A stretch of DNA of 64,000 nucleotides. Source: an uncultured delta proteobacterium. Its GTDB lineage: Bacteria > Desulfobacterota > BSN033 > UBA1163. Location: positions 3,865 through 67,864 of the forward strand of contig CAVSVC010000010.1 of the NCBI GenBank assembly GCA_963731045.1, written 5' to 3'. Under the pieces are notes generated by a model. It saw only the letters and a program-made list of their open reading frames with translations. It was not told the origin of the DNA and did no database searches. The translations under genes and the position numbers were made by a program. The first letter of the stretch is position 1, and the number at the start of each line of letters is the position of its first letter. Positions 1 through 64,000 of this stretch are shown here, piece by piece.

Positions 1-2105
1 CTTCGGGAGTCTCCGTCTCCTTCGACCGCCCCTGTTCGCCCACCCGCCGGATATCGGACAGAGAGGCTTGAACCTGGCCTTCGCCGTCAGCACCTCCACC
101 TGCCCCGCCGGTTCTTCGACACTCGTCAGAACCCCCTGACTCTGGAGGCTCACTATTCTAACATGTTCCCCCACCTTTAAGCCAGTGGCCCCCCCTTCCT
201 TTTCCTGGCCCCTGGAGGACGGGAAGAACCTTTCCTTGATTTCTTCCAGATTCTTCCGGTGACCGATTCACAACGGCAGGTGTGAGAGATCCCTCTCTCC
301 TTCCTCCGTTCCGCATCCATCCTTCAATTTCTCTTCCACGTGATGGGGACGGAGTCTCGGCGGCCTTCCCCCTCTGCTCTAAAGAAGATCTCCTCCTGTT
401 CTTTCTGCATTCCTTTCAAGAATGGGTCCTTCAAATTTCGGCCCCATGTTCCTGAGCCGCCTCCTCCTTCCGTTTCGTCCAGTGGACTTTTTCCGTCTCC
501 GCATCCGCCCTCAACCTCTCCAGCGCCTCCAGGGTATGCCTCACTTCCTGTTCGCCGGCGTCCAGGTAGTGGTGGGCCTTCTCGAGGACATGCGCTGAAA
601 TCCCCAGCTTTTCGGCAACCAGAAAGGCGTTGCTCCAGCCCGAAGTCCCGTAGGAGAGGGTATACTTCGGCTCCAGGGTTTTCTCGTCAAATTGAACGGC
701 CACATTGTCAACATCGGCATGGAGGTACCGTAGATCTTGAGACGGTCGAAGTGGGTTGTCACGATCACAGAGGCTCCCAGTTCCCTGAGCCGGTCCAGGA
801 ACCCCATGGCCAGTGCGCATCCCTCTGAGGCGTGAGTTCCTACCCCCAGTTCATCCAGGAGGACGAGGGAGCGGGGTCCCGATCTTTCAATGACCTGGTT
901 CACGTGGAGGAGATGTCCGGAAGGTACTCAGGTTCTCTTCGAGATCCTGCTCGTTCCCGCCGATGACTGCGGAGATGTTGTCGAAGACCGATGCCCGGCT
1001 TCCTTCTGCGACGGGGATAGGAAGTCCGCACTGGGCCATCAGAGTCAGAAGTCCCAGGGTTTTCATGGCGACGGTCTTTCCCCCTGCGTTCGACCCGCTG
1101 AAGACAAGAACCCTGACCGGGCTCTCCATCCGGAGATGAATGGGAACGACGGGGAGCTTTTTCCTGCATGACCAGAAGGGGGTTTCGGGCCTCCTTCATG
1201 TCGATGCTCCCCTCCTCGTTCAGATCGGGGGGAACACTCTTCAAAAGGATCGAGAATCTGGCCATCCCGTAAAGAAGATCGAGGTCTCCCATGACCTCCT
1301 GGTCTTTCCGGAGAGCAGGGATCTCTTCTCTGAGTTTAGCGGAGAGCTCCGCCAGGATCCGGTACTCCTCTTCCTTCTCCTCTCCGATCAGGATGTTGAC
1401 CTCATTGTTGAGGTGAAGGATCTGGATGGGCTCAAAGAAGAAGGTCGCCCCGCTTTGAGACTGGTCGTGGACGATTCCCTCAAGGCGGTGCTTGTGCTCC
1501 GACTTGATGAGAATCACATATCTTCCGTTTCGGAGGGTAATAAAATCCTCCTGGAAGATGGATTCAAGGTCTTCCCGCCGCAGCAGGCGTTCCAGCATCC
1601 CCTTGGCCTTCTCCCTCAAGGCACCCAGCTGCCGGCGGATGTCCGCAAGGGCCGGGCTTGCCCCGTCGAGGATCCCCTCTTTGGAGCTCACGGACTGGAG
1701 GATCTCTCTTTCCAGATTCTTAAGTGAGGAGAGCCTCCCGACCTTCGTCTGAAGAAGAGAGAATCGGGCCTTCTCCACCTTCTGAAAGAAGCGTTTCAGG
1801 CTATGGCATAATCCCAGCTGCTCGGAGAGGTCGATGAGGTCCTCGATCGTGAGGACCGCTCCCTCCACCTCCAGCCGCGTCAGGATGCCTGCAGTGTCCC
1901 GGAGGCCGCGGAGGGGGATGTCCCCCTCGGTCTCCAGAACCTCTTTCATTTCGAGGACCTCGGATAGTTTGGACCGGATCTGGAACAGATCCCGGGCGGG
2001 TCTTAATGCTTCACAGCGTTTTTGACCTAAGGAGGAAACGGTGTGTTTCTTGAGAAGATCTAATAAATGGAAGAAATCTAATACCTTGAGGGAACGATCA
2101 TCCAT
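1..2105 (-). pseudogene. mutS2: Endonuclease MutS2; 3' end runs off the window and the frame is broken several times
   Basis: The N-terminal ORF 900..2105 (MDDRSLKVLDFFHLLDLL...) is followed by three segments in different frames. These are the Walker-A segment GSNAGGKTVAMKTLGL (887..1129), DELGVGTHASEG...TTHF (541..903) and the C-terminal helical part (431..820). Order and content match MutS2. Confidence 0.8.
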
Positions 2106-2175
2106 AAACCGTGATGAAAATCGACTTCTCGTAAAAACAGGGAACTAAGGGGAAAGTCTTTCTTTTACCAGTTGG

Positions 2176-2593
2176 TTAACCAGTTTTCCGTCGACTTTCC
2201 CCCCCAATTTGGGCATGACGGCCTTCATCACCTTCCCAAGGTCTTTCATGGATGGAGGCCTGCGTTTCTTCGATACTCTGGTCAATGACCTTCTGTATCT
2301 CTTCCTGCGTCATGGCCTGGGGCAGGAACGACTTCAATATCTCGATCTCCGTCTTCTCTTTTTCAACGAGATCGGCTCTTCCGCCTGCCTGAAACTGGAT
2401 GACGGACTCTTCGCCCTCTCCTGACCATTCCCTGGATGACTTTCGTAATAGCCTCGTCATCCAGTTTGTTTCTTACTTCAATCTCTTTGTTCTTAACAGC
2501 CGAGCGAATCATCCGGATAGTAGAAAGACGCACCTTATCACCCGATTTCATTGTCTCTTTCATTTCATCAAGCAGTCTTTCTTCCAGATTCAT
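2176..2593 (-). pseudogene. GatB/YqeY-domain protein, frameshifted
   Basis: Two overlapping ORFs (2363..2593 and 2176..2460) together give a YqeY-like sequence: [39 protein letters not shown]... then ...[28 protein letters not shown]. Confidence 0.7.
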
Positions 2594-2801
2594 CCCTTAC
2601 CCTCTGTCCTGCATCTTCCTCATCTTCTTCATTGCCCTTTTCTTCGGCAGCCAGCGCTTTTTTCTTCTTCTTGATGCTCGGCTTCTCGTAGTGTTCTCTT
2701 TTCCGGATTTCCGACAGGATGCCTGTTTTTTCGCACTGTTTCTTGAATCTCTTCAATGCATTTTCGAAAGATTCATTTTCTTTAATTTTAATCCCGGGCA
2801 T
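2568..2801 (-). CDS. rpsU: 30S ribosomal protein S21
   Basis: [48 protein letters not shown] is a typical S21. The acidic tail overlaps the yqeY start and may be an artefact. Confidence 0.85.
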
Positions 2802-2982
2802 TCATCTTCCCCCTCCTTCCATAATTCAATTTTGTAAACATCCAATTATATAATTTTATAAAATAAAGTCAAATTTATTTTCACGTCGTCCCGTCCTTTC
2901 GGGTTAAAGCAAAACAAAATCAATCTCCTCAACATCCTGCCCTGAGAAGCTATGAAAAAATCAAAATGTCAGAAAAACCTTT

Positions 2983-3146
2983 CCCGGAAGGAAGGGGCGG
3001 TTGGAGAAACTTTAGAGCGGCACCTTATACGGTTAACCCCTAACGCCGCCAAAGAATTCGTTTCACAGTATGATTGCCGAGATAGGAGACCCTTACATAT
3101 CATGTCCGCATTTCTAAAGTTTTGGAAATCGTCCCGTCCTTTCGGG
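2983..3146. repeat. MITE-like element, family 1: ~40-bp terminal inverted repeats containing the dyad TTCCRAAACTTTAGA
   Basis: Left end is cccggaaggaaggggcggttggagaaactttagagcggcac (2983..3023). Right end 3102..3146 is its imperfect reverse complement (cccgaaaggacgggacgatttccaaaactttagaaatgcggacat). A partial extra end lies at 2884..2903. Confidence 0.6.
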
Positions 3147-3358
3147 AAAAGAAGCACGGACCCTTTTGTTTCGTCAATCTGAAACACCCCAAAAAAGATT
3201 GAAAAAACATTTGTTTTGGCAGTTCTTTTGTGCTAACATTTCGGAAATTCAGGCAAAAATGACTATCCACCTTTTTCCCTTTCCGAGACCCGACTGACAG
3301 AGGCTGGTTACGGGGTAAGATCGCGGGCAGAAGGATTCGATTCCCGAGGAAGCGGACG

Positions 3359-5000
3359 ATGAAGATCAAGAAACTCTGGGGAGGAAGGTTCCGGGAAATG
3401 CCGACGGAGGCGATGGTGAATTTCCTCTCCGGAAGAGATGTACGGGCAATTCCTCCAAGTGACGAGGCGCTGATTGCTTACGATCTCTGGGGCAGCCGGG
3501 CCCACGTCCTCATGCTCTGCCGCCAGTCGATTCTTTCCCAAACGGACGGGAAGGAAGATTCTCAAGGGGTTGCGGGAGCTGGAGTGGCTCCACGAGAAGG
3601 GGAGGTTCAAACTGGATCCTTCCCAGGAGGACGTTCATTCCAATACGGAAAGCTTTCTCATTCGCCGGCTGGGAATCGAGTATGGGGGAAAGATCCATAC
3701 GGGAAGAAGCCGGAATGACCAGATCGTCCTGGATATGCGTCTCTATCTGAGGGACCAGGTGCTGGATTATGCGGATGGGTTGCTCGCCCTGGTCGATGCA
3801 CTGCTGAAACGGGCTGAGGCGCACCGCCTCACGATTATGCCCGGATACACCCACCATCAACATGCCATGGTCACGACCTTCGGCCATCTTCTTCTCTCCT
3901 TTGCGGAGGCCCTTGATCGGGATATTCAACGGTTTGCCCATTGGTTCTCTTTGTTTAACAAGAATCCGCTTGGGGCAGCAGCGGGATACGGCACTTCTTT
4001 CAATCTGGATCGCCATCTCACCGCAAGGCTTCTCGGTTTCGATTCCCCGAGTGAGAATGTCACGGACCCCATTACTCAGCGTTGGGAGCCCGAGGCGGAT
4101 CTTGCCTTTGCCTCGGCAACCATGATGGATCATCTTTCCACCATGGCCCAGACGCTGATGCTCTTTTCAACGAATGAATTCAATATGGTCCGTCTGAGCG
4201 ACCGGCACTGTTCCGGCAGTTCGATCATGCCCCAGAAGAGGAATCCGGACTCCCTCGAAGTGATCAAGGCGAAGACGTCCTTCACTCACGGGATGGTCAT
4301 GAGTCTCCTTTCCGTCGGCAAGTCTCTTTTCATGGGATACAACCGCGATACCCAGTGGACCAAGTACTGGATCATGGATCTGATCGCGGAATCAAAGCCT
4401 GTGATTCCTATCATGAGAGAAATCATCGAACTCCTTCAGGTAAATGAAGGGCGGATGCTCGAACTCGCCCGGAAGGAGTTCCTGGGGGCGACCTCCCTGA
4501 TGGAGTGGATGACGGACCGGTGCAGGGTGCCTCTTCGAAAAGCGAAGATGGTGATGGAGAAAGCGGTCAGATATTCCGAAGAGGAGGGCAAGGAGACGGT
4601 CTCCCGGGAAAGCCTGGTCAAAGCACTCCGGGAGATGAAGATGAACCTCCCCATGGAAGAGCAGGAAATCGAGGCCGTCCAGAAGCCCGAAAGGATACTG
4701 TCCCAAGTTCGCTCCTTCGGAATGCCTTCCGACCGGAGAATGAAGGAAAACATCGCTTCCCTTCGGGTGAGGATGAAAAAACATCGGGTCTGGCTCGCCG
4801 GAAGGAAGAAGGGAATTGAAAAAGCCAGGGGACGGGTCTCGGAGATGGAAAAGAACTGGGGGTGCGTTAAAAGGTGCCGCCGTACTGCCGTGGTGCAGTG
4901 GTGCCGTTCAAACCACAGCACCCCATCACCGGGCAACCGCAGCATTGTTCCGCACCGCCGAAGGATGAAAATTCGTTTTTGTCGAGAGTCTCTGTTTTGA
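3359..5000 (+). pseudogene. argH: Argininosuccinate lyase family protein, one frameshift near 3500; C-terminal limit uncertain
   Basis: MKIKKLWGGRF... (3359 frame) continues in ORF 3474..5000. It carries the fumarate-lyase signature GSSIMPQKRNPD and HTGRSRNDQ. Confidence 0.75.
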
Positions 5001-5073
5001 CTCAGTCACTGACACTCACACTGACACTTTTGTCTTTGTACTATGGCATTAAAACTTAAGGGAGGAGGAATGT

Positions 5074-5580
5074 ATGGGCAAATTGGATACGATCATCAAG
5101 GACGAGATCATCCGGTTGGCAAAAAGGGAGGTTCGGAGAATCTCTGGACCTCTGGGCCGGGATGTCCGGTCTCTAAAGGGAATGATGTCCGGAATTCGCA
5201 AGAGCCTCTACGCCCTTGAACGGGTGAACGCCCGGCAGCAAAAGGAGATGCGAGACGGAGATCTCCGGCTGGAAGCGACACCCGATCAGGTCAAGGGGGC
5301 CCGTTTCTCCCCTCGCCTGATTCGAGCCCTCCGGAAGCGCCTCGGGATCACCCAGGATGAACTGGCAACGCTTGCGGGAGTGTCCGTAGGGGCCGTGCAT
5401 CAGTGGGAAATGGGTAAGTTTCAGCCCCGGGATGACAAAAAGGGTGTCCTTGTGGCCCTGAGGGGACATGGCCGCCGGGAGGTCCGGAAGCGCCTTGAAG
5501 AGAGCCGCGGCAAGGTTGAGTCCTCCCCGAAAAAAGAGAAGAAGGTCTCAGCCCCCGCGAAGAAAGCCAGGAAGAGATAG
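5074..5580 (+). CDS. XRE-type helix-turn-helix protein with a Lys-rich tail
   Basis: GGAGGAGG lies before the ATG. The HTH segment is LRKRLGITQDELATLAGVSVGAVHQWEMGK. Confidence 0.6.
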   Translation: MGKLDTIIKDEIIRLAKREVRRISGPLGRDVRSLKGMMSGIRKSLYALERVNARQQKEMRDGDLRLEATPDQVKGARFSPRLIRALRKRLGITQDELATLAGVSVGAVHQWEMGKFQPRDDKKGVLVALRGHGRREVRKRLEESRGKVESSPKKEKKVSAPAKKARKR

Positions 5581-5591
5581 CCTGTTTTTTC

Positions 5592-6869
5592 ATGAGTCAA
5601 CTGAATCCTCTCCTTCTGACCTATCTCGCCCTCTGGTTGTTCAGGTCCGGAGGCCAGGCGTTTCTGTGCGGGCTGAACCTTTCTCACCTTCGGCGGCATG
5701 GCGCCTCCGTCCCAGAAGGATTTGAGGGGACGATCAACCCGGAGCAACTGAAGCGGATCTCGGACTACACGTCCATTTCAGACCGCTTCGGACTCGTTTC
5801 CCAGCTGGCCGAGCAGATCTTTGTCCTGTTTCTTCTGGTCACGGGTTTTTTGCCTTTTCTGAACCGCGTGATCGAACAGGGAACCGCGGAATTTGTCTTA
5901 AGGGGACTTCTGTTCTTCGGCATTCTTGGAGGATTGGAGGAGCTCTTTCAGGTTCCTTTCAGCCTGTGTGATACCTTCGTCATCGAAGCCCGTTTTGGAT
6001 TCAATCGAAGAAGTTTCCGGATGTGGCTGCTCGACTGGTTGAAAAACCTGGGCGTCGTGGTTGTTCTGGGAGGAATCCTCCTTGCCTGTCTTCTTCTCCT
6101 GGTAAGCTCTCTCGGTCAGGCCTGGTGGGTCTGGGCATGGCTCGCGGTGGGCCTCTTCGAGGTCCTGATGCTCTGGCTCTTTCCGGTAGTGATTGCCCCC
6201 CTCTTCAACAAATTCGAGCCTCTTGAAAACAGAACACTGGAGGAGCGGATCGAATCGCTCATGAAAAGGGCCGGACTGCAGATGAAAGGGGTTCTCAAGA
6301 TGGACGCCGGCAAGCGGAGCCGGCACACCAATGCCTATTTCACAGGCATTGGAAAGAGCAAACGAATCGTTCTCTTCGATACCCTCCTCGACGTTCACGA
6401 GGAAGATGAAATCCTGGCCATCCTGGCCCACGAGATCGGACACTGGAAGAAGCGCCACGTCCTCAAGCAGATTCTCCTGGCAGAGATCGTGTCCCTTGCC
6501 GCCTTCTGGTTGGCCGCTCAGTGGATCAACTGGCCGTTCCTCTACCACGCCTTCGGTTTTCAGGAACCGGTCGCCTATGTGGGATTGTTTCTTGCCGGAG
6601 CCCTTCTCGGCCCGATAGGCTTTTTCCTTCAACCTGCGGGCTCAGCCCTCTCAAGACATTTCGAAGTCGAGGCGGATGACTATGGGGCAGCTCTGATCGG
6701 GACCACGGAACCGATGGAGAGGGCTCTCCGGAGGCTGGCTTTGGAGAATCTGGCAAACCTGTCTCCCCATCCCCTCTACGCCTGGTACTATTTCGGCCAT
6801 CCCCCCATGGTCGAACGGATCGCCAGGATGAAAAGAATGGGCAGACACCTCCAAAATCGGCTAAGGTGA
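5592..6869 (+). CDS. M48 (Ste24/HtpX-like) membrane zinc metallopeptidase
   Basis: Multi-TM N-terminal part, HEIGHWKKRH (HExxH) and a downstream E...D motif; 425 aa. Confidence 0.85.
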   Translation: MSQLNPLLLTYLALWLFRSGGQAFLCGLNLSHLRRHGASVPEGFEGTINPEQLKRISDYTSISDRFGLVSQLAEQIFVLFLLVTGFLPFLNRVIEQGTAEFVLRGLLFFGILGGLEELFQVPFSLCDTFVIEARFGFNRRSFRMWLLDWLKNLGVVVVLGGILLACLLLLVSSLGQAWWVWAWLAVGLFEVLMLWLFPVVIAPLFNKFEPLENRTLEERIESLMKRAGLQMKGVLKMDAGKRSRHTNAYFTGIGKSKRIVLFDTLLDVHEEDEILAILAHEIGHWKKRHVLKQILLAEIVSLAAFWLAAQWINWPFLYHAFGFQEPVAYVGLFLAGALLGPIGFFLQPAGSALSRHFEVEADDYGAALIGTTEPMERALRRLALENLANLSPHPLYAWYYFGHPPMVERIARMKRMGRHLQNRLR

Positions 6870-6983
6870 CGATGACGAGGTCTGTTTCGGTTAGGAGGGT
6901 AACGGTTATGGGTAATTCGTTGGCCAATGGACGTAGCCGAATGGCGACACGGGCATCGTCACCGTTTCCTCTCGACGAAATCC
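6865..6983 (+). repeat. ~120-bp palindromic intergenic element, family 3, copy 1
   Basis: ggtgacgatgacgaggtctgtttcgg...ggacgtagccgaatggcgacacgggcatcgtcaccgtttcctctcgacgaaatcc aligns with 44796..44919 and with the reverse complement of 23895..24018. The ends GGTGACGATG and CATCGTCACC pair. Confidence 0.7.
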
Positions 6984-6992
6984 TTTACCCGA

Positions 6993-7793
6993 TCACCTGT
7001 TATTGAGAAGGGCCACTTCTTTCTGCAGGGCGCCGAGGTCATCGAGGAGTCCCCACCTCTCAATCAACCACCGGGCCCGTCGCTCGGCATCCGCGTTCTT
7101 GAAAATCTCCGCCTCTGCTTCAGGGAGCACATCGAGCATCTGCTGGAGGACGATCTTGTCCGCCGCAAGCATCCGGGCCACTTCGTAGGCGATCAATCCC
7201 ATATTCGCCTTCCGATTCGTGGGAAACGATTTCTGGATCAGTACGAGCCGGAGGACAAACCCGTCGCCGCCATCTCTCCGGTCTCCGGAGGCGGGATAGC
7301 CGGAAGAATTGATCTCTTCCCTCTGCTGCCCGAGCACGATCTGCATCGTGGAACGTGTGATGGGAATCGTAAGGTTCGAAAAAAATCTGTTCTTCGGAAC
7401 CTCGTAAAAGATGAGCAGATTCTTGAACAGCACCTCTCCGAGGGACGTGCTGTAAATCCGGCTCAGAAACTCCAGGAGGCAGGAACCGATATCGTTGGAG
7501 AAAATATGAGAGAGATCGATCACCCGGGCAATCATCTCCTGCTTTCTCAACTCCTGCTTTTCCCGTGCCTCTTCGGAAGACTGCTTGCTTTCCCGCAAAC
7601 AGTCCCTGATCTGATCGCAGCCTTGACATTCGGACGTCGTCCGGGTCACGGTCTGTCCCCCTGAACTGTCCACCGTCCTGATCGAGCCAAAACAATCTTT
7701 GTCGCTTTCCATCCACTCCCTCTTCCCCGAATCCGGCAGTGGTATCGAGGGTCCGGATTCGTCGATCAAAAAAGTCGTTTTATTGTAACACAT
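6993..7793 (-). CDS. Hypothetical protein (possible GAF-like sensor fold; not recognised with confidence)
   Basis: Single long ORF between convergent neighbours, with no competing ORF that has a recognisable domain. The true start may be the internal MESDKD. Confidence 0.45.
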   Translation of the reverse strand: MCYNKTTFLIDESGPSIPLPDSGKREWMESDKDCFGSIRTVDSSGGQTVTRTTSECQGCDQIRDCLRESKQSSEEAREKQELRKQEMIARVIDLSHIFSNDIGSCLLEFLSRIYSTSLGEVLFKNLLIFYEVPKNRFFSNLTIPITRSTMQIVLGQQREEINSSGYPASGDRRDGGDGFVLRLVLIQKSFPTNRKANMGLIAYEVARMLAADKIVLQQMLDVLPEAEAEIFKNADAERRARWLIERWGLLDDLGALQKEVALLNNR

Positions 7794-7901
7794 AAGCGGC
7801 AGGACTTTCAGGTCTCCGGTAGTTTCCGGGTTGACACGCTCCGCCGGTCAGTGTTAATTCGTTAGGAAAGGTCAGTAACAAGCCCCGATCGGATCTTCTC
7901 C

Positions 7902-9089
7902 ATGGATTCAAACGTGTCCCGGGATTTTCGAGAAAGCTCTGTCAATGTATCAAAAGGTAGGAACGCCTACGCCACGACACGGAGGGCGATAGAGAAATTT
8001 CCTTTGCCTGATCTCCGGGGCCGAAAGGTCCTGGTCAAACCGAACGCAGCCCGGCTCGCCCTCCCCGGCAGCGGTATCACAACACATCCACTTGTCGTCA
8101 GAGCGATCATCGATCACCTCAGAGGCAGAGGAGCCGAAAGGATCGCCATCGGGGAGAGCTGCATCTTTGGAGTGGACGCCCGGGAGGCCTTCTCCTCGAC
8201 CGGGATGAAGAAGGTCTCCGAAGAGTCAGAGGTCGAGCTGATCGATCTGGACCGGGGGGACTTCCGGGAGATAAACATCCCCGGAGGAACTGTTCTTAAG
8301 AAGATCAAAGTGTCGGCCTTCTTGAACGAGTTTGATTTCATCATCTCCGTCCCCGTCATGAAAACACATATGCATACCGGGGTGACGCTGAGCATCAAGA
8401 ATATGAAGGGAGTGCTCTGGCGAAGAGAAAAGGCCAGGCTTCATCAGCTCCGTTCGAACAGAAGAATTACGAAGGGGGACAAGGAACTCGATGTGGCCAT
8501 TTCGGATATGGCAATCGTCCTCCGGCCCGATCTGGCCGTGATCGACGGAACGGTGGGAATGGAAGGGATGGGACCGGCCTACGGACGTCCCAAAGAGATG
8601 GGGATCGTCGTTATCGGCAACAACGGGTTTTCCGCAGATGCCGTTGCCGCCCGTCTGATGGGGTTGGACCCTGCGACGGTCCCTCATCTTCGATTATCCG
8701 CCGAAAAAGGGTTGGGAGAGATCCGGCTCGAAAAGCTTTCCATCACCCCCGAGGACTTCCTGAAGTGGGAGAACCCTTTCGCCCTCCCTCCGACGAAGCT
8801 CTCCATCCCGTACCCGGAGATCGTGGTCCACGACGAAGGCTCCTGCAGCGCCTGTCTTGCCACCCTGCTGGTCTTTCTTCAACATGACCATTCCGGCCTG
8901 ACGGACTACCGCCTGGAGGACGGGAAGACCCACCTTGGCATTGGAAAACATCTGAGGGACTGTCCGAAAGGAACGATTCTGATCGGAAACTGTACCGCAG
9001 GAATCAAGAAAAAGGGAATCTTTGTTCAGGGCTGTCCGCCTGTGGCCTCGCAGATACGGGATGCCCTTTCCAGAAAGATTTCCAGGTGA
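7902..9089 (+). CDS. DUF362 domain protein
   Basis: KVLVKPNAARLALPGSGITTHPLVVRAIIDHLRGRGAERIAIGES is the typical DUF362 N-terminal core. There is a C-terminal Cys cluster; 395 aa intact. Confidence 0.7.
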   Translation: MDSNVSRDFRESSVNVSKGRNAYATTRRAIEKFPLPDLRGRKVLVKPNAARLALPGSGITTHPLVVRAIIDHLRGRGAERIAIGESCIFGVDAREAFSSTGMKKVSEESEVELIDLDRGDFREINIPGGTVLKKIKVSAFLNEFDFIISVPVMKTHMHTGVTLSIKNMKGVLWRREKARLHQLRSNRRITKGDKELDVAISDMAIVLRPDLAVIDGTVGMEGMGPAYGRPKEMGIVVIGNNGFSADAVAARLMGLDPATVPHLRLSAEKGLGEIRLEKLSITPEDFLKWENPFALPPTKLSIPYPEIVVHDEGSCSACLATLLVFLQHDHSGLTDYRLEDGKTHLGIGKHLRDCPKGTILIGNCTAGIKKKGIFVQGCPPVASQIRDALSRKISR

Positions 9090-9130
9090 TCCCTCAGAAG
9101 CCGCAAAAGAATGGGTCCTATATCTCTTTT

Positions 9131-9288
9131 CCCGGGAGGGCGGGGCGGTTTCCGAAACTTTAGAATGCGAGTTTGTTGAAAAAGTCATTTTTCAGCAGTC
9201 TGCGACTCAGAGTTTCTACGCAGCCAGCTCCGTCTCCCGGGATAAGGCTTTCGCTCGAAAGTTTTCCAACCACCCGCATCCTCTCGGG
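9131..9288. repeat. MITE-like element, family 1, copy 2
   Basis: Left end cccgggagggcggggcggtttccgaaactttagaatgcg (9131..9169) and right end ctcgaaagttttccaaccacccgcatcctctcggg (9254..9288) match the two ends of 2983..3146. The interior is unrelated. Confidence 0.6.
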
Positions 9289-9362
9289 CAAAGACTTTTT
9301 CAAGTTTTGGTCTTTTCGCATCTTTCGCACTTTGAAGGGTTATATGTTTCCGGAAATTCTTC

Positions 9363-9391
9363 TTGACAGGAGATTTTCGTCGTGTTAAGTA
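9363..9391 (+). promoter_or_regulatory. Candidate sigma70 promoter of the aro leader
   Basis: TTGACA 9363..9368, a 17-nt spacer, TGt then TAAGTA 9386..9391 (extended -10). It lies ~27 nt upstream of the leader ATG. Confidence 0.4.
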
Positions 9392-9417
9392 ATATTTTAA
9401 TTGTTGTTGGAGAAGAG

Positions 9418-9513
9418 ATGGATCAGCTTCGTTTCACCGATTTCAGCCGTGGGTATTATTTTTACTGGTATTTTTACGCCGGGGTCTACCCACGGGTGAC
9501 GGCTGATCCTTAA
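9418..9513 (+). CDS. Aromatic-rich leader peptide (31 aa) of the aro operon
   Basis: GGAG 9409..9412, ATG 9418. Sequence MDQLRFTDFSRGYYFYWYFYAGVYPRVTADP*, with eight consecutive aromatic codons at 9454..9477. It is followed by an attenuator structure. Confidence 0.75.
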   Translation: MDQLRFTDFSRGYYFYWYFYAGVYPRVTADP

Positions 9514-9575
9514 CCAGGATATTAGCCAGTCAGAAGCCGTGGGTAGATCGAATCTACCCGCGGCTTTTTTATTTT
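9445..9575 (+). promoter_or_regulatory. Four-segment transcription attenuator
   Basis: Segments 9447-9455, 9484-9495, 9537-9548 and 9553-9564 can pair 1:2, 2:3 or 3:4. The pairs were counted by hand. Confidence 0.7.
9536..9575 (+). terminator. Intrinsic terminator of the aro attenuator
   Basis: GCCGTGGGTAGAT-cgaa-TCTACCCGCGGC forms a 12-bp stem, followed by TTTTTTATTTT. Confidence 0.8.
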
Positions 9576-9633
9576 GGGCCGTGGGGAATCCTCCTCACGG
9601 CTTTTTTTATTTCAAAGAAAGGAGGAAAGAGCC

Positions 9634-10435
9634 ATGATCGGAAAGAGAATTCGACTGGAGCGCATCATCAACAGAGAGACGGGAAAGACGGTGATCGTCC
9701 CCATGGATCACGGTGTGACCCTCGGACCGGTTGCCGGGTTGATCGATCTGCCGGAGACCGTCAACGCCGTGGCAAACGGAGGAGCCAATGCCTTCGTGGT
9801 CCACAAGGGCATGGCCGAGGCCGGTCACAGGGGAAGAGGAAAAGACGTGGGGCTGATCATCCACCTCTCCGCGAGCACGCAGATGTCGCCTGATCCGACC
9901 TCCAAAACCATGGTGTGCACCGTGGAAGAGGCCATCAAGCTGGGGGCCGATGCGGTATCCATCCATGTGAACCTCGGGGCCGAAGATGAGACGATCGATG
10001 CTCCATGACCTGGGTCAAGCAGGCAGGGTTGCGATGGAATGGGGCATGCCGCTTCTCGCCATGATGTACACGAGGGGACCCCATGTCAAGAATGAATACG
10101 ATGTGAAGCTGGTGAAACATGCCGCCCGTGTGGGAGCGGAACTCGGAGCGGATATCGTGAAGGTGGTCTATACGGGATCGGTCGAAAGCTTCCGGGAGGT
10201 GGTGGAAGGATGTTTTGTCCCTGTGGTCATCGCGGGCGGGGAGAAGATGGGAAACGACGAAGATATCGTCGAGATGGTCAAGGGGGCCATGGCGGCAGGC
10301 GCCTCGGGCGTCTCCATCGGCAGAAACGTTTTTCAGCATAAAGACCCGGAGAAGATCGTACAGACCCTCAGCAGGATCGTCCACAGTGGCGGTACGGCTG
10401 AAGAAAGGGTGAGGAAGTTCGGGGTGATCGGATGA
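9634..10435 (+). pseudogene. 2-amino-3,7-dideoxy-D-threo-hept-6-ulosonate (ADH) synthase, AroA'-type class I aldolase; one frameshift near 9985
   Basis: AAGGAGG lies before ATG 9634. DhnA/FbaB-family sequence ([11 protein letters not shown]..., ...VKVVYTGS..., ...SIGRNVFQH) sits directly upstream of DHQ synthase II. Confidence 0.8.
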
Positions 10436-11424
10436 AAAAGATCTGGGTCAAGGCCATCCCCTGGGAAAAGGAACTCGCCATGGTCGCCCTGGAATGCGGG
10501 GCCGATGCCCTCTGGGTTCCCGCCGGAATGGGACAGGAAGTGAAGAAGATGGGCTTCATTCCTACCGTGTCCGAGGATGGCGATCTCGTCTTCGGCCGCG
10601 ATGTGGTGGTCAAAGAGATCCGGGAGAAGAAAGACGAAGAGGAGATTCTTGCGTTGAGTCTTTCGAAGAAGGTCGTCGTCAGAGGGGGGGATTGGATGAT
10701 CATCCCCCTCGAAAACCTGCTGAGCAGGACGAAGAATCTCTTCGTCGAAATCCATGACCTGAAGGAAGGCCGGACAGCGCTGAACATTCTTGAAAAGGGG
10801 GTTGACGGCGTTGTGATCGACAACCCTGATCCCGATGCCGTTCGCGGAATGCTCCATGCCCTCAGGGCCGGCAACCAGAGGATCGGCCTCCTCACGGCCA
10901 GGATCAAACGAATCGAGCCCCTCGGGATGGGAGACCGGGTCTGCGTGGATACGTGCTCTGCCATGGCATTGGGCGAAGGGATGCTGGTCGGCAACAGCAG
11001 CCAGTCCCTCTTTCTCGTTCACTCGGAGAGTGTCGAAAACCCCTTTGTCAACACCAGGCCTTTCCGGGTCAATGCCGGACCGGTACACGCCTATCTGCGC
11101 ATGGAGAACGGAGAGACCCGGTATCTCTCGGAGGTGAAGTCCGGCGATCAGGTCCTGGTCGTGAATTTTGAAGGGACGAGCTATCCGGCCGTCGTGGGAA
11201 GGGCCAAGGTGGAGCGGAGGCCGCTGGTCCTGGTGGAAGCTGAAGAAAAAGGCGGCACCTTCTCGGTCATCCTCCAGAACGCCGAAACGATCAGGCTCAC
11301 CGCCCCTTCCGGCAAGGCGGTTTCGCTGGTCGATCTCAAAGAGGGAAGCGAGGTCCTGGTCTGCCGGGAAGAGGCAGGAAGGCATTTCGGGGTCAAGATC
11401 GATGAGACGATTATCGAAAAGTGA
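10432..11424 (+). CDS. 3-dehydroquinate synthase II (archaeal type, AroB')
   Basis: 330-aa intact ORF MKKIWVKAIPWEKELAMVALECGADALWVP...VDTCSAMALGEGMLVGNSS...FRVNAGPVHAY, characteristic of DHQS-II. Its start overlaps the previous stop. Confidence 0.85.
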   Translation: MKKIWVKAIPWEKELAMVALECGADALWVPAGMGQEVKKMGFIPTVSEDGDLVFGRDVVVKEIREKKDEEEILALSLSKKVVVRGGDWMIIPLENLLSRTKNLFVEIHDLKEGRTALNILEKGVDGVVIDNPDPDAVRGMLHALRAGNQRIGLLTARIKRIEPLGMGDRVCVDTCSAMALGEGMLVGNSSQSLFLVHSESVENPFVNTRPFRVNAGPVHAYLRMENGETRYLSEVKSGDQVLVVNFEGTSYPAVVGRAKVERRPLVLVEAEEKGGTFSVILQNAETIRLTAPSGKAVSLVDLKEGSEVLVCREEAGRHFGVKIDETIIEK

Positions 11425-12096
11425 ACGCCCGGAGAAGATCTGTGTCCCCATGGTCGAGACAACCACGGCCATGGCGCTCAGGGCGGTCAGGAGAAGCCGG
11501 CCGGGTGGCTGACCTGGTCGAGCTGCGCCTCGATTATCTGAAGCAGCCCGAATGGGAACCTCTCCTCGTCAACAGACCGAAGCCTGTCATTGTCACCTAC
11601 CGGCGGAGCGACGAGGGAGGCAGATCCGGAGAAGAGGACGAAAGGAGGATCCGGATTCTGAAGGAGGCGGTCGATCTGGGGGCTGATTATGTGGACGTGG
11701 AAATGAGGAGCAGGAGGTCGCTGATTCAGGACCTGATCGAAAACAGGAAGGCAACGGAGGTCATTCTCTCCTTCCACGATTTTCGCGGAACAGCCTCTCA
11801 TCAGGAACTGAGAAGGCTCTTTGAGCGGATGATCCGTCTGGGAGCGGATGTCGTGAAGATCGTCACCTTTGCCCGGTCCTGGGAAGACAATGCGAAGACC
11901 CTGTTGCTTATTCCTTACGCCCTTAAGAGAAAGAAGAGAATCGTCACGTTCTGCATGGGGGAGAAGGGGAAGATGAGCCGCGTCTTCTCTCCCTTGATGG
12001 GCGCAGCCTGGACCTATGCCTCCCTTGCCGCAAACAGGGCCTCTGCGCCAGGCCAGCTGACCGCCGGGCAGATGAAGGACGATCTGGGAGAGGTTG
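11421..12096 (+). pseudogene. aroD: Type I 3-dehydroquinate dehydratase, at least 2 frameshifts
   Basis: GTGA start/stop overlap with the upstream gene. KICVPMVETTTAMAL (another frame) then ADLVELRLDYL...SFHDF...VKIVTFA...TFCMGEKG. Confidence 0.75.
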
Positions 12097-12097
12097 A

Positions 12098-12963
12098 GAT
12101 GATCGATCTCGAGAACAGAGCTTTATGGGATCATCGGAAACCCGGTGCGGCACAGTCTGAGCCCGGTCATCCATAACAGTGCCTTCAAAAGGATGGGATG
12201 GAATGCGGTCTACCTGGCCTTTGAAGTGAGCAGATCTCAGGGAAGCCATGGCAGGAATCCGGGGACTGGGAATTCGGGGGGTCAGCATCACCCTTCCCTT
12301 CAAGACCGAAGTCATTCCCTTCCTCGATCGGAGGTCGAGGGGATCGCGGGAAAGATCAAGGCCGTCAACACGATCGTCAACGAGGAGGGAAGGCTCATCG
12401 GCTACAACACCGATTGGCAGCGGGGCCGTCGAAGGCCTTGGAAGGAAAAGGTTGACTTGAAAGGAAAGAAGGTCTTGCTCCTCGGAGCAGGCGGAACAGC
12501 CCGGGCCATCGGCTTCGGACTGAGAGAAAAAGGCTGCGAGCTCACCATTGTCAATCGGTCACCGGAGAAAGGGAACGCACTGGCAAAGGAACTGGGATGC
12601 GTTTTCAAGCCCTTATCCTCCCTGGATGGAACCGGAGGCGGACGTGCTGATCAATGCGACGTCCGTGGGCATGCATCCCAACATCGGAGAAAGCCCCGTT
12701 CCGAAGAAGTGCCTGGAGAAGAGGGATGACGGTGATGGATATCGTCTATTGGCCTCTTCAGAACCAGGCTCCTCGGCGAGGCCGAGGAGCAGGGATGTCA
12801 GACGATCGACGGACTGGAGATGCTTGCCCGCCAGGGAGCAGGCCAGGTTGAGATCTGGACGGGGACGAAGCCGGATATCGGTCAGATCAAAGAAGACCTT
12901 CTGAAGGGCATTGAAGCGGGGAGCAAAACGGCATCGAGAGCTCAAATTGAAAAGAATGATTGA
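12098..12963 (+). pseudogene. aroE: Shikimate dehydrogenase, at least 3 frameshifts
   Basis: The fragments ELYGIIGNPVRHSLSPVIHNSAF, GIRGVSITLPFKTEVIPFLD, AVNTIVNEEGRLIGYNTDW, VLLLGAGGTARAI and ADVLINATSVGM are spread over three frames. Confidence 0.75.
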
Positions 12964-14222
12964 GATCAGGCCGCTTCATCATTGCGACTCCGTGGTGACC
13001 ATCCACGGGTCAAAGAGCTACACCCACAGAGCCCTCATCGTCTCTGCCCTCGCCGATGGGGAATCGGTCCTGGTCAACGCCCTGCGAAGCGAGGATACGG
13101 AGCATACCCTCCGGGGACTGCGGCAGATTGGGATCCCGATCTTCTGAGGAACAGGAAGGACTCCATGTAGCGGGTCAGGGGGGAAAACTGGAGGGGAGGA
13201 CAGGAAGTTTTTTTTCTGGGAAATTCCGGAACCTCCATGCGGTTTCTGACCGCTCTGGCGGCGCTCAAAAAGGGACGCACCCTTCTGGACGGAAATGAAC
13301 GGATGAGAAAACGGCCCATGGCAGATCTTCTGGAAGGGCCTGAGGGCATTGGGTGTCAAGGCCGGATCCGTCCATGGAGAACGGGTGCCCGCCCGTGACG
13401 ATGGAGTCCCAGGGCCTTAAGGGAGGGACGGCGAGGATCAGAGGAGACGAGAGCAGCCAGTTTCTGTCCGCCCTTCTCGATGGTCGCTCCCTATGCCCGG
13501 GAAGACGTCAGCGTGGAGGTCACCGGCAATCTGTCTTCCCGGCCTTATGTGGACATCACCCTGGATGTGATGTCCGCCTTTGGGGTCGAAGTTCAGAATG
13601 AAGGAGATCAGTCTTTCTTTGTCCGGAGCAGGACAGAACTATCTCCCCCGGGACATACCGTGTTGAAGGAGATGCCTCGAATGCCTCCTATTTCTTTGCG
13701 GCGGCGGCCATCACACGGGGAAGGGTGAGGGTGGAAAACTTCCGGCCGGACTCCGTCCAGGGAGATACAGGATTCCTTGACGTTCTGGAGACGAATGGGC
13801 TGTGAGGTCAGCCCGGGGAGATGACTGGGCCGAACTCCTCGGGAAAGCGCTCCACGGAATCGAGATGGATATGAATGCCATGCCCGATCTCGTCCCGACC
13901 CTCGCAGTTACTGCGGCCTTTGCAGAGGGAAAGACCGTGATTCAAAACATCGGCCATCTTCGTTTCAAGGAGTCGGACCGGCTCAGGGCTCTCGCAGGAG
14001 AACTGAAGAAGATGGGCGTTCGTGTCGAAGAGGGAAAAGACTGGCTGGCCATTGAAGGGGGAAAAGCCCACGGGGCGAGAGATCGAAACCCATGACGACC
14101 ACCGCCTCGCCATGAGCTTTGCCATTGCAGGACTGGCCGTTCCCGGGATAAAGATCAAGGGAGAGCGGTGCGTGGATAAATCCTTTCCGGATTTCTGGGA
14201 GACCCTTCAAAGGCTGTATTAG
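12956..14222 (+). pseudogene. aroA: EPSP synthase (3-phosphoshikimate 1-carboxyvinyltransferase), at least 5 frameshifts
   Basis: The fragments IHGSKSYTHRALIVSALADGES, GDESSQFLSALL, SSRPYVDITLDVM, MPDLVPTLAVTAAFAEG...RFKESDRL and DDHRLAMSFAIAGL appear in order but in changing frames. Confidence 0.8.
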
Positions 14223-14362
14223 GGGTGATCGGTGAGAGTGAGAGTGAGGGTTACGGGTTGCAAGTGCGGGTTGCGGATTGCGAACTTCGGAGGTATCGAA
14301 CCTGCATCTCGTGAACACGAAAACTGACTTCGCTCCGGTAGATCTTAAGTTTTGGTGCTTTG

Positions 14363-14898
14363 ATGAACATCGTCTTCATCGGATACCGGGGCTCCGGAAA
14401 AAGTGAGGTGGGAAGAAGACTTGGCCTCTCGCCTGCAGATGAACTTCGTCGACACGGACGACCTCATCCAGAACCGTCATGGAATGACGATCAGCGAGGA
14501 TCGTGGAAACCCATGGATGGAGTCATTTCCGGACCCTGGAGAAGGAGATGATCTAGAAATTTCCGAACCGGGATCAGCAGGTCATCGCAGCGGGCGGCGG
14601 GATCGTTCTCGATCCTGGGAACGTGGCGGCCCTGAAGAAAGGGGATTGATCATCTGGCTGAAGGCGGACAGGGATACGTCTTCTCAAGAGAATGGCACAA
14701 GGATCCCCGAACCGTTCCCAGCGACCCCCCTGAACGGGAAAGGGAGCCTGGAAGAACTGGAGGAGGTGTTGACGTTCCGGAATCCTTTTTATGAAGAGGC
14801 AGCCGAGGCCAGCCTCGACACCTCGCTCCTGGATGTGGAAGCAGTTGTCGAGACGAGTCCTTTTTCCATCATCCGGGAAAGGAGTGGGAAGACCTTAA
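14363..14898 (+). pseudogene. aroK: Shikimate kinase, at least 2 frameshifts
   Basis: MNIVFIGYRGSGKSEVGRRL (P-loop) then ASRLQMNFVDTDDLIQNRHGMTISE in another frame. It ends at TAA 14896, next to the aroC ATG. Confidence 0.7.
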
Positions 14899-14899
14899 A

Positions 14900-15969
14900 A
14901 TGGGAGGAAATTCATTCGGAATCCTCTTCAGGATCACCACCTGGGGGGAATCGCACGGAAAGGCCCTGGGCGTCGTCATTGACGGCTGTCCTCCAGGGAT
15001 GGACCTTTCCGATGAAGATATTCAGAGAGAGCTCGACCGAAGAAGGCCCGGCCAGGGAAAGGGAACGAGTCCGAGAGCGGAGAAGGACCGGCCGGAGATC
15101 CTTTCAGGGATCTTCGAGGGAAAAACAACCGGAACGCCCATTTCTCTCCTGGTCAGGAATGAGGATGCCGATTCGAGTTCTTACGACGAAATCAGGGAAA
15201 TCTTCCGGCCCGGCCATGCCGATTACACCTATCAGGCAAAGTATGGCGTGAGGGACCACCGGGGAGGAGGCAGGGCATCCGCGCGGGAGACGGTTGCAAG
15301 GGTGGCTGCAGGAGCAGTGGCCGAAAGATCCTCGGAAAAGAGGGAATCACCGTCCTCGCCTATACGATGGAACTCGGAGGGATCTCGGCCGGCAGAATCG
15401 ATGAAGAAGAGATCGAAAGAAACTTTCTTCGATGCCCCGACAGGAACGCGGCCGCTGCAATGGAAAGGAAGATCGAAGAGATGAAGCGCCGGGGTGACAC
15501 CCTGGGAGGGATCGTGGAGATCCTTGTCCGGGGCTGTCCTCCGGGACTGGGAGAGCCTGTCTTCGACAAGCTGGAAGCGGATCTGGCCAAGGCCCTGATG
15601 AGCATCGGCGCCGTCCGGGGAGTGGAGGTGGGGGCAGGCTTCGGGGCCGCCCGCATGCTGGGGTCCCAGTGCAATGATCCCATCGGACCGGGCGGATTTG
15701 AGAAGAACGATGCCGGCGGAATTCTGGGCGGCATATCCAATGGAGAAGAGATTCGGCTCCGTGTGGCGGTGAAACCGATTCCGTCCATCGCCCTGGAGCA
15801 GAACACGGTCGATCACTCAGGGAAGCCCGTCTCCTTTCGGATCGAAGGCCGGCACGATGTCTCCGCCATCCCCCGGATCAACCCGGTCTGTGAGGCGATG
15901 GTCGCGATCGTTCTGGTTGACCATCTTCTCAGACAGAAAGGAAACGAGAAACAAGGGAAGTTGGAATGA
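14900..15969 (+). pseudogene. aroC: Chorismate synthase, one frameshift near 15330
   Basis: [35 protein letters not shown] then ...GDTLGGIVE...KPIPSI...GRHD. Confidence 0.85.
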
Positions 15970-16083
15970 TGGAATGTTGGAATAATGGAATAATGGGTGG
16001 AGATCCTGCCCCGCAACATTGATTTCTTCCATTTGTTTTTTGGGTTTTCCCAGTATTCCATCATTCCACTATTCCATTATTCC
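15963..16083. repeat. Long imperfect hairpin built from octamer arrays (GGAATNNT x4 and inverted ATTCC array)
   Basis: ggaatgatggaatgttggaataatggaataatggg (15963..15997) faces cccagtattccatcattccactattccattattcc (16049..16083). About 30 of 35 positions are complementary, with a ~51-nt loop. Confidence 0.7.
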
Positions 16084-16141
16084 AGTGGTGAACGGGGACA
16101 ATTGGATGTCTTGCACACAGCTCAGGGAAAAAAGGGGCACG

Positions 16142-17229
16142 ATGAAAGAAGGACGGCAACGGAAGAGATTCAGTCTCTTCGGCAGAGGATCGAGGCGGTA
16201 GATGATGAGATGCTTCAGCTCTTGAACCATCGGGCGGGGATCGTTCAGGAAGTGGGCAGAGTCAAATCGGAGTTGGAGATGGCCTATTACAGTCCGGGCA
16301 GGGAGGAAGAGATCTTTCAGCGCCTGGAAGACGGAGAATCCCGGCCCTTTTCCCCGGTGGGCGGTCCGATCCGTCTTCCGGGAGATCATCTCAGCCTGCC
16401 GTTCCTTAGAGGCGGAATTGACCGTGGCCTTCTTCGGTCCTCAGGCGACCTTCACACACGGGGCCTGTATTCAACAATTTCGGGAGTTCCGTCCGGATGG
16501 ACCCGGAAAACACGATCCAGGCCGTATTTGAATCCGTGGAGCGCGGGAAGGCGGACTACGGTGTGGTGCCCATAGAGAATTCAACGGAAGGTCCGGTGAG
16601 TCAGACCTTGGATATGTTCGTTAATTCGCAGGTCAAGATCTGCGGAGAGATCTTCACCAAAATCTCCCATGACCTGATCTCCAGAAGCGGGAACCCTGCC
16701 GAGATCCGGAAGATCTGTTCTCATCCTCAGGCCCTGGGCCAGTGCCGGGAGTGGCTGAGAAAGAACTTGCCCCATGTTCAGCTTGAAGAAGCGGGCAGCA
16801 CGGCCGGGGCGGCCCAACAGGCTGCGGAGAATCCGGAAACGGCCGCCATTGCCGGTTCGCTCGCCGCTCGGGTGTACGGACTGACGACGGTCGCCTCCCA
16901 GATCGAAGACAACCCGAACAACTATACGCGTTTCTTCGTCCTCGGCCGGCAGAGCGCCGAAAAGACGGGACGGGACAAGACCTCGATCCTCCTCTCGATC
17001 TCTCATGCCCCGGGAACGCTCTCCAGGGTCCTTCAGGTCTTCAACCAGAAGGGATCAACCTGACCAGGATCGAATCCCGGCCCACGAAGGGAAAGCCCTG
17101 GGAATACCTGTTCTTTATCGATCTGGAGGGCCATGCGGCCGATCCGCCGGTCGCGGAATCCCTCGATCGGCTGAAGGGGAGGTGCTTTTTCTCAAGCTCC
17201 TGGGCTCCTATCCTCAGAGTTCACCCTGA
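16142..17229 (+). pseudogene. pheA: Bifunctional chorismate mutase / prephenate dehydratase (P-protein), at least 3 frameshifts
   Basis: CM helix EEIQSLRQRIEAVDDEMLQLLNHRA, PDT domain GVVPIENSTEGPV...HPQALGQC and ACT domain TRIESRPTKGKPWEYLFFIDLEGH. The start codon assignment is uncertain. Confidence 0.8.
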
Positions 17230-17249
17230 CGGCGCAGAAAAGTGGATGG

Positions 17250-17420
17250 CATGAACCCGGACAGGCCGGTCGGAAAGGCTTCGAGGCGAACCTTTAATCG
17301 TCCCGGCACCGTCGAACCGTTTTGCAGCCAGAAGTCACTTAAAGCGATATCCTCCCGTGTCCCCTAACCTCTCAAAAACCGCTATTCGAAGCCTTGGAGA
17401 GCGGTGCGTCCGGGCTCATT
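17250..17420. mobile_element. MITE-like element, family 2, copy 1 (~171 bp, 12-13-bp terminal inverted repeats)
   Basis: catgaacccggacaggccggtcggaaaggcttcgaggcgaacc...cgctattcgaagccttggagagcggtgcgtccgggctcat aligns along its whole length with 62400..62572. The ends CATGAACCCGGAC and GTCCGGGCTCAT are inverted. Confidence 0.65.
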
Positions 17421-17484
17421 GACCACCTTTCCTTGAATCCTGAAAAAGGATCGCCATATTTAGGTAAGGAAGGAGGTTGAAAAG

Positions 17485-17712
17485 ATGGATAGAATCATTC
17501 ATTGTAAAGACTTGGGATCTGATTGCACCTTCACGGCATGCGAGAAAACAGAAGTGGAGCTTTTCAGGGACATCCTGGAGCACGGCCGGGCCATTCACGG
17601 TGTGAAAGAGTTCTCAAAAGAATTTTATGATAAGGTGAGGGCATCCATCCGGGAAGGATATTGCGATCTGGAAGAGCAGATGTGCGGCTATTCATTCTGC
17701 CCCAGTTCGTAA
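17485..17712 (+). CDS. DUF1059 small protein
   Basis: Strong RBS AAGGAAGGAGG. MDRIIHCKDLGSDCTFTACEKTEVELFRDILEHGRAIHGV matches the DUF1059 pattern. Confidence 0.7.
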   Translation: MDRIIHCKDLGSDCTFTACEKTEVELFRDILEHGRAIHGVKEFSKEFYDKVRASIREGYCDLEEQMCGYSFCPSS

Positions 17713-17887
17713 GAGCAAAGAGACTTCAGAGAATCCGACTCTGAATCGACAGGGGAATTCGGAAAGAAACGCCGGTCTCCGATCCTGTTCATCCGCTCAT
17801 TGGATGGCAGCCGTGCCTACTCTTACCATTTTAATCATCTTCCGCTTCATTCCAGCGGGCGTGGACCTCTCATGAAACGATAACCTC

Positions 17888-19039
17888 TTGATGAACAGAT
17901 CTCGATCCTCGCAGACAAAAGCCGTCCTCTCTCTGGTTATTCTCGTTTTGATCTGGGGCTACAACTGGGTGGCCATGAAGGTGGCTGTCCGGTATTCCCC
18001 CTCCTTCGATTTCGCGGCATTGCGCGTCCTGCTGGGAGTGCTGGGCCTCCTCCCGGTGGTCATCTTCTTTCGTAGACTTCATCTGCCCCGGGAGAAGATC
18101 TTTGGAACATTTCTAACAGGGCTGCTCCAGACGGGCGGATTTTATGCTTTCTCGACATGGGCCCTTGTGAGCGGCGGGATCGGCAAGACCGCTGTGTTGA
18201 TTTATGCAATGCCGTTCTGGGTGCTTCTGCTCGCCTGGGTCTGGCTCGGCGAACGGGTTCGAAAGACACAATGGATCGGGATTGCCGTCGCCCTGACGGG
18301 CCTGCTCTTCATCCTCATGCCGTTCCGTTTTACGGAAGGACTGTTCAGCGAGAGCCTGGCCCTTCTGTCGGGTCTCAGCTGGGCAGCCGGAATCGTTGTG
18401 GCTAAGAGGTTCCAGCAGAAGGCGAAAATGGACCTGCTCTCCTTCACGATGTGGCAGATGATCTTTGGCAGCATTCCCCTGGTCCTGACCGCACTTTTCA
18501 TTTCGTCACCACCGATTCGCTGGTCTGTCCCGTTCATTGCCTCTTTGGCCTATAGCGGTATGCTTGCGGGCGCTGTCGCCTGGTTCCTCTGGTTTTATGC
18601 ATTGAGCCGTTTACCCGCGGGCGTGGCGAGCCTGGGCACCCTTGCCACACCGGTAGTCGGTGTCCTGGCGGCATCGATCCAGTTCGGAGAAATCCCGACA
18701 TTTCTGGAGGTCCTTGGCATTGCGTTGATCGTCTGCGCCCTCGTTCTCAATGCCGTCCAGGCGCTGAAGACCCGGGAATCCTTAGCAGACCGCTCAAAAA
18801 TCCCTCTGCGCGATTTTTTTGCGTCATTCGACGAAAGCCGGAATCTCACTCTTTTCGAGGCATTTCGAATGAGACCTCGGTTTTCACCGGGTGACGTGCC
18901 ATCCAATTCTTTCACGTCTTCAGTGGGGGATGAGGAGAATAGTAAGAGAGTGGCGGACTTCGCTCTCTTCCATGTAGAATTGAAATATTATTTAACAGGA
19001 GGTGTCTTCCATGGTAGCCCAAATCGAACTGACGGATAG
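17888..19039 (+). CDS. EamA/DMT-family transporter; the ~80-aa C-terminal tail is probably spurious
   Basis: Ten predicted TM segments with two EamA-like halves (LIWGYNWVAMKV...). The tail after ...ALKTRESLA overlaps the next gene's RBS and start. Confidence 0.75.
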   Translation: MMNRSRSSQTKAVLSLVILVLIWGYNWVAMKVAVRYSPSFDFAALRVLLGVLGLLPVVIFFRRLHLPREKIFGTFLTGLLQTGGFYAFSTWALVSGGIGKTAVLIYAMPFWVLLLAWVWLGERVRKTQWIGIAVALTGLLFILMPFRFTEGLFSESLALLSGLSWAAGIVVAKRFQQKAKMDLLSFTMWQMIFGSIPLVLTALFISSPPIRWSVPFIASLAYSGMLAGAVAWFLWFYALSRLPAGVASLGTLATPVVGVLAASIQFGEIPTFLEVLGIALIVCALVLNAVQALKTRESLADRSKIPLRDFFASFDESRNLTLFEAFRMRPRFSPGDVPSNSFTSSVGDEENSKRVADFALFHVELKYYLTGGVFHGSPNRTDG

Positions 19040-19880
19040 CTTGAGACAGTATGCACTCGATCAGCTGGATATCGATCTGCTGGGTGTCGCTCCGGTCGAC
19101 CGTCTCGCAGAAGGCCCCGAAGGGGCGCGTCCCACGGATTACCTGCCAGGGGCTACGTCCGTCGTGGTCTGCGCGGCGAAGATCCCCGATGCAGCGATCG
19201 AGGCGGCAGGGCACTACGAGGAGCCGGGAAGACACTCGGTCCCTATATGTGGTATGGCTATGTGGTTTTGAACTGGGATCTCTCTTCGGCCGTCAGGCGT
19301 CTCGTCCGATTCCTTGAGACCAGGGGTTTCAAGGCCCTTCCCTTTCCACCCACCGGGTTGTCCTACAAGCACGGGAACTCGGGGGGACCTCTCTCACCGG
19401 CATAGTGCCGTGGCGGCCGGTCTCGGTGAATTCGGCTTCAGCGGCCTTCTGCTCACCCCCCAGTTCGGCCCGAGACAGAGGCTCGTCTCCATTGTCACCG
19501 ATGCGCCTCTTCAGCCATCACCCATGTACCACGGCCCGAAACTCTGCCGGCCCGAGGTGTGCGGCTATGCGTGTCTCAAGGCGTGCCCAACTGCGGCCAT
19601 GAAAGGAAAGGTATCCTTGGAGATCGAAGGAAGGACATTTGAGTACGCCAAGCTGCATCCCGTGAAGTGCAAGTGGCCCTTTCCCGAGAAAGGCTATCGG
19701 AGGACCAGGGTTCCGATGCCCGCAGACCCGACCGAGGAGGACCTCCGTCAGGTGATGGCATCCACGAAGCCTCATCCCTTCGACGCCGCCCTGAGCCAGT
19801 TCACCTTTGTTCCGCAATGCGGGGCCTGCATCTTCAGCTGCCCGTCCCCGCGTTTTAAAGAAACCTCTTGTGCCGGCTGA
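19011..19880 (+). pseudogene. Fe-S protein of the epoxyqueuosine-reductase / reductive-dehalogenase-like family, frameshifted
   Basis: AGGAGG lies before ATG 19011. QueG-like N-terminus (DLLGVAPVDRL...), then ...SHRHSAVAAGLGEFG..., CxxxCxxxCxxxCP and CGACIFSCP clusters in a second frame. Confidence 0.5.
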
Positions 19881-20089
19881 GGGACAGGTCAATATCCAGA
19901 TCGTATCGTTCGGTTTCTTACAGGGTCTGATCTAAGAATTCACTTGACATCATGGACTCCGATGCGGATTGGCTGAATGAAAATTCTTCAGAGGTTTCCT
20001 TGCGCTTTGGAAGCTTGAAGCCAATTTTAGCCCAGCCTTGTCAACCTTAACCTGAACCTCAACCTTAATCTTGATCGTTGGTCTTTACC

Positions 20090-20684
20090 ATGAAAAACCG
20101 ATGCGAATGGGCCACACAGGATCCTCTCTATATCGCTTACCATGACGAGGAATGGGGTGCCCCTGTTCATGACGACGTCCATCTTTTCGAGATGCTCACC
20201 CTCGAAGGAGCTCAGGCGGGGCTGAGCTGGCTCACTGTCTTAAAAAAACGCGAAAACTATCGAAAGGCTTTTGACGGGTTCAGACCCGAGCGGGTGGCGC
20301 AATACGATCCAGAAAAGGTTGCCGAGTTACTCAGCAACCCCGGTATTATCAGAAACAGGAGAAAGATCGAGTCAACGATTCAAAATGCCCGTTCCGTCTT
20401 GGAGATCCAGAGGGAGCATGGCTCTCTTGATTCGTTTCTATGGAGTTTTGTGGGAAGCACCCCGATCCGGAATGCCTGGAAGAGTCTCAAGGAAATCCCC
20501 TCCCATACCCGGGAATCAGACTTGATGAGCAAGGAATTAGCAGAGAAGAGGGTTTAAGTTTGTGGGTCCTACGATCTGCTATGCCTTCATGCAGGCTGTC
20601 GGGATGGTAAATGATCACGTCACTTCCTGCTTCCGGTATAAAGAGATAATAGAAACCTGGCGATCTTTGATTCACTACCCTTAG
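20090..20684 (+). pseudogene. tag: DNA-3-methyladenine glycosylase I, one frameshift near 20550
   Basis: RCEWATQDPLYIAYHDEEWGAPVHDD...LEGAQAGLSWLTVLKKRENYR..., and in the next frame FVGPTICYAFMQAVGMVNDH. Confidence 0.8.
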
Positions 20685-20754
20685 GGAGTGTTCAAAGATA
20701 TTCCGCCCCTCGACAGGCTCAGGGTGAACGGGTATGTAAAAGCTGACACCTACT

Positions 20755-22263
20755 CTATGCCATCCAGACGGACTCCAGATAGGTCCCTTCGAAGTCGATA
20801 ACCACCTGGGGCTGATTGTTCTTCAGATTCCACGAGACAAACGGGGTCAACTGGTCGTGGATCGTTTCCTGCTTGATCCCCAGCCGGTCCCCGATCATAC
20901 CCTGGGCCATTTGAACCGCGGTAAGAAGCAGCTGGTCGACATGGAGACCTGCGTTGAGGCTCTTCAAACCGGGATGGGTTTGAAGCTGTTCCATCGCTTC
21001 GTCCAGATGAATGGCGCCGATCTTGCGGCGTAAGACATAGGCATTTCCCCGGTCACGGATGACCAGCAGGACGGAGTTGGTTTTCAGCCAGGTACTCCGG
21101 ACCTTGGTCCCGGCCATCTCGGATTCGATGCGCTCCAGGAGCCTGCTCTTTGTCCTCAGTCCGGGCAGCTGCCTCTCCTGAATCCGTTCAAAGATAAACT
21201 CTTCCCCGTCGATGACGATCTCCTTGAGGCGGGTGGGGTCGAACCCCAGATCCATGAGGTCGCCCAGGGTCAGGGGGTCGTCGTGCGATTTCCCCCGTTC
21301 ATGCAGCCAGGCCATGAAACTCGGTCGCCGGTAGTTGGGCAGGGACTCGATAAAAGAGGCGGGCTTATTTTTCAGATCTTCCGGCAGCCGATTCAGCAGC
21401 GCCAGATCACCGTTGCCCAGGGCATTTCTCTTGACCAGTTCGCGGGGAGGATAGGATTTCACCTCCAGTCTGGCCACCTCGGGTCCCAGGGTGATCTGTT
21501 CCGTCGATTCACCGCCCGTATAGCCCAGCAGGTTCCCGATCCGGCGACTGAAGGCGGTCCACTTGGTCACGAAACGGGTGAACATGAACCGCATGAACGG
21601 CGAGGCCTCCCCTCGTTCGATCTCTCCCTTGAAGTAGGTGAGGAGGGTCTGGTAAAGGTCTTTGAATTCCTCAATGGTCCTTCCGACCATGACCTCGTTC
21701 TCTCTCACGTGGATGACGGTGCGCTTCCTTTTCAAATGGTGCAGCAGTTTGAAAAGAGGCCCCTTCAGGTCTCTCCCCTCCAGCGCCGGGGGAATGAAGA
21801 CCATGTAGTTGTCGTTGCTGCCGGAGAGCGAATCGCCGATGATGGTCTGAACAGGTTTCCAGGATTGCCTGAGATAGATGTCATACGTCGGGTCTTTATC
21901 CGGAATGATATTGTTCAGAATCCCGAGGGCCGACTTGTCAATCAAGAAATCGTGGAAGGATTTGAGGATGCGGGTCCCCAGCCCTCTCTTCCTGAAAGGG
22001 GCGGCGACCTCAACGTAAACAAGGTAGTAACACGGGATGGGTTTCTTCAGATAGAGCATGTTCAGCCGGCCCAGGTTCTCCCCTGACTCCGCATTGATCT
22101 CGAACAACCGGAGACCGCCTTTGGAATCCTCGGGTTTCAGCCTGTCGAGCCTGCTGCCCGAAACGGTCTTGTTCATAAGACCCCATAGATCGTTGAAAAG
22201 ATCTGCAACCATGGGGGCCTCGGGCAGGCCGCGACGCATTCCTTCATCGATGAGGGCGATCAA
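20755..22263 (-). CDS. Uncharacterised 502-aa protein: N-terminal GNAT-like acyltransferase fold plus a ~330-aa unknown domain
   Basis: Intact ORF. VEVAAPFRKRGLGTRILKSFHDFL resembles GNAT motif A (R/QxxGxG). I do not recognise the remainder. It lies 37 nt downstream of the MBL gene on the same strand. Confidence 0.6.
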   Translation of the reverse strand: MIALIDEGMRRGLPEAPMVADLFNDLWGLMNKTVSGSRLDRLKPEDSKGGLRLFEINAESGENLGRLNMLYLKKPIPCYYLVYVEVAAPFRKRGLGTRILKSFHDFLIDKSALGILNNIIPDKDPTYDIYLRQSWKPVQTIIGDSLSGSNDNYMVFIPPALEGRDLKGPLFKLLHHLKRKRTVIHVRENEVMVGRTIEEFKDLYQTLLTYFKGEIERGEASPFMRFMFTRFVTKWTAFSRRIGNLLGYTGGESTEQITLGPEVARLEVKSYPPRELVKRNALGNGDLALLNRLPEDLKNKPASFIESLPNYRRPSFMAWLHERGKSHDDPLTLGDLMDLGFDPTRLKEIVIDGEEFIFERIQERQLPGLRTKSRLLERIESEMAGTKVRSTWLKTNSVLLVIRDRGNAYVLRRKIGAIHLDEAMEQLQTHPGLKSLNAGLHVDQLLLTAVQMAQGMIGDRLGIKQETIHDQLTPFVSWNLKNNQPQVVIDFEGTYLESVWMA

Positions 22264-22300
22264 ACTGAGCCGCTCGTTAAGACTTAGAGGCTCCGTCCCC

Positions 22301-23320
22301 TCAACAGGCGCTATGGGAGAATCTTCCCCGGCAGAGGCTACCGGCCCCGGCCAGTGTCATCCCTGCCGCGCCTCGATGAACGGCCTGATCCTGCCCTGAA
22401 AATGAGAACGACAGGCCTTTCCCGTTCGTCTGGGATCTTTTGATCATGACCTTGCAGAGGTCATACATGATTCGAAAAGGCTGGATATCGGTCAGACCGC
22501 TGACAAACCGCGCTTTTTCGAGGGCGATCTTTTCGGCGATCTCTCCCAGGTTCAGTCTCTCCAGGAGTTCCCTGTGGTAGATCTCCGTGGCAATCATCGC
22601 TTTTTGAAGATGCCCCCTCACGTCCTCCTGGATGACGCCGTTGTGGCTGAGGAGGGCACGCCTGGCCGGCAAACGCGAAAGTTTTCGAATGCTCTCACAG
22701 TAGATCTCGAGGGATTGAAAGTAATTGGGCCAGAAAACGTCCTGCTCGGGAACATAGAATCCGGTGGCGTCGCCCAAGGCCAGAGTCCGCTCCGACTGCT
22801 CGTACAGGGAGATGTGACAGGGGGAGTGACCGGGAGTGTCGAGGACCCCCCACACAATCCCTTTCCCCAGATCGATCCTGTCCCCTTCCCTTACCACGGA
22901 GTCCGGCTCAAATGAATAGCGATCGAGCTGGGCAGGCAGTTTCTTCAGCTCTCTTCTCGCCTGCATGAGCTGGGCGATGCTCAGGTCCACCAGCAGAAAT
23001 TCCTTGAGCAGTTCTCTGCTCTTTAATGTCTCTGAAGCCGCAGGGCTCGCCAGAAGCTTCAAATGGGGCCATGCGAGTTTCATGTGCGGCACACCGCCGA
23101 TGTGATCTGCGTGGGAATGGGTGAGGACGACGTAGTGAATCTGTTTCGGATCGATTCCCAATGCCTCAATTTGACTGGCGATAATGCCGAAGGTGGGACC
23201 GGTCCCTCCCTCGATGATCATCCCCACCTCTCCCATGGACAGATAGGCGGGAAACGACGGCGTTCCCAGTTGATAAAGGCTCGGGGTGATCCTGATCGGT
23301 TTGTGCATTGAATCCATCAT
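22301..23320 (-). CDS. MBL-fold metallo-hydrolase
   Basis: LTHSHADHIGG (HxHxDH), DTPGHSPCH, LGDATG and SHNG motifs; RBS AAGGTGA; 339 aa. Confidence 0.8.
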   Translation of the reverse strand: MMDSMHKPIRITPSLYQLGTPSFPAYLSMGEVGMIIEGGTGPTFGIIASQIEALGIDPKQIHYVVLTHSHADHIGGVPHMKLAWPHLKLLASPAASETLKSRELLKEFLLVDLSIAQLMQARRELKKLPAQLDRYSFEPDSVVREGDRIDLGKGIVWGVLDTPGHSPCHISLYEQSERTLALGDATGFYVPEQDVFWPNYFQSLEIYCESIRKLSRLPARRALLSHNGVIQEDVRGHLQKAMIATEIYHRELLERLNLGEIAEKIALEKARFVSGLTDIQPFRIMYDLCKVMIKRSQTNGKGLSFSFSGQDQAVHRGAAGMTLAGAGSLCRGRFSHSAC

Positions 23321-23372
23321 CTCGCTTCACCTTTCGTTTACGGCTTTCTTTCCTCCGGAACCGGGCGCACCC

Positions 23373-23405
23373 AAAAAAAAGGGCCATGGGTGTATCCCAT
23401 GGCCC
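23373..23405 (-). terminator. Intrinsic terminator of the minus-strand Phe/Tyr attenuator
   Basis: In minus sense, GGGCCATGGG-ataca-CCCATGGCCC is followed by T8. It lies 50 nt upstream of the MBL start. Confidence 0.75.
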
Positions 23406-23486
23406 TGATCTTACCTGCCGGTCCATGGGCAGCCCATGAAGGTCTGCCCACGGCCTTTTTATGAGTTCAGGCAGTGGAGGCAGACC
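23373..23486 (-). promoter_or_regulatory. Five-segment attenuator between the leader and the MBL gene
   Basis: In minus sense the segments are GGTCTGCC (23486-23479), GGCCGTGGGCAGACC (23455-23441), CTGCCCATGGACC (23432-23420), GGGCCATGGG (23405-23396) and CCCATGGCCC (23390-23381). They pair as 1:2 + 3:4 or as 2:3 + 4:5. Confidence 0.6.
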
Positions 23487-23547
23487 CGCTCCTAAAGTAA
23501 AAATACCCAAAATAAAAGAAGCGACCCTGCTCTTTTCCTGCCATCAT
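23467..23547 (-). CDS. Phe/Tyr-rich leader peptide (26 aa)
   Basis: GGGAG 23560-23556, ATG 23547. Sequence MMAGKEQGRFFYFGYFYFRSGSASTA*, with 5 Phe and 3 Tyr within 9 codons. It is below the ORF-track cutoff. Confidence 0.7.
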   Translation of the reverse strand: MMAGKEQGRFFYFGYFYFRSGSASTA

Positions 23548-23575
23548 TCTGGTTACTCCCACAACATACAGTTAC

Positions 23576-23603
23576 TTTTTAACACTTTCCCCAAAAAAGT
23601 CAA
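23576..23603 (-). promoter_or_regulatory. Candidate promoter of the minus-strand leader
   Basis: In minus sense: TTGACT (23603-23598), a 16-nt spacer, TGt then TAAAAA (23581-23576). Confidence 0.4.
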
Positions 23604-23613
23604 GAGAGACCCC

Positions 23614-23643
23614 TTGACAAGTCCCCCTGTGATTTGTTAAACA
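23614..23643 (+). promoter_or_regulatory. Candidate promoter of the trp leader
   Basis: TTGACA 23614-23619, an 18-nt spacer ending in TGt, then TAAACA 23638-23643. It sits back to back with the minus-strand -35, 10 bp away. Confidence 0.4.
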
Positions 23644-23674
23644 GCATGTAATAAGGAGTTGTAAGAGGACCGCA

Positions 23675-23755
23675 GTGGAAGATATTTTAAGATTGAAACA
23701 AGGGAACTGGTGGCGCTGGGCAAACATAGAGGAGGCTTGCCCCGTGCTGCATTAA
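23675..23755 (+). CDS. trpL: Trp-rich leader peptide (26 aa) of the trp operon
   Basis: AAGAGGA 23663-23669, GTG 23675. Sequence (M)EDILRLKQGNWWRWANIEEACPVLH*, with three Trp codons at 23708-23719. The alternative start TTG 23693 is possible. Confidence 0.7.
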   Translation: MEDILRLKQGNWWRWANIEEACPVLH

Positions 23756-23771
23756 CCGTTTGAAGTGAAAC

Positions 23772-23811
23772 AAGGCCATGGGCGGCTTCCGGGTCCCCCA
23801 TGGCCTTTTTT
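23772..23811 (+). terminator. Intrinsic terminator of the trp attenuator
   Basis: AAGGCCATGGG...CCCATGGCCTT forms an 11-bp stem, followed by a T-run (TTTTTTATTT). Confidence 0.75.
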
Positions 23812-23842
23812 ATTTCTGCCTTTTCAAAGGCAGACCGCGTTC

Positions 23843-23877
23843 AAAAAAGGCTATGGATCATTTCCATAGCCTTTTTT
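23843..23877. terminator. Second, symmetric hairpin (A6-stem-T6) downstream of the trp attenuator
   Basis: AAAAAA-GGCTATGGA-tcatt-TCCATAGCC-TTTTTT. It could terminate in either direction. Confidence 0.55.
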
Positions 23878-23894
23878 GTTTGGTTGGGAAACAA

Positions 23895-24018
23895 AGATTT
23901 CGTCCGCCGGTGACGGTGACGACGCCCGTATCGTCATTCGGTTACGTCCTTGGTCTCAAAAACTTGACGTAACCCGTTGCCCTTAACCGAAACGGGCTTC
24001 GTAACCGTAACCCTAACC
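23895..24018 (-). repeat. Palindromic intergenic element, family 3, copy 2 (inverted), inside the trpE 5' leader
   Basis: The reverse complement (ggttagggttacggttacgaagcccgtttcgg...ggacgtaaccgaatgacgatacgggcgtcgtcaccg...gacgaaatc) aligns with 6865..6983 and 44796..44919. Confidence 0.7.
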
Positions 24019-24039
24019 TGTTTTGTCGGAGGTTCGAAC

Positions 24040-25530
24040 ATGATCACCCCGTCTTTGGAAGAGTTCATCAGACTGGCCGGCCAGGGCAACCTGATTCCCG
24101 TCTTCGAGGAGATCCACTTCGACCTGGAGACACCGATCTCCGCCTTCCGGAAGATCGATGATGGAAGCAGTTCTTTTCTCCTTGAAAGCGTGGAAGGGGG
24201 AGAAAAATGGGGACGCTACAGCTTCCTGGGCTCCGGTTCGTCCCACCTCTTCCGAAGCAAAGGGAACCGATTCGAGATCCTGAAGCATGGGGAACTCCTT
24301 CGAGAAGGAGAGAACGAAGATCCCCTCAGGGCGCTGGAGGAATTCCTTGCCGTCTACCGTCCCGTCCGGCACGACAGCCTCCCCAGATTCTCCGGAGGGG
24401 CGGTGGGATACCTCGGTTACGATGTCGCACGGTCCTTCGAGAGGATTCCAACCCGTCTCCGGGAGGACATCGACCTTTATGATTCTTCCTTCATGATCAC
24501 GGATACCCTGCTCGTCTTCGACAATTTGAAGAAGAAGATCAAGGTGATCTGCAATGCCTTTCTGAACAGCCGGCAGCCCTCGGGGCCATCGATTGAGGCG
24601 GCCTATCAGGAGGCACAGGAAAAAATCAATTCAATCATTGCACGGCTTCGGCGGCATGATCCCCCTGTCTCCGTAAAAAAATCATCCCCTCCCGCTCCGC
24701 TACGTTCCAATTTCAGCAGGGAGGAATATATGAACGTGGTGGAAAGGGCAAAGGAGTACATTCGGGCCGGCGACATCATCCAGGTCGTGCCCTCACAGCG
24801 GTTTTCGACGGAAATTCACTGTGACCCCTTCGACATCTACCGGGCCCTTCGAAGCATCAATCCTTCCCCCTATCTTTTTTATCTGAAGATGAACGGAACG
24901 GTCCTCATGGGAAGCTCGCCGGAAGTGATGGTGCGTCTCGAAGGCAATCAGATCGAGCTCCGTCCTATCGCCGGCACCCGCAAACGGGGTACGAGCAAAG
25001 CGGAAGACCTCGCCCTGGAAGAGGACCTTCTGGCCGATGAGAAGGAGAGGGCTGAACACATCATGCTGGTGGATCTCGGTCGAAACGATGTGGGCCGTGT
25101 CTCGGAAATCGGCTCGGTCAAGGTGACCGAACTGATGGGGGTGGAGAGGTACTCTCATGTGATGCACATCGTCTCCAATGTTCAGGGAACGCTCGCCCCG
25201 GGGCTGAACGGTTTCGACGTCTTTCGGGCAACCTTTCCCGCCGGCACGGTTTCAGGCGCTCCCAAGATCCGGGCCATGGAGATCATCGAAGAGCTCGAAC
25301 CCTTCCGGCGCGGGTTTTACGCCGGAGCCGTCGGATACTTCGGCTTTCTGGGAAACATGGATACCTGTATTACGATACGCTCCATTCTCGTCAAGGATGG
25401 AAAGGCCTATGTCCAGGCGGGGGGAGGCGTTGTCGCCGATTCCGACCCGGAGAAGGAATATGAAGAGACGTTACACAAGGCCCGGGCCATTTTCAAGGCC
25501 ATCGAGCTTGCCGAGGAGGGGCTGTCATGA
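24040..25530 (+). CDS. trpE: Anthranilate synthase component I
   Basis: GGAGG 24028; [22 protein letters not shown]...; [16 protein letters not shown]; [15 protein letters not shown]; intact. Confidence 0.9.
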
Positions 25531-26108
25531 TCCTGATGATCGACAACTACGATTCCTTTACCTACAACCTGGTCCAGTACCTGGGTGAACTGGGGGCCCC
25601 GTGCGAGGTGTACCGGAACGACCGGATCAGCCTTGAGGCCATCCGGGAGAGAGCGCCGGGGTATCTCATTATTTCCCCCGGGCCCTGCACCCCAAAAGAA
25701 GCGGGGATCTCTGAGGGGGCCATCCTGGAGATGTCCGGGAGAGTACCCATTCTCGGGGTGTGTCTGGGTCATCAGTGCATCGGGTCTGCCTTCGGAGGAA
25801 AGGTCATCCGGGCAAAGCGTTTGATGCATGGGAAGAGCTCCCTCATCCATCATGACGGGAAGACGATTTTCAAAGGGCTTCCCAACCCCTTCCAGGCCAT
25901 CCGGTACCATTCTCTTCTCGTTGAACGCGAAAGTCTGCCCGATTGCCTCGAAGTCTCTGCAGAGACGGAGGAAGGGGAGATCATGGGCCTGAGGCATAAG
26001 AGGTTTTCGATGGAAGGGGTCCAGTTCCATCCCGAATCCATCCTGACCCAGAATGGAAAAAACCTGCTGAAAAATTTCTTAGAACTGAGGAGGAACGGTC
26101 ATGCTTAA
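25527..26108 (+). CDS. trpG: Anthranilate synthase component II (glutamine amidotransferase)
   Basis: [23 protein letters not shown]...GVCLGHQ...QFHPES; ATGA overlap with trpE. Confidence 0.9.
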
Positions 26109-27123
26109 GAGATTCATCGCCAGAGTGGTGGAGGGGAAAGACCTGAGCGAGGAGGAGTCCGGAGAGGCCATGGGCCTCATCATGGAAGGGGAGGTCCCTC
26201 CCACACAGATCGCTTCATTCATCACCGCCTTACGGATGAAGGGCGAGACCGTTCAGGAGATTACCGGATTCGCCCGTGCCATGCGCGCCAGGGCCTTCCG
26301 CATTCGGGCCAAAGAAGGAGAAGAGGTCGTGGATACCTGCGGAACCGGCGGGGATGGACTGGGAACCTTCAACATCTCCACTGCCGTGGCATTCGTGGCT
26401 GCCGGCGGGGGATGTACCGTTGCCAAACACCATAACAGGTCCGTATCCAGTCAATGCGGAAGCGCGGATGTGCTGGAGGCCCTGGGGATCGATCACGCCC
26501 TTCCTCCTGAAAGAGCGGAGAGATGTCTGAAGGAGAATGGGTTGGCCTTCCTGTTTGCCCCCACCTTCCATCCTGCAACCAAGAATGCAGCGATCCCCCG
26601 GAAAGAGATCGGGATCCGCACGATCTTCAATCTCCTCGGTCCCCTTACCAACCCTGCCGGAGCGACCATTCATCTCGCAGGTCTCTACCGGGAGGATCTG
26701 TTGCAACCCATCGCCGAAGTGCTGAGAAACCTGGGAAGCAGGGCAGCCTTTGTCGTGCACAGCGAGGATCACTCCGATGAAATCAGCATCACGGGCAGGA
26801 CAGCCGTTTGCCGGCTGAAGGCCGGAGCAATTTCATGCTACCAAATCGAGCCCGAAATGGCAGGACTGAAGAGGGCGAGGCTGGAGGAAATCCGGGGAGG
26901 GCCACCGGAGAAGAATGCGGAGATCCTGCTTCAAGTCCTGCAAGGGAGGCCGGGTCGCTCCCCGGGATGTCGTTCTGTTCAATGCGGCAGCGGTCTTCGT
27001 GGCATCAGAAAAAGTATCAAACCTGAAGAGATGGAGTTGAGATGGCCAGAGAATCCATTGACTCGGGCAGGGCCATGAACAAACTCGAAGCGCTCATCCG
27101 CTTTTCAAGAAGTCAGGAGGTGA
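26101..27123 (+). pseudogene. trpD: Anthranilate phosphoribosyltransferase; C-terminal ~60 codons frameshifted, end uncertain
   Basis: VDTCGTGGDGLGTFNISTA, KHHNRSVSSQCGSADVLEALG, then DVVLFNAAAV...ARESIDSGRAMNKLEALI in other frames. Confidence 0.8.
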
Positions 27124-27126
27124 AAG

Positions 27127-27950
27127 ATGTTTCTCGAAAGAATTGTGGAAATAAAGAAGAGGGAGGTCCGGGAGAGAAAGAACCCGTCCCGGCAGAGGGA
27201 GATGGAGGAAAGAATTTCTTCCCTTCCCCTTCCGCGGAATTTCATGGATGCGATCTCACAACACTCTCCTGTAGCCGTCATCGCTGAGATAAAAAGGGCT
27301 TCACCTTCGTTGGGGATGATCAATGAAGAACGTCGATATCCTTCACTTGGCCCGGGAGTACGAGAAAGGAGGAGCCTCGGCTATTTCCGTTCTTACGGAA
27401 GAGAACTTCTTCAAGGGGGATCTTGCTTATCTTCATCGCGTAAAAGAAGAAGTTTCTCTCCCGGTCCTCCAGAAGGATTTCATGATCGACCCCTTTCAGA
27501 TCTATGAGGGAAGGGTTTCAGGGGCGGATGCGGTTCTTCTCATCGCCGCCCTCCTCGACCGGGAAGCAACTCAGGGATTTTGCCGATCTGACAAGGAGTC
27601 TCAATATGGTTCCATTGGTTGAAGTCCATAACGAAGAAGACCTGGAGAAGACATCCACCCTCGATCTTCCCCTCATCGGGATCAACAACCGTGACCTGAA
27701 GACTTTTGAGGTGGACCTCGGGACCACTCTTCGTCTCAAGAGAGCGATTCCCTCAAATACAAGCGTGATCAGTGAGAGCGGGATAAAGAACCCCGGCGAT
27801 GTTAGACTTCTCAGGGAGGCAGGAATCGACGGAATCCTGGTCGGAGAGACCCTGATGCGGAGCCCGGATCCCGCTCAAAAGATCAGGGAACTGCTGGCCG
27901 GAACTCAGACATATGACTACAGCTCTTCTATTGCTGCACACAGGTTATGA
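27127..27950 (+). pseudogene. trpC: Indole-3-glycerol-phosphate synthase, 2 frameshifts; no fused TrpF domain
   Basis: AVIAEIKRASPS, GASAISVLTEENFFKG, PVLQKDFMIDPFQIYE, VEVHNEEDL and INNRDLKTFEV lie across three frames. Confidence 0.8.
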
Positions 27951-28111
27951 ATGACACCGTGGTCTGAAGACCGTGAGTCGCAGGGCGCATGTGAAGCTTC
28001 TCCCCTCTAAAGGACCGGCTTGCGGGGCGCACGCCGGTCGCGGGAGGCCTCTGCTGGAGACCCCTACGCCTTCAAAGAGGATCGCCTTTGTCGAGGAGGT
28101 TAGAAAAGCGG

Positions 28112-29299
28112 ATGAAACAGCCGGATAAGAAAGGATATTTCGGAGGATTTGGAGGGAAGTTCGTTCCCGAAACCCTCATGGCTCCGATCAGGGAATTGGA
28201 ATCGTCTTACCTTTCTGCACGAAGGGATCCCCGGTTTCGGAAGGAGTTGAACTTCTATTTGAAGGATTATGCCGGAAGGCCCACCCCCCTCTATTTTGCA
28301 GAAAGACTGACCGGAGAGTTGAAAGGGCCCAGGATTTACCTCAAGCGCGAAGATCTCACCCACACGGGCGCTCATAAGATCAACAACACCCTCGGCCAGG
28401 CCTTGCTGGCGAAAAGAATGGGAAAGAGGAGGATCATCGCGGAAACAGGGGCGGGGCAACACGGGGTGGCCGCCGCCACCGCGGCGGCGCTGCTGGGACT
28501 GACCTGTGCCGTTTACATGGGAGAGGAGGATATCCGGAGACAGTCGCTGAATGTCTTCCGGATGAAACTCCTCGGGGCCGAAGTGATCCCGGTCTCCTCC
28601 GGCAGCAAAACATTGAAAGACGCCACCAACGAGGCCATCCGGGACTGGGTGACACATGTCCGGGAGTCCTACTATCTCATCGGGTCGGTGGTCGGACCTC
28701 ACCCCTATCCCATGATGGTCAGGGATTTTCAATCGGTGATCGGGAAAGAAGCCAGGAGACAGATCCTCGAAAAGGAGGGCCGTCTTCCCGACGTTCTGCT
28801 GGCATGCGTGGGAGGAGGGAGCAATGCCATAGGCCTTTTCCACCCTTTCTTCAAGGACAATGTCCGCTTTGTCGGTGTCGAGGCCGCCGGCCTCGGAATG
28901 GACTCGGGCAAACAGGCTGCCTCGCTCAATGCAGGGTCTGTGGGAACGCTTCATGGAAGCATGAGTTACATTCTTCAGAGTCGCTTCGGCAATATTTCGG
29001 AAACCTACTCCTTTGCCCCCGGTCTGGACTATCCGGGCGTAGGACCGGAACACGCCCACTATAAAGAAGTTGGAAGGGCGGAGTATGTCACCGTGACGGA
29101 CGAGGAAGCCCTGGAAGCCTTTCACCTTCTGACCCGTACCGAAGGCATTCTTCCGGCCCTGGAAAGCGCCCATGCACTGGCTTATGCGAGGAAGATGGCT
29201 CCTTCTCTCGGGAGCGACCGGATTGTGATCGTCAACCTGTCAGGCCGGGGTGACAAAGACGTCCACTCGGTGGCCGCGAGAATCGGAGTTGAATTATGA
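28112..29299 (+). CDS. trpB: Tryptophan synthase beta chain
   Basis: [25 protein letters not shown] and GGGSNAIG; intact. ATG 28112 is preferred over the track's TTG 28088. Confidence 0.9.
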
Positions 29300-30091
29300 G
29301 CAGAATCGATCTCACATTTCAAAGGTTACGGAGTGAGGGCCGAACCGCCCTGGTTCCATTTATCGTCGGGGGAGATCCCTCTCTTGATGCCACAGAGGCC
29401 CTGATTCCAAGGATGGCGGAGTGCGGTGCGGATCTCATTGAAATCGGCATCCCCTTTTCCGATCCTCTCGCAGACGGGCCGGTGATTCAGGCAGCCTACC
29501 AGCGGGCCCTGCAAAAAGGGGTCAACCTGCCGGAGATATTTCGCATGGTGCAAAGGTTGAGAGGGAATCTCGACCCCCCTGGTCCTCATGGTCTATTTCA
29601 ATCCCGTTCTCCAGTATGGGTTGAAGACCTTTGCTCAGGACTGCCATCAAAATGGAATCGCGGGAGTCATCATCCCCGATCTCCCTCCGGAGGAAGCCGG
29701 GCCATGGATTCGAGAGGCCAGGCCCTTTGATCTGGATACCATCTTTCTGACGGCTCCGACCAGTTCTCGTGAGCGGATCAGATTGGTGGACAGGTGCAGC
29801 CGCGGATTTATCTACCATGTTTCAGTCACGGGCGTCACCGGGACCCGGGGGGAGCTGCCTGTCGAGCTCGAAGGGGCGGTCAAACAGATAAGAGAATACA
29901 GCAAGAAACCCGTTGCCGTCGGCTTCGGGATTTCCACCCCGGCCCAGGCCAAAGCGGTGAGCCTTTTCGCAGACGGCGTGATCGTAGGAAGCGCGATTGT
30001 GAAGCTCATCGAGGAGCACCGGAATAGTCCGGACTTGATCAGGAACGTCGGTGATTTCGTATCTTCCCTGTCCCGCGGGTTGAAGGCCTGA
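29296..30091 (+). pseudogene. trpA: Tryptophan synthase alpha chain, one frameshift near 29575
   Basis: ALVPFIVGGDPSL...IEIGIPFSDPLADGPVIQ then MVYFNPV...GVTGTR...GFGIS. Confidence 0.85.
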
Positions 30092-30173
30092 CCATTCTCT
30101 TTGGGTTTGAACAGGATCTTTTCCACCCTGGGAACCCATTGAAGGAATCCATTTTATCTCTTATAAGAGGGCG

Positions 30174-30824
30174 ATGGGGAAGCCTCAGCGGTATAAACTT
30201 GCGGTCTTCGATCTCGACGGGACGCTTACGCAGGAGCGGTCCATCTGGGAATACATCCACAAGCGTTTGGGCAAGTGGTACGGATTTGCAGAAGAGTATC
30301 AGAAGCAGTTCCTGGCCGGGAAGATTTCGTACGAGGAATTCTGTCGGCTTGATGCGGAGGTCTGGAAGGGAATGAGGGTTCACGAACTCCTTGAGATCGT
30401 AAAAACCGTACCCTTTCATCCCGGTCTGGACGAACTGGTCCATCATCTGAAAGAGAAAGGCTTGAAGCTCTCCCTGGTTTCTTCCGGCCTCTCCGTTCTT
30501 TCCGACTGGGTCCATGAGAAGTACGGATTTGACTATTCCGTCTCCAACGATCTTCTCCACGAAAACGGCACCCTGACCGGAGAGGTAAGGATTCAGGTCT
30601 ATTATGACAAAAAGGCGGAGTGGGTGGAAAAGATTCTCGCCCGGTTCGGCCTCACATCTGAAGAAAGCCTTGCCATAGGAGACAGCAGGGGAGATCTGGA
30701 TATGTTTCAGAGAGTCGGATTCTCAGTCGCTTTCAACTCTTCCTGCCAGGAGCTGGAGCAGATCGCCAGCCTCTGCATCGATTCACAGAATCTTACAGAG
30801 ATCATCCCGCGACTGCCGCTCTGA
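30174..30824 (+). CDS. HAD-IB family hydrolase (phosphoserine-phosphatase-like)
   Basis: AVFDLDGTLT (motif I), VSSG (motif II) and GDSRGDLDM (motif IV); 216 aa. Confidence 0.7.
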   Translation: MGKPQRYKLAVFDLDGTLTQERSIWEYIHKRLGKWYGFAEEYQKQFLAGKISYEEFCRLDAEVWKGMRVHELLEIVKTVPFHPGLDELVHHLKEKGLKLSLVSSGLSVLSDWVHEKYGFDYSVSNDLLHENGTLTGEVRIQVYYDKKAEWVEKILARFGLTSEESLAIGDSRGDLDMFQRVGFSVAFNSSCQELEQIASLCIDSQNLTEIIPRLPL

Positions 30825-30840
30825 CAGGAAATTGGGAGAA

Positions 30841-30876
30841 TCAAGTCATCAGTGATCAGTGACCAGTCATCAGTTT
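30841..30876 (+). repeat. Periodic heptamer tract (CAGTGAT/CAGTGAC/CAGTCAT) just after the HAD stop
   Basis: tcaagtcatcagtgatcagtgaccagtcatcagttt. Its reverse complement matches 52277..52315 at roughly 28 of 33 positions. Confidence 0.55.
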
Positions 30877-31121
30877 GCCAAGCATATGAAAAGTGTCAGA
30901 AGGCAGTCCATACAGGTTGCCACTATCGAGCACGAAGAGTCATGACGCCAAAGTGTTCGCTCGACGCTGATCTTAACGGGGAGGAATATCCCCTTCGTAA
31001 AGGAGTTCGAGGCAAGGGGTGCGATTTCGAGCAGCAATGCATGGCAAGATCAAGCCTCGATCCCAGCTTCGTCAAACGAGGACTTCCTAATCGCATTCGT
31101 TGAACGGACGAACGGAAGAAT

Positions 31122-31652
31122 ATGGACTGGGAATTGAGATTCATGCAGTGGGGCAATGGGTGGTGGGCCTCTTCGGTCCTTGATGCCGTATTGCCCTGGC
31201 TGACACATCTGGGAAGCCAGGTCGCGGTTGCCGTATTCATCCTGTCCGGCTGGATTGTCACAAAAAAAAGAAAGGTCCTCTACGGTCTGCTCATCCTTTA
31301 CGGCATTCAGTCTTTCATCTTGTACGGGCTGAAATTCTCGATCCGGAGGCAACGGCCTCCTTTTGCCCTGGAGCTGACCTCAAGATTTCCAGGAGGCCCC
31401 GGGGAAATCCTGGACCCCAGTTTCCCCAGTGCTCATACGCTCTATGCCTTCATCATGGCAACCCTTCTGGCCGCGTGGTTTCCGAAATATCGTATCTTCT
31501 TTTTCGTCCTCGCAGCATTCATTGGATGGACCCGGATCTACCTTGGTCTTCACTATCCCACAGACGTGATGATGGGAGGATTGCTCGGCTTCGGAATCAC
31601 CAGATTGTATCTTTCGAGGCTCGATAGTTTCCAGAATCCTTCTCCCATATGA
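31122..31652 (+). CDS. PAP2-family membrane phosphatase
   Basis: KFSIRRQRP...SFPSAHT...TRIYLGLHYPTDV (PAP2 motifs C1-C3). Confidence 0.75.
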   Translation: MDWELRFMQWGNGWWASSVLDAVLPWLTHLGSQVAVAVFILSGWIVTKKRKVLYGLLILYGIQSFILYGLKFSIRRQRPPFALELTSRFPGGPGEILDPSFPSAHTLYAFIMATLLAAWFPKYRIFFFVLAAFIGWTRIYLGLHYPTDVMMGGLLGFGITRLYLSRLDSFQNPSPI

Positions 31653-31677
31653 TTCCTTCCGTAAGGGCCGCAGTCTT

Positions 31678-32067
31678 TCACTTCTTTTTTTCCGGATGAC
31701 ACTCCTTGCAGGGTTTGAACGTGTTTTCGTGGTGACAGCTGCTGTAGCACCAGTCAACCTCAGGCTTTCGAAGGGCGGCACGATCACTCTCGCTTGGCGG
31801 CACCGAATGCGGCTGATGACAGTTGCTGCATTCCGGAATCGCCTTCGCCTCTTTCGAATCGTGCGGTACAAACCTGTGTGGCGTGATCTTCTCTCCACTT
31901 GGCGCCGCATAGCTGGGTGCTGATGCGGCAAGTTTATCGAACGGCCCGTGGCAATCCAGACAATCGCCCTTAGGGACCGGGGCTGCAGGTGAGATCGAAA
32001 CCCCCAGACACAGCGCCTGCCAGGCTACAAAAACCATGAGACCAACGAATTGAATCTTTCTTTTCAT
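31678..32067 (-). CDS. Small periplasmic multihaem cytochrome c (four haem sites)
   Basis: Signal peptide MKRKIQFVGLMVFVAWQALC; CLDCH, CSNCH and CKECH, plus a CYSSCH (CxxxCH) site. Confidence 0.75.
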   Translation of the reverse strand: MKRKIQFVGLMVFVAWQALCLGVSISPAAPVPKGDCLDCHGPFDKLAASAPSYAAPSGEKITPHRFVPHDSKEAKAIPECSNCHQPHSVPPSESDRAALRKPEVDWCYSSCHHENTFKPCKECHPEKKK

Positions 32068-32407
32068 GTGTTGAGGAGAATGCTTTCCGCTCACGCGGCA
32101 GAAGGCATTTGCGGTTCACGATGCTCATCTATTCAGATGCATCTCGATCCTCCCTTCGATGCTGCCGCCGTAGGCAGATGTGCCGAGCGGATGACGTTCC
32201 TCATCTCGGGATGTGCGCTCGAAAACAGCAGATGCCTCTCTGCTTCACACGTCAGAAAGGCATCTGCCGCTTCACGGAAGTCAACTCATCGGCTCCCCGG
32301 CATAAATGCCGGAGCTTGCTCAGAGTATACCCTGAGCGGCGCTTCCTATCCCCGCCTTCAAAGGCGGGGCTTCGCGCCGTCGAACGGACGAATTCACGGT
32401 CCAGTCG

Positions 32408-34198
32408 CTACATCGTCTTTTCCTCCGCGGCGATCTTCCCGGCGATGTAACCCTGGCAGGCGGCTCTGGCCAGACCGTGCTGACTGAACCCGCCGGCGGA
32501 TTCGCCGCCGCAGTAGAGTCCCGGTATGACCTGACCGCTCATGTCCTGCACCTGACACTTGGCGTTGATCCTCAGACCGGCACGTGCATCGTGAACGATG
32601 GGTGTTGCCCAGGCCGCGTAGAATGGCGGTTTCGCAATCTTGAATTTGGGAGCGGGCTTTCCAAAATCGGCGTCCGTTCCCGCATCCACAAACTTGTTGT
32701 ACCTGTCCACGGTCTCTTCCAGATTCTTCACAGGCATGCGGACGCGCTGAAACTTCATGACGATCTTATTCGCCAATTCCGAAAGCGTATCCGCGCTGAA
32801 AAAGAAACCCCCTTCAATATCCACATTGGGAGGTACGGGTCTCCATCTCTGCCGGGTTACGGCCTCGGCATCGAAGATCGCCCAGATCGGTCCGCCTCCG
32901 TTATGTTCGTCTCCGATTCCAGCCAGGGCCGCATTGATGAAGTTTCTGGGAGCATACTTGATGTTCGAAGCGTTCAGGTAACTGCCGTGCACATAGGGCT
33001 TGATGTCTCCCGCGTTGTTTGCAGTGAACTGGTCTCCGGTCTCATCATAGAATCGCTGACCGAGCATGTTTACGAGGATGACGTTCTGCCAGTCGGAGAC
33101 CCGCAGTCCGGAGGCCCGGGCAAGTTTGAAAACGGGGCTGCCCGGCATCCACTGCAGGTTGCGATAATTGTATTGGCACCCCACCATGCCCGGTTTCGTA
33201 ATATTCGAGCCGAATTCTCCGGTCTGGTTGTAGAGTCCCCAGAGCGAGGCTCCGATCGCCATGGCGGCAATTTCTCCGCTGGCATCCTGATCGGACCACG
33301 GCATACCCGATAGGCCGCAGTACTCCTCGGTGAGGCGAGGGTCGAACATGCACCGGAAATTCACGTTCCCGGTAAACCCGCCGGTGGCGATGATGACGGC
33401 TTTCTTCGCACGGATGTTCAGCTTGCCGCCTTTGTGGTCGACTGCGATTCCAAGCACCCGGCCGGAATTCGGGTTCTGCCGGTAAATGCTCGTCATCCTG
33501 TGCTCGAGCATGATTTCGACGCCCGCTTTCTTTGCCGCGACTTCCAGGGGCCGCATGAGGCCGTTACCGGAGGAGGTTTTCGCCTGCACAGTGGGGTCCG
33601 CCGGTTTGCCTGTCTGGACCATCGGCCAGTCCATCACGGCTGAATGCATCTCCCGGGGAACCGAGTTCCCGACGGAAATTCCGCCCAGCCTGTCCGGGGG
33701 CTGGTCTATAAAGATCACCCCATGGGCGACCAGCCATTCAAAGGTCGGAGCGCTGTTGTCGGCAAAGGCCCGGATAATCTCTTTGTCGTTATACCGATAA
33801 TCCGGGAATCCGTTGGGTTGGACGACGGACCAGTCGGTCAGGTCCCGGAAAAGCAGATCCGGGGAATCTTCGATACCGGCCTTTTTCTGGGCGCTCGTCC
33901 CGCCCCCCAGTGGAACATTCCCGCCGCTCGTGATAGCGTGACCTCCGATATCGGGTTCCGCTTCCACAAGGATCACTTTCGATCCCGCTTCCTGGGCCAC
34001 GATCGCAGCGGGAAGTCCCATAGCCCCTGCACCGATCACGACAACATCCGCCTCTTTGTCCCATCGGGTTGGGGTTCCCTGGGCGGACGCAGGGGATTGG
34101 GTAATGAGACCGCCTGCCGCGGCGATCGCGGTTGCACCGGCTGCCCGTTTGAAAAACTGGCGCCGGGTGATCCGGTTCCTCGTTTCCTCTTTTGACAT
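32408..34198 (-). CDS. TAT-exported FAD-dependent oxidoreductase of the fumarate-reductase / flavocytochrome-c flavoprotein family
   Basis: AGGAGGG lies before ATG 34198. Twin-arginine signal TRRQFFKRAAGATAIAAAG...ASAQG; VVVIGAGAMGLPAAI...LVEAEPDIGG dinucleotide fold; LYCGGESAGG near the C-terminus. Confidence 0.8.
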   Translation of the reverse strand: MSKEETRNRITRRQFFKRAAGATAIAAAGGLITQSPASAQGTPTRWDKEADVVVIGAGAMGLPAAIVAQEAGSKVILVEAEPDIGGHAITSGGNVPLGGGTSAQKKAGIEDSPDLLFRDLTDWSVVQPNGFPDYRYNDKEIIRAFADNSAPTFEWLVAHGVIFIDQPPDRLGGISVGNSVPREMHSAVMDWPMVQTGKPADPTVQAKTSSGNGLMRPLEVAAKKAGVEIMLEHRMTSIYRQNPNSGRVLGIAVDHKGGKLNIRAKKAVIIATGGFTGNVNFRCMFDPRLTEEYCGLSGMPWSDQDASGEIAAMAIGASLWGLYNQTGEFGSNITKPGMVGCQYNYRNLQWMPGSPVFKLARASGLRVSDWQNVILVNMLGQRFYDETGDQFTANNAGDIKPYVHGSYLNASNIKYAPRNFINAALAGIGDEHNGGGPIWAIFDAEAVTRQRWRPVPPNVDIEGGFFFSADTLSELANKIVMKFQRVRMPVKNLEETVDRYNKFVDAGTDADFGKPAPKFKIAKPPFYAAWATPIVHDARAGLRINAKCQVQDMSGQVIPGLYCGGESAGGFSQHGLARAACQGYIAGKIAAEEKTM

Positions 34199-34918
34199 CT
34201 TTGTCCCTCCTTTCAAGTATCCGGTGTTAGGAAAGCAAACTTCCATCCCCGCCCTCGACAGCGAGCCGGGAGTTGCCCGTTGCCGCATCGAGAATCCGTG
34301 TCCCTTAAATTATACTGCCGTTCCTGACCTGAAGCAAAGCAAATTCGTTTGCAGCCAGTAACCGCTCTATTCTGGGAAATCTTTGCACCGGCGGCGGAAG
34401 ACAGTTCCCCGGGGGCGGGGTCCGATCGCCCGGAGCGTTTCAGTGGCGGAACCTTTCCTGAAAAGAGCATTGTGTTCCAATGGGCTACAGGTCCCGCTAT
34501 CGGCACGATCACTTCGTTACCTCACCTGTCAATCGATTCGCCTTCTGGAACGTGAGGACGGATCGGGCCGCTTCCGGGGAACACCCTGCCTCAATATCTC
34601 CGGCATAAGTTCATGTGAAATAAAATTCTTGCTTGACGCTTTTTAATTGGATAAGATTTTCAGAATACACCTTGGTGGGGTGGGATTCTTCAGCTCCGAT
34701 CATCCGTGTCTATCTTCAATTTTCATCCGGTTGATGAAAAAAAGGTGAAGTCTATCCGGTTCACATTCTTTGAGGAAAGGAGGTGAAGATCGGAGTCGTC
34801 GGCCGATGTGAAGGGGGGATAGTCTCCGCGCTCAGCCTTCGTCTATTTTTTTTAGAAACAATCCGAGGGGCAGTCAGGGGAATAGGTTCTTTATAAACCT
34901 TTGAGAAAGGGGAAGAGT

Positions 34919-36121
34919 ATGAAGAAAAGCTGGATCGTTCTGCTTGGCATTTTCTTATGTCTGACCTTAAACGGCCCGGGATGGGCCTCTCACAAGATCG
35001 GTTTCGTAGCAGCCATCACAGGCCCTGCCTCCTTCCTGGGAGAACCTGAGAAGGAGACCGCACAGATGGTGCAGGATTGGATCAACAAGGCGGGTGGAAT
35101 CAAAGGCACCCCCCTTGAGATCGTCATCGAAGATTCAAAAGGCGTAGAGGCCGACGGTGTCCTGCTGACCAAGAAATTGATCGAAAAGGAAAAGGTCCTC
35201 GTTGTGATCGGCGAGTCCACCACCGGCGTTTCCATGGCCATGGTCCCCATCTGCGAAAAAGCCGAAACCCCCATGATCTCCATGGCCGCAGCCCTCTCGA
35301 TTGTCACCCCTGAAGACGAGACGAAGCGGATCGAAGCCTCTCAGAAACCGTGGCTGGAAGTCCCGAAGAAGCAGCGTCACTGGATTTTCAAAACCCCCCA
35401 GGCCGATGCCTCCGCCGTGGAAAAGATCTACATGTACTGCCAGGCCAAGAATATTAAGAAGGTCGCCATCATCACGGTCAGCGTCGGCTTCGGTGTGGAA
35501 GGCCGGAGACAGTTGAAACGATTCGCTCCCAAATACGGGATCGAAATCGTTGCCGACGAACTTTATGGCGGGAGGGACACGGACATGACTGCCCAGCTGA
35601 CCAAGATCAAGGCCTCTCCGGCCCAGGCTGTCATCAACTGGTCCATCGGTCCTCCTCAGGTGATCGTGACCAAGAACTGGCACGACCTCGGGATGAGAGG
35701 CAAAATCCCCTTAATCCAGAGTCACGGCTGGGGAAGCAAAGGGAACATTCGGCTGGCCGGACCGGCTTCCGAGGGGGTCATGGCGCCCCTGGGTCGGGTT
35801 GTCTTCGCTGAAAAAGTGGACCCAAAACATCCCCAGAAAGAGGTGATCACGAAGTACAAGACAGAATATGAGAGCCGCTACAAGAAAGATGTCTCCACCT
35901 TCGGCGGCCATGGGTACGATGCCCTCATGATGGCGGTCGATGCCCTGAAGGCGGTTGGCCCGGACAAGAAGAAGATCAGGGACTACCTCGAAACAAAGAT
36001 CCGGTATTGGCCGGGAACCGGGGGCATGTTCAACATCTCCCCGACGGATCACACGGGCCTTGGGCCGGATGCCTTCGAAATGACCGAAGTCGTCAAGGGG
36101 GAGTGGGAGTTGGTAAAATAG
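34919..36121 (+). CDS. ABC transporter substrate-binding protein, Leu/Ile/Val-binding (type 1 PBP) family
   Basis: Signal peptide MKKSWIVLLGIFLCL...; IGFVAAITGPASFLGEPEKE...; followed by livHMGF-type genes. Confidence 0.85.
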   Translation: MKKSWIVLLGIFLCLTLNGPGWASHKIGFVAAITGPASFLGEPEKETAQMVQDWINKAGGIKGTPLEIVIEDSKGVEADGVLLTKKLIEKEKVLVVIGESTTGVSMAMVPICEKAETPMISMAAALSIVTPEDETKRIEASQKPWLEVPKKQRHWIFKTPQADASAVEKIYMYCQAKNIKKVAIITVSVGFGVEGRRQLKRFAPKYGIEIVADELYGGRDTDMTAQLTKIKASPAQAVINWSIGPPQVIVTKNWHDLGMRGKIPLIQSHGWGSKGNIRLAGPASEGVMAPLGRVVFAEKVDPKHPQKEVITKYKTEYESRYKKDVSTFGGHGYDALMMAVDALKAVGPDKKKIRDYLETKIRYWPGTGGMFNISPTDHTGLGPDAFEMTEVVKGEWELVK

Positions 36122-36426
36122 AAAAGGGAAAAGAGAGGCGGGATGTGCCATGATCCTGAAAACCGCCATGCTAACTTTTCGCAGATGTTGTGATATCGGA
36201 GCCCGGGCGGGGGTACTTCCAAACCCTTCGGCAAGTCGCGGATTTTATGAAAATGAAGGGTGACACGAGGACCTACACTTTAAGTTGAAGTCCCGGTTGT
36301 TGCCCGGAAACGCCTGGAGTCGCACTCCTAAATGTGCCGCTGCAAGGCTTTTCCAGCACCGCCGCCCGGTTTCAAGATACTGGTCTTATTGCAACTGGCG
36401 GATTTCCTCGTGTAGGACCGACAAGA

Positions 36427-37320
36427 ATGAGTCTTTTCAGCCAGCTTCTTCAATTCCTTTTTACCGGGTTAACGATCGGGGCGATCTATGCCATGGTCGG
36501 CCTGGGGTTCAACATCATCTATAACGCCACGACCATCATCAATCTGGCCCAGGGAGAATTTGTCATGTTCGGGGGATTGATCATGGTCTTTTTTACCGCG
36601 GTGCTGAAACTTCCCCTCCTCATCGCATTCCCTCTCACCATCATCGCGGTGACGGTTGTGGGGGTCCTCTTCGAACGCCTCGCCATTCGGCCGTTGAGGA
36701 ACGCCTCCCTGTTGACGCTGATTATCGTCACGATTGCAGCGTCGATTCTCTTCCGGGGCGTGGCCATGTTCGTCTGGGGAAAGGACCCCTATATGCTTCC
36801 TCCTTTCACCTCCGGGAGCCCGGTGATGATTGGAGGAGCGGTGATCATGCTTCAGACCTTCTGGGTCCTGGGCACGGCCCTGGCCATCGTCATCCTGATG
36901 GCTCTCTTTTTTGGAAAAACGATCGTCGGAAAAGCCATGAGCGCCTGTTCATTCAATCCCACGGCCGCAAGCCTGGTGGGCATCCCGGTGAGGAAAATGA
37001 TCCTTCTCTCCTTTGCCCTGAGCGCCGGCCTGGGTGCGGTGGCAGGGATCGTCATCACACCCATCTCCCTGATGGATTACGATCGGGGTCCCATGCTGGC
37101 GGTCAAAGGATTCTGTGCGGCGGTCCTGGGAGGCCTGGGTGTCGGCTACGGGGCGATCGCCGGAGGTTTCATCCTCGGGATCCTCGAATCCATGACCGCG
37201 GGCCTGGTTCATTCCGGATTCAAAGATGCGATCGCCCTGGTGATCCTCCTGTTCATTCTCTGCCTCAAACCGAGTGGCGTGTTCGGAAGCAAAGAACTCA
37301 ACAAGATAAAGAAATTCTAA
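36427..37320 (+). CDS. livH: Branched-chain amino-acid ABC permease (LivH type)
   Basis: MSLFSQLLQFLFTGLTIGAIYAMVGLGFNIIYNATTIINLAQGEF. ATG 36427 is preferred over the longer track ORF. Confidence 0.85.
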   Translation: MSLFSQLLQFLFTGLTIGAIYAMVGLGFNIIYNATTIINLAQGEFVMFGGLIMVFFTAVLKLPLLIAFPLTIIAVTVVGVLFERLAIRPLRNASLLTLIIVTIAASILFRGVAMFVWGKDPYMLPPFTSGSPVMIGGAVIMLQTFWVLGTALAIVILMALFFGKTIVGKAMSACSFNPTAASLVGIPVRKMILLSFALSAGLGAVAGIVITPISLMDYDRGPMLAVKGFCAAVLGGLGVGYGAIAGGFILGILESMTAGLVHSGFKDAIALVILLFILCLKPSGVFGSKELNKIKKF

Positions 37321-37436
37321 TCATCAGGGTAAGGTTGAGTTTCAAGTTAAGCTTTAAAACCAAGGCGAATCCATATCTCAAGTGAGAGAAACATATCTTG
37401 AGATTAGGTCATGTAAGAACCTAATCGGAGGGTTGG

Positions 37437-38378
37437 ATGGGAAAGGCAAATCGTCGAGCCCTGATCGTTCTATCGATCGGTCTCGGCCTCCTTCCCGTTT
37501 TTATTTCAAGTGACTATTACCTGAGCATCCTGATCTTCATCGGGATCAACGCCATCGCCGCAATGGGATTGAGCCTGCTGATGGGTTATGCCGGCCAGAT
37601 CTCTCTGGGGCATGCCGCCTTTTTCGGAATCGGGGCCTATTGCAGCGGCGTCTTCACGGTCAAATTCGGGATCCCGGTCTTTTGGGCATTCGTGTGCGGC
37701 ATCCTTCTGTCGGCGATCATGGCGATCGCCATCGCCGTCCCCACGTTGAAGCTGAAAGGCCACTACCTGGCTGTTGCTACACTCGGTTTCGGTGAGATCA
37801 TCTTCATCCTCTTCAATGAACTTCTGGACCTGACCGGAGGCCCCTCCGGGCTCTCCGGTATCCCTCCCGCCGAACTCCTCGGTTTTGCCGTGACAGGGAG
37901 TACGTCGTTCTTCTATCTGGTCTGGATCCTTTTTCTGGTCCTCCTCGTTTTTTCACTGAACGTCATCCACTCAAGAATGGGAAGGGCCCTTCGGGCCGTT
38001 CATGGAAGCGACCTCGCCGCAGAGGCCATGGGGATCGATGTCAGCCGGCTCAAAGTTCAGGTCTTTGTGCTCAGCGCCATTTATGCCTCCATTGCGGGAT
38101 CGCTCTATGCCCATTTCGTCACGTTCATCAGTCCTCCCACATTCGGACTCTTTGCCTCCATCCTGCTCTTGATGATGGTGGTGATCGGCGGCAGCGGAAG
38201 TATCTGGGGGGCCCTGCTCGGGGCCGGGATCCTGACCCTTCTTCCGGAGTATTTAAGAGCCCTGAAGGATTTTGATATCCTGGTGTACGGAATCATCCTG
38301 GTCGTCATCCTTCTCTTTATGCCCGAGGGAATCTTCAAAGGACTGACCGTACTCACGAAACGGTGGAGAAAAAAATGA
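37437..38378 (+). CDS. livM: Branched-chain amino-acid ABC permease (LivM type)
   Basis: GYAGQISLGHAAFFGIGAY and multiple TM segments. Confidence 0.85.
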   Translation: MGKANRRALIVLSIGLGLLPVFISSDYYLSILIFIGINAIAAMGLSLLMGYAGQISLGHAAFFGIGAYCSGVFTVKFGIPVFWAFVCGILLSAIMAIAIAVPTLKLKGHYLAVATLGFGEIIFILFNELLDLTGGPSGLSGIPPAELLGFAVTGSTSFFYLVWILFLVLLVFSLNVIHSRMGRALRAVHGSDLAAEAMGIDVSRLKVQVFVLSAIYASIAGSLYAHFVTFISPPTFGLFASILLLMMVVIGGSGSIWGALLGAGILTLLPEYLRALKDFDILVYGIILVVILLFMPEGIFKGLTVLTKRWRKK

Positions 38379-39157
38379 GTCTCCCCTCTCCTCTCATCGA
38401 GATCAGGCGGTTAAGGAAGGCCTTCGGAGGGCTGATGGCGATCATGGACCTCAGTTTCGACGTCACGGCCGGCCAGATCAAGGCCGTGATCGGACCCAAT
38501 GGCGCGGGGAAGACAACCCTCTTCAATCTCATCACCGGAATCTTTCCCCCCTCGGAAGGCTCGGTTCGGTTCCAGGGGAAGACGATCAGCGGGACGAAGC
38601 CTCATGCCATCGCACGGCAGGGCGTCTCCCGGACCTTTCAAACGGTTGAGCTTTTCGGCAATATGACCGTTCTCGAAAACGTCATGGCAGGCTGTCACCT
38701 CTGGACAGGGATGGGATTGTTCCGATCGGGTCTGAGACTCCCGGGAGTCAAAAAAGAGGAACGGCTCATCATCGAAGCCGCTCAGGAGAAGCTGCTTCTC
38801 ACGGGACTCCTCGACAAGGCGGAGGAGCCGGCCTCCGGATTGCCTCTCGGTGAGCAGAAACTGCTTGAAGTCGCCCGGGCCCTGGCAACCCGTCCGAAAC
38901 TGATTCTCCTCGATGAACCTGCAGGAGGCCTCAACGAAACGGAGATCTTGAGGATGGCGGAGATCGTCAGAAAAATCCGCGACCGGGGAATGACGGTGCT
39001 TCTCGTGGAGCACCACATGGATCTGGTCATGGGGGTTTCAGATGAGATCGTCGTTCTCAATTATGGGGAGAAGATTGCCGAGGGAAGCCCCGAAGAGATC
39101 AGGAACGATCGGAAGGTGATCGACGCCTACCTCGGAGAGGAAGTGGACTATGCTTGA
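38375..39157 (+). CDS. livG: ABC ATP-binding protein (LivG type)
   Basis: GPNGAGKTT, LSGGQ-like LPLGEQKLLEV and LLDEPAGG; ATGA overlap with livM. Confidence 0.85.
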   Translation: MSLPSPLIEIRRLRKAFGGLMAIMDLSFDVTAGQIKAVIGPNGAGKTTLFNLITGIFPPSEGSVRFQGKTISGTKPHAIARQGVSRTFQTVELFGNMTVLENVMAGCHLWTGMGLFRSGLRLPGVKKEERLIIEAAQEKLLLTGLLDKAEEPASGLPLGEQKLLEVARALATRPKLILLDEPAGGLNETEILRMAEIVRKIRDRGMTVLLVEHHMDLVMGVSDEIVVLNYGEKIAEGSPEEIRNDRKVIDAYLGEEVDYA

Positions 39158-39863
39158 GGTCAAAGCAATCAATGCCTATTACGGGGCTATCCACGCACTG
39201 AGGAACGTCTCTCTCTCGGTCGGAAGTGGGAAGATCGTCGTCCTGATCGGCGCAAATGGAGCGGGCAAGACCACTCTCCTCAAATCCATTGCAGGTCTGA
39301 TTGCAAAACAGGACGGAGAGATCTTTTACGAAGGGAAGCCGATCACGCGCTCTCTGCCCGGAGAGATTGTGGCCCGGGGGATTTGCCTCGTTCCGGAGGG
39401 AAGGCAGATCTTCGGCCATCTCTCCGTTCTGGATAATCTGAAACTGGGGGCCTATCTCTATTTTGACAGACGGCACAGAGACGAAATCCGGGCGAGGATG
39501 GAGGAGATCTTTGCGACCTTCCCGATTCTGAAAAGCCGTCAGAGGCAGACCTCCGGGACCCTGAGTGGAGGGGAGCAGCAGATGCTGGCCATCGGCCGCG
39601 CCTTCATGTCGAGGCCCAAACTGATGATGATGGACGAGCCCTCCATGGGGCTGGCCCCTCTGGTGGTCATGGAGATCTTCCGGGTGACCCGGGAACTCAA
39701 CAGGCAGGGAGTCACCATCCTTCTTGTGGAGCAGAACGCAAGGGCCGCCCTGAAAATCGGTGACGCGGGCTATGTGCTCGAAACAGGACAGATCGTGCTT
39801 CATGGAGAAACGAAGGGACTCCTGGAGGATGATAAGGTCAAGCATGCCTACCTGGGAAGATGA
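39150..39863 (+). CDS. livF: ABC ATP-binding protein (LivF type)
   Basis: GANGAGKTT, LSGGEQQMLAIGRA and MMDEPSMGL. Confidence 0.85.
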   Translation: MLEVKAINAYYGAIHALRNVSLSVGSGKIVVLIGANGAGKTTLLKSIAGLIAKQDGEIFYEGKPITRSLPGEIVARGICLVPEGRQIFGHLSVLDNLKLGAYLYFDRRHRDEIRARMEEIFATFPILKSRQRQTSGTLSGGEQQMLAIGRAFMSRPKLMMMDEPSMGLAPLVVMEIFRVTRELNRQGVTILLVEQNARAALKIGDAGYVLETGQIVLHGETKGLLEDDKVKHAYLGR

Positions 39864-39946
39864 CCCCAGCCGGAGTTCGCGGGATTCCCTGAAAACCTCA
39901 AAAGATCTCAGAAAACCTCGCACCAAGAACCAACCTCAAAAACTTC

Positions 39947-39974
39947 TTGACAAATTTTTTCACTTATGTATTTA
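39947..39974 (+). promoter_or_regulatory. Candidate promoter of the SSS-transporter operon
   Basis: TTGACA 39947-39952, a 16-nt spacer ending in TG, then TATTTA 39969-39974. Confidence 0.4.
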
Positions 39975-40205
39975 TGGATAAAACCTTCCATTTCATAAGA
40001 GGGACGTAAACCGTCTCTTTCATTCAAATCATCGTCCCGAGATCGAAATTTGGCCACCACCTTATGGGGGAAAAAGGGTGGACCGTAAATACCTACCTTC
40101 GGTGCTTCAAAAGGAGAAGCCGGGTTTCTTCTTTATTGAACCGCAAAACCGCAAGAAGTGAACAGGTAAAGAACCCATCCTAAAATCCAGAGAGGAGGTG
40201 CTGTC

Positions 40206-40337
40206 ATGCAACCACAGCCGGATGTGTCCGCGTACATGGGAGCCTGGTATGTCTGGGGACTGATCTTTCTTGGCACATTTCTGATGACCGTCATCGGAAC
40301 CTGGATCGTCGTCAAGAGAAGGAGGTGGGATGAATGA
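40206..40337 (+). CDS. 43-aa single-TM protein, probable small subunit/partner of the SSS transporter
   Basis: GGAGG 40193. MQPQPDVSAYMGAWYVWGLIFLGTFLMTVIGTWIVVKRRRWDE*. Its stop overlaps the transporter start (ATGA). Confidence 0.55.
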   Translation: MQPQPDVSAYMGAWYVWGLIFLGTFLMTVIGTWIVVKRRRWDE

Positions 40338-41887
40338 AACCACAATGGTTACCCGTACCAACGCCCACAACGGAAATGATTGTTGCCGGGATCATCGCCC
40401 TTGGAATCCTGCTGGTCCTCTCCGCCTCCCTCGGCGCCCTGGGAAGGAGAAAATGGAAGAGCTTTGAAGAGTATCTCGTAGGCCACCGGGACATCGGCCC
40501 TTTCATCACGGGGGCTGCGCTTTCCGCCTCCTACATCTCCGGGTGGGCCTTCTGCGGAAGTACGGGAATTGTCTACACCCTCGGATTCTCCGGGATGTGG
40601 TTCGCCGGGATCTGGAGCCTCGTCGGGATCATCCCCTGCATCTGGCTCGCCTCCGTCAAGACAAGGGAGTTCTCGGTGAAGCTCGGGGCGGCCACCGTGC
40701 CTGAAACGATCGGCAGGCGATTCGAATCCAAGATGCTCCAGACGGTCATTGCCATCTCCATGCTCTTCTTCCTCTTCATGTATTCCGTCGGCCAGCTGAA
40801 GGCCGGAGCGAGCGTCTGGTATGCGCTGACCGGACTGTCACCCCTCTGGTGCCTTCTGCTCTCCGTCTTCGTCGCCTGGCTCTATATGGCCCTGGGCGGT
40901 TACGTGGGAAACCAGTATGCCATGGCGCTCCAGGGACTCGTTTTTGCTGTCGTGGGAACGCTCATCGGAGTCGTCGCCATTGCGCAGAGCGGAGGTTTCT
41001 ATCAAATCACGGCCAAGCTGGTGGCCGAGAACCCGAAACTGATGTCCCTGATCAGGCCCGATCTTCCTGCGCTCGGCTCTACTCAACTCATGTCCAGCTG
41101 GGTAGGAATTCTTGCCACGCCCGTCATCTTTTTCACGATGGCCACAGGCTTTCCGCACAATGTGAGCCGTTTCTCGGAATGAAAAAGATGACCAAGAGGG
41201 ACTACATCTGGATGGTCTTTATCGTGTGGTTGTTCACAGGCATTCCGATCATGCTCGACTGCTCGAGCAACGGCCTCGTGGCAAGAATCCTCTACGGCCC
41301 CCAGCTTCTTAAGATCGAGCCGTGGAGAGGAGATCTCGCAGCCCCCATGCTCGCCCACGCCCTGGGCGGCTCCCCGATGTTGGCCTTATACACGGCGGGC
41401 CTTTTCTCGGCAGCCCTGTCAACCGTGGCAGGAATGGTTTTCATCATGAGCGCCAACATCACAAGGGACGTCATCAAACTCTGGTCCCCGAAGGTTTCGG
41501 ACCAGTCCATGCTCGCCCTCGGATACTTCCTCATCGCCCTCTTCCTCTTCCTCCCCTTCTACTGGACACTGAAGAGACCCCCCGAGCTGCTCTCCATCTT
41601 CATGGGCATGGCGGCCATGGGGCTGGGCGCTGTCTTCTTCTTCGTCACGGCCATCTCCTACTACTGGAAACGGGCCACAAAATGGGGCGCGGTCTGTACC
41701 GTGATTTACGGGACGGTCATGACGCTGTACGGCGGATGGGCCGTACTCTATAAGAAGAGTCTCGGGATGGGCACCATGGAATGGATCCTCGTGATCGGCT
41801 GCGGGGTCATCTATTTCGCGGTCAGCTTACCTGACCAAACCGCCTTCCGACAAAACAATCAATCTTCTCTTTCCGCAGAAGAAATGA
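40334..41887 (+). pseudogene. Sodium:solute symporter (SSS) family transporter, two compensating frameshifts (~41170 and ~41840)
   Basis: The N-terminal half (40334 frame) and the middle (40849 frame) both look SSS-like. The frame returns to ...LLFPQKK* with TGA at 41885, just before a terminator. Confidence 0.8.
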
Positions 41888-41891
41888 AGAG

Positions 41892-41917
41892 AAGGGGGCC
41901 CCTTGGCCCCCTTTTTT
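41892..41917 (+). terminator. Intrinsic terminator
   Basis: AAGGGGGCC-cctt-GGCCCCCTT followed by TTTT. Confidence 0.8.
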
Positions 41918-41991
41918 CTCCTACCCAAGAGTTTCTAAAACGCCCCCTTTTGTGGTATCATTGCATTCACATCACTCCAGAAGGACCCTGA

Positions 41992-43938
41992 ATGCCCGAA
42001 TCTCTCCCCCTGGACAAGTTGAAGGATTTCATGAACAGGGTTCCGCCTTTTCACCTGCTTCCCGAACATGCCGTGGATGAACTGGTCAAGGAACTCCTTA
42101 TCGAATACTTCCCGAAAGGGGAGATCATTCTGAACCCGAAGGGCCCGCCCACTCAGTTTCTCTACATCATCCGTTCGGGAGGGGTTAAGTTCCTCGTTCG
42201 AGAGAAGGAGGGTGGATCGGATAAGGTTTATGACTACCGCGACGAGGGAGAATTTTTCGGCCTCATCTCTCTTCTGAGCGGGGAAGCCTCCCCCTTCACC
42301 GTTCTCGCCGAGGAGGATACCCTCTGCTATCTCGTTAAGAAAGAGGTCTTCAAAAGACTTCTCGACGACCATCCGAGCATGCTTCTCTACTTTACCACTG
42401 GACCCAGCAAGGGATTCAAGCAGCTCTGTCTGGAAACGGGCCTTCCCGGTCCTTCCGGCCGACCTGAATCCTCCTGTGGCGGAGGAAATCCTCTTTGCAG
42501 GCAGGATCAAAGATCTCATGAGTTCAAACGTCCTGACCTGTCCTCCTGAAGAGACTGTGGTCGGCATTGCCCGCAGAATGACGGCCATGGGAGTCGGATC
42601 GGCAGTGGTCGTGGATGAGACGGGAGTGCCCATCGGAATCGTGACAGACGGGGACTTTCGCATGAAAATCGTGGCGTCCGGAAAATTGACCAACCTTCCG
42701 GTCATCGATGTGATGAGTCGCCCTGTCCAGTCCATCAACTCCGAGGCCTTCTGTTTTGAGGCCGTCCTGTCCATGATGATGAACCGGATCAAACACCTCC
42801 CGGTCATGGACGGTCTGGAGCTGAAGGGAATCATCTCCGGACACGACCTGATGGTCTCTCAGGGACATAACCCCATTGCGGTCATTAAAGGAATCGGACA
42901 GGCGGCCGACATCGAGCAGGTTGTCCTCATCCGGCGAAGGATTGACCAGGCGTTGAATGTCATTCTTGAACATGGAGGAATGGCCAGAGACATTTGCGAA
43001 CTGATCACGACCTTCAATGATCATCTCACCCAGAAGATCCTCTCTCTTTCCGAAGAGGCCATGGTTCACGAAGGGCAGGGCCGCCCTCCGGTTCCTTATT
43101 CCTGGATCGCCCTGGGAAGCGAGGGAAGACGCGAGCAGACTTTGAGGACGGATCAGGACAATGCCATCCTCTTCGCAGACTGCCTCCCTGAAAGAGAGGC
43201 GGAGGTTCGGAAGCTATTTCCTTGCCCTTGCGGAAAAGGTCGTTTCGGGTCTCGAACGATGCGGGTTTCCCCGGTGCAAAGGGGGAATCATGGCCTCCAA
43301 TCCCAGGTGGTGTCAGCCGGAGCACGTCTGGAAGGACTATTTTCGCCACTGGATCATTGATTTCGACTATCCGAAAGAGGAGGTCCTGCAGACCTTCGTC
43401 TTCTTCGACTTCCGTCCCATTTACGGTCCCGCAGGAATTCATGAACGGGTTCTGGGAGTTCGTCTCCGAATCCCTGACCCAGAGGGAAAGCTTTCTCAGA
43501 GACATGGCTGAAACCGCGGTTCTTCATGAAACGCCCCTTGGCTTTTTCAAGCGCCTCGTAGTTGAAAAATCAGGGGAGCATAAGAACCAGCTCAACCTGA
43601 AATTGAACGGCTTAACCCCTCTCGTCGATGCCGTCCGGACCCTTGCCCTGGATCAGAGGATCTTTGAGACCAACACGCTCGATCGTATTGCAGCGCTCGC
43701 CGAAAAGGAAGTGGTGACCTCCGCGGAAGCGGAAGACCTCCGCGATGCCTTTAACGCAATCATGCTCGTGAGGGTCCGCCACCATGTCAGCCTGGTTCAG
43801 CAGGGAAGGCTCCCTGACAATTACATCGACCCCGAGGCATTGAGTATCATTCAGCGGACCATGCTGAAGGAGGCTTTCAAAAGCATCGATAAATTGCAGC
43901 GCCTGCTGGAGCTTCGATATCGTCTGAGGGTCCTTTAG
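41992..43938 (+). pseudogene. cNMP-binding + CBS-pair + DUF294 nucleotidyltransferase-domain protein, at least 3 frameshifts
   Basis: cNMP domain (FPKGEIILNPKGPPTQFLYIIRSGGVKF), CBS pair (VVDETGVPIGIVTDGDF...HLPVMD), DUF294 (IALGSEGRREQTLRTDQDNAILF) and a DUF294_C tail. Confidence 0.75.
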
Positions 43939-43996
43939 CAGGCTGCTGAAAAACGTTAAAATCCATTTCTTTTCGAGGATCTGTTTCCGGACCGCG

Positions 43997-44755
43997 ATGA
44001 ACGCCTTCTGGCTTCGAATGAGGAACTTTTACTATTTTCGGAAGCTACGGGGAAGAAACCTGCCCTCGGTGGCTCAAAACAACCTCCTTCTCTTCAAGCG
44101 TCTCAGCCTCAAGACATCCATCGCCGAGACCGATTTCGTGGTCTTCGATACGGAGACAACCGGCCTGAATGCCGGAAAGGGGGACCGCATCCTCTCTTTG
44201 AGCGGGGTGCGCATCAAACAGGGGCGTATTGACCTCTCGGATACCTTTCATGAACTGGTCAATCCCAAACGGGACATTCCTTCTCAGACGGCGACGGTTC
44301 ACGAGATCCTCCCTCGCATGGTTGCCGGGAAACCCCCATTCGAAGAGGTGCTCCCCGGTTTTGTCGGTTATATCGGCGCATCCCCGCTGGTCGCTCACCA
44401 CGTCTGGCTCGACATGACCTTTCTGAACAGGGAGATGGTCCGTCTGTACGGATTTCCGATTCAGAACCCGGTGCTGGATACCGCTGTCCTGGGCGGCGCT
44501 CTCCTGGCCGGGAAAAAACGTTCCCTGCACGGGATGCCTGAGCAGGATAGCAGTCTCGGCGCCCTGGCCGCCCGCTATCAGGTGCGGATCGAAGAACGCC
44601 ACTCTTCATTCGGAGACGCACTGGCAACCGCCCAGATCTTTCAAAAGATGATCAAGGAAGCCCGGCACCTCGGGATTCTCAGGTTGAAAGACCTGCTCCG
44701 ACTTTCGTCCCGGCACGCGAGGGATCACCACCTAAGCGGCCACGGACCTTTTTAG
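43997..44755 (+). CDS. DEDDh 3'-5' exonuclease (DNA polymerase III epsilon-like)
   Basis: FVVFDTETTGL, VAHHVWLDMTFL and HSSFGDALATAQIF. Confidence 0.8.
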   Translation: MNAFWLRMRNFYYFRKLRGRNLPSVAQNNLLLFKRLSLKTSIAETDFVVFDTETTGLNAGKGDRILSLSGVRIKQGRIDLSDTFHELVNPKRDIPSQTATVHEILPRMVAGKPPFEEVLPGFVGYIGASPLVAHHVWLDMTFLNREMVRLYGFPIQNPVLDTAVLGGALLAGKKRSLHGMPEQDSSLGALAARYQVRIEERHSSFGDALATAQIFQKMIKEARHLGILRLKDLLRLSSRHARDHHLSGHGPF

Positions 44756-44795
44756 GCGGCAGGTGGACTCGAACCTGGAAATGGGCTGCGTCCCT

Positions 44796-44919
44796 GGGTT
44801 ACGGTAACGGTTACGACGCCCGTTTCGTTAAAAGTCAAAGGGTTACGTATAGCTCCTAAGACGAAAGACGTTGCCGAATGACGATACGGGCATCGAAACC
44901 CCTGCCGTTGGACGAAACC
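44796..44919 (+). repeat. Palindromic intergenic element, family 3, copy 3
   Basis: gggttacggtaacggttacgacgcccgtttcg...gacgttgccgaatgacgatacgggcatcg...gacgaaacc. It ends 20 nt before the GH15 start. Confidence 0.7.
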
Positions 44920-44938
44920 TTTTTCTAAGGAGAAGAAC

Positions 44939-47003
44939 ATGCCCCGTGACCTTCCTGTTGGGAATGGAAAGCTTCTGATCTGCTTTGACAGGAATTATGC
45001 GATTCGAGACCTCTACTTTCCTCACGTGGGCCAGGAGAACCATATCGGGGGCCGCTTCTTCCGGCTGGGGGTCTGGGCCGAGAACCGGTTCTCATGGGTC
45101 GGCCCGGAATGGAAGCGGGAACTCGGCTATCTGCCGGATACGCTGGTGACCAATGTGAGGCTCTCCAATAAGGAAATGGGCATTCTCTTGAATTGCCATG
45201 ATGCGGTGGATTGTCAGGAGAATGTCTACCTCCGCGAAGTCTCGGTTGAGAATCTGGAAGTCCGTCCGAGGGAAATCCGCCTCTTCTTCAACCAGGACTT
45301 CAACATCTCAGGCAATGATGTCGGGGATACGGCCGCCTTCGACCCGGCCAGCGGGGCGGTCGTTCATTACAAGGGGTCCCGGTATTTTCTGATCCACGGC
45401 AGCCCGGAAGACCATCAGGGCCTTTTCCAGTTTGCAGTGGGTCAGAAAGGATTCGGCGGCAAGGAAGGAACCTTTAGAGACGCGGAAGACGGCTCCTTGT
45501 CCGGGAATCCGATCGCTCAGGGATCGGTTGACTCCGCCGTCGGGTTCAGTCTTCAATTGGAGGGCGGGGCGAAAAAGAAGATTTATTATTGGATTGCCGC
45601 AGGCCAGAACTGGAGCGATGTCCGGAATCTCAACACTCTCGTTCAGTCCGAAGGCCCGGAGAATCTGATGCATCGAACCCTTGACTACTGGCTCCTGTGG
45701 AGCCGCAAAGAGACCCCGCCCCTGGAGGTGTTGCCCCCGGAGATCGGACGGCTGTATCGCCGGAGCCTGCTCGTGATCAGCTCTCAGATTGATTGGAAGG
45801 GAGGAATTACTGCAGCCAACGATTCGGACATCATCCACTTTGCAAAAGACACCTATTCCTACGTGTGGCCCCGGGATGGAGCCCTGGCAGCCCATGCCCT
45901 TGACTTGGCAGGATACGGAGTCCTGGCACGGAACTTCTACCAGTTTGCCGCCGAGATCATCGAAGAGGAAGGCCATTTCCTTCACAAATATAATCCGGAC
46001 GGGACTCTCGCTTCATCCTGGCATCCCTGGTTTGACAGAGGCAAACCCCAGCTTCCCATACAGGAAGATGAGACCGCCCTCGTCATCTGGACCCTGTGGA
46101 ACCACTTTGTCCTGTATCGGGACATCGAATTCATCCGGCTGATCTATAAGCCGCTGATCAGAAGGGCCGCCGAGTTCATGTGCCGCTATCGGAACCCTGA
46201 GACAGGCCTTCCGGACGAATCTTACGATCTGTGGGAAGAGCGGCGGGGCATTTTCAGTTTCACCGTCGGGGCGGTTTTCGGCGGCCTGACCGCCGCGTCT
46301 CTTTTCTGCACGGTTTTTGGTAATGAAGAGGAGGCCGAGCGCTGCAAGAAGGCTGCGGCGGAGATCCGGGATGCCGCTTCCAAGCATCTCTGGCGGCCCG
46401 GCGTGAACCGGTTCTGCAGGAGCCTCTGCCGGGATGATCGCGGACGCCTGAATGCGGATGAGACGCTCGACGCCAGCCTCTGGGGGCTCTTTGCCTTCGG
46501 CCTCTATCCGGCTGACGACCCGAGGATCGTCTCGACCTTCAACGCCCTGGAACAGAGGCTCTCGGTCAGAACAGGCGTCGGAGGCATGGCCCGCTACGAG
46601 GAGGACTCCTATCAGCGGGTGACCCCCGCCGTTCCCGGAAACCCATGGTTTATCTGCAGTCTGTGGCTGGCAAACTATCTCGCGGAGAGAGCGAAAACGG
46701 AAGAGGACCTGAAGCAATCCCTCGATATTCTGAAGTGGGTTTCAGATCATGCGCTGCCTTCCGGAGTTCTTGCGGAACAGATCAGCCCCCTCACGGGCGA
46801 ACCCGTCTCGGTCTCGCCTCTGACCTGGAGCCACTCCACCTTCGTTGCCGTCGACCCAGCTCATCCTGCACCGTATGGCCAGGATGAAAACGTGCACAGC
46901 CTGCGGTTCCTCTCTCCTCGCCCGTAACCGGGCTGAGGACTGGGTCGAGCAGCTCCTGCCCGAGGCATGCAATTCCATCTATGGCATGTGCGAAGTGAAA
47001 TAG
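44939..47003 (+). pseudogene. Glycoside hydrolase family 15 (glucoamylase/glucodextranase-like), frameshift near 46855
   Basis: Long GH15-like ORF (YVWPRDGALAA..., ...LWEERRG..., ...PGNPWFICSLWLA). The C-terminus continues in another frame to TAG 47001. Confidence 0.8.
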
Positions 47004-47410
47004 AGAAAAGGGAAAGACTTCAGTTATTAATCGGTCCATAATTGTGTAGACACCCGAAACCAAATCCCTCCTTCCCTCCCTTTACAAAGGGAGGAATTAC
47101 CCCTCTTTGGCAAAGAGGGGCGAGGGGAGATTTCCTAAGAGCATGTTTTTTCTATTATGGACTCATTAGTATCTAAGAATCTGTGAAAGCCCAGGGGCCT
47201 CCGGTCAGGAATGCTGTAAAAGGTTTAGAGCGGAAACCTTTTAGCGAGCGGACACTGACTCTCAAGCCAGAAGACACCGTTCGTTAATCGATTCCGATTG
47301 TTTCCCATAACACAACAAAAAACCGCATTCTAAACCTTTGGAAGTATTTCTGACCGGAGGCCCCTCCAAGTCGATCGTCGCAAGAGAAAATGTCCTGAAA
47401 AAGGATACCC

Positions 47411-49189
47411 TCACCAGCTCCCTCCTCCGCCGCCTCCGAAGCCGCCGCCTGAGGAGCCTCCTCCGCCCGAACCTCCCCCACCGCCGCTTCCTCCTTCACT
47501 GCTTCGTGGAGCTGAGAACATGGCGGACGATAGATCCGACGTGACGGAGCTCATCGAGTGGGTAAACCCGTAGGGGCTGAAGGTCCTGAATCCCGACGGA
47601 GAGGCGTACCAGTCGGGCGGGTCCTGATAGATTCCTTCAAAAGCTTTTGCCCAGTTGTCGGCCACCCCGAGGCAGAGGGCGTAAGGCAGGAATCTGGAGA
47701 AGAGGGTTGCATCCCCCATCCGTTCCAGTCTATCCTTCTCTGCTCGATTCAGAAATTCCTGAAAACCCAGAACGTCCATGCGGGCAGAGGCTCCGGATTT
47801 CGTCTTGGCAGGCATAACACCGGCAAATCCTATCACAGGAATCCCTGTCAAGACGCCCGCGATAATACACTTGACGGAAGGATCGCCTGACAGCACGGCA
47901 AAGATAAGGCTGCCGATAATCATGACGAGAAATCCCGCGATCGCATAGGATTGTCTCACCTTCTCAGGATTGCTGAGAAAATACTTCTTACGAACCAGAT
48001 CTCCGTAGAGTGTCCGCTTCAACAGACTCAGATGGACATAGAACCTGTTTTTCAACTGTGAGACAAGAATCCCGGGCAGCGGGGATGGAAACAGGCTATT
48101 CATCAGCTCCGTCTCAAAGGGACTCAATGCCTGGTCGTGGTCTTTTGTTTTCTTAAGATAGAAATCCTTCGAATCGGTGAGCCATCCCTCCTTCCGGGTC
48201 TCCTCAATCTGAAGAAATCCTTTGACAGCCAGACCCAAGATGGTGGACGTGATATCCCTCGGGTCGAGTTTCTCATCCAGAAGGGTCCCCACCTCGGCGG
48301 GCGTCAAGGGGGTGCTCCCAAACCTGGGGGGCTCGTACATCACTGTGACGGACTCTCTCACGGCCGGATCCCTTCCCTTCTTCCTCCATCTCAAACCCAT
48401 GAACACAAACGCAGCAATGGGGAAGAGAAAGACCCAGTTCTCCTTCAGATCAATCGCCCACAGGGCCTTCTTCCATTTCGAGGGAGGAAACACCAGGCCT
48501 TTATCCCAGCTGAGGGCGATGGTAAACCCCTCCCCGATCCCAAGGTTTCTTTTTGTCTGGAATTTGCACCTGTTCTCGTGGGGCTCCACCGAGCATTCCG
48601 CCTGGTTTGAACCATAAACCCCGGTGTAACAGGCATGCTGAAGTTTCTCGCTTTTTTTCTTCAGGGAAAGAAAGACATCTGCGGACGCTTCTTCAATGGG
48701 AGCCTTCCAGGCATTTCCGGTGACGTTCCAGTAGAGCTCATCGTAATCGTTCAGAAAGAGGATCGCGTTTTCAACCTGATACGTGATGATGTAGGTCTGA
48801 CGGCCGTCCACATATCGCTTCGGATCCCCGATCCGGACATGGATCACGGATCCCGTCTTCTTTACCTGGTACTTCCACTTCTTCCCGGTCCCGTCGACAA
48901 CGGAAAGGACCCGGGTGGGCGTCCGCATCGCCTCCCCCATCTCGGTCTCATACTTGAAAGGGATTTCACGGTAGATCCCGTGCCGGGGACGGTCAAAGGT
49001 AACGTCAATCCTTTCTTCCACAAGAAAGGATGAATCCTCACGGACCGTAATGTCGGAGTGAAACCGGTTGATGGTGAAATACTGGGCAAAAGCCGGAGAA
49101 AGAAGAAAGACAAACAAAAGGCTGAGGCTCAGGCTGAGGTTGAGCAAAACCCGGAAAGGGAGACGATGGAGCTTTCCACAACGTTTCAT
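47411..49189 (-). CDS. DUF2207 membrane protein with Gly-rich C-terminus
   Basis: Signal peptide, INRFHSDITVREDSSFLVEERIDVTFDRPRHGIYREIP, TM block and a GGGGSGGGGSSGGGFGGGGGGSW tail. Confidence 0.8.
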   Translation of the reverse strand: MKRCGKLHRLPFRVLLNLSLSLSLLFVFLLSPAFAQYFTINRFHSDITVREDSSFLVEERIDVTFDRPRHGIYREIPFKYETEMGEAMRTPTRVLSVVDGTGKKWKYQVKKTGSVIHVRIGDPKRYVDGRQTYIITYQVENAILFLNDYDELYWNVTGNAWKAPIEEASADVFLSLKKKSEKLQHACYTGVYGSNQAECSVEPHENRCKFQTKRNLGIGEGFTIALSWDKGLVFPPSKWKKALWAIDLKENWVFLFPIAAFVFMGLRWRKKGRDPAVRESVTVMYEPPRFGSTPLTPAEVGTLLDEKLDPRDITSTILGLAVKGFLQIEETRKEGWLTDSKDFYLKKTKDHDQALSPFETELMNSLFPSPLPGILVSQLKNRFYVHLSLLKRTLYGDLVRKKYFLSNPEKVRQSYAIAGFLVMIIGSLIFAVLSGDPSVKCIIAGVLTGIPVIGFAGVMPAKTKSGASARMDVLGFQEFLNRAEKDRLERMGDATLFSRFLPYALCLGVADNWAKAFEGIYQDPPDWYASPSGFRTFSPYGFTHSMSSVTSDLSSAMFSAPRSSEGGSGGGGGSGGGGSSGGGFGGGGGGSW

Positions 49190-49216
49190 TTAATCTCCTT
49201 GAGAGATCTGTTTTCT

Positions 49217-49302
49217 TTGGTCATGCAGCACCGCAGCACTTCTGTTTTGGTCATTTTCTTCTCACCGGTCTTTGACCGCAGCACCGCAGCACTTTCTTTT
49301 TG
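49217..49302. repeat. Two ~30-bp direct repeats containing CCGCAGCACCGCAGCAC, between lemA and the DUF2207 gene
   Basis: ttggtcatgcagcaccgcagcacttctgttttgg (49217..49250) and tctttgaccgcagcaccgcagcactttctttttg (49268..49302). Confidence 0.55.
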
Positions 49303-49312
49303 TCGTCTCTTA

Positions 49313-49867
49313 TCAAAAACTGACTTTCACAGGTTTTCTTTCTTCCGCCGGAGACTCCAGTTCAAAGAATTCCCCTTTTTCGAATTTGAACTGGGATGCA
49401 ATCAGGTTGGAGGGGAAGGATTCAATCACGATATTGTAGTCACGGACAACGGCGTTATAGTATCGCCGTGCGTATTCGATGTTGTTCTCCAACTCCTGAA
49501 GCTGAGTCTGGAGCTGTGTGAAGTTGGCATTGGCCTTCAGGTCGGGGTAGGCCTCGGCCACGGCGAAGAGGCTCTTCAACGTGTCCCTGAACATGTTCTC
49601 GGCCTTGGCCATCTCCCCGGGGGTCGTTGCCTGCATGGCCATCGATCGGGCCTGGGTCACCTTTTCGAAGACCGTCTTCTCATGGGAGGCGTACCCTTTG
49701 ACCGTTTCCACCAGATTGGGCACCAGATCGTATCGTTTCTTGCACTGGACATCGATGTCCGACCAGGAGGATTTGACCGTGGTCCGGAGGCGAACCAGTT
49801 TGTTGTACATCATGATGACGGCAAAGACGATGATGGTCAGGATGATCAGGATCATCAGCAGAGTCAT
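49313..49867 (-). CDS. lemA: LemA family protein
   Basis: N-terminal TM segment, then [43 protein letters not shown]. Confidence 0.85.
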
Positions 49868-50397
49868 GGCTTCCTCCTGTGGAGCATAGTACCTGAAGCT
49901 TAAAGAATATGGGATTTTTTTTCAAGGAAAGAAGCAACACAGGGGTAATCCTTCAGCGACGTGCGAAGAGATTGAGACGGGATGTTCCCCGGGGGCGGTC
50001 CGGTCCGTCCTCGCGTTCCAGAAGGCGGATGGGTTGATAGGTGAGGTAACGGAGGGGTTACCGGTGATCGATACCAGAACTGGACAGGAAGATCCTGTCG
50101 ATAAGCTCGTCAAGATTGTCGAACGTCGTCAATTGGCCGAATTCCATTCAGAAAACCCACCCTTCCCCTTGCGACTCGACAAATGCTTCCGGCCGGAGGT
50201 TTCTCCGGCATTCCGTGTTCTGTCGCTTCGGGGCCGGTTGCTGAAATGGATCGGGATTTCTTAACCTTCCGAAACTTTGGACAATATCCTATGTCCGTAT
50301 TCCTCCGTGGATACTGCCATGATGCGGCTTTTCCATATTGGCACAACCCTTGCTCTATCCCCTCACAAATACCAACCCAAGAAAGGAGAGAAAAAAA

Positions 50398-50842
50398 ATG
50401 AAGAAAACTTTGGTAGCAATCTCGTTGGTCGCATTGGTTGTGATGGGCGTAACCTACGCTTACGCTCAGGGTCCTGGTTTCGGACCCGGATTCGGGCGGA
50501 AGGGCGATTGCGCCGGCCCCTGTGGGGAATCCTCTTTGAGCGCCGAGCAGAAAGGGGAACTTCAGCAGTTGCGGCAGAAGTTCTTTGAGGGAACAGCTCT
50601 GCTGAGGGAGACGATGCGCACCAAGAGGCTGGAGCTCCGAACCCTCTGGACCGATCCTAAAGCGGCTCCAGAAGCTCATCCAGGCAAAGGAGAAGGAGTT
50701 GAGAGACCTTTCGAACCAGATGAGGGACAAGATGGTTCAGTTCAGGCTGGAGGCCCGTAACCACCTGACGGACGAACAGCTTTCACAGTTCGGTGCCTGC
50801 GGAGGCGGCAGGGGACGCGGACCGGGTCGCGGCTGTTTCTAA
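50398..50842 (+). pseudogene. Periplasmic Spy/CpxP/ZraP-family protein (LTxxQ repeats), one frameshift near 50665
   Basis: Signal peptide MKKTLVAISLVALVVMG; LSAEQKGELQQLRQKF; in the next frame ...KELRDLSNQMRDKMVQFRLEARNHLTDEQLSQF. Confidence 0.65.
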
Positions 50843-50874
50843 CATTCGGACGGAAGTGAACCGGAGAGAAAAAA

Positions 50875-50900
50875 GGGAGGACCCTCGTCCTCCCTTTTTT
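50875..50900. terminator. Bidirectional intrinsic terminator between convergent genes
   Basis: AAAAAA-GGGAGGAC-cctc-GTCCTCCC-TTTTTT. Confidence 0.8.
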
Positions 50901-50956
50901 CTCTCCAATTCCTGTTTCATCGATCAACCGACAGGAAACAGTATCATCCCGATCCG

Positions 50957-51571
50957 CTATCTGTCGGTCTTCCCCCTCAGAAGGCGGGTCAGAGGCCTCA
51001 CTTCCACCCCTTCCGGAACGACCCAGTCGAAAGCATCTCCGGGAAGCTCGGAATTGATGACAACGTCCTTCAACTTCATGTCAATCCGGGTCTCTTTCTC
51101 CACCAGTTCAATCTGGATCCGCCTTGGAACCCCGTTTCCTTCGTTCTTCTCCACCAGGATCTTGATGGTGCCGGCACGGTCCATGAGACCCTCCATCTCC
51201 GAAAGCTCCCCTGTGAAGGCCTTCTTCTGGACGGGGATCAGAAGAAAGAGTTCGCCATTCCGGTAGAGTGAATCGAAGGCGCCTGTTCCCCAGGGAAGAT
51301 AACCCTGCAGCCGCAGGGAGGTCGGCTTCCGGTAGAGAAGGTCTCCGTTCAAGCCAAAAGACATTTTTTGACCATTTCTTACGGTTTCGATCCGGATCGA
51401 CATCTTGGCTTCAAGGGATTCCGCATTCGACAGGGCATCCAGGATCTGCTGGATCGGATTCTTTACGATCATTTTCTCGGGAACCGGTTCAGGAACTCTT
51501 TTGGGGCACCCGGTCAGAAAGAAGACTGAGAAAAGGAGGCAGAGCCCCAATAACCCGTATTTTCGATTCAT
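50957..51571 (-). CDS. Lipoprotein, function unknown (possibly LolA/LolB-like fold)
   Basis: Lipobox FFLTGC after a signal peptide; 204 aa intact. Confidence 0.6.
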   Translation of the reverse strand: MNRKYGLLGLCLLFSVFFLTGCPKRVPEPVPEKMIVKNPIQQILDALSNAESLEAKMSIRIETVRNGQKMSFGLNGDLLYRKPTSLRLQGYLPWGTGAFDSLYRNGELFLLIPVQKKAFTGELSEMEGLMDRAGTIKILVEKNEGNGVPRRIQIELVEKETRIDMKLKDVVINSELPGDAFDWVVPEGVEVRPLTRLLRGKTDR

Positions 51572-52039
51572 CTCATCTTTCCCCTTCCCGGCCGAACCTG
51601 CTCACAGGAGATTCGGAATCTGATCCGCCGTTGAAGCGATTATCTTCATCATAACATAAGGTCCCCTGGTTTAAAATCAATTCCCGCTTCTGCCGGGTAT
51701 CCTCTCAGGAAGGTGTGAAGAAATAGGTTTCTATTTTTTTTTGGCCCAATGAGGGCGGGCCGCTTTCCAAACTTTAGAATTGCGGTCTTTGTGTCACTTT
51801 GGTTCTTTGAAATCGGATTTTGGAAGGGACAGCGGCCAGGAATGCTTCCAAAGCTTTAGAGTGCGGCTGTTTTGGATCTTTTGAAAGAGCTAAAGTGTTG
51901 CGTTTGTTCTAATTTTTTCACAAATGTGAGGGGTTATCCCTACCGGTCCATTTGATTAATTCGTCTGTCTGGGGTAAGATTTCTTCAATAGGGAGTGGGA
52001 TTTGAGACCGTGACCTTCATTGTCCGGTGGGTTGAAACG

Positions 52040-52192
52040 ATGAAAGAGGAAGAAGAGGATCTGGAAGAAGCCAAGGAGCTGCTCAAGGACGGTCTGAAGA
52101 AGATCTTCAAGGCCACCAAGAAGATGTCCGAGGAGATCGTCGATGGTTTTAAAGAAGGCTACGGGAAAGAAGACGACAAAAAAGAGAAATAA
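52040..52192 (+). CDS. Possible 50-aa Lys/Glu-rich protein
   Basis: MKEEEEDLEEAKELLKDGLKKIFKATKKMSEEIVDGFKEGYGKEDDKKEK. No clear RBS; flanked by 22-bp inverted repeats. Confidence 0.3.
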   Translation: MKEEEEDLEEAKELLKDGLKKIFKATKKMSEEIVDGFKEGYGKEDDKKEK

Positions 52193-52276
52193 AACTCCAC
52201 AACGCTTTAGCTCTTTGAATAACCCCGCATAGGAGTGTCATCCTGACGCTACCTGGTCGCACCACGTATGTTTGCC

Positions 52277-52315
52277 TGACTGATAACTGATTACTGGTTA
52301 CTGATCACTGGTACT
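52277..52315 (-). repeat. Periodic heptamer tract just after the tldD stop; a copy of 30841..30876
   Basis: tgactgataactgattactggttactgatcactggtactt. Confidence 0.55.
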
Positions 52316-53758
52316 TATTTCATCACTCCTACCTGAACATTCCGGAATCTTGCCGGGGCCGTACCGTGCCCGACATGAGCCACCTGCCCGGGCTCTCCTT
52401 TTCCGCAGTTCGGCGTCCCCCACATCTGCCAGTGCTCCCTGTTCCCGATGGCATCGCAGGAACCCCAGAATTGGGGCGTAATTCCTGTATACGTGGGATT
52501 CTTCACCATCTCTCCGAGCTTTCCGCCTTTAATCTCCCATCCGACTTCCGCCCCGAATTGAAAGTTGATCCGCTTGTCGTCGATCGACCAGCTTCGGTTG
52601 GTTGTGAGAAAGAGACCTTCTTCGGTATCGGCGATCATTCCATCCAGTGTCCAGTCCCCGGGTTCAAGGTTGATATTGGTCATCCGGATCAAGGGAATCC
52701 GGCACCAGCCATCCGCCCTCATGGTCCCATTGCTTTCTTTGCCCAGCCGGTGGGCTGTCTCCCTGGATGTCAGAAAACCCACCAGGATCCCCCGGGCAAT
52801 GATCGGTACCCGCTGCGCCCGGATCCCCTCGTCGTCATAGCCGAAGGTCCCCAATCCGCCCGGCACCGTGGCGTCCGCAAAGACATTGACGAGATCAGAG
52901 CCATACCTGAAATGCCCGAGCATCTCCGGACTGAGGAAGCTGCTTCCGGCGTAACTGACCTCCGTTCCGAAGATCCGATCGAGCTCGATGGGATGCCCGA
53001 TCGATTCGTGAATCTGGAGGGCCAGCTGGGAGCTGTCAAGAATGAGCGTGGTCTTCCCCGACGGGCACGGTTTGGCCGAAAGAAGCTGAACTGCTTCGGC
53101 AGCCACCCTCTCCGTATGGCTCGGAAGCGCCAGGGTCTCAATCCATTCGTAACCTCTTGTTGCAAAATTGCCCCGGAAGGAGTTCGGGTAGGAACGGACC
53201 TGGACCTCCCCGGCCTCGATCGCCGTCGCTGAAAATGCCCGCCCCGCATTCTACGATCTTCTCATCGATGAAAGATCCCTCGGTGGAGGCGAAGGTCTTC
53301 TCCGTCTGGTAAGACCCCATGAAGGCTTCTGAGATCTTCACCTTCTTTTCTCTTCGAACCATCTCGTCGACATCCAGGAGCAGACCGAGCTTTGTCTCGG
53401 GAGGCACATCAAAGGGATTGACGGAACACGGGGTTTCGTAGTGGTCCACGACAGGGGACGCAGAGGGGAAAGAGATATCCTCTCTCTTCGCCCTTGCGCT
53501 GGCTCTGGCAATCTTCAGGGCTTTTCCAAGGACGGACTCCATCTCCTTTTTCGTGATTTTTGAACTGCATGCAAATCCCCATGCCCCCGATGAGAGAACC
53601 CTGATTCCAAAGCCGATATCCTCATCATACGTCAGACCATCCGCTCTTCCGTTCTTGACCTCAATCTCTTCCATCTTTCTCCTGACAATCCGAAGGTCGG
53701 CATAGTCTGCGCCTTTCACCTTCGCCGAATCGAGAATATCCAGAACGAGGTTTTTCAT
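52315..53758 (-). pseudogene. tldD: TldD metalloprotease, at least 2 frameshifts (53100-53240)
   Basis: N-terminal ORF 53138..53758 (KGADYADLRIV...GFGIRVL) and C-terminal ORF 52315..53106 carrying HESIGHPIELD. Confidence 0.8.
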
Positions 53759-53803
53759 CGGTCCCTGTCCTCTCTTTACGTAAGTGATAAGGGGAAGTTA
53801 TTT

Positions 53804-53867
53804 CGTGCTGCCGTGCTGCTGTGTTGCCGTTAACGGCAGTACCGCAGCACCGTATCACTGCAGCACG
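53804..53867. repeat. Octamer-array palindrome (CGTGCTGC x3 - GTTAAC - inverted array x4), between pmbA and tldD
   Basis: cgtgctgccgtgctgctgtgttgccgttaacggcagtaccgcagcaccgtatcactgcagcacg. Confidence 0.65.
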
Positions 53868-53879
53868 TTGTCCCTCGCT

Positions 53880-55235
53880 TTACAGCGATGATACCCCGGA
53901 GAAATTGAACCCATCCACTTTGATGGCCGGTGCAACCGTTCCGCAGATAAACCGTCTGGAATAGACGGTCCCCTCAGCGCAGATTTTCCGGTCTCTTGAA
54001 ATGGCACTCACCCTGGAGAGGACCTTCAGAATCGATTCCGTGAATCTCAGGTTCTTTACCGGTTGCCGGATCTCTCCGCCTTCGATGAGAAAAGTCCCGT
54101 CCCGGGTCATTCCCGTCACGACCGCTTTCATGGGCTCAACAACATTCGTGTAATGGAATCGGGTGACATAGATCCCTTTGCGGACCGATTTCACCATTTT
54201 ATCCAGGGTTGAGTCTCCTTCTTTCATGATCACGTTGAGGGGAATAGGGCCTGCCGTGTTCGGGGAGATGAGTCCGTGGCCCGTCGATTCTTTTCCCTCC
54301 CGGCCCGCGGTGAACGAGTCATAAGTCACCTCTCCGGCCACTCCGTTCTCAAAGAAATTCACCCTCTGTTTCGGAACCCCTTCAAAGTCAAAGGGAACCT
54401 GTAACCCTGCCGGGTCAAGGCCATCGTCGTAAATGGTCACTTTTTCATCCAGAATCTTCTTGCCGAAGAGACCGCAAAGAAAACTCCTCTCTTCCTGAAC
54501 AGCCTGGGCATGAAACCCCAGGACAGCCAGAAAGTCAAGCAGTTCACTCACCGCATGAGGCTCCAGGATAACCTCGTATTCCCCGGGATCGATCTGGATC
54601 GCTTCCTGGTTCGTCACCTTACGGGCCGCTTCTTCCGCCAGTTTTTCCAGATCCAGTTGGTCCGGATCTCTCGAAACAAAATGAGCGTAACCCGTATTCT
54701 TCTCCCCTTCCGGAATGAAATGAAGGAACAGGTCGGAATAGAGTTGGTAAGCCTCCACCCCAAGGGAATTCACGACCGCTGACTCAACCACCCCTTTCGA
54801 AAACGCACCGGAGACTTTTAGACCTTTCCCATTCATCTGTTTGATCAGGTCCTTGATGATTTTCACCTTCTTGCTGGGGGTAAGACGGTTTATCGTCCCA
54901 AAGAACGTATCCGTTTCGGGTACGGGCTTCGGTGCCGCAAGGGAACGAAACTGTTCGTCCGGCGGAAGGACCTTCGCCAGGGCAACTGCCTTCTGCAGGA
55001 GAATTCCGACAGAGTCGGGGTGCAGCATATTTGTCGTCACCACGGCAACCCTCTTTCCCACAGCAACCCGCAGGATCAATGTTCCATTCCGTTCGGCCAC
55101 GTGCTGGTGAACCGTGGAACGGGAGAACCGGGTCAGGGACGAGTCCTCTGTCAGCAGCACGGCCTCTGTCTGGTCGGCAGAGGATTCCTGAACAACCTTC
55201 TTCAGGAACCGGAGGCATCTTTCTCTTCCAAGCAT
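53880..55235 (-). CDS. pmbA: PmbA/TldE protease partner
   Basis: 451-aa intact TldE-family sequence, directly upstream of tldD. Confidence 0.85.
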   Translation of the reverse strand: MLGRERCLRFLKKVVQESSADQTEAVLLTEDSSLTRFSRSTVHQHVAERNGTLILRVAVGKRVAVVTTNMLHPDSVGILLQKAVALAKVLPPDEQFRSLAAPKPVPETDTFFGTINRLTPSKKVKIIKDLIKQMNGKGLKVSGAFSKGVVESAVVNSLGVEAYQLYSDLFLHFIPEGEKNTGYAHFVSRDPDQLDLEKLAEEAARKVTNQEAIQIDPGEYEVILEPHAVSELLDFLAVLGFHAQAVQEERSFLCGLFGKKILDEKVTIYDDGLDPAGLQVPFDFEGVPKQRVNFFENGVAGEVTYDSFTAGREGKESTGHGLISPNTAGPIPLNVIMKEGDSTLDKMVKSVRKGIYVTRFHYTNVVEPMKAVVTGMTRDGTFLIEGGEIRQPVKNLRFTESILKVLSRVSAISRDRKICAEGTVYSRRFICGTVAPAIKVDGFNFSGVSSL

Positions 55236-55247
55236 GGTTTGACCTCG

Positions 55248-55634
55248 CTATCTGTTTCTTTTGCGGTAATCCGAGACCGCAGCCCTGATGGCTGTCTCCG
55301 CGAGAACCGAACAATGAACCTTTGTGGGCGGAAGGCCGCCCAGGGCATCCGAAACACCCTGTCGTGTGATCTTCAAAACCTCTTCAAGCGTTCTCCCTCT
55401 GATCATTTCCGTCGTCATGCTCGAAGCGGCGATGGCAGGCGCACATCCGAGGGCGAGGAAGGTGGCCTCGACAATCCGATCGGCTTCAACCCGGATGAAG
55501 AGCCTCAGGGTATCCCCGCAGACGGGGTTCCTGGCCTCTCCGATCCCGTCCGCATCTTTCATCTCCCCCGTGTTTCTCGGATGAGTGAAGTGATCCATCA
55601 CGATCGAATGATAAGCCCCGGGCACGTCGGTCAT
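55248..55634 (-). CDS. IscU/NifU-like Fe-S cluster scaffold
   Basis: NPVCGD, LGCAPAIASS and KVHCS, the three conserved Cys motifs. Confidence 0.85.
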   Translation of the reverse strand: MTDVPGAYHSIVMDHFTHPRNTGEMKDADGIGEARNPVCGDTLRLFIRVEADRIVEATFLALGCAPAIAASSMTTEMIRGRTLEEVLKITRQGVSDALGGLPPTKVHCSVLAETAIRAAVSDYRKRNR

Positions 55635-56839
55635 GGTTCAAAGTTTTTGTGAAACTCGGCCACTCTCTCGGCAAAGGCCTTTCCGAACTGAAACGCCTTT
55701 TCAAGGTCTTCCGCCTTTGGCCGGTATTGAATCTCCACCCCCGGTTCGAAGACCTCCAGTCCCATTCTCTTAAACTCGGCATAAGCCTCTTTAACCGCCC
55801 CGCCTCCCCACCCGTAGCTTCCGAAGGCCCCCGCGATCCGATGGGTGGGTCTGAGTCCCCTCAAGTGCGTCAGGAATTCAGCAATGGACGGATACATAAT
55901 ATTGTTCAGGGTGGGAGTCCCCACGAGCATTCCCCTGGCTTTCCAGATCTCCTTGATAGCGACGCTCATCGGGGTAGCCCTCAACTTGATGATTCTTGCG
56001 TCGACGCCGGCTGACCGGATTCCTTCAAAAATCGGAAGGGTCAACCGCTCCGTACTCTTCCACATGGTATCATAGACGATCACCACCCCTAAATCGGCTT
56101 TGGACTCCGCCATCTTCAGGTACCACTCCAGGACTTTTCCGGGATTCTTTCTCCAGATTACCCCATGATCCGGGGCAATCATATCGATGTCGAGATGAAG
56201 GTTCTTTATCTCCCCGATCTTCTTTTTGACAAGAACCCCAAAGGGCATAAGGATATTTGCATAATAGTCAATGACCGCATCTTCAAGAACCGATTCGTTC
56301 ACCTCATCGTCAAACCGGGCGGAGGAGGCGAAGTGTTGGCCGAAGGCATCCTGGCTGATCAGAAGCTTATCCTCCTTCACATAGGTCACCATGGAATCCG
56401 GCCAATGGAGCATCGGCGTCTCAACAAAGAGAAGGGTCCTTTTCCCGATCCGTAGAGCGTCTCCTGTCTTGACCACACGGACGTTCCAGCCGGAAATATC
56501 GAAATGCCTTGCCAGCCCCTCTTTCCCCTTGGCTGTTGCGTAAATCTCTGCTGCGGGAGCGACCTGCATGATTCGGTCCAAGCTGCTCACGTGGTCGATT
56601 TCGATGTGATTGATGACAACGACTTCGATCTTTTCCGGGGGGACAAGACCCCGGATCGATTCGAGCATCACGTCGGCGAAGTCGTACTTCACCGTATCAA
56701 TCAGTGTTACCCTTTCGTCGAGAATGAGATAGTTGTTATAGGTCGTACCGTTCGGAGTGACGTACCCGTGAAAGTCTCTCACCCCCCAGTCGATGGCCCC
56801 CACCCAGTAGATATCCGGTTTCACTTCAATCGCCTTCAC
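55631..56839 (-). CDS. Flavodiiron protein (FprA / rubredoxin:oxygen oxidoreductase type)
   Basis: AGGAGG lies before GTG 56839. Diiron site INHIEIDHVSS (HxExDH) in the MBL-like domain, with a C-terminal flavodoxin domain (VIVYDTMWKSTE). Confidence 0.85.
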   Translation of the reverse strand: MKAIEVKPDIYWVGAIDWGVRDFHGYVTPNGTTYNNYLILDERVTLIDTVKYDFADVMLESIRGLVPPEKIEVVVINHIEIDHVSSLDRIMQVAPAAEIYATAKGKEGLARHFDISGWNVRVVKTGDALRIGKRTLLFVETPMLHWPDSMVTYVKEDKLLISQDAFGQHFASSARFDDEVNESVLEDAVIDYYANILMPFGVLVKKKIGEIKNLHLDIDMIAPDHGVIWRKNPGKVLEWYLKMAESKADLGVVIVYDTMWKSTERLTLPIFEGIRSAGVDARIIKLRATPMSVAIKEIWKARGMLVGTPTLNNIMYPSIAEFLTHLRGLRPTHRIAGAFGSYGWGGGAVKEAYAEFKRMGLEVFEPGVEIQYRPKAEDLEKAFQFGKAFAERVAEFHKNFEP

Positions 56840-57013
56840 ATGCTCCTCCTGGTTTAAAAAGCAAGTCCCATCAATCCGTTCCGACTGATGGGACCCACGA
56901 TCATCGTTCGGCGCGTTCTTCTGAGAGGCGGAAAAACAGACCTCTCGGGCCGTTTGACGGGTCTCCCCGTTCAACCGGGCAAAATCAAAGAACAGACCCT
57001 GGCGCCGAAAGAT

Positions 57014-57313
57014 TTACTTCCTGATCGCTTTCGGTTTGCAGAGGTCTCCTTTCTCCACTGCCAGCCGTCCGCATGCATCACAGGCATAGTTCAATTCGGC
57101 CACCTTCGGCTTGCAGACATGCCTCGGGTTGGATACGGTGATCCCGCAATACTCACAGGTATAGGCCTTCTTCACCTCCTGGGGAGCGCAGAGATGTCCC
57201 TTCTCTGTTGTCACCAGGCCGCATGTCTTGCACTTGTAGATCGAAGCGGATTTCTTGGCCACAGCCTTTTTGGCTGCCGTCTTTGGACCTGCTGCTTTCT
57301 TTACCGTTGCCAT
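57014..57313 (-). CDS. 99-aa protein: Lys/Ala-rich tail plus three tandem Y-x-C-x2-C-G-x9-(H/D)-x-C-x-P-(Q/K) repeats
   Basis: MATVKKAAGPKTAAKKAVAKK, then SASIYKCKTCGLVTTEKGHLCAPQ / KAYTCEYCGITVSNPRHVCKPK / LNYACDACGRLAVEKGDLCKPK. Confidence 0.6.
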   Translation of the reverse strand: MATVKKAAGPKTAAKKAVAKKSASIYKCKTCGLVTTEKGHLCAPQEVKKAYTCEYCGITVSNPRHVCKPKVAELNYACDACGRLAVEKGDLCKPKAIRK

Positions 57314-57374
57314 TCCATATCACCTCCTCTCCTCGATTTGTTCTCTCCCCCCACCACACAGGATTGAGAAAGAA

Positions 57375-58007
57375 CTATTTCTTTGATCTCACTTCAAAAG
57401 AGTTCAGAATTCCCTTCATCTCCTGACGGTCGTTCGACCCATCCTTTTCTAATATCATATAGAGGATAAAAACCTGATCCGGCTCGGCGTAACCATAAAT
57501 CCATCCCTGCTCTCGTTTCACACCCTTCAGGGTGTACGTCACGTATTTTTTCGCAGCAAATTGAACCCCTTTCAGAGAAATGGGTTCCGTAGGACCAACC
57601 TCCACCTTGACAGCACCTGCCCCATGTTCTTTTTCCAACTCGGATTTAAGACTGTTCGTACCGGCTGCGGTTAAATTCTCGATCGACTCCTGAGTAAATC
57701 GGACACCTCGATTTGCCGGCGTGAGATCAAACTGGATACTTGATTCGGTCGATGGATTGAAAACATATAATTCCGTCACCTCCTTGTCGGCGGAACCGGG
57801 TGCCTCGTATCCCAATTCCCGCAAAAAATCCGGGAACTCTGTTGTCATTTTCCAAGTGGGAGGGATTGAAAGTGTGAAGGGATATCTGATTCCGGTAAAT
57901 TGATCGCCTGCTATTCTACCGGCCGGGACTTGAAGGTTATCATGAATCCCGGCACATCCTCCCGAAAAGAAAAGAACTGTCGCCAGGAGAAGAAAACACT
58001 TTTTCAT
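57375..58007 (-). CDS. Lipoprotein, function unknown
   Basis: MKKCFLLLATVLFFSGGC lipobox. ATG 58007 is preferred over the longer track ORF. Confidence 0.6.
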   Translation of the reverse strand: MKKCFLLLATVLFFSGGCAGIHDNLQVPAGRIAGDQFTGIRYPFTLSIPPTWKMTTEFPDFLRELGYEAPGSADKEVTELYVFNPSTESSIQFDLTPANRGVRFTQESIENLTAAGTNSLKSELEKEHGAGAVKVEVGPTEPISLKGVQFAAKKYVTYTLKGVKREQGWIYGYAEPDQVFILYMILEKDGSNDRQEMKGILNSFEVRSKK

Positions 58008-58325
58008 ATCGTTCACCCCCGCGGAATATTTCTGAGCAATCTCCATACCATTTAGCCAAAGATTCCCTGAACAAATTTTTGGTTGTTTGATTCTCAATGA
58101 TTCTAATCTATTATTCTCAAAAGAAATCGGGCTTCATTCCTCACGAGAAAAATTCCACTTTTATACTATTGTATCATAATCGACTCCCCCATGGAATCTA
58201 AAATATTTCATTTCTTATTTTCGCCGGCATTTTAATAGGTTGTATCCTTGTAGTGAGTAAAACCCCACGGTGTATCGAATCCGGACGAAATAGGTTAAAA
58301 GCTGTTGAGATCTGCTGCCGGGTTT

Positions 58326-59072
58326 TCAGGCTATGCTTCCCACCGCACCGAGATACAGGGCCACTTCCTCCTTGCCGTCCGCTCCTATCAGGGAGTTGAC
58401 TTCTTCATCGAAAAAGGCCCCCACCGTGCAGCATCCAAGCCCCAGGGATGTCGCAGCCAGGTAGAGATTCTGTCCGATGTGTCCGACGTCCATGTAGATG
58501 TACCGATATGCCCTCTCGCGGTACTTCCATTTTGACCTCTCAACCATTGCCGTCCAGACAAAAACAGAGGCGGCCTCCGAGAGCATCTCCTGGCCCAGTC
58601 CCGCATCTCGGAGAGCCGGCCCGAATAACCCTTCTTTGATGAATACCAGCTCAGACCTCCTGACGCTGTAGTGATAGACTCCCGGGGAAAGCTCTTCGAC
58701 CCTGTTGGCAATGATATAAGTCTCGACAGGATAGAGGGCGCCTGCGGAAGGGGAGGCCCTGAAATCAAATCCAGGCGTTCTCCAGGTAACCCCCTGGGTA
58801 GCCCAGATCAATTGAGAGAGTTCGCGGAAGGTCATGGGGCCGTTTGAAAAATCCCGGATGGAACGTCTTTGAGACACCGCCTCCCAGAGACCTCTTCCCC
58901 CTGTTCGCTCAGGGGAAGAAAGGGAAATGCGCTTCAACGGGCCTGAGAACTTCCTTATAGGGAGAGGGCTGATGGTCCCAGTCAAGCCCTCCATGGGAAA
59001 TGGTTTCCCTGTGGTATCGGGTCCCCTGATGGTAAAGATCGCCGAGTCCCTTTCTTTCCTGCTCCACCCCAC
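58326..59072 (-). CDS. SagB/ThcOx-type nitroreductase-superfamily dehydrogenase; start uncertain
   Basis: RRSIRDF...ASPSAGALYPVETY...RYIYMDVGHIGQNLYLAATSLGLGCC. Confidence 0.7.
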   Translation of the reverse strand: MGWSRKERDSAIFTIRGPDTTGKPFPMEGLTGTISPLPIRKFSGPLKRISLSSPERTGGRGLWEAVSQRRSIRDFSNGPMTFRELSQLIWATQGVTWRTPGFDFRASPSAGALYPVETYIIANRVEELSPGVYHYSVRRSELVFIKEGLFGPALRDAGLGQEMLSEAASVFVWTAMVERSKWKYRERAYRYIYMDVGHIGQNLYLAATSLGLGCCTVGAFFDEEVNSLIGADGKEEVALYLGAVGSIA

Positions 59073-59278
59073 CCTCCTTCAATCAGGTTAATCAAAACCG
59101 GCCCGGAATGCAATCAGAATGTTTAATCCAGGGTTGCCCCGGTAAGATTTTTTCCGGCATCCCTTCCGGATCTGCAACGGGCACACAGGAGAGTGACGCA
59201 TTAAAGCCCACACCCGGTCACAGGGACTTGACTCCCTTCGGATGGAATGGTACGGTCAGGGTATTCAGGGGGAGAACA

Positions 59279-59854
59279 TGAAAGCGGATCAGGAGCGGTG
59301 GGATGCGATATTCGCAGAAAAAAAATTCGCCCTCGGCAGAAGGGCAAACCCGTTTCTGCGCAGGCATGTCAACTTCCTTCCGAAAGGAATAGCCCTTGAC
59401 CTTGCAACCGGAGAAGGAAGAAATGCTGTCTTTCTTGCCCTCCAGGGCCTCGAGGTCGATGCGGTCGACATTTCGAAGGTGGGCTTAAGCAAGGCCCGAA
59501 TCCTCGCAAAAGACGCGGGGAGTTCGAATTCACACTGTCGCCGCCGACCTTGATACCTACCGCATCGCCAAGAGCAGATACGATCTCATCACCAATTTCT
59601 ATTTTCTTGACCGGAATCTCATTCCGAAAATAAAGGATGGATTAAAAAGGGGCGGGAGAGTCGTCTTTGAAACCTACCTCCTCGAACACCGGGACCTTGG
59701 CTCAGAGGGACCCAGAAACCCGAAATATTTCTTGAAACATAACGAGCTTCTGAGGCTTTTCAAGGGATTTCGAATTCTCATCTACCGGGAAGGAATCTTT
59801 ATCGAAGACCGTCGAAAGAAGGCCGTGGCCAGCCTGATTGCCGAAAAGACCTAA
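59279..59854 (+). pseudogene. Class I SAM-dependent methyltransferase (TehB-like), one frameshift near 59525
   Basis: ALDLATGEGRNAVFLA (motif I), VDAVDIS, then ...YDLITNFYFLDRNL...GGRVVFETY in the next frame. Confidence 0.7.
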
Positions 59855-59918
59855 CAGGCTGCTGAAGACAGAGGGTAAGTTCTTCCCCTATGCCCTATGC
59901 TCTTCGCTCTATGCCTCT

Positions 59919-60236
59919 TTACAGCACAAACCCCAGCCCCCAGTAAAGACCCATTCCCAGAATCACCGATCCCCACAGGCTCTTCACTTTCCAGGCCAGG
60001 ACAAAAACCGGAAGGGCAGACAGCAGAAATCGGCCCTGGACTCCGAAGTTTCCCGTGCCGTCAAAGAACAGAATCGGAAAGACAAGGGCGCTCAACACCG
60101 AGGCCGGGATGTACTCCAACCCTCTCCTGACCTCTGTCGGAATGGCCCAACGGGAGAGAAGAGCCATGGGCAGGAAACGGGGAAGAAATGTGACCAGGGC
60201 CATGCCGATGATGACGGCCAGTATGGATTCTCTCAT
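59919..60236 (-). CDS. azlD: AzlD branched-chain amino-acid exporter subunit
   Basis: 105 aa, 4 TM segments, LVTFLPRFLPMALL; overlaps the azlC stop. Confidence 0.8.
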   Translation of the reverse strand: MRESILAVIIGMALVTFLPRFLPMALLSRWAIPTEVRRGLEYIPASVLSALVFPILFFDGTGNFGVQGRFLLSALPVFVLAWKVKSLWGSVILGMGLYWGLGFVL

Positions 60237-60919
60237 CGCCCTTTCCTCCTATCGATCAGCACACCGCATCCCGACGCAACCAGGGCTGCCAGGACCATAT
60301 ACCAGGTGCCTGGAAGAGCCCATTTGAAGAAGAGCGACGTTCCCCCGGCAATGACCAGGACCCAGAAATGAGTGAGGCTTTTGACTTGAAAAACGAGAAG
60401 GCAGATGAAAAGCCCCGGTAATGCGAATGCCAGACCGAAGCCTTGGTGGTTGACGAGCCCCCCGAACAGCCCCCCGATCACCGATCCGGTTATCCATGCA
60501 AGATGGGAGGTAACCTGCAGGCCAAATAGGAAGCTGGGGCGGTTCCGGATTTTGGAAGGATCCGAAAGGGCCAGGCCAAAAGATTCATCGGTCAGCTGGG
60601 CGGAGAGAAGACCGAGGGTACGCATGGACAGCTTCTCGAAATGGAGGAACAGGGTGGAACTCATGAGGAAATGTCTGAAGTTGATGAAGAACGTCGTCAG
60701 GACGACAGGCCAACCCATGACCCCTTTTGAAATCATTTCGACCGCGATGAACTGGCTGGCCCCTGCGTAGACGAGAAGGCTCATCAAGCCAATCTCGAAG
60801 GGGGTAAGACCGGCATTCCGGGCCAGTATTCCAAACGCCATCCCCACGGGAAGATATCCCAGCACGATCGGAAGGGCTGCTCTGGCGCCCTCTCTGAACT
60901 CCCTGCGATTCATCTCCAC
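60233..60919 (-). CDS. azlC: AzlC family protein
   Basis: GMAFGILARNAGL...VYAGASQFIAVEM. Confidence 0.85.
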   Translation of the reverse strand: MEMNRREFREGARAALPIVLGYLPVGMAFGILARNAGLTPFEIGLMSLLVYAGASQFIAVEMISKGVMGWPVVLTTFFINFRHFLMSSTLFLHFEKLSMRTLGLLSAQLTDESFGLALSDPSKIRNRPSFLFGLQVTSHLAWITGSVIGGLFGGLVNHQGFGLAFALPGLFICLLVFQVKSLTHFWVLVIAGGTSLFFKWALPGTWYMVLAALVASGCGVLIDRRKGR

Positions 60920-60983
60920 CGATTTCAGATTTCAGATTTAAGATGTTAAGCCCTGCATCTGCAATCTAACCTTGCTGAAAAAG

Positions 60984-62282
60984 TCATTTGGAAAAGTAGG
61001 ACTCCTTCGTCCTGTTGAAATAACCGAACTCCAGAGATGGGAATTCGTTCTTCAGGAGGGTGATCATTTTTGGAATTCCCATCCCCTCTCCTTCCCCCAT
61101 CTCTTCGAGATAACGGTCAGGATCGATGTTGAGATTTCGCATCTGGACCAGATCAAGCTTCGTCTTCCTGATCAAGTCCACGAGACCCTCCACCTCTTCT
61201 TCCCTGTCGGTAAAACCCGGAAAGACGAGCAGATTGATCGAGGTATACAATCCCCGCGCCTTGGCTTCCATGAGCGTTTCGGGCAATGCTTTAAAGGTAT
61301 ATCCCCTGGGCCTGTGATAGCGGTCATAGAACTCCGAATGGGGACTGTTTAAGGTCACCCGGATGCTGTCGAGTCCCGCACGGCTCAACGCCTTGATGCG
61401 CTCCGGGAAGCTCCCGTTCGTGTTCAGGTTGATGGCGCCCCGTGCCGTCTTCTCTCGAAGTCTCTGGATGGAGGCTTCCAGAAGGCGCCACTGCATCAGG
61501 GGTTCGCCTTCACATCCCTGGCCAAAGCTGACGATGGCATCCTCCGCCTTTTCCAGATGGGGAAGCGCGACACCGACCACCTCATCCACCGTGGGAACGA
61601 ATGTGATTCGCTCCTGTGAAGCCGGGCAGCATTCGGAGGGCTGAAGCGAGATGCAACCGATACAATCCGCATTGCAGGTGGGGGAAGTGGGAAGGGGACA
61701 TTCCCATCTTCTGAAGAAAACATTCTTGGCCGCAAAGCAGTGATATTCGAGGGCACACCTTGAGAGCTGACGGAGGAGGCGGTTTTCCGGGCTCCGTTTC
61801 AGAGAAGAAGCCACTTTCCTTCCGAGAAGGGAATCATTCTGGAAATACCTGGGGTTCCAGTGGGGGTTGGGGTCGATCATGAGTCCTGTGGACCAGAACT
61901 TTCCTCCTTTCCAGCCCACGGCACTATATGCCCACAGGGGAAGCACCGGCGCCTTCTGCCTGCAGCGTGTTGCTGGAAGAAGGGTCCGTACGTACCCGGG
62001 CGGAAGGAATGCCGCCACGGCGGTGCAGCTCGACTCTTTTCTCCCCTTCGTCACCTTTTCGGAGGCGACGAAGGTTTCCTTTTCCTCGTCCCATCCGACC
62101 GGAATTCTTCCGGGAAGCGTAAAAAGCTGGCTTCCCGCAGGGAGAGGAACGAATTCAGCGGAGTCAGGCAGGATGAACCGGCTCCCCGACCGTCCGGCCA
62201 GCTTCAGGGAAGGATGGTCAAAGATCTTGCCTTGATGATCAGCGAGAATAAGCCGGGGGTACTCAAAATTGGACATGCTCAA
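60984..62282 (-). CDS. Radical SAM protein, function unknown
   Basis: CNADCIGC (CxxxCxxC) cluster; 432 aa intact. Confidence 0.8.
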   Translation of the reverse strand: MSMSNFEYPRLILADHQGKIFDHPSLKLAGRSGSRFILPDSAEFVPLPAGSQLFTLPGRIPVGWDEEKETFVASEKVTKGRKESSCTAVAAFLPPGYVRTLLPATRCRQKAPVLPLWAYSAVGWKGGKFWSTGLMIDPNPHWNPRYFQNDSLLGRKVASSLKRSPENRLLRQLSRCALEYHCFAAKNVFFRRWECPLPTSPTCNADCIGCISLQPSECCPASQERITFVPTVDEVVGVALPHLEKAEDAIVSFGQGCEGEPLMQWRLLEASIQRLREKTARGAINLNTNGSFPERIKALSRAGLDSIRVTLNSPHSEFYDRYHRPRGYTFKALPETLMEAKARGLYTSINLLVFPGFTDREEEVEGLVDLIRKTKLDLVQMRNLNIDPDRYLEEMGEGEGMGIPKMITLLKNEFPSLEFGYFNRTKESYFSK

Positions 62283-62399
62283 TTTCAGTAAGAAGTTTGA
62301 GGACCATTTCGCTTGAGGTTGAAGGCACGTGTGCTCCTGCCCCCTCCTCCGACCTTACGCCTCAAACATCTTCATCCGGATGTTGCGAAGAGTAATTCA

Positions 62400-62572
62400 C
62401 ATGGACCTGGACAGGCCGGTCGGAAAGACATTGAGGCGAACCATCTTAGCGTATCAGCCCCATCGCGCCGTCCTGTTGTCAGAAGTTACTTGGAGCAATT
62501 TCCTCCGGTTTCCGTCAAGTCTACGAAAGACCGCCATTCGAAGTCTTGGAGAGCGGTTTGTTCGGGTCCATG
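62400..62572. mobile_element. MITE-like element, family 2, copy 2
   Basis: catggacctggacaggccggtcggaaagacattgaggcgaacc...ccgccattcgaagtcttggagagcggtttgttcgggtccatg. It has the same order and ends as 17250..17420. Confidence 0.65.
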
Positions 62573-62773
62573 TTTGCCGCTGGCGGGTCAGGTGGGGTAC
62601 TTTCTCTCCCCCTTCGATTTCCGGAGGGAGCTCTTGACATTCTTCCTTTTCAACATTGCCTTGAGACGATTCGTTTTGTTCCTTTTTCTCACGTTTCCTC
62701 CTCTCCCGCGCTTTCCCGTTTCTTCAACGCTTCTCGCGAGGCTGTTTCTTGTTCAAGACTTATGACATCGCGG

Positions 62774-63187
62774 TCACTTCACGAACCAGATCCCGGAAAC
62801 AATCAATGCGGTCCCGATCACCCGGGACAGGGTGATCCCCTCCCTGAGGATCAGAACGCCCAGAAGAACGGTGACCAGCGGATAGCACGCGGCAATGGGC
62901 ACGATCTTGGAGGTTGCTTCCATTTTGAGCGCCGTATAGTATGTCCACATGGCAAGGAGTCCGGCCATCATGCCACTGGCCCCGAAAATGACCAGGGTCC
63001 GGCCATCTACCGCCAGCAGGTCCCTCCCTTTGCCCATGAGAAACGTAAGAATCAAAAGCCCTGCCGTCACGATCGTACTTCGGACGGTTACCCCGACCAA
63101 AGGGTCCACCCTGGCCAGACCGATCTTCTCGATGATGGGAGTCGCCCCCCACAACACGGCGGTGGCAACCAGAAGGAAGACGATCAC
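62774..63187 (-). CDS. Half-size EamA-domain membrane protein
   Basis: 137 aa, 4-5 TM segments, LWGATPIIEKIGL...VSGIWFV. Confidence 0.7.
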   Translation of the reverse strand: MIVFLLVATAVLWGATPIIEKIGLARVDPLVGVTVRSTIVTAGLLILTFLMGKGRDLLAVDGRTLVIFGASGMMAGLLAMWTYYTALKMEATSKIVPIAACYPLVTVLLGVLILREGITLSRVIGTALIVSGIWFVK

Positions 63188-64000
63188 CTCTCCCGCTCCC
63201 TCGATGCCCGGCTCAACCCGTTACGGCGTTTGAGGTTTTCGACGATCGCGTAAGGCAGCTTCATCTCCCCCCGGCCCACTCCGATGTCAAGGCCGTTTTT
63301 TTCGAGCCCATGATAATCCGTTCCGCCCGTCATCACAAGGCTATGCCTTTCCGCCAGAAGCTTATACTGGGCCACCTCAAGAGGGGAGTGCTCGGGATAA
63401 TAAACCTCGATTCCCGCAAGGCCGAATTCAACCAGTTGAAGAACCAGTTTCTCCAGTTCCGCACGTCCGCTCATGCCGAGGGTGTTGGGATGGGCAAGAA
63501 CGGCTACCCCGTTGGCCTCTTTCACAAAATGGAGCGCTTCTTTCGGGGTAAATCTGACCTTGTCCACATAGGCCGAGGCTCCCTTCCTCAAATACCGTTC
63601 GAAGGCCTCCTGAAAGCTTCTGACATAGCCTTTCTCCTCAAGGACCTGGGCAAAATGGGGTCTCCCCACCTGCCCTCCGCCGGAAGCTTTCACCACCTCC
63701 TCATAGGTGATGTCGACTCCCAGCCGGTTGAGGTTCTCAATGATTTTCGGGTTTCTTTCCGCCCTCGCCCTTTGAAGATAGGCCAGTCTCTCATTTAACA
63801 GGGGGTGACGAATGTCAAAAAAATAGGCGAGAAGGTGCATCGATCCCGGCGAGTGCTCAGCGCTGATCTCGATTCCGGTGATCACTTCAAGACCGGTCTT
63901 CGCGCCTTCTGCAAGACCTTCTTCCAGGCCTTCGATGGTATCGTGATCGGTGATCGCTATCGCCTGAAGTCCTTTGGACTTTGCATATCTGACCATCGCC
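63184..64000 (-). CDS. PHP-domain phosphoesterase (5' end beyond the window)
   Basis: AIAITDHDTIEG...HLLAYF...LAHPN...TGGTDYHG; the N-terminal HxH motif is missing, so the gene is partial. Confidence 0.75.
   Translation of the reverse strand, partial: AMVRYAKSKGLQAIAITDHDTIEGLEEGLAEGAKTGLEVITGIEISAEHSPGSMHLLAYFFDIRHPLLNERLAYLQRARAERNPKIIENLNRLGVDITYEEVVKASGGGQVGRPHFAQVLEEKGYVRSFQEAFERYLRKGASAYVDKVRFTPKEALHFVKEANGVAVLAHPNTLGMSGRAELEKLVLQLVEFGLAGIEVYYPEHSPLEVAQYKLLAERHSLVMTGGTDYHGLEKNGLDIGVGRGEMKLPYAIVENLKRRNGLSRASRERER

Follow-up and report, generated by a model that had tools for sequence, protein, structure and literature searches.

Upstream of an aro operon in the 64-kb window (the whole stretch of DNA that we analysed), a short open reading frame (ORF) carries eight aromatic codons in an unbroken row, and two hairpins with T-runs stand between it and the first structural gene. 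The question raised by this locus is whether the translation of that ORF decides if the operon is transcribed. An earlier note on this DNA had proposed a trpL/pheL-type attenuator that senses Tyr, Phe and Trp together, and the folding energies, the conservation across related loci and the compensatory changes in S1:S2 support that proposal in silico. We conclude with considerable confidence that the leader controls the aro operon by ribosome-mediated transcription attenuation and, reading its likely behavior from the sequence, that it most likely switches the operon on only during a shortage of aromatic amino acids.

The leader ORF has the form given in the earlier note, from its GGAG and 5-nt spacer through the ATG and 31 codons to the stop, with the YYFYWYFY run in its interior (Table 1). 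The run is composed of 5 Tyr, 2 Phe and 1 Trp codons. A window in which 8/8 codons are aromatic has a single occurrence in the six frames of the 64-kb window, where the base composition leads one to expect 6.5e-5, and the aromatic run is more than a chance event. Related leaders carry a purine-rich GGTGGAAG/AAGGTGAAAA box at the position matching the leader's GGAG. Two hallmarks of leader-peptide attenuators are therefore present in the ORF itself: it is a short frame with a Shine-Dalgarno (SD) sequence and a start codon of its own, situated 5′ of the genes of a biosynthetic operon, and its cluster of end-product codons stands before a shikimate/Phe operon. Elsewhere in the window, 6/8 codons are aromatic in a forward-strand window at 48858.

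Ahead of the leader ORF we find putative promoter elements. The sequence CTTGACA is located 45-75 nt 5′ of the leader ATG in 20 of the 21 class A relatives, the group closest to this locus, and a TGTGTTAnA-type motif is kept at equal spacing in class A relatives; the same type of motif also precedes both other leaders of the 64-kb window. A strict sigma-70 consensus scan of positions 9000-10000 found no promoter, and the putative −35 hexamer is consequently assigned by its conservation only. The probable transcription start is some 20 nt 5′ of the ATG.

The operon that follows was said to open with archaeal-type enzymes, and profile matches to an ADH-synthase-type aldolase and to a 3-dehydroquinate (DHQ) synthase II confirm this. 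The downstream genes comprise the common aromatic pathway and pheA. The aldolase gene is split by a 1-nt insertion near 9992 (the indel was placed against locus L081), and several genes of the third block in Table 1 are broken by frameshifts. With so many frameshifts in coding genes, the base-level quality of the 64-kb sequence is imperfect.

Table 1. Features of the leader and of the operon downstream, with positions in the 64-kb window
Feature	Position	Strand	Remarks
−35-like hexamer TTGACA	9363..9368	+	read from the sequence; conservation
Putative extended −10-like element TGTTAAGTA	9383..9391	+	17 nt after the −35-like hexamer
SD sequence GGAG of leader ORF	9409..9412	+	5-nt spacer before ATG 9418
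Leader ORF, 31 codons + TAA: MDQLRFTDFSRGYYFYWYFYAGVYPRVTADP	9418..9513	+	translation; stop at 9511-9513; same build in 21 class A loci
P0, 5′ strand GGAUCAGC (codons 1-4)	9420..9427	+	pairs with 9502-9509
S1, 5′ arm of anti-antiterminator	9443..9455	+	pairs with 9487-9499 (S2)
Regulatory run, 8 aromatic codons YYFYWYFY	9454..9477	+	leader codons 13-20
S2, partner of S1 or S3	9484..9499	+	inside ORF, codons 23-27; 9484-9495 pairs with 9537-9548 (S3)
Hairpin H between S2 and S3	9498..9531	+	stop codon in loop; part of S2:S3 fold
P0, 3′ strand GCUGAUCC	9502..9509	+	doubles as 5′ arm of hairpin H
S3, 5′ arm of terminator 1 and 3′ arm of antiterminator 1	9534..9548	+	pairs with 9552-9566 (S4)
S4, 3′ arm of terminator 1	9552..9566	+	alternative partner S5
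T-run of terminator 1, T6AT4	9565..9575	+	
S5, 5′ arm of terminator 2	9576..9587	+	alternative partner S4; third copy of the S1/S3 motif
S6, 3′ arm of terminator 2	9592..9603	+	
T-run of terminator 2, T7AT3	9602..9612	+	
AGGAGG SD sequence and ATG 9634 of first structural gene	9620..9636	+	
ADH-synthase-type (DhnA-family) aldolase gene	9634..10435	+	halves match NCBIfam NF005556 / TIGR01949
3-dehydroquinate synthase II gene	10432..11424	+	NF002627, 446.5 bits vs cut-off 392
aroD, aroE, EPSP synthase, shikimate kinase, chorismate synthase, chorismate mutase/prephenate dehydratase	11421..17229	+	

We now turn to the RNA segments of the leader, all six of which are copies of one inverted-repeat motif. 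The 11-mer AGCCGTGGGTA, already recognized as shared by S1 and S3, is found at 9445-9455 and 9535-9545, and a third copy (82%) lies at 9577-9587; other copies of GCCGTGGG, at 36958 and 61915, are inside coding sequence and are not attenuators. The earlier note had paired four segments by hand into one terminator, and its coordinates and T6AT4 are exact, but there are actually six segments and two tandem terminators. Its count for S2:S3 was also exact (11 Watson-Crick pairs and one G-U), whereas S1:S2 and S3:S4, entered as 9 and 12 bp, are somewhat longer: S1:S2 extends over 13 positions with one G-G mismatch, and S3:S4 has 15 pairs, one being G-U. The second terminator, an 8-bp helix P0 that joins the nucleotides just after the AUG to those just before the stop codon, and hairpin H were all absent from that note, and with them the leader becomes a six-segment chain.

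The calculated energies are −24.1 kcal/mol for S1:S2 (−37.9 kcal/mol with P0), −35.9 kcal/mol in total for S2:S3 with H, and −25.3, −18.3 and −19.9 kcal/mol for S3:S4, S4:S5 and S5:S6, respectively. The region 9395-9615 has a minimum free energy of −93.8 kcal/mol, compared to −60.4 ± 4.6 kcal/mol for shuffled sequences (z = −7.34). In its minimum-energy full-length fold, S1 is joined to S4 and S2 to S3, a state that we ascribe to the repeated motif as an artefact of thermodynamics and do not regard as co-transcriptional. When a stalled ribosome is mimicked by masking 9439-9483 and S4 has not yet been made, S2:S3 is the best fold; when the ribosome is placed at the stop codon, S1:S2 together with S3:S4 is the best fold. 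This comparison of the 2:3 and 3:4 conformers, which the earlier note had called for, is in line with its proposal. After S4 has been made, thermodynamics favors S3:S4 even when a ribosome is stalled, which leaves read-through to be decided by kinetics, as is also the case for other attenuators.

The structural hallmarks of leader-peptide attenuators are present as well. Downstream of the leader ORF and ahead of the aldolase gene lie two intrinsic terminators, where one is needed. An antiterminator shares a strand with the terminator (S2:S3, 12 pairs, backed by conservation and wobble changes only), and S1:S2 is a 1:2 anti-antiterminator whose formation would be prevented by a ribosome stalled on the regulatory codons, as the aromatic run fills its loop and overlaps the 3′ end of S1. 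These results support an assignment in which the pairings 1:2, 3:4 and 5:6 lead to two terminations, and the pairings 2:3 and 4:5 lead to read-through.

Related loci provide an independent view of the same elements. We scored a leader as present when the 300 nt before the aldolase gene contained a window with at least 6/8 aromatic codons. As the earlier note had anticipated for orthologous aro operons, 75 of the 128 related loci have an aromatic-rich short ORF ahead of their orthologous aldolase gene, compared to 0/121 and 1/121 in controls; an aromatic leader is not seen in about 40% of the related loci. Analogous leader ORFs occur in 77 loci, the ORF itself being conserved in the 21 class A loci, and the leader is kept in dozens of related Thermodesulfobacteriota genomes. 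Two of the leader carriers, L031 and L054, bear the names of cultured species, Desulfobacca acetoxidans and Desulfosudis (Desulfococcus) oleivorans. It travels with the aldolase gene, and the upstream neighbour changes between loci. According to a fold-based terminator finder, at least one hairpin with a T-run is situated between leader and aldolase in 76 of the 77 leader-bearing loci, and at least two in 36.

All six segments and both T-runs are kept in 21/21 class A relatives. Across these relatives, the terminator conformer is 86.6% paired (slid controls at most 55%) and the antiterminator conformer 87.7% (slid controls at most 51%), with the slid controls of both conformers ranging from 32 to 55%; S2:S3 alone is 91% paired, the controls of at most 51% being those of its whole conformer. 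The conserved ORF and alternative pairing on which the earlier proposal hinged are both found, each conformer being about 87% paired. RNAalifold independently recovers P0, S1:S2, S3:S4 and S5:S6. Two-sided changes occur at 11 pairs of the terminator conformer, 6 of them compensatory changes in S1:S2. Changes in S2:S3 and S4:S5 are confined to one strand of a pair (A-U to G-U), with two-sided covariation essentially absent, and one informative S2/S3 position across classes A and C is weakly non-random (AU 10, GU 14, GC 9, AC 1). S3, which has two partners, is invariant at 10/12 core positions, and S1, which has one, at 1/10. P0 is conserved without covariation, its 3′ strand being invariant at 7/8 positions in the 21 relatives, and a hairpin comparable to H, with varying 3′ partners, is found in about 16 of 21.

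The aromatic run varies in its own manner: Phe and Tyr swap freely while the aromatic character stays, the Trp codon is retained in 19/21 relatives and WWWW replaces the run in one. Such free exchange argues against the ORF being kept for its product, a functional small aromatic peptide (a membrane peptide or a trans-acting one, like peTrpL) for which the hairpins would merely be terminators. The length of the ORF is conserved, as is its sequence in parts, and trans functions do occur among leader peptides, the peTrpL of Sinorhizobium meliloti reportedly having one. However, the conserved peptide parts coincide with S1, S2 and P0, and the nucleotides of the P0 3′ strand are kept in L094-L096 although they are read in another frame there. 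The aromatic run is also the sole feature common to the three peptide classes, and plain terminators need neither S1 nor an S3-complementary S2, yet 21/21 relatives have both. We consider a functional peptide to be an improbable explanation of the locus, and the leader peptide may have a trans role in addition to attenuation.

A second alternative keeps the switch and replaces its sensor, with an uncharged tRNA (T-box-like), a small-molecule riboswitch or an RNA-binding protein (TRAP-like) taking the place of the ribosome. The terminator/antiterminator logic is independent of the sensor, and T-boxes and TRAP serve aromatic operons in other phyla (PMC1262725), but the leader contains no (G/U)AG repeat arrays and Rfam offers no candidate. 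T-boxes have no Rfam match in 8800-10200 (E up to 10) or in the whole window at gathering score, where no family matches at all, and the leader families (Trp_leader, Phe_leader, His_leader, Leu_leader, Thr_leader) have none in 8800-10200 with E up to 10. Two sub-threshold Rfam matches (trpB motif, 30 bits vs 59; ar7, 26 vs 60) were caused by the leader's two hairpins and were rejected as chance. Besides the helices, the only feature that is both strongly enriched and conserved is the translatable aromatic run with its SD sequence and start codon.

Two further leaders in the window have codons that match their operons, which also argues against a different sensor. The trpE gene is preceded by a Trp-only leader (NWWRW) with two terminators, and an MBL-fold gene (protein at 22301-23320) by a Phe/Tyr-only leader that is conserved in one relative and does not occur ahead of the MBL-fold ortholog of Syntrophus gentianae. 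With two more leaders in the window, the organism evidently uses leader-peptide attenuation, and we rate a non-ribosome sensor as quite unlikely. Least credible of all is that the hairpins constitutively end transcription of the upstream gene (7902-9089), with the operon's promoter after them and the short ORF incidental: the strict promoter scan was empty and transcription units commonly end in tandem terminators, but these hairpins are located 445-515 nt beyond that gene's stop with the conserved TTGACA...TGTTA in between, the 22 nt from the second T-run to ATG 9634, with the SD sequence as their only recognisable signal, leave no room for a promoter, the upstream gene is present in only 2 other loci (L011, L092) while leader and hairpins stay with the aldolase in 21/21 class A loci, and the aromatic run is far above chance.

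Under ribosome-mediated attenuation, a ribosome coupled to transcription would translate the 31-codon leader. With an ample supply of charged tRNA-Tyr, tRNA-Phe and tRNA-Trp, it would pass the aromatic codons and S2 and reach the stop codon. There, according to the earlier note, it would cover S2; this part of the proposal fails, as the footprint of a ribosome at the stop (about 9496-9525) misses the S2 core (9484-9495). S2 would be masked by the ribosome during codons 21-31 and later by re-pairing with S1, and P0 may close the whole ORF. S3:S4 would then form, RNA polymerase would halt at the first T-run, and a polymerase that escapes would meet S5:S6 and the second T-run.

A shortage of any one of the three charged tRNAs would stall the ribosome within YYFYW(YFY). 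The first five codons (YYFYW) would be the effective sensors, because a ribosome on codons 18-20 would cover the 5′ part of S2. The stalled ribosome would block S1:S2 and S2 would therefore pair with S3, presumably assisted by hairpin H, while S4, left free, may pair with S5. Neither terminator would form, and the operon would be transcribed from the aldolase through pheA. Because S3:S4 and S5:S6 both carry T-runs, antitermination would have to be passed along the chain beyond both terminators.

How does this leader compare with known attenuators? In Escherichia coli, trpL and pheL terminate transcription with no translation or with full translation (PMC11802643, PMC3082878). The likeness consists of a short ORF with end-product codons, competing 1:2/2:3/3:4 pairings and an intrinsic terminator that precedes the structural genes. 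There is no similarity in sequence or structure, and the Rfam Trp_leader and Phe_leader models are unmatched here. Unlike trpL and pheL, the leader mixes codons for three amino acids, has two terminators and two antiterminators, and controls the common pathway instead of one terminal branch. Its codons lie in the 1:2 loop and S2 is inside the ORF, whereas segment 2 of trpL follows the stop codon.

The his leader is a closer match in layout. In hisL of Salmonella and E. coli, following the model attributed to Johnston et al. (1980), segments A-F reportedly alternate between A:B, C:D, E:F and B:C, D:E. Both leaders have a long unbroken codon run (7 His there, 8 aromatic here) and a six-segment chain; only E:F terminates in hisL, whereas S3:S4 and S5:S6 both carry T-runs here, and Rfam His_leader is unmatched. 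Enterobacterial ilvL (of ilvGMEDA) and thrL use mixed regulatory codons to sense Ile/Val/Leu and Thr/Ile, respectively. They likewise sense several amino acids with one leader, but the amino acids are others, the terminator is single and there is no sequence relationship.

The closest analogue that we found, compared by its published description only, is aroR of Corynebacterium glutamicum, a leader-peptide attenuator with Phe-Tyr-Phe codons 5′ of aroF (Neshat et al. 2014), which is reported to respond to Phe and not to Tyr (PMC11802643). As far as that description goes, both are attenuators at the entry of the common aromatic pathway with mixed aromatic regulatory codons, whereas aroR has three regulatory codons without Trp, belongs to a different phylum and controls a classical DAHP synthase in place of an ADH synthase with DHQS-II. 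Full-text literature searches found no aromatic leader before aroA′/aroB′ or in delta-proteobacteria, and PMC545781, PMC2965389, PMC1262725 and PMC4833913 do not describe one; the cross-phyla attenuator survey by Lopatovskaya, Seliverstov and Lyubetsky (2010, Mol Biol 44:128) might mention one.

The leader adds a further case to classic leader-peptide attenuation and does not represent a new mechanism. By reading Tyr, Phe and Trp jointly, beside branch-specific leaders in one genome, it offers a natural case of hierarchical attenuation. More tentatively, the three leaders could possibly form a three-tier attenuation regulon, shared by many Thermodesulfobacteriota, with a Tyr/Phe/Trp leader on the ADH synthase with DHQS-II and the common pathway, a Trp-only leader on trp and a Phe/Tyr-only leader on the MBL-fold protein, and with a relay in the aro and trp leaders. 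The Phe/Tyr leader marks the MBL-fold protein as worth study and, if such a regulon exists, its gene would be a candidate for an unrecognised Phe- or Tyr-linked function.

The conserved terminator pair and the S4:S5 relay that possibly connects the two make a variation in attenuator design that can be put to the test. If the relay is true, a single stall would disable two tandem terminators by way of interchangeable segments, 2:3 freeing S4 and 4:5 then blocking 5:6, which would provide very low basal expression and a filter for persistent starvation, in a design not described before. The leader is also evidence, on the level of regulation, that aromatic amino-acid synthesis in these bacteria actually begins with the DhnA-type aldolase and DHQ synthase II, and that the two are not mis-annotated sugar enzymes. 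This leader family is missing from Rfam and, together with its sister classes, could serve the annotation of aro operons across hundreds of genomes and metagenome bins of Thermodesulfobacteriota.

Re-reading the sequence at 9363-9575 placed a GGAG Shine-Dalgarno (SD) sequence, a 31-codon ORF beginning at ATG 9418 and the aromatic run YYFYWYFY ahead of the aro operon, where the earlier note had read them. Across six frames of the 64-kb window, this is the only stretch in which eight of eight codons are aromatic, versus 6.5e-5 predicted from base composition. Another aromatic-rich stretch (FFTWYFHF, six of eight codons) lies at 48858-48884 (+). The features of this leader, and of two others in the window, are collected in the table.

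Coordinates of the three leaders, their RNA pairings and the adjoining genes
Feature	Position	Strand	Basis
SD sequence GGAG, aro leader	9409-9412	+	sequence
Leader ORF, 31 codons, MDQLRFTDFSRGYYFYWYFYAGVYPRVTADP	ATG 9418, TAA 9511-9513	+	sequence, translation
Aromatic run YYFYWYFY, codons 13-20	9454-9477	+	translation
S1:S2	9443-9455 with 9487-9499	+	repeat finder
S2:S3, full complementarity	9485-9495 with 9537-9547, plus G-U 9484/9548	+	repeat finder
S3:S4	9534-9548 with 9552-9566	+	repeat finder
S4:S5	9555-9564 with 9578-9587	+	
P0, GGAUCAGC with GCUGAUCC	9420-9427 with 9502-9509	+	
Hairpin H	9498-9531	+	
Second terminator-like hairpin, then T7AT3	9576-9603	+	
ADH-synthase-type DhnA aldolase gene, in two frames	9634-10435	+	
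DHQ synthase II (DHQS-II) gene	10432-11424	+	
Further downstream: aroD, aroE, EPSP synthase, shikimate kinase, chorismate synthase, chorismate mutase/prephenate dehydratase			
SD sequence, Trp leader	23663-23669	+	
Trp-only leader ORF VEDILRLKQGNWWRWANIEEACPVLH, before trpE (ATG 24040)	GTG 23675 to TAA 23755	+	
Two hairpins with T-runs, 3' of Trp leader	23774-23815, 23849-23877	+	
Phe/Tyr-only leader ORF (no Trp) MMAGKEQGRFFYFGYFYFRSGSASTA	ATG 23547 to stop 23467	-	
Hairpin without T-run, after Phe/Tyr leader	23455-23420	-	
Terminator, 3' of Phe/Tyr leader	23405-23381 + T8 (overall 23405-23373)	-	
MBL-fold (Lactamase_B/ODP) gene, downstream of Phe/Tyr leader	23320-22301	-	

The leader region folds with an energy of -93.8 kcal/mol, compared to -60.4 +/- 4.6 kcal/mol in shuffles (z = -7.34). 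The earlier note described an attenuator of four RNA segments and one terminator; a repeat finder recovered S1 to S4 in extended form, and three features had been overlooked. A second terminator-like hairpin lies directly 3' of the first. The helix P0 joins a strand just 3' of the AUG to one just 5' of the stop codon, enclosing the entire ORF around S1:S2. The hairpin H makes alternative use of the GCUGAUCC strand and draws S2 and S3 together. Copies of the 11-mer AGCCGTGGGTA start at 9445 and 9535, and a third (82%) at 9577. In the second terminator, the 5' arm (S5) is similar to S1 and S3 and the 3' arm (S6) to S2 and S4; therefore, S4 is able to pair with S5 (-18.3 kcal/mol). Consequently, the four segments stand within a longer chain of six segments and two terminators. 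In this chain, S1:S2 (with P0; -37.9 kcal/mol together), S3:S4 and S5:S6 alternate with S2:S3 (with H; -35.9 kcal/mol together) and S4:S5.

We folded the leader with ribosome footprints masked, at 9439-9483 for a stall with the A site on codons 13-17 and at 9496-9525 for a ribosome on the stop codon. The stall mask yields S2:S3, provided that S4 has not yet been transcribed, in agreement with the proposal that a stalled ribosome frees S2 for S3. The stop-codon mask yields S1:S2 and S3:S4. The proposed formation of S3:S4 is thus reproduced, but the ribosome at the stop leaves the S2 core uncovered; S2 would be masked by the ribosome as it reads codons 21-31, and later by S1. Once S4 is present, S3:S4 is preferred with either ribosome position, so that read-through has to rest on kinetics, as in classical systems. 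A ribosome halted on any of the final three aromatic codons would sit over the 5' end of S2, leaving YYFYW as the effective sensor codons. S4:S5 would pass the antiterminated state on to the second terminator, which would stop polymerases leaking past the first.

The ORF, P0, S1 to S6 and both T-runs are kept in all 21 sequences of alignment A1, which holds leaders of the window's peptide class (class A). The terminator conformer (S1:S2 with P0, S3:S4, S5:S6) is 86.6% paired, versus 36-55% after a 1-3-column slide of the partners, with two-sided changes at eleven pairs, six of them in S1:S2; at one pair, a C-G unique to the window is A-U in 17 relatives. The antiterminator conformer (S2:S3, S4:S5) is 87.7% paired, versus 32-51% when slid, and its variation is one-sided throughout (A-U to G-U). 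S3 is near-invariant (10 of 12 positions), as expected of a strand with two partners, while S1 and S6, with one partner each, are more variable. At an informative S2/S3 position in classes A and C, the counts (AU 10, GU 14, GC 9, AC 1) are statistically weak and consistent with pairing. RNAalifold, given no structure input, predicts P0, S1:S2, S3:S4 and S5:S6, and H recurs in about 16 of the 21 sequences with differing 3' partners. The peptide's conserved tail is the same stretch as S2 and P0, and its nucleotides are conserved in loci L094-L096 despite a different reading frame. In the relatives' aromatic runs, Phe and Tyr exchange freely, one run has Trp only (NWWWWN, L084), another reads FYWFWW (L083), and two no longer carry the Trp codon (CGG; L089, L091). 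Together, these patterns indicate a constraint on RNA pairing and aromatic codons, and not on a particular peptide; the drift of the codon mix among close relatives makes the weight given to each of the three amino acids lineage-specific.

Using the DHQS-II protein against species-representative genomes and the aldolase N-terminus against metagenomes, we collected 160 loci, the named ones nearly all from Thermodesulfobacteriota. The search of orthologous aro operons for aromatic short ORFs, as the earlier note had proposed, found at least six aromatic codons in eight upstream of the aldolase gene in 75 of the 128 loci whose upstream sequence is 300 nt or longer, compared to 0/121 same-sized intragenic stretches and 1/121 reverse complements. 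Among 77 ATG-started leader ORFs, 70 contain at least one Trp; at least one hairpin with a T-run precedes the aldolase gene in 76, and at least two in 36. There are at least three peptide classes: A (MDQL...FYWFYYA.VYPL.LADR); B (...YYFSYYYF.G..CASTFK.), with one bulged terminator and a conserved tail, GCCUCGACUUUUAAAAG, that pairs with the SD region; and C (..SG.YYFYYWYFF.TGLPGVR), mostly with two tandem terminators (B and C from loci L014-L160, e.g. L025, L106, L062, L052). They share only the aromatic run at the peptide level, and the terminator stem GCCGYGG...CCRCGGC. The gene upstream of the window's leader is present in just two other loci, indicating that leader and aldolase gene move together. 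Reading-frame breaks affect several aro genes (9634-17229, +). In the aldolase gene, comparison with L081, a relative of 91% identity, puts a single inserted base near 9992; EPSP synthase is spread over three frames or more, and shikimate kinase, chorismate synthase and pheA are split as well. Therefore, either the assembly is imperfect (indels) or the genes are decaying (pseudogenes); the leader ORF is unbroken and keeps the reading register of its relatives.

Upstream of the aro leader, a promoter-like site consists of TTGACA (9363-9368) and, across a 17-nt spacer, TAAGTA; TG stands two bases ahead of the latter. A strict sigma-70 consensus scan rejects this site. CTTGACA-N15/16-TGTGTTAnA is conserved, at an unchanged distance, in 20 of 21 close relatives, and the promoter-like motif TTGAC(A/T)-N15-17-TGTTAAnA precedes all three window leaders (9363-9391, +; 23614-23640, +; 23600-23575, -), including TTGACA...TGTTAAA before the Trp leader (region 23614-23880). 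The scan's failure may reflect the lineage's own promoter preferences. The Phe/Tyr leader (region 23600-23371) is conserved at a 75%-identical orthologue of its MBL-fold gene (L163, 2780-2875) and was not found in Syntrophus gentianae (L161); a 502-aa protein also encoded downstream of it has no Pfam match.

Mixed regulatory codons are known from ilvL and thrL, and a six-segment chain from hisL. The nearest counterpart is the Phe-Tyr-Phe leader aroR of Corynebacterium glutamicum, which precedes aroF, a DAHP synthase gene (PMC11802643). Rfam searches of the leader region and the whole window gave no family match, and the aro leader belongs to no curated leader family; a literature search covering works other than the 2010 survey of Lopatovskaya et al. 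(referenced in PMC4833913), which might treat delta-proteobacteria, found no published description. All in silico-testable defining features of ribosome-mediated attenuators are present, and on this evidence the aro leader is very probably an attenuator. Its underlying principle is classical; what is unusual is the mixture of Tyr, Phe and Trp in eight successive codons, and the conserved tandem terminators with their possible relay. Judged from sequence, it is a new leader family with a well-known mechanism, broadly conserved in Thermodesulfobacteriota. The Trp and Phe/Tyr leaders indicate that this organism regularly uses leader-peptide attenuation, with a regulatory codon mix that fits the branch under control.

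Follow-up and report, generated by a model that had tools for sequence, protein, structure and literature searches.

A probable Phe/Tyr leader-peptide attenuator conserved upstream of a GNAT-family protein in Thermodesulfobacteriota

Leader-peptide attenuators are reliable reporters of gene function, as the controlled gene is switched on by a shortage of particular charged tRNAs. In the E. coli pheL-pheA and pheM-pheST systems (Rfam Phe_leader, RF01859), a short ORF with a run of Phe codons is combined with an intrinsic terminator and an antiterminator that exclude each other, and read-through results from ribosome stalling for want of charged tRNA. The E. coli trp attenuator trpL follows a four-segment logic (1:2 / 2:3 / 3:4), while the thr and ilv leaders (thrL, ilvL) sense more than one amino acid by means of mixed regulatory codons. 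Here, we analyzed a locus that appears to share this logic, located in a 64,000-nucleotide stretch of DNA (the window) from an uncultured member of the Thermodesulfobacteriota. With a probability of roughly 85%, the minus-strand region 23603-23373 is a classical ribosome-mediated transcription attenuator of the single gene at 23320-20755, with charged tRNA-Phe and tRNA-Tyr as its signal. The elements of the leader region are as follows:

23576..23603, minus strand: putative promoter read from the sequence, with a -35 box TTGACT (23603-23598), a 16-nt spacer and an extended -10 element TGtTAAAAA (23584-23576)
23556..23560, minus strand: Shine-Dalgarno sequence GGGAG, read from the sequence, 8 nt before ATG 23547
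23467..23547, minus strand: leader ORF as assembled, 26 codons, MMAGKEQGRFFYFGYFYFRSGSASTA, from ATG 23547 to TGA 23469-23467
23494..23520, minus strand: regulatory codon run FFYFGYFYF (codons 10-18), five Phe and three Tyr codons, mostly TTT and TAT
23470..23487, minus strand: segment 1 in its extended form, GGGUCUGCC + CCACUGCC, 5' arm of the anti-anti-antiterminator 1:2
23441..23455, minus strand: segment 2, GGCCGUGGGCAGACC, partner of either segment 1 or segment 3
23420..23432, minus strand: segment 3, CUGCCCAUGGACC, partner of segment 2 or, as antiterminator, of segment 4
23396..23405, minus strand: segment 4, GGGCCAUGGG, 5' arm of the terminator
23373..23390, minus strand: segment 5, CCCAUGGCCC, followed by U8; 3' arm of the terminator (23390-23381) and U-tract (T8, 23380-23373)

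The GGGAG motif, the ATG, the 26-codon ORF, the five segments and the T8 tract were all recovered on the minus strand where the original prediction had placed them, with segment 1 at that time described as 23486-23479. Phe or Tyr occupies eight of nine consecutive codons in the regulatory run, and a scan of the 64-kb window for mini-ORFs dense in F/Y/W returned only two strong matches, namely this leader (7/8) and the mini-ORF directly upstream of the aro operon (8/8), with the next best scoring 5. Across the leaders of the loci, Phe was encoded by TTT 218 times and by TTC 29 times, compared to 726 and 980 times in the regulated genes, and Tyr by TAT 134 times and by TAC 47 times, compared to 677 and 630 times. 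One C within a CCC run is absent from the window leader (GCC-TCC) and present in all six clade relatives (alignment A9, column 12), so the true leader is probably MMAGKEQGRFFYFGYFYFRSGSALHCLNS, with 29 codons and the stop TAA 23461-23459. The deletion does not affect the F/Y run, which precedes the missing base. The candidate promoter at 23576..23603 was not called by a consensus scan; the arrangement TTGACT...TGTTAAAAA is also found upstream of the L083 leader, and TTGACA upstream of the leader in L007, L016, L017, L051, and L079.

In the proposed mechanism, transcription would start about 40-50 nt upstream of the ~29-codon leader ORF. If Phe-tRNA or Tyr-tRNA were scarce, the ribosome would stall in the FFYFGYFYF run and leave segment 1 free to capture segment 2, upon which segment 3 would pair with segment 4, the terminator 4:5 would be blocked, and RNA polymerase would read into the gene. 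With both tRNAs charged, the ribosome would pass segment 1 and reach the stop just before segment 2, allowing the hairpin 2:3 and then 4:5 with U8 to form and to terminate transcription. As to the direction of regulation, we infer that the gene is on under Phe/Tyr shortage.

Folding of the 201-nt leader yielded -91.4 kcal/mol compared to -66.4 +/- 4.4 kcal/mol for shuffled sequences (z = -5.76), and none of 200 shuffles was as good. The individual hairpins fold at -23.4 (1:2), -13.8 (3:4), and -20.6 kcal/mol (4:5), the last of which, a GC-rich stem of 10-11 bp followed by U8, was called together with its T-run by the terminator scan. Before segment 5 is made, that is, when folded to the end of segment 4, the ON and OFF states lie within ~2 kcal/mol of each other, a near-equality that requires the extension of segment 1 by CCACUGCC; for L082, the minimum-energy fold up to this point is the ON state. 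At full-length equilibrium, the terminator reached a probability of 1.00 at every modelled ribosome position, so the switch must be kinetic and would require co-transcriptional kinetics in favour of 1:2 and 3:4. In principle, segment 3 could invade the 1:2 hairpin and release segment 1. No Rfam covariance model, including Phe_leader, matched the window at the gathering threshold, and below it only terminator-like noise with E up to 5 was found.

The comparative evidence strongly supports the attenuator reading. A family survey found 227 species-level relatives, and 80 GTDB loci were examined, nearly all of them with an F/Y-rich mini-ORF upstream. The pairing of leader and gene thus extends to dozens of relatives among anaerobic sulfate reducers; strain NaphS2 and Desulfomonile tiedjei are cultured carriers. 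Upstream of the orthologues, an F/Y-rich mini-ORF with a terminator is present in 63 of 75 species-level loci by a strict automated count, with eight more leaders found by eye, versus none of 398 control upstream regions. This comparison, put forward by the original prediction as its own test, was strongly positive and supports the proposed ribosome-dependent Phe/Tyr leader-peptide attenuator. Family members of only 33-41% identity (L086, L088) also carry the F/Y leader and terminator; L001, L014, L039, L045, L054, and L084 are without a leader. In nearly all loci, the terminator starts 21-37 nt past the leader stop, and the terminator stems of the relatives are 98% paired. Most relatives have a simpler three-part version, in which the 5' arm of the terminator pairs directly with the leader tail or with the nucleotides that immediately follow the stop, and an alternative pairing that excludes the terminator is kept in register in all four architectures. 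In register, the antiterminator is 92% complementary in architecture A versus 31-47% in slid controls and 90% in architecture B1 versus 8-69%, here with compensatory pairs, while 8 of 9 pairs are invariant in architecture B2; much of this pairing support is conserved complementarity among related sequences, and relatedness alone can inflate such support.

The five-segment scheme of the original prediction, 1:2 plus 3:4 against 2:3 plus 4:5, is likewise conserved in the window's clade, where an alignment of only seven sequences is 93.7% paired in the ON state and 98.7% in the OFF state, with four compensatory pairs. By helix, 1:2 is 100% paired in its outer and 91% in its inner part, 2:3 is 98.8% paired with two compensatory pairs, 3:4 is 89.9% paired, and 4:5 is 98.6% paired, again with two compensatory pairs. 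Covariation is sparse, as the helices are almost invariant. Segment 3 is nearly identical to CUGCCCAUGGA, the leader tail that serves as the antiterminator arm in architecture-A relatives. The comparison also illustrates the diversification of one attenuator module into three-part and five-part versions.

The F/Y ORF and its hairpins could also have arisen by chance in a divergent intergenic region that is rich in terminators, otherwise unremarkable and shared with the trp operon, considering that the trp leader and its terminators are located in the same region and that Rfam gave no match. This reading has a negligible probability and is already refuted by the comparative data: it is opposed by the leader counts in orthologues and controls, by the z-score of the fold, and by the loci without a trp operon nearby, which keep the element.

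The leader peptides speak to two further alternatives. Their tails (LPMD/PVPVD, GMP/RMA, or LLR) track the RNA architecture, whereas F and Y occur in no fixed number or order across the loci. An arrest peptide that senses free Phe/Tyr, in the manner of TnaC with tryptophan, would turn the gene on when aromatics are abundant and would fit a detoxifying or catabolic enzyme, all the more as the carriers degrade aromatic compounds anaerobically and the domains suit aromatic acyl-CoA chemistry. Outside the F/Y run, however, the peptides share no common arrest motif, and their tails follow the base-pairing needs of the antiterminator, whose arm lies at or just after the stop codon and so corresponds to classical starvation-on logic. 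The strong bias to the wobble-read codons TTT and TAT also suits the sensing of tRNA supply, leaving the arrest peptide very improbable. Even less probable is that the small ORF encodes a functional micropeptide or RiPP precursor as a substrate for modification by the GNAT/MBL enzyme, with hairpins that only set the ratio of peptide to enzyme. In favour of this reading, a short aromatic-rich peptide is conserved beside a large uncharacterised enzyme, but the number and order of F and Y are variable, no core or leader motif is conserved, a strong intrinsic terminator separates ORF and gene in nearly all loci, and the mutually exclusive pairing overlaps the end of the ORF.

A further argument against a peptide product, and for the attenuator, comes from the neighbourhood, where analogous leaders occur: a W-rich leader precedes the trp operon and an F/Y/W-rich leader the aro-pheA operon. 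The locus had been noted to lie among trp and aro genes, and these do carry leaders of their own. The window presents a division of labour among three leaders: the common pathway and pheA have an F/Y/W leader, trp has a W leader, and the ~853-codon gene has an F/Y leader. Genes for CM_2 and PDT lie elsewhere in the window, and no conserved neighbour gene of the family was found.

The controlled gene and its parts are located as follows:

20755..23320, minus strand: single gene of ~853 codons, comprising a PqsE-like MBL domain, linker, GNAT domain, and C-terminal region
22400..23320, minus strand: MBL-fold domain with HxHxDH (THSHADH), closest solved relative PqsE
22339..22341, minus strand: inserted base in the linker, GGT-A-GCC versus GG-AGCC, which breaks the frame
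21784..22116, minus strand: GNAT domain, spanning roughly residues 50-160 of the 502-aa ORF; motif A is R-K-R-G-L-G, and a motif-B tyrosine is present
20758..21783, minus strand: C-terminal region of about 340-350 residues with the invariant motifs GYTGGES, LPNYRRP, GFDPTRLKE, YVLRRK, and IHWEEA

In the assembly, two ORFs (22301..23320 and 20755..22263) stand in place of this gene. Both are present as originally described, but their interpretation as two genes did not hold, since close relatives encode one fusion of 853-870 aa and the window differs by one inserted base. A 96%-identical protein (P0001) has 853 aa, and most close homologues of the 502-aa ORF are MBL fusions of 850-870 aa. The frame change was located by tblastn at about 22337-22327, and the alignment with L081, a 93%-identical contig, contains one 1-nt gap in 2614 aligned nt. 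The split is due to an indel, which is most probably an assembly error. A real frameshift mutation, after which the GNAT-family protein would restart at TTG 22263 or ATG 22212 separately from the MBL thioesterase, is unlikely. It would agree with the GAGG 5 nt before ATG 22212, with the position of the inserted base outside any homopolymer, and with the stand-alone GNAT-family proteins of 515-566 aa in most lineages, from which it follows that the C-terminal part does not need an MBL fusion to work. However, not only the 96%-identical protein but every other clade member is fused, and frameshifts disrupt at least eight further genes of the 64-kb window (trpC, trpA, aroA, aroC, AroA', pheA, an SSF symporter, and a DUF294 protein), a pattern that, together with the 1-nt deletion in the leader, is characteristic of assemblies prone to indels. 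In practical terms, this is a warning that indels have corrupted the gene models of the assembly.

Among the 80 GTDB loci, 18 encode the fusion and 62 a stand-alone GNAT-family protein with no MBL gene nearby. The anticipated synteny of MBL and GNAT-like genes was therefore not borne out, and as these 62 loci retain the F/Y leader, the GNAT-family protein is the regulated core. Its N-terminal domain has a predicted GNAT fold of the acyl-CoA-dependent acyltransferase type. While Pfam Acetyltransf_1 scored 15.0-18.9 bits, below the cut-off of 20.7, and an NCBIfam search of the protein gave no match, small GNAT proteins match positions 70-168 of the family profile at 1e-12 to 1e-7, Naa50 matches at E = 0.3, and Foldseek on the AlphaFold2 model (pLDDT 80, pTM 0.74) returned GNAT matches at a probability of 1.0. 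The GNAT-like N-terminus proposed originally was thus corroborated. R91, G94, and G96 of the acyl-CoA loop R91-K-R-G94-L-G96 are conserved. For two thirds of the protein, including the C-terminal region, Foldseek found no match with E below 1e-3, and a search of 1.84 billion representative proteins returned no relative of the C-terminal region. Like GNAT acyl-CoA N-acyltransferases, of which AtaT, SpeG/PaiA-type proteins, and Naa50 are the best structural matches, this narrow family has the predicted GNAT fold, an R-x-x-G-x-G loop for acyl-CoA, and the motif-B tyrosine; it differs from them in falling below the Pfam threshold and in its unique, highly conserved extension of ~350 residues.

For the MBL domain (Pfam Lactamase_B, 1.2e-26), glyoxalase-II-like chemistry had been suggested as a guess, but its closest match is instead the acyl-CoA thioesterase PqsE, with E = 2e-21 over residues 7-270. 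The metal-ligand columns H67, H69, D71, and H72 are invariant (alignment A1). By sequence comparison, the domain is thus classed as PqsE-like, of the acyl-CoA thioesterase type, and many lineages are without it. The MBL fold, HxHxDH, and whole-domain similarity including the C-terminal helices are common to both this domain and PqsE, the 2-aminobenzoylacetyl-CoA thioesterase of Pseudomonas aeruginosa; however, the similarity is only remote, and the window domain is fused to a GNAT-family protein with no pqs genes nearby. No homology to CM, PDT, TyrA, an aminotransferase, or DAHP/ADH synthase was found by Pfam or NCBIfam. No feature of the protein suggests any of the known reactions of the aromatic pathway.

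It is because of its regulation only that a role in Phe/Tyr supply is considered for the GNAT-family protein. The attenuator is shared by several orders of anaerobic aromatic-compound degraders that are hard to cultivate, and it persists down to 33% protein identity; an orphan family of 227 species-level relatives and no Pfam family would thereby be assigned to Phe/Tyr homeostasis. Tentatively, and at less than even odds, the F/Y attenuator may mark an unrecognised, lineage-restricted Phe/Tyr-supply enzyme that consists of GNAT plus a new ~350-residue domain and is sometimes fused to a PqsE-like aromatic acyl-CoA thioesterase. It could catalyse a non-canonical step of biosynthesis or salvage via an aromatic acyl-CoA or N-acyl intermediate; alternatively, the protein could be a factor acting on tRNA-Phe and tRNA-Tyr, with feedback tuning by the decoding speed of UUU/UAU. 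Somewhat more doubtful is the specific proposal that the GNAT-family protein raises Phe/Tyr availability through acyl-CoA chemistry. If the enzyme reading were true, the protein would have its role in anaerobic Thermodesulfobacteriota (Desulfatiglandales, Desulfomonilaceae, and Syntrophales). A 'hypothetical GNAT protein' is hereby turned into a testable hypothesis. The finding also suggests that a gap or side-branch may exist in the aromatic amino-acid metabolism of organisms on the archaeal-type AroA'/AroB' route.

Compared to the systems described so far, the mechanism is of a known kind, while the regulated protein family is new territory. The window leader has no sequence or covariance-model similarity to the E. 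coli Phe leaders, its Phe and Tyr codons are interleaved, its host belongs to the Thermodesulfobacteriota and not to the gamma-proteobacteria, and in place of pheA or pheST it controls the gene of an uncharacterised GNAT-family protein. In its mixed regulatory codons, it resembles thrL and ilvL. Relative to trpL, the relay in the window's clade is longer by one layer, giving five segments, and the stalled ribosome would free and not mask the first segment, whereas most relatives are three-part, and their antiterminator arm overlaps the leader stop or lies next to it.

All elements originally predicted on the minus strand were found in place, namely the ribosome-binding site GGGAG, the ATG at 23547, five RNA segments and the U8 tract at 23380-23373, together with two large ORFs, 22301..23320 (MBL) and 20755..22263 (502 aa, GNAT-family). 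As assembled, the leader ORF reads MMAGKEQGRFFYFGYFYFRSGSASTA* with its stop at 23469-23467 (-). The 201-nt leader folds at -91.4 kcal/mol, compared with -66.4 ± 4.4 kcal/mol in dinucleotide shuffles (z = -5.76). A six-frame scan of the 64-kb window yielded two standout mini-ORFs dense in Phe, Tyr and Trp codons (F/Y/W), with nothing else close: the present leader ORF and MDQLRFTDFSRGYYFYWYFYAGVYPRVTADP at 9418-9513 (+), immediately 5' of the aro operon. No Rfam leader family was matched in the window, either at gathering threshold or at permissive E-values. Judging from sequence, we put the probability that the attenuator is real and acts as a Phe/Tyr-sensing leader-peptide switch at roughly 85%.

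Relatives were sought in one genome per GTDB species; 227 were found and the best 80 loci were kept. All of these 80 lie in Thermodesulfobacteriota-type genomes, the hosts being Desulfatiglandales (including strain NaphS2), Desulfomonilaceae, Syntrophales and MAGs labelled 'Desulfobacteraceae'. The MBL fusion is present in 18 of the best 80, and in the other 62 the GNAT-family protein stands by itself, an MBL being absent from the ±6 kb around it. An F/Y-rich mini-ORF precedes both fused and stand-alone genes (e.g., MSVTHTFKGFYYFFSRRAGMP, MIKCQSGNFFYFFFRGGTLPTD, MNVTRAYRYFYYYFFTGRTRTL), and the pairing of MBL and GNAT as a unit was abandoned, as the leader is still there at the stand-alone loci. 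Under strict automated criteria (at least 4 F/Y per 7 residues; a hairpin of -8 kcal/mol or lower plus a run of at least 5 T within 120 nt of the F/Y ORF), mini-ORF and terminator were retained upstream of 63 of the 75 loci with enough upstream DNA, versus 0 of 398 control regions upstream of neighbouring genes. Further leaders were recognized by eye at the relatives' loci L016, L017, L035, L051, L065, L079, L024 and L034; that of L052 is weak (3 F/Y), and none was found upstream of L001, L014 (a remnant), L039, L045, L054 and L084. Members with as little as 33-41% identity to the window protein, L086 (MIKTAQKTGFYFGFFFYGPAGRPVVCGVLTKN) and L088 (METLKMMSYYFYFYFSLGVCPD), keep an F/Y leader with unrelated terminator sequences, indicating that the association is old and family-specific. 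Leader codons predominantly end in U (TTT 218 vs TTC 29; TAT 134 vs TAC 47), a preference absent from the regulated genes (TTT 726 vs TTC 980; TAT 677 vs TAC 630).

The cultured strain Delta proteobacterium NaphS2 carries two fused paralogues, L015 with a complete F/Y leader (MQQYFTGYFYFNGGFPAPVD) and L014, which has lost all but the terminator's 3' half; the two constitute a natural test pair for leader regulation. At the leaderless L084 (6001-7593, 37% identity), a 51-aa lysine-rich ORF lies upstream, a PlsC-type acyltransferase downstream and a BcrAD/BadFG-type activator nearby. An MBL gene near L084 was considered as a counterpart and dismissed, having no homology to the MBL domain of the fusion.

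The two ORFs of the window were originally taken as two genes. Most homologues of the 502-aa ORF span 850-870 aa and carry a Lactamase_B domain at the N-terminus; one, P0001 (853 aa), is 96% identical to the ORF product. A tblastn search with P0001 covered both ORFs but moved to the next frame between the MBL ORF and the 502-aa ORF, the switch lying in the linker at ~22337-22327, and relative to the 93%-identical contig L081 the single gap in 2614 aligned bases is an extra T at ~22340. From these alignments we conclude that both ORFs form one gene; a split that is genuine in this organism, as the assembly reads, is improbable. The leader likewise lacks one C of a CCC run that is present in 6/6 clade relatives (column 12 of alignment A9). 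Restoring it moves the stop to a TAA at 23461-23459 and gives the peptide end ...RSGSALHCLNS*, resembling the ...GSASALFCLNS* of relatives. The window assembly seems prone to single-base indels, and their frequency makes ORF-based gene calls across the window unreliable. Each of the following genes is broken up over neighbouring or overlapping ORFs on one strand:
9574-10435, AroA' aldolase
12548-14095, EPSP synthase
14900-15969, chorismate synthase
15997-17063, CM-PDT
27127-27950, trpC
29296-30091, trpA
40334-41991, SSF symporter
41992-43938, cNMP-CBS-DUF294 protein

The MBL domain carries an HxHxDH motif, and its best match is PqsE (E = 2e-21, residues 7-270), with glyoxalase II and beta-lactamases far behind, which does not support the suggested glyoxalase-II-like chemistry. 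PqsE is a 2-aminobenzoylacetyl-CoA thioesterase. The domain is evidently PqsE-like and, from its distribution, dispensable in most lineages. The family to which the remainder of the protein belongs is narrow, with only ~12 full-length 50%-identity clusters among 1.84 billion representative proteins searched, and outside these only small GNAT proteins align, at positions 70-168. Although Pfam and PDB sequence matches of the GNAT region are sub-threshold (a PDB profile search returned Naa50 as the sole match, E = 0.3), the predicted GNAT-like N-terminus is supported by a conserved R-K-R-G-L-G loop, a motif-B tyrosine and an AlphaFold2 model on 84 diverse sequences (pLDDT 80, pTM 0.74), whose N-terminal domain resembles the GNAT structures AtaT and SpeG-type in Foldseek (probability 1.0, E ~2e-3). 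The C-terminal ~340 residues contain the invariant motifs GYTGGES (flexible loop), LPNYRRP, GFDPTRLKE, YVLRRK and IHWEEA; Foldseek on the same model gave no convincing match for them, leaving GNAT as the only domain found. Kinase-N-lobe-like matches of this region (E 0.04 or worse) are not reliable, and the kinase-like Foldseek matches of a first model (35 close sequences, pLDDT 62) were untrustworthy. PADLOC had no match for the GNAT-family part, NCBIfam returned only generic RimI-like names for the small GNAT relatives, and isoelectric points were too mixed to support RNA binding. The sole biochemical lead is that, by analogy, both recognisable domains would act on acyl-CoA thioesters. A chorismate mutase role was dropped because CM_2 is already present in the aro operon. 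Readings of the mini-ORF as a RiPP precursor or a TnaC-like arrest peptide were also dropped.

With few exceptions, the leader stop and the start of the terminator are 21-37 nt apart, and the gene usually starts ~75-125 nt past the U-tract. The relatives display three-part RNA switches in three designs:
Design A (fused clade and L038): the last four leader codons plus stop (CUGCCCRUGGAUUGA) pair with the terminator 5' arm GCCGUGGGCA
Design B1 (stand-alone, ...MP*/MA* tails): YGUGUG...CGC, abutting the stop, pairs with GCG...CACAY of GCGGAGCACAYGCUCCGC
Design B2 (Desulfomonilaceae, ...LLR* tails): the antiterminator is CUGCUGCGC with GCGGAGCAG
The antiterminator of design A is paired in 92% of cells versus 31-47% in slid controls (terminator 98%), and that of B1 in 90% versus 8-69% (terminator 97.6%), the latter with compensatory A:U and C:G pairs and a covariation score matched by 3/500 shuffles. 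In B2, 8/9 pairs are invariant. As the peptide tails vary by design with the RNA pairing, the target of selection appears to be the RNA and not the peptide. Whichever of the three designs is used, a ribosome on the stop codon would mask the antiterminator arm, whereas one halted at the F/Y codons, as a rule 22 nt further upstream, would leave it free, corresponding to classical starvation-on logic. Across 48 species in alignments A6/A7 (L019-L080) the terminator stem never departs from GCGGAG/CUCCGC, a conservation far beyond the terminator's needs. Directly 3' of the F/Y run, the leader codons AGC-GGG-AGG or AGC-CGG-AGG mimic the 5' arm of this stem and include GGAGG, with a conserved ATG 7-9 nt later.

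The five-segment version is present throughout the window's clade (window, L082/L090, L083, L091, L092, L093; L052 is a divergent relative). Segment 3 (CUGCCCAUGGA) is near-identical to the design-A leader tail, so that the ancestral three-part switch seems to survive in segments 3-5, with segments 1 and 2 seemingly added as a relay. Within the clade, 1:2 plus 3:4, the read-through state, is paired in 93.7% of cells versus 24-51% in slid controls, and 2:3 plus 4:5, the terminating state, in 98.7% with four compensatory pairs; the two states are mutually exclusive and both conserved. The predicted scheme holds in this respect, but segment 1 is longer than proposed. The 8-bp version is too weak, and the scheme is plausible only with the extended segment 1 (GGGUCUGCC + CCACUGCC; in relatives GUCUGCCC + GCCUG), which pairs with the whole of segment 2 at -21 to -23 kcal/mol, close to 2:3 (-25.5 kcal/mol). 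In a transcript ending at segment 4, 1:2 plus 3:4 (-38.8 to -39.2 kcal/mol) and the 2:3 state (-38.8 to -41.4 kcal/mol) lie ~2 kcal/mol apart at most, and in L082 the former is the minimum-energy fold. The expected effect of ribosome masking did not appear in equilibrium folding of the whole leader, where, with the leader as assembled or as corrected, the terminator probability was 1.00 at every ribosome position, ruling out a purely thermodynamic switch. A kinetic switch in the window is plausible.

The divergent neighbour is trpE-G-D-C-B-A. Two further attenuators and the aro operon lie in the window:
23675-23900 (+), trp leader VEDILRLKQGNWWRWANIEEACPVLH (ending ...GNWWRWANIEEACPVLH), three Trp codons, two successive terminator hairpins before trpE
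9418-9610 (+), aro leader region with MDQLRFTDFSRGYYFYWYFYAGVYPRVTADP, F/Y/W codons and two tandem terminators, directly upstream of the aro operon
9574 to ~17063, aro operon from AroA'/DeoC to CM_2+PDT
The operon comprises AroA'/DeoC, DHQS-II, aroD, aroE, aroA, aroK, aroC and CM_2+PDT, and its tandem terminators are AGCCGTGGGTAG...CTACCCGCGGCT-T6 and GGCCGTGGGG...CCTCACGGC-T7. The hairpin core GCCRUGGG (GGCCATGGG) is common to the F/Y, trp and aro attenuators, which suggests that the three modules are paralogous. Sensing is divided among the three leaders: the common pathway and pheA have F/Y/W codons, trp has W and the present gene has F/Y. As noted originally, tyrA and an aminotransferase are absent from the window; the rest of the genome may encode them. 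Neighbour clustering of the best 80 of the 227 loci gave no conserved neighbour, none occurring in more than 12 loci. Proximity to aro and trp genes is confined to the window's clade, and there alone is the gene kept next to an aro-pheA operon, an EamA transporter and a small RDH/QueG-like protein.

This small protein (~290 aa) is weakly similar to reductive dehalogenases and the epoxyqueuosine reductase QueG. The tRNAs in which QueG makes queuosine include tRNA-Tyr. Across the clade its gene is convergent with the MBL-GNAT gene and adjoins PDT/ACT:
window, 19314-19880 (+)
L082, 10496-11377 (-)
L083, 6626-7480 (-)
L092, 4378-5325 (-)
In L082, L083 and L090-L092, an EamA-family transporter gene divergently adjoins the F/Y leader, usually with a DUF1059 mini-protein; that of the window (17888-19039 (+)) is on the opposite side of the locus.

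The regulated core is, as its loci indicate, the GNAT-family protein, and, judging from the regulation alone, it may raise Phe/Tyr availability. In the full-text literature searched, neither a Phe/Tyr leader in delta-proteobacteria nor the present protein family is described; a survey of actinobacteria (PMC1262725) reported no RNA elements for Phe/Tyr, and a regulon reconstruction in delta-proteobacteria (PMC545781) mentions neither leader peptides nor aromatic amino acids. The Phe/Tyr-sensing attenuator itself belongs to a well-known kind.

What the first reader, a model, noticed from the sequence alone, without database searches (positions are those of the whole stretch)
23663..23877. WWRW leader peptide, tandem terminators and an inserted palindromic repeat upstream of trpE
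AAGAGGA (23663-23669) and GTG 23675 open a 26-codon ORF, (M)EDILRLKQGNWWRWANIEEACPVLH*, with TAA at 23753-23755. Three of four consecutive codons (23708-23719) are Trp, close to the E. coli trpL pattern (..KGWWRTS). A terminator follows: AAGGCCATGGG...CCCATGGCCTT plus T6 (23772-23811). Candidate alternative pairings found by eye are weaker than in the aro leader. One is GGGCAA (23718-23723) with TTGCCC (23737-23742). The other is GGAGGCTTGCCC (23731-23742) with GGGCGGCTTCC (23780-23790), giving 9 Watson-Crick pairs, 2 GU pairs and one bulge; it invades the base of the terminator stem. Three features are unusual. A second, symmetric A6-hairpin-T6 element lies at 23843-23877. A small hairpin lies at 23816-23833. 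A 124-bp palindromic repeat copy (23895-24018) sits between the attenuator and the trpE RBS, so the trpE 5' leader is about 365 nt long.
Basis: partly seen in the sequence, partly recalled or inferred. Interest (0 to 1): 0.7.

Follow-up and report, generated by a model that had tools for sequence, protein, structure and literature searches.

The report
Trp leader with two coupled terminators
Upstream of trpE lies a conserved tryptophan-sensing leader peptide switch that carries two terminators in a row, apparently wired so that one stalled ribosome disarms both, a layout that none of my searches found described.

Summary
It is a real ribosome-mediated Trp attenuator. The promoter, SD, GNWW(R/C)W mini-ORF, antiterminator segment, terminator T1, small hairpin and second terminator T2 are conserved in seven relatives (TrpE 72-84% identical). 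The same plan recurs in nine more distant loci. The 2:3 antiterminator is the best fold once a ribosome is placed on the Trp codons, and it covaries.

The "odd" second A6-hairpin-T6 is part of the device. In several relatives its U-tract abuts the trpE RBS, so every trpE transcript must pass it. T1's 3' arm plus U6 pairs with the A6 plus T2's 5' arm (segments 4:5; 14 bp, -20 kcal/mol). Across 17 loci 4:5 is kept as well as the terminator stems (93-96% paired). The mirror pairing 3:6 is kept less well (81%).

I infer a relay. With Trp replete, 1:2/3:4/5:6 form and there are two stops. With Trp starved, 2:3/4:5 form and there are none. This is untested experimentally.

The 124-bp repeat is a lineage-specific insertion, with two more copies in the window and none at this site in relatives. 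Verdict: known mechanism, new variant, not matched by any Rfam 15 family.

The parts
23614..23642 (+). Promoter-like element: TTGACA (23614-23619), a 17-nt spacer, then TG-TTAAAC (23635-23642).
   Evidence: TTGACAA..TTTGTTA is invariant in all 8 aligned leaders. The consensus scanner did not call it because the -10 is non-canonical. The TSS is not mapped.
23663..23669 (+). Shine-Dalgarno AAGAGGA of the leader ORF.
   Evidence: Read. The aligned region is purine-rich and SD-like (mostly AGAGGA/GAGG) in the relatives.
23675..23755 (+). Leader ORF of 26 codons, (M)EDILRLKQGNWWRWANIEEACPVLH*. The regulatory Trp codons lie at 23708-23719.
   Evidence: Homologous ORFs with GNWW(R/C)W occur in L082, L161, L162, L163, L001, L164 and L165.
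23710..23723 (+). Segment 1. It overlaps the Trp codons and pairs with segment 2 (23737-23750).
   Evidence: MFE. The RNAalifold consensus shows the same hairpin.
23731..23750 (+). Segment 2. Positions 23731-23742 pair with 23780-23790 to form the antiterminator. GGAGG..TGCC is invariant.
   Evidence: Masked folds. 11 pairs are 100% kept and 2 are compensatory.
23768..23811 (+). Terminator T1 (segments 3 and 4). The stem is 23772-23807 and U6 is 23806-23811.
   Evidence: -25.2 kcal/mol. 93.5% paired with 4 compensatory pairs in 17 loci.
23816..23833 (+). Small spacer hairpin CUGCCUUU-UC-AAAGGCAG, which would be enclosed by the 4:5 helix.
   Evidence: 3 compensatory pairs and 79% paired in the clade; absent in L163 and in the distant lineages.
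23842..23878 (+). Terminator T2 (segments 5 and 6). A6 is 23843-23848, the stem core is GGCUAUGGA/UCCAUAGCC, and U6 is 23872-23877 followed by GUUU.
   Evidence: -23.2 kcal/mol. 95.8% paired with 8 compensatory pairs in 17 loci.
23798..23856 (+). Proposed 4:5 relay helix. 23798-23811 (T1 3' arm plus U6) pairs with 23843-23856 (A6 plus T2 5' arm), 14 bp including one G-U.
   Evidence: (I3). Mirror control 3:6.
23893..24018 (+). Dispersed imperfect-palindrome repeat of about 125 bp, inserted between T2 and the trpE RBS.
   Evidence: Other copies lie at 44797-44922 (-) at 78% and 6852-6985 (-) at 73%. It is absent at this site in relatives and absent from the 160 loci then held, L001-L160.
24028..24032 (+). 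trpE RBS GGAGG.
   Evidence: In relatives the equivalent RBS directly follows T2.
24040..25530 (+). trpE (anthranilate synthase component I), the first gene of trpE-G-D-C-B-A.
   Evidence: TIGR00564 at 587 bits, above its cut-off.

Best explanation
This is a ribosome-mediated (leader-peptide) transcription attenuator of the trpEGDCBA operon, built as a six-segment relay with two intrinsic terminators.

One transcript starts at the conserved promoter (about 23650) and encodes a 26-codon peptide with Trp at 3 of 4 codons.

Trp replete (or no translation):
- The ribosome runs to the stop codon (23753) and covers segment 2, or 1:2 forms.
- Segments 3:4 then fold into terminator T1.
- Any polymerase that escapes T1 meets T2 (5:6).

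Trp starved:
- The ribosome stalls on UGG UGG CGC UGG and covers segment 1.
- Segment 2 (GGAGGCUUGCCC) pairs with the inner 5' arm and loop of T1, so T1 cannot form.
- The now unpaired T1 3' arm and its U6 (segment 4) pair with the A6 and 5' arm of T2 (segment 5) as soon as these are made.
- T2 cannot form either, and transcription enters trpE.

A single sensing event would therefore open two gates in series. This should lower basal read-through without lowering induced expression.

Shown: the anatomy; conservation; covariation of 1:2, 2:3, T1 and T2; and universal retention of 4:5 complementarity.

Inferred: that T1 and T2 terminate, that 4:5 forms co-transcriptionally, and that read-through depends on Trp.

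The 124-bp repeat is a later selfish insertion into the 5' UTR and is not part of the switch.
For: Classical attenuator:
- The leader ORF, SD, start position, Trp codons, GGAGG..UGCC segment and T1 are conserved in 7 relatives with TrpE 72-84% identical.
- Trp-rich leaders followed by terminators occur in about 40 related loci.
- With the ribosome masked to 13 nt past the last Trp codon, and the RNA cut before segment 4, the MFE is a long-range 2:3 helix in all 10 loci tested.
- In the clade, 2:3 is 100% paired with 2 compensatory pairs.
- The window energies are balanced: 1:2 -21.9, 2:3 -22.3, T1 -25.2 kcal/mol.

T2 is part of the device:
- 17 loci have two terminators by a uniform finder.
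- These include 4 of 4 loci fetched blind to their architecture.
- T2 is 95.8% paired with 8 compensatory pairs.
- In L082, L161, L162, L163, L012 and L167 the U-tract of T2 abuts the trpE RBS, leaving no room for a promoter.

The relay:
- The 4:5 duplex is -14.6 to -23.2 kcal/mol in all 17 loci, against shuffle means of -5.5 to -13.5.
- On the 17-sequence alignment 4:5 is 93.1% paired, against 39-60% in slid registers. 15 cells are changed on both sides, a count that 0 of 500 shuffles reach.
- The equivalent 11 pairs of 4:5 are 95.5% paired, against 81.0% for the mirror pairing 3:6.
- 4:5 is stronger than 3:6 in 7 of 9 lineages, p=0.039.
- Own-genome 4:5 beats cross-genome combinations, p about 0.02.
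Against: - There are no experimental data: no 3' ends and no Trp response.
- Thermodynamically, T1 plus T2 beats 2:3 plus 4:5 even with the ribosome masked (-67.2 against about -50 kcal/mol). The ON state therefore depends on kinetic trapping, as in classical attenuators.
- The covariation for 4:5 rests on few independent events, because all stems are variants of GGCC-NN-GG. Lineage permutation was only borderline with 6 lineages (59/720; 75/720).
- 4:5 complementarity follows automatically if T1 and T2 are similar. Only the 4:5 versus 3:6 asymmetry separates selection from shared ancestry.
- Within the close clade, 4:5 shows no compensatory change.
- About 24 related Trp leaders work with a single terminator, so T2 is dispensable.
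- trpD, trpC and trpA in this window carry frame changes, so this copy of the operon, or its assembly, may be defective.
Confidence: 0.6

Rival explanations
1. This is a classical four-segment Trp attenuator using T1 only. T2 is an independent, uncoupled element: a fail-safe or bidirectional terminator, or an insulator against antisense transcription. trpE would then be expressed from whatever leaks through T2. The 4:5 complementarity is a by-product of T2 having arisen by duplication of T1.
For: - About 24 related leaders have one terminator only.
- T2 is symmetric (A6/U6) and could terminate in both directions.
- T1 and T2 stems are similar in every genome, so 4:5 complementarity is expected from similarity alone.
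- The permutation tests are only borderline.
Against: - A strong constitutive terminator (16 bp plus U6) placed directly before the RBS would cut expression in both states with no regulatory gain. Yet it is conserved with 8 compensatory pairs across distant lineages.
- There is no convergent gene to insulate against.
- 4:5 is kept at 95.5% while the mirror 3:6 falls to 81%.
- The T2 substitutions relative to T1 are of the G-U-tolerated kind for 4:5 only.
Confidence: 0.25
2. This is a his-type chain in which only the last hairpin (T2) is the working terminator. The 3:4 hairpin would be merely the intermediate 'C:D' helix, perhaps a pause site, and its U-run would be incidental.
For: - The his leader uses AB/CD/EF versus BC/DE, with only EF followed by uridines (PMC10989985, read).
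- In L163, L012 and L170 the U-tract of T1 is interrupted while that of T2 is perfect.
Against: - In the window and most relatives T1 is a canonical terminator: 15 bp, -25 kcal/mol, then U6 AUUU.
- Related single-terminator leaders use the T1-equivalent hairpin as their only terminator.
Confidence: 0.08
3. The leader is a stand-alone small RNA or small-protein gene closed by a double terminator, as with the rnTrpL/peTrpL products of Sinorhizobium. trpE would have its own promoter downstream, for example inside the inserted repeat.
For: - Attenuator-derived sRNA and peptide with trans functions are documented (abstracts of PMC6614838 and PMC7298713, listed).
- In the window, 160 nt separate T2 from trpE.
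Against: - In L082, L161, L162, L163 and L012 the trpE RBS follows T2 within a few bases, so no separate promoter is possible.
- No promoter-like site was found in 23000-24500.
- A trans role would add to attenuation, not replace it.
Confidence: 0.05

Closest known systems
E. coli/Salmonella trp operon attenuator (trpL, Rfam Trp_leader RF00513)
   Same: It has a short SD-led ORF with adjacent Trp codons (WWRW here; E. coli [14 protein letters not shown], from my own knowledge). It has 1:2, 2:3 and 3:4 alternative helices, with 3:4 an intrinsic terminator. The stop codon is placed so that a terminating ribosome masks segment 2.
   Different: There is no detectable sequence or structure homology. 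No Rfam hit appears at gathering threshold or at E<=10. The peptide is longer and uses a GTG start. A second terminator is linked through 4:5. The host is an uncultured Syntrophorhabdus-related deltaproteobacterium.
his operon leader of enterobacteria (AB/CD/EF versus BC/DE chain; Johnston et al. 1980, as described in PMC10989985)
   Same: It is a six-segment relay in which the ribosome position at the 5' end is passed down a chain of mutually exclusive helices to a distal terminator.
   Different: In his, only the last hairpin is followed by uridines. Here the middle hairpin is itself a full terminator, giving two termination checkpoints. The sensed amino acid and the sequence also differ.
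Tandem attenuators of Salmonella mgtCBR (PMC3641672)
   Same: There is more than one attenuation checkpoint in one leader.
   Different: mgtCBR uses two separate short ORFs (abstract). Here a single ORF and a single signal control two terminators.
Sinorhizobium trpE(G) attenuator giving rnTrpL/peTrpL (PMC6614838, PMC7298713)
   Same: It is a leader-peptide Trp attenuator upstream of trpE outside the enterobacteria. The terminated leader RNA could have a function of its own.
   Different: No evidence here for trans action; a second terminator is not among the features given in those papers' abstracts, which I did not read further.
REP/MITE-like intergenic palindromic repeats
   Same: The 23893-24018 element is about 125 bp, an imperfect palindrome, intergenic, and present in at least 3 diverged copies in either orientation.
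   Different: No target-site duplication or terminal inverted repeats were established. The family was not found in any related locus.

Membership tests
Ribosome-mediated (leader-peptide) amino-acid attenuator, Trp type | Short translatable ORF (SD plus start) in the 5' leader of the biosynthetic operon | tested here: met
   SD at 23663-69 and GTG at 23675, 26 codons. The start position is conserved in 8 leaders. trpE follows.
Ribosome-mediated (leader-peptide) amino-acid attenuator, Trp type | Clustered codons for the cognate amino acid | tested here: met
   WW-R-W at 23708-23719. Only 4 such sites occur in six frames of 64 kb. The cluster is conserved as WW(R/C)W or WWW in relatives.
Ribosome-mediated (leader-peptide) amino-acid attenuator, Trp type | Intrinsic terminator between the leader ORF and the first structural gene | tested here: met
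   T1 at 23772-23811, -25.2 kcal/mol plus U6. It is conserved and covaries.
Ribosome-mediated (leader-peptide) amino-acid attenuator, Trp type | Antiterminator mutually exclusive with the terminator, freed by a ribosome stalled at the regulatory codons and masked by a ribosome at the stop codon | tested here: met
   2:3 is the MFE under a ribosome mask in 10 of 10 loci. It is 100% paired with 2 compensatory pairs. The stop at 23753 lies 3 nt after segment 2 and 15 nt (23756-23770) before the T1 stem.
Ribosome-mediated (leader-peptide) amino-acid attenuator, Trp type | Trp-dependent termination or read-through in vivo or in vitro | not testable with these tools
   Needs Term-seq, reporters or in vitro transcription.
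Rfam Trp_leader (RF00513) | Match to the family covariance model | tested here: not met
   No hit at gathering threshold in the window or in 14 related loci. It is not among the 22 sub-threshold hits at E<=10.
Six-segment relay attenuator (his-leader type) | Three successive hairpins in the terminating state, with two alternative hairpins bridging them | tested here: met
   1:2, 3:4 and 5:6 appear in the MFE and alifold. 2:3 and 4:5 are complementary and conserved. Actual formation of 4:5 is inferred.
Six-segment relay attenuator (his-leader type) | Only the last hairpin is a terminator | tested here: not met
   The middle hairpin (T1) also has a U6 tract and passes the terminator scans.
Tandem attenuators (mgtCBR type) | Two leader ORFs, each controlling its own structure | tested here: not met
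   There is one conserved leader ORF. ORFs listed between T1 and T2 start inside the T1 stem and have no SD.
Dispersed intergenic palindromic repeat (REP/MITE-like), for 23893-24018 | Several diverged copies at unrelated intergenic sites, and absent from the orthologous site in relatives | tested here: met
   Three copies at 73-78% identity. The site is empty in L082, L161, L162 and L163.
Dispersed intergenic palindromic repeat (REP/MITE-like), for 23893-24018 | Terminal inverted repeats and target-site duplication (MITE) or a REP-associated transposase | tested here: inconclusive
   The alignment of 3 copies defines the core but not clean ends. The fold is not better than shuffles (z = -1.6).

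The most novel reading that the evidence does not exclude
A previously undescribed class of leader-peptide attenuator, the 'double-gate relay'. Two complete intrinsic terminators in series are both opened by one ribosome stall through a chain of alternative helices (2:3, then 4:5). In 4:5 the U-tract of the first terminator pairs with an A-tract that precedes the second. The design is conserved upstream of trp operons in the loci recovered here. These are Syntrophorhabdus-related, Syntrophales, Syntrophobacterales and 'delta proteobacterium' MAGs, plus possibly one Armatimonadota MAG. It is not matched by any Rfam 15 family.
Probability: 0.55. Interest if true: 0.65.

Novelty: new variant of a known kind. 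Interest (0 to 1): 0.55.

Why it matters
Leader-peptide attenuation is a textbook mechanism, yet nearly all detailed knowledge comes from enterobacteria and a few other groups.

- If the relay is real, a single sensing event can be multiplied over two termination checkpoints. That is a simple way to get tight basal repression with full induction.
- It would explain why a 'bidirectional-looking' A-tract/hairpin/U-tract sits inside a 5' leader.
- It would provide a compact design for synthetic biology.
- The 17 aligned examples could seed a new RNA family for annotating trp operons in the Syntrophorhabdus-, Syntrophales- and Syntrophobacterales-related genomes sampled here. No Rfam 15 family matched any of the leaders tested.
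- The repeat insertion shows that the stretch between the last terminator and the RBS tolerates large structured insertions. Different insertions at the same place are seen in L165 and L046.

Tried and rejected
- Rfam at gathering and at permissive thresholds on the window and on 14 related loci. This gave only sub-threshold, terminator-driven hits such as STnc390 and CsrC, and nothing usable.
- The sigma-70 consensus scan found no promoter. The conserved TTGACA-N17-TTAAAC was found only by alignment.
- Exact look-up of the window's TrpE and of P0001 to name the source genome.
- GGCCATGGG as a genome-wide repeat. It is over-represented (54 against 24 expected with one mismatch), but exact copies in hairpin form occur only in T1 and in the divergent leader's terminator. 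I rejected it as an explanation for the similarity of T1 and T2.
- T2 as a repeated element. It has only one copy in the window.
- Lineage permutation of 4:5 energies was not significant with 6 lineages (75/720; 59/720). It reached 38/5040 only after adding L068 with hand-defined segments. With 9 automatically segmented lineages it gave p about 0.02.
- L128 was flagged as two-terminator by the automatic finder. Its second hairpin is weak (-11.2) and was not judged a convincing terminator, so I treat it as a single-terminator leader.
- MAFFT places L012/L167 one column out of register for 4:5 and misaligns T1 of L117. The alignment-based counts are therefore slightly conservative.
- Literature searches for tandem or double terminators in leader-peptide attenuators, and for Trp attenuation in Syntrophorhabdus or Geobacter, found no description. 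The library lacks most subscription-journal papers, so earlier comparative surveys cannot be excluded. From memory, these include Vitreschak 2004 and Merino, Jensen and Yanofsky 2008.

Full report
OBSERVATION

- SD AAGAGGA lies at 23663-69 and GTG at 23675.
- The 26-codon ORF is (M)EDILRLKQGNWWRWANIEEACPVLH, with TAA at 23753-55.
- Trp codons lie at 23708, 23711 and 23717.
- T1 is an 11+4-bp hairpin followed by U6 (23772-23811), at -25.2 kcal/mol.
- The small hairpin lies at 23816-33.
- T2 is a perfect 16-bp A6-hairpin-U6 (23842-78), at -23.2 kcal/mol.
- trpE starts at 24040 (TIGR00564, 587 bits). It heads trpE-G-D-C-B-A.

Only four sites in all six frames of the window have at least 3 Trp in 4 codons. 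The 396-nt leader folds with z = -5.2.

IT IS A CONSERVED ATTENUATOR

TrpE-anchored searches retrieved relatives. Homologous leaders are present in seven of them.
- L082 (82% TrpE identity), L161 (84%), L162 (82%) and L163 (78%) carry the leader upstream of trpE.
- L001 (72%, a Syntrophorhabdus MAG), L164 and L165 (74%) carry it upstream of a trpD-like gene that precedes trpE.
- These were read.

The 8-way alignment shows these as invariant or nearly so:
- TTGACAA-N16/17-TTTGTTA (a promoter the consensus scan missed);
- the start codon position (the SD region is purine-rich but not invariant);
- TGG TGG YGC TGG;
- GGAGG..TGCC (segment 2);
- both T1 arms;
- T2.

RNAalifold recovers 1:2, T1, the small hairpin and T2.

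More distant genomes (TrpE 51-60% identical) also carry Trp-rich mini-ORFs followed by terminators upstream of trpE. No Rfam 15 family matches the window or 14 related loci.

ANTITERMINATOR

I masked the RNA to 13 nt past the last Trp codon and cut it just before segment 4. An equivalent long-range 2:3 helix is the MFE in all ten loci tested, with quite different sequences. In the clade its 11 pairs are 100% kept, and two change on both sides.

The energies are balanced: 1:2 -21.9, 2:3 -22.3, T1 -25.2 kcal/mol. The stop codon lies 3 nt after segment 2 and 15 nt before the T1 stem. A terminating ribosome therefore masks segment 2 but not T1. This is the classical logic, and I put it at about 0.9.

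THE SECOND TERMINATOR

T2 is not an oddity of this genome.
- A uniform finder calls two terminators after the leader in 17 loci. These are the 8 clade members plus L012, L167, L046, L032, L035, L168, L169, L170 and L117.
- L068 is a further case by eye.
- About 24 leaders have one terminator.
- Four loci chosen only by TrpE similarity and contig length all turned out to be two-terminator leaders.
- T2 is 95.8% paired with 8 compensatory pairs. T1 is 93.5% paired with 4.
- In L082, L161, L162, L163, L012 and L167 the U-tract of T2 runs straight into the trpE RBS. There is no room for a promoter, so every trpE transcript must read through both terminators.

COUPLING

The repeat finder reported that 23798-23811 (T1 3' arm plus U6) is complementary to 23843-23856 (A6 plus T2 5' arm). 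This is 14 contiguous pairs including one G-U, at -20.1 kcal/mol. With the enclosed small hairpin it is -28.3 kcal/mol.

The same 4:5 complementarity exists in all 17 loci.
- The duplex energy is -14.6 to -23.2 kcal/mol, against shuffle means of -5.5 to -13.5.
- On the 17-sequence alignment, 4:5 is 93.1% paired, against 39-60% in slid registers.
- It has 4 pairs and 15 cells changed on both sides, and 0 of 500 shuffles reach that cell count.

Similar T1 and T2 stems would give 4:5 complementarity automatically, so I tested the mirror pairing 3:6.
- 3:6 is 81.0% paired, against 95.5% for the equivalent 11 pairs of 4:5.
- 3:6 is weaker in 14 of 17 loci and in 7 of 9 lineages, p = 0.039.
- In the clade, T2's GGCUAUGG against T1's GGCCAUGG gives G-U in 4:5 but C-A in 3:6.
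- Own-genome 4:5 combinations beat cross-genome ones. The p value is about 0.02 with 9 automatically segmented lineages, but only 0.08-0.10 with 6.

4:5 is on average weaker (-20.3) than T1 and T2, as a default-OFF switch requires.

MODEL

This is a six-segment relay.
- OFF: 1:2, 3:4 (T1) and 5:6 (T2) form.
- ON: 2:3 and 4:5 form.

The chain principle is that of the his leader, AB/CD/EF versus BC/DE (PMC10989985). Here, however, the middle hairpin is itself a terminator. One stalled ribosome would then open two gates, which should square down the leak.

The A6 that makes T2 look symmetric would pair with the U6 of T1. The small hairpin has 3 compensatory pairs in the clade and is absent in L163 and in distant lineages. 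It would shorten the 4:5 loop.

Caveats:
- None of this has been tested experimentally.
- The ON state is about 17 kcal/mol less stable than T1 plus T2 and must be kinetically trapped.
- Independent covariation events are few.
- Single-terminator relatives show that T2 is dispensable.

I put the relay at about 0.6.

THE REPEAT

23893-24018 has two diverged reverse-oriented copies, at 44797-44922 (78%) and 6852-6985 (73%). It has no copy in the 160 loci then held, L001-L160. It is missing between T2 and the RBS in L082, L161, L162 and L163. It is therefore a lineage-specific insertion into the 5' UTR. Unrelated insertions occupy the same position in L165 and L046. Its fold is not better than shuffles (z = -1.6).

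NOVELTY

The mechanism class is textbook. My literature searches found no description of a single-ORF attenuator with two coupled terminators. The nearest cases are the his chain and the two-ORF mgtCBR tandem attenuators (PMC3641672). I rate it a new variant of a known kind, with interest 0.55.

Noticed in passing
window 23372-23603, - strand: A divergently transcribed second leader. The mini-ORF at 23562..23467 (-) is MGVTRMMAGKEQGRFFYFGYFYFRSGSASTA*, with 8 Phe/Tyr in 9 codons. It is followed by alternative CCAUGG-type hairpins and the terminator AGGGCCATGGG-ataca-CCCATGGCCCT plus T8 (23406-23372). It lies upstream of a metallo-beta-lactamase-fold gene (23320..22301, -). Its -35 (TTGACT, 23603-23598) sits back-to-back with the trp promoter.
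   Followed up: partly
window 26101-27950 and 29296-30091: Compared with L163 proteins, trpD changes frame twice (about 26955 and 27028) and trpC twice (about 27328 and 27575). trpA is split over two overlapping ORFs. trpE, trpG and trpB are intact. The breaks are not at long homopolymers. They could be assembly errors or decay of one of two trp operons.
   Followed up: partly
window 44797-44922 (-) and 6852-6985 (-): Two more copies of the roughly 125-bp imperfect-palindrome repeat found upstream of trpE. Both are in short intergenic gaps and in the opposite orientation.
   Followed up: partly
window 23613-23640; alignment A2 columns 5-31: The -35 (CTTGACAAGT) and the -10 region (ATTTGTTAA) form a conserved inverted repeat across the promoter. 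RNAalifold drew it as a helix, with 9 pairs kept in 8 sequences. Because it lies upstream of the likely TSS, it may be a protein operator rather than RNA structure.
   Followed up: no
L162 and L164 (both GCA_040960625.1): One genome carries two trp operons, trpE-G-D-C and trpD'-trpE-G-D-C-F. Each has its own two-terminator Trp leader.
   Followed up: no
L164 1675-1753; L165 1476-1532: Leader variants. In L164 a frame change gives NWWCWEKKWWRSA*, with a second WW inside segment 2. In L165 the ORF stops three codons after the Trp cluster (MEKIFITRQGNWWRWEKK*).
   Followed up: no
L165 1690-1840; L046 2840-2935: Unrelated structured or palindromic insertions sit at the same place as the window's repeat, between T2 and the downstream RBS. 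In L046 the insertion is followed by a partial third copy of the T2 3' arm (GCACGGCCTTTTTC).
   Followed up: no
window 17237-17419 and 62387-62571: Two blocks of 56 and 46 nt are repeated 45.15 kb apart at 80-83% identity.
   Followed up: no
window 23731-23735 and equivalents in L012, L046, L035: An SD-like GGAGG, preceded by AUA, is invariant inside the leader ORF (segment 2), even in distant lineages: AUAGAGGAGG, AUAGGAGGGG, AUACGAGGAGG. It pairs with CUUCC in the T1 loop. Whether it also acts as an internal ribosome pause site is open.
   Followed up: no
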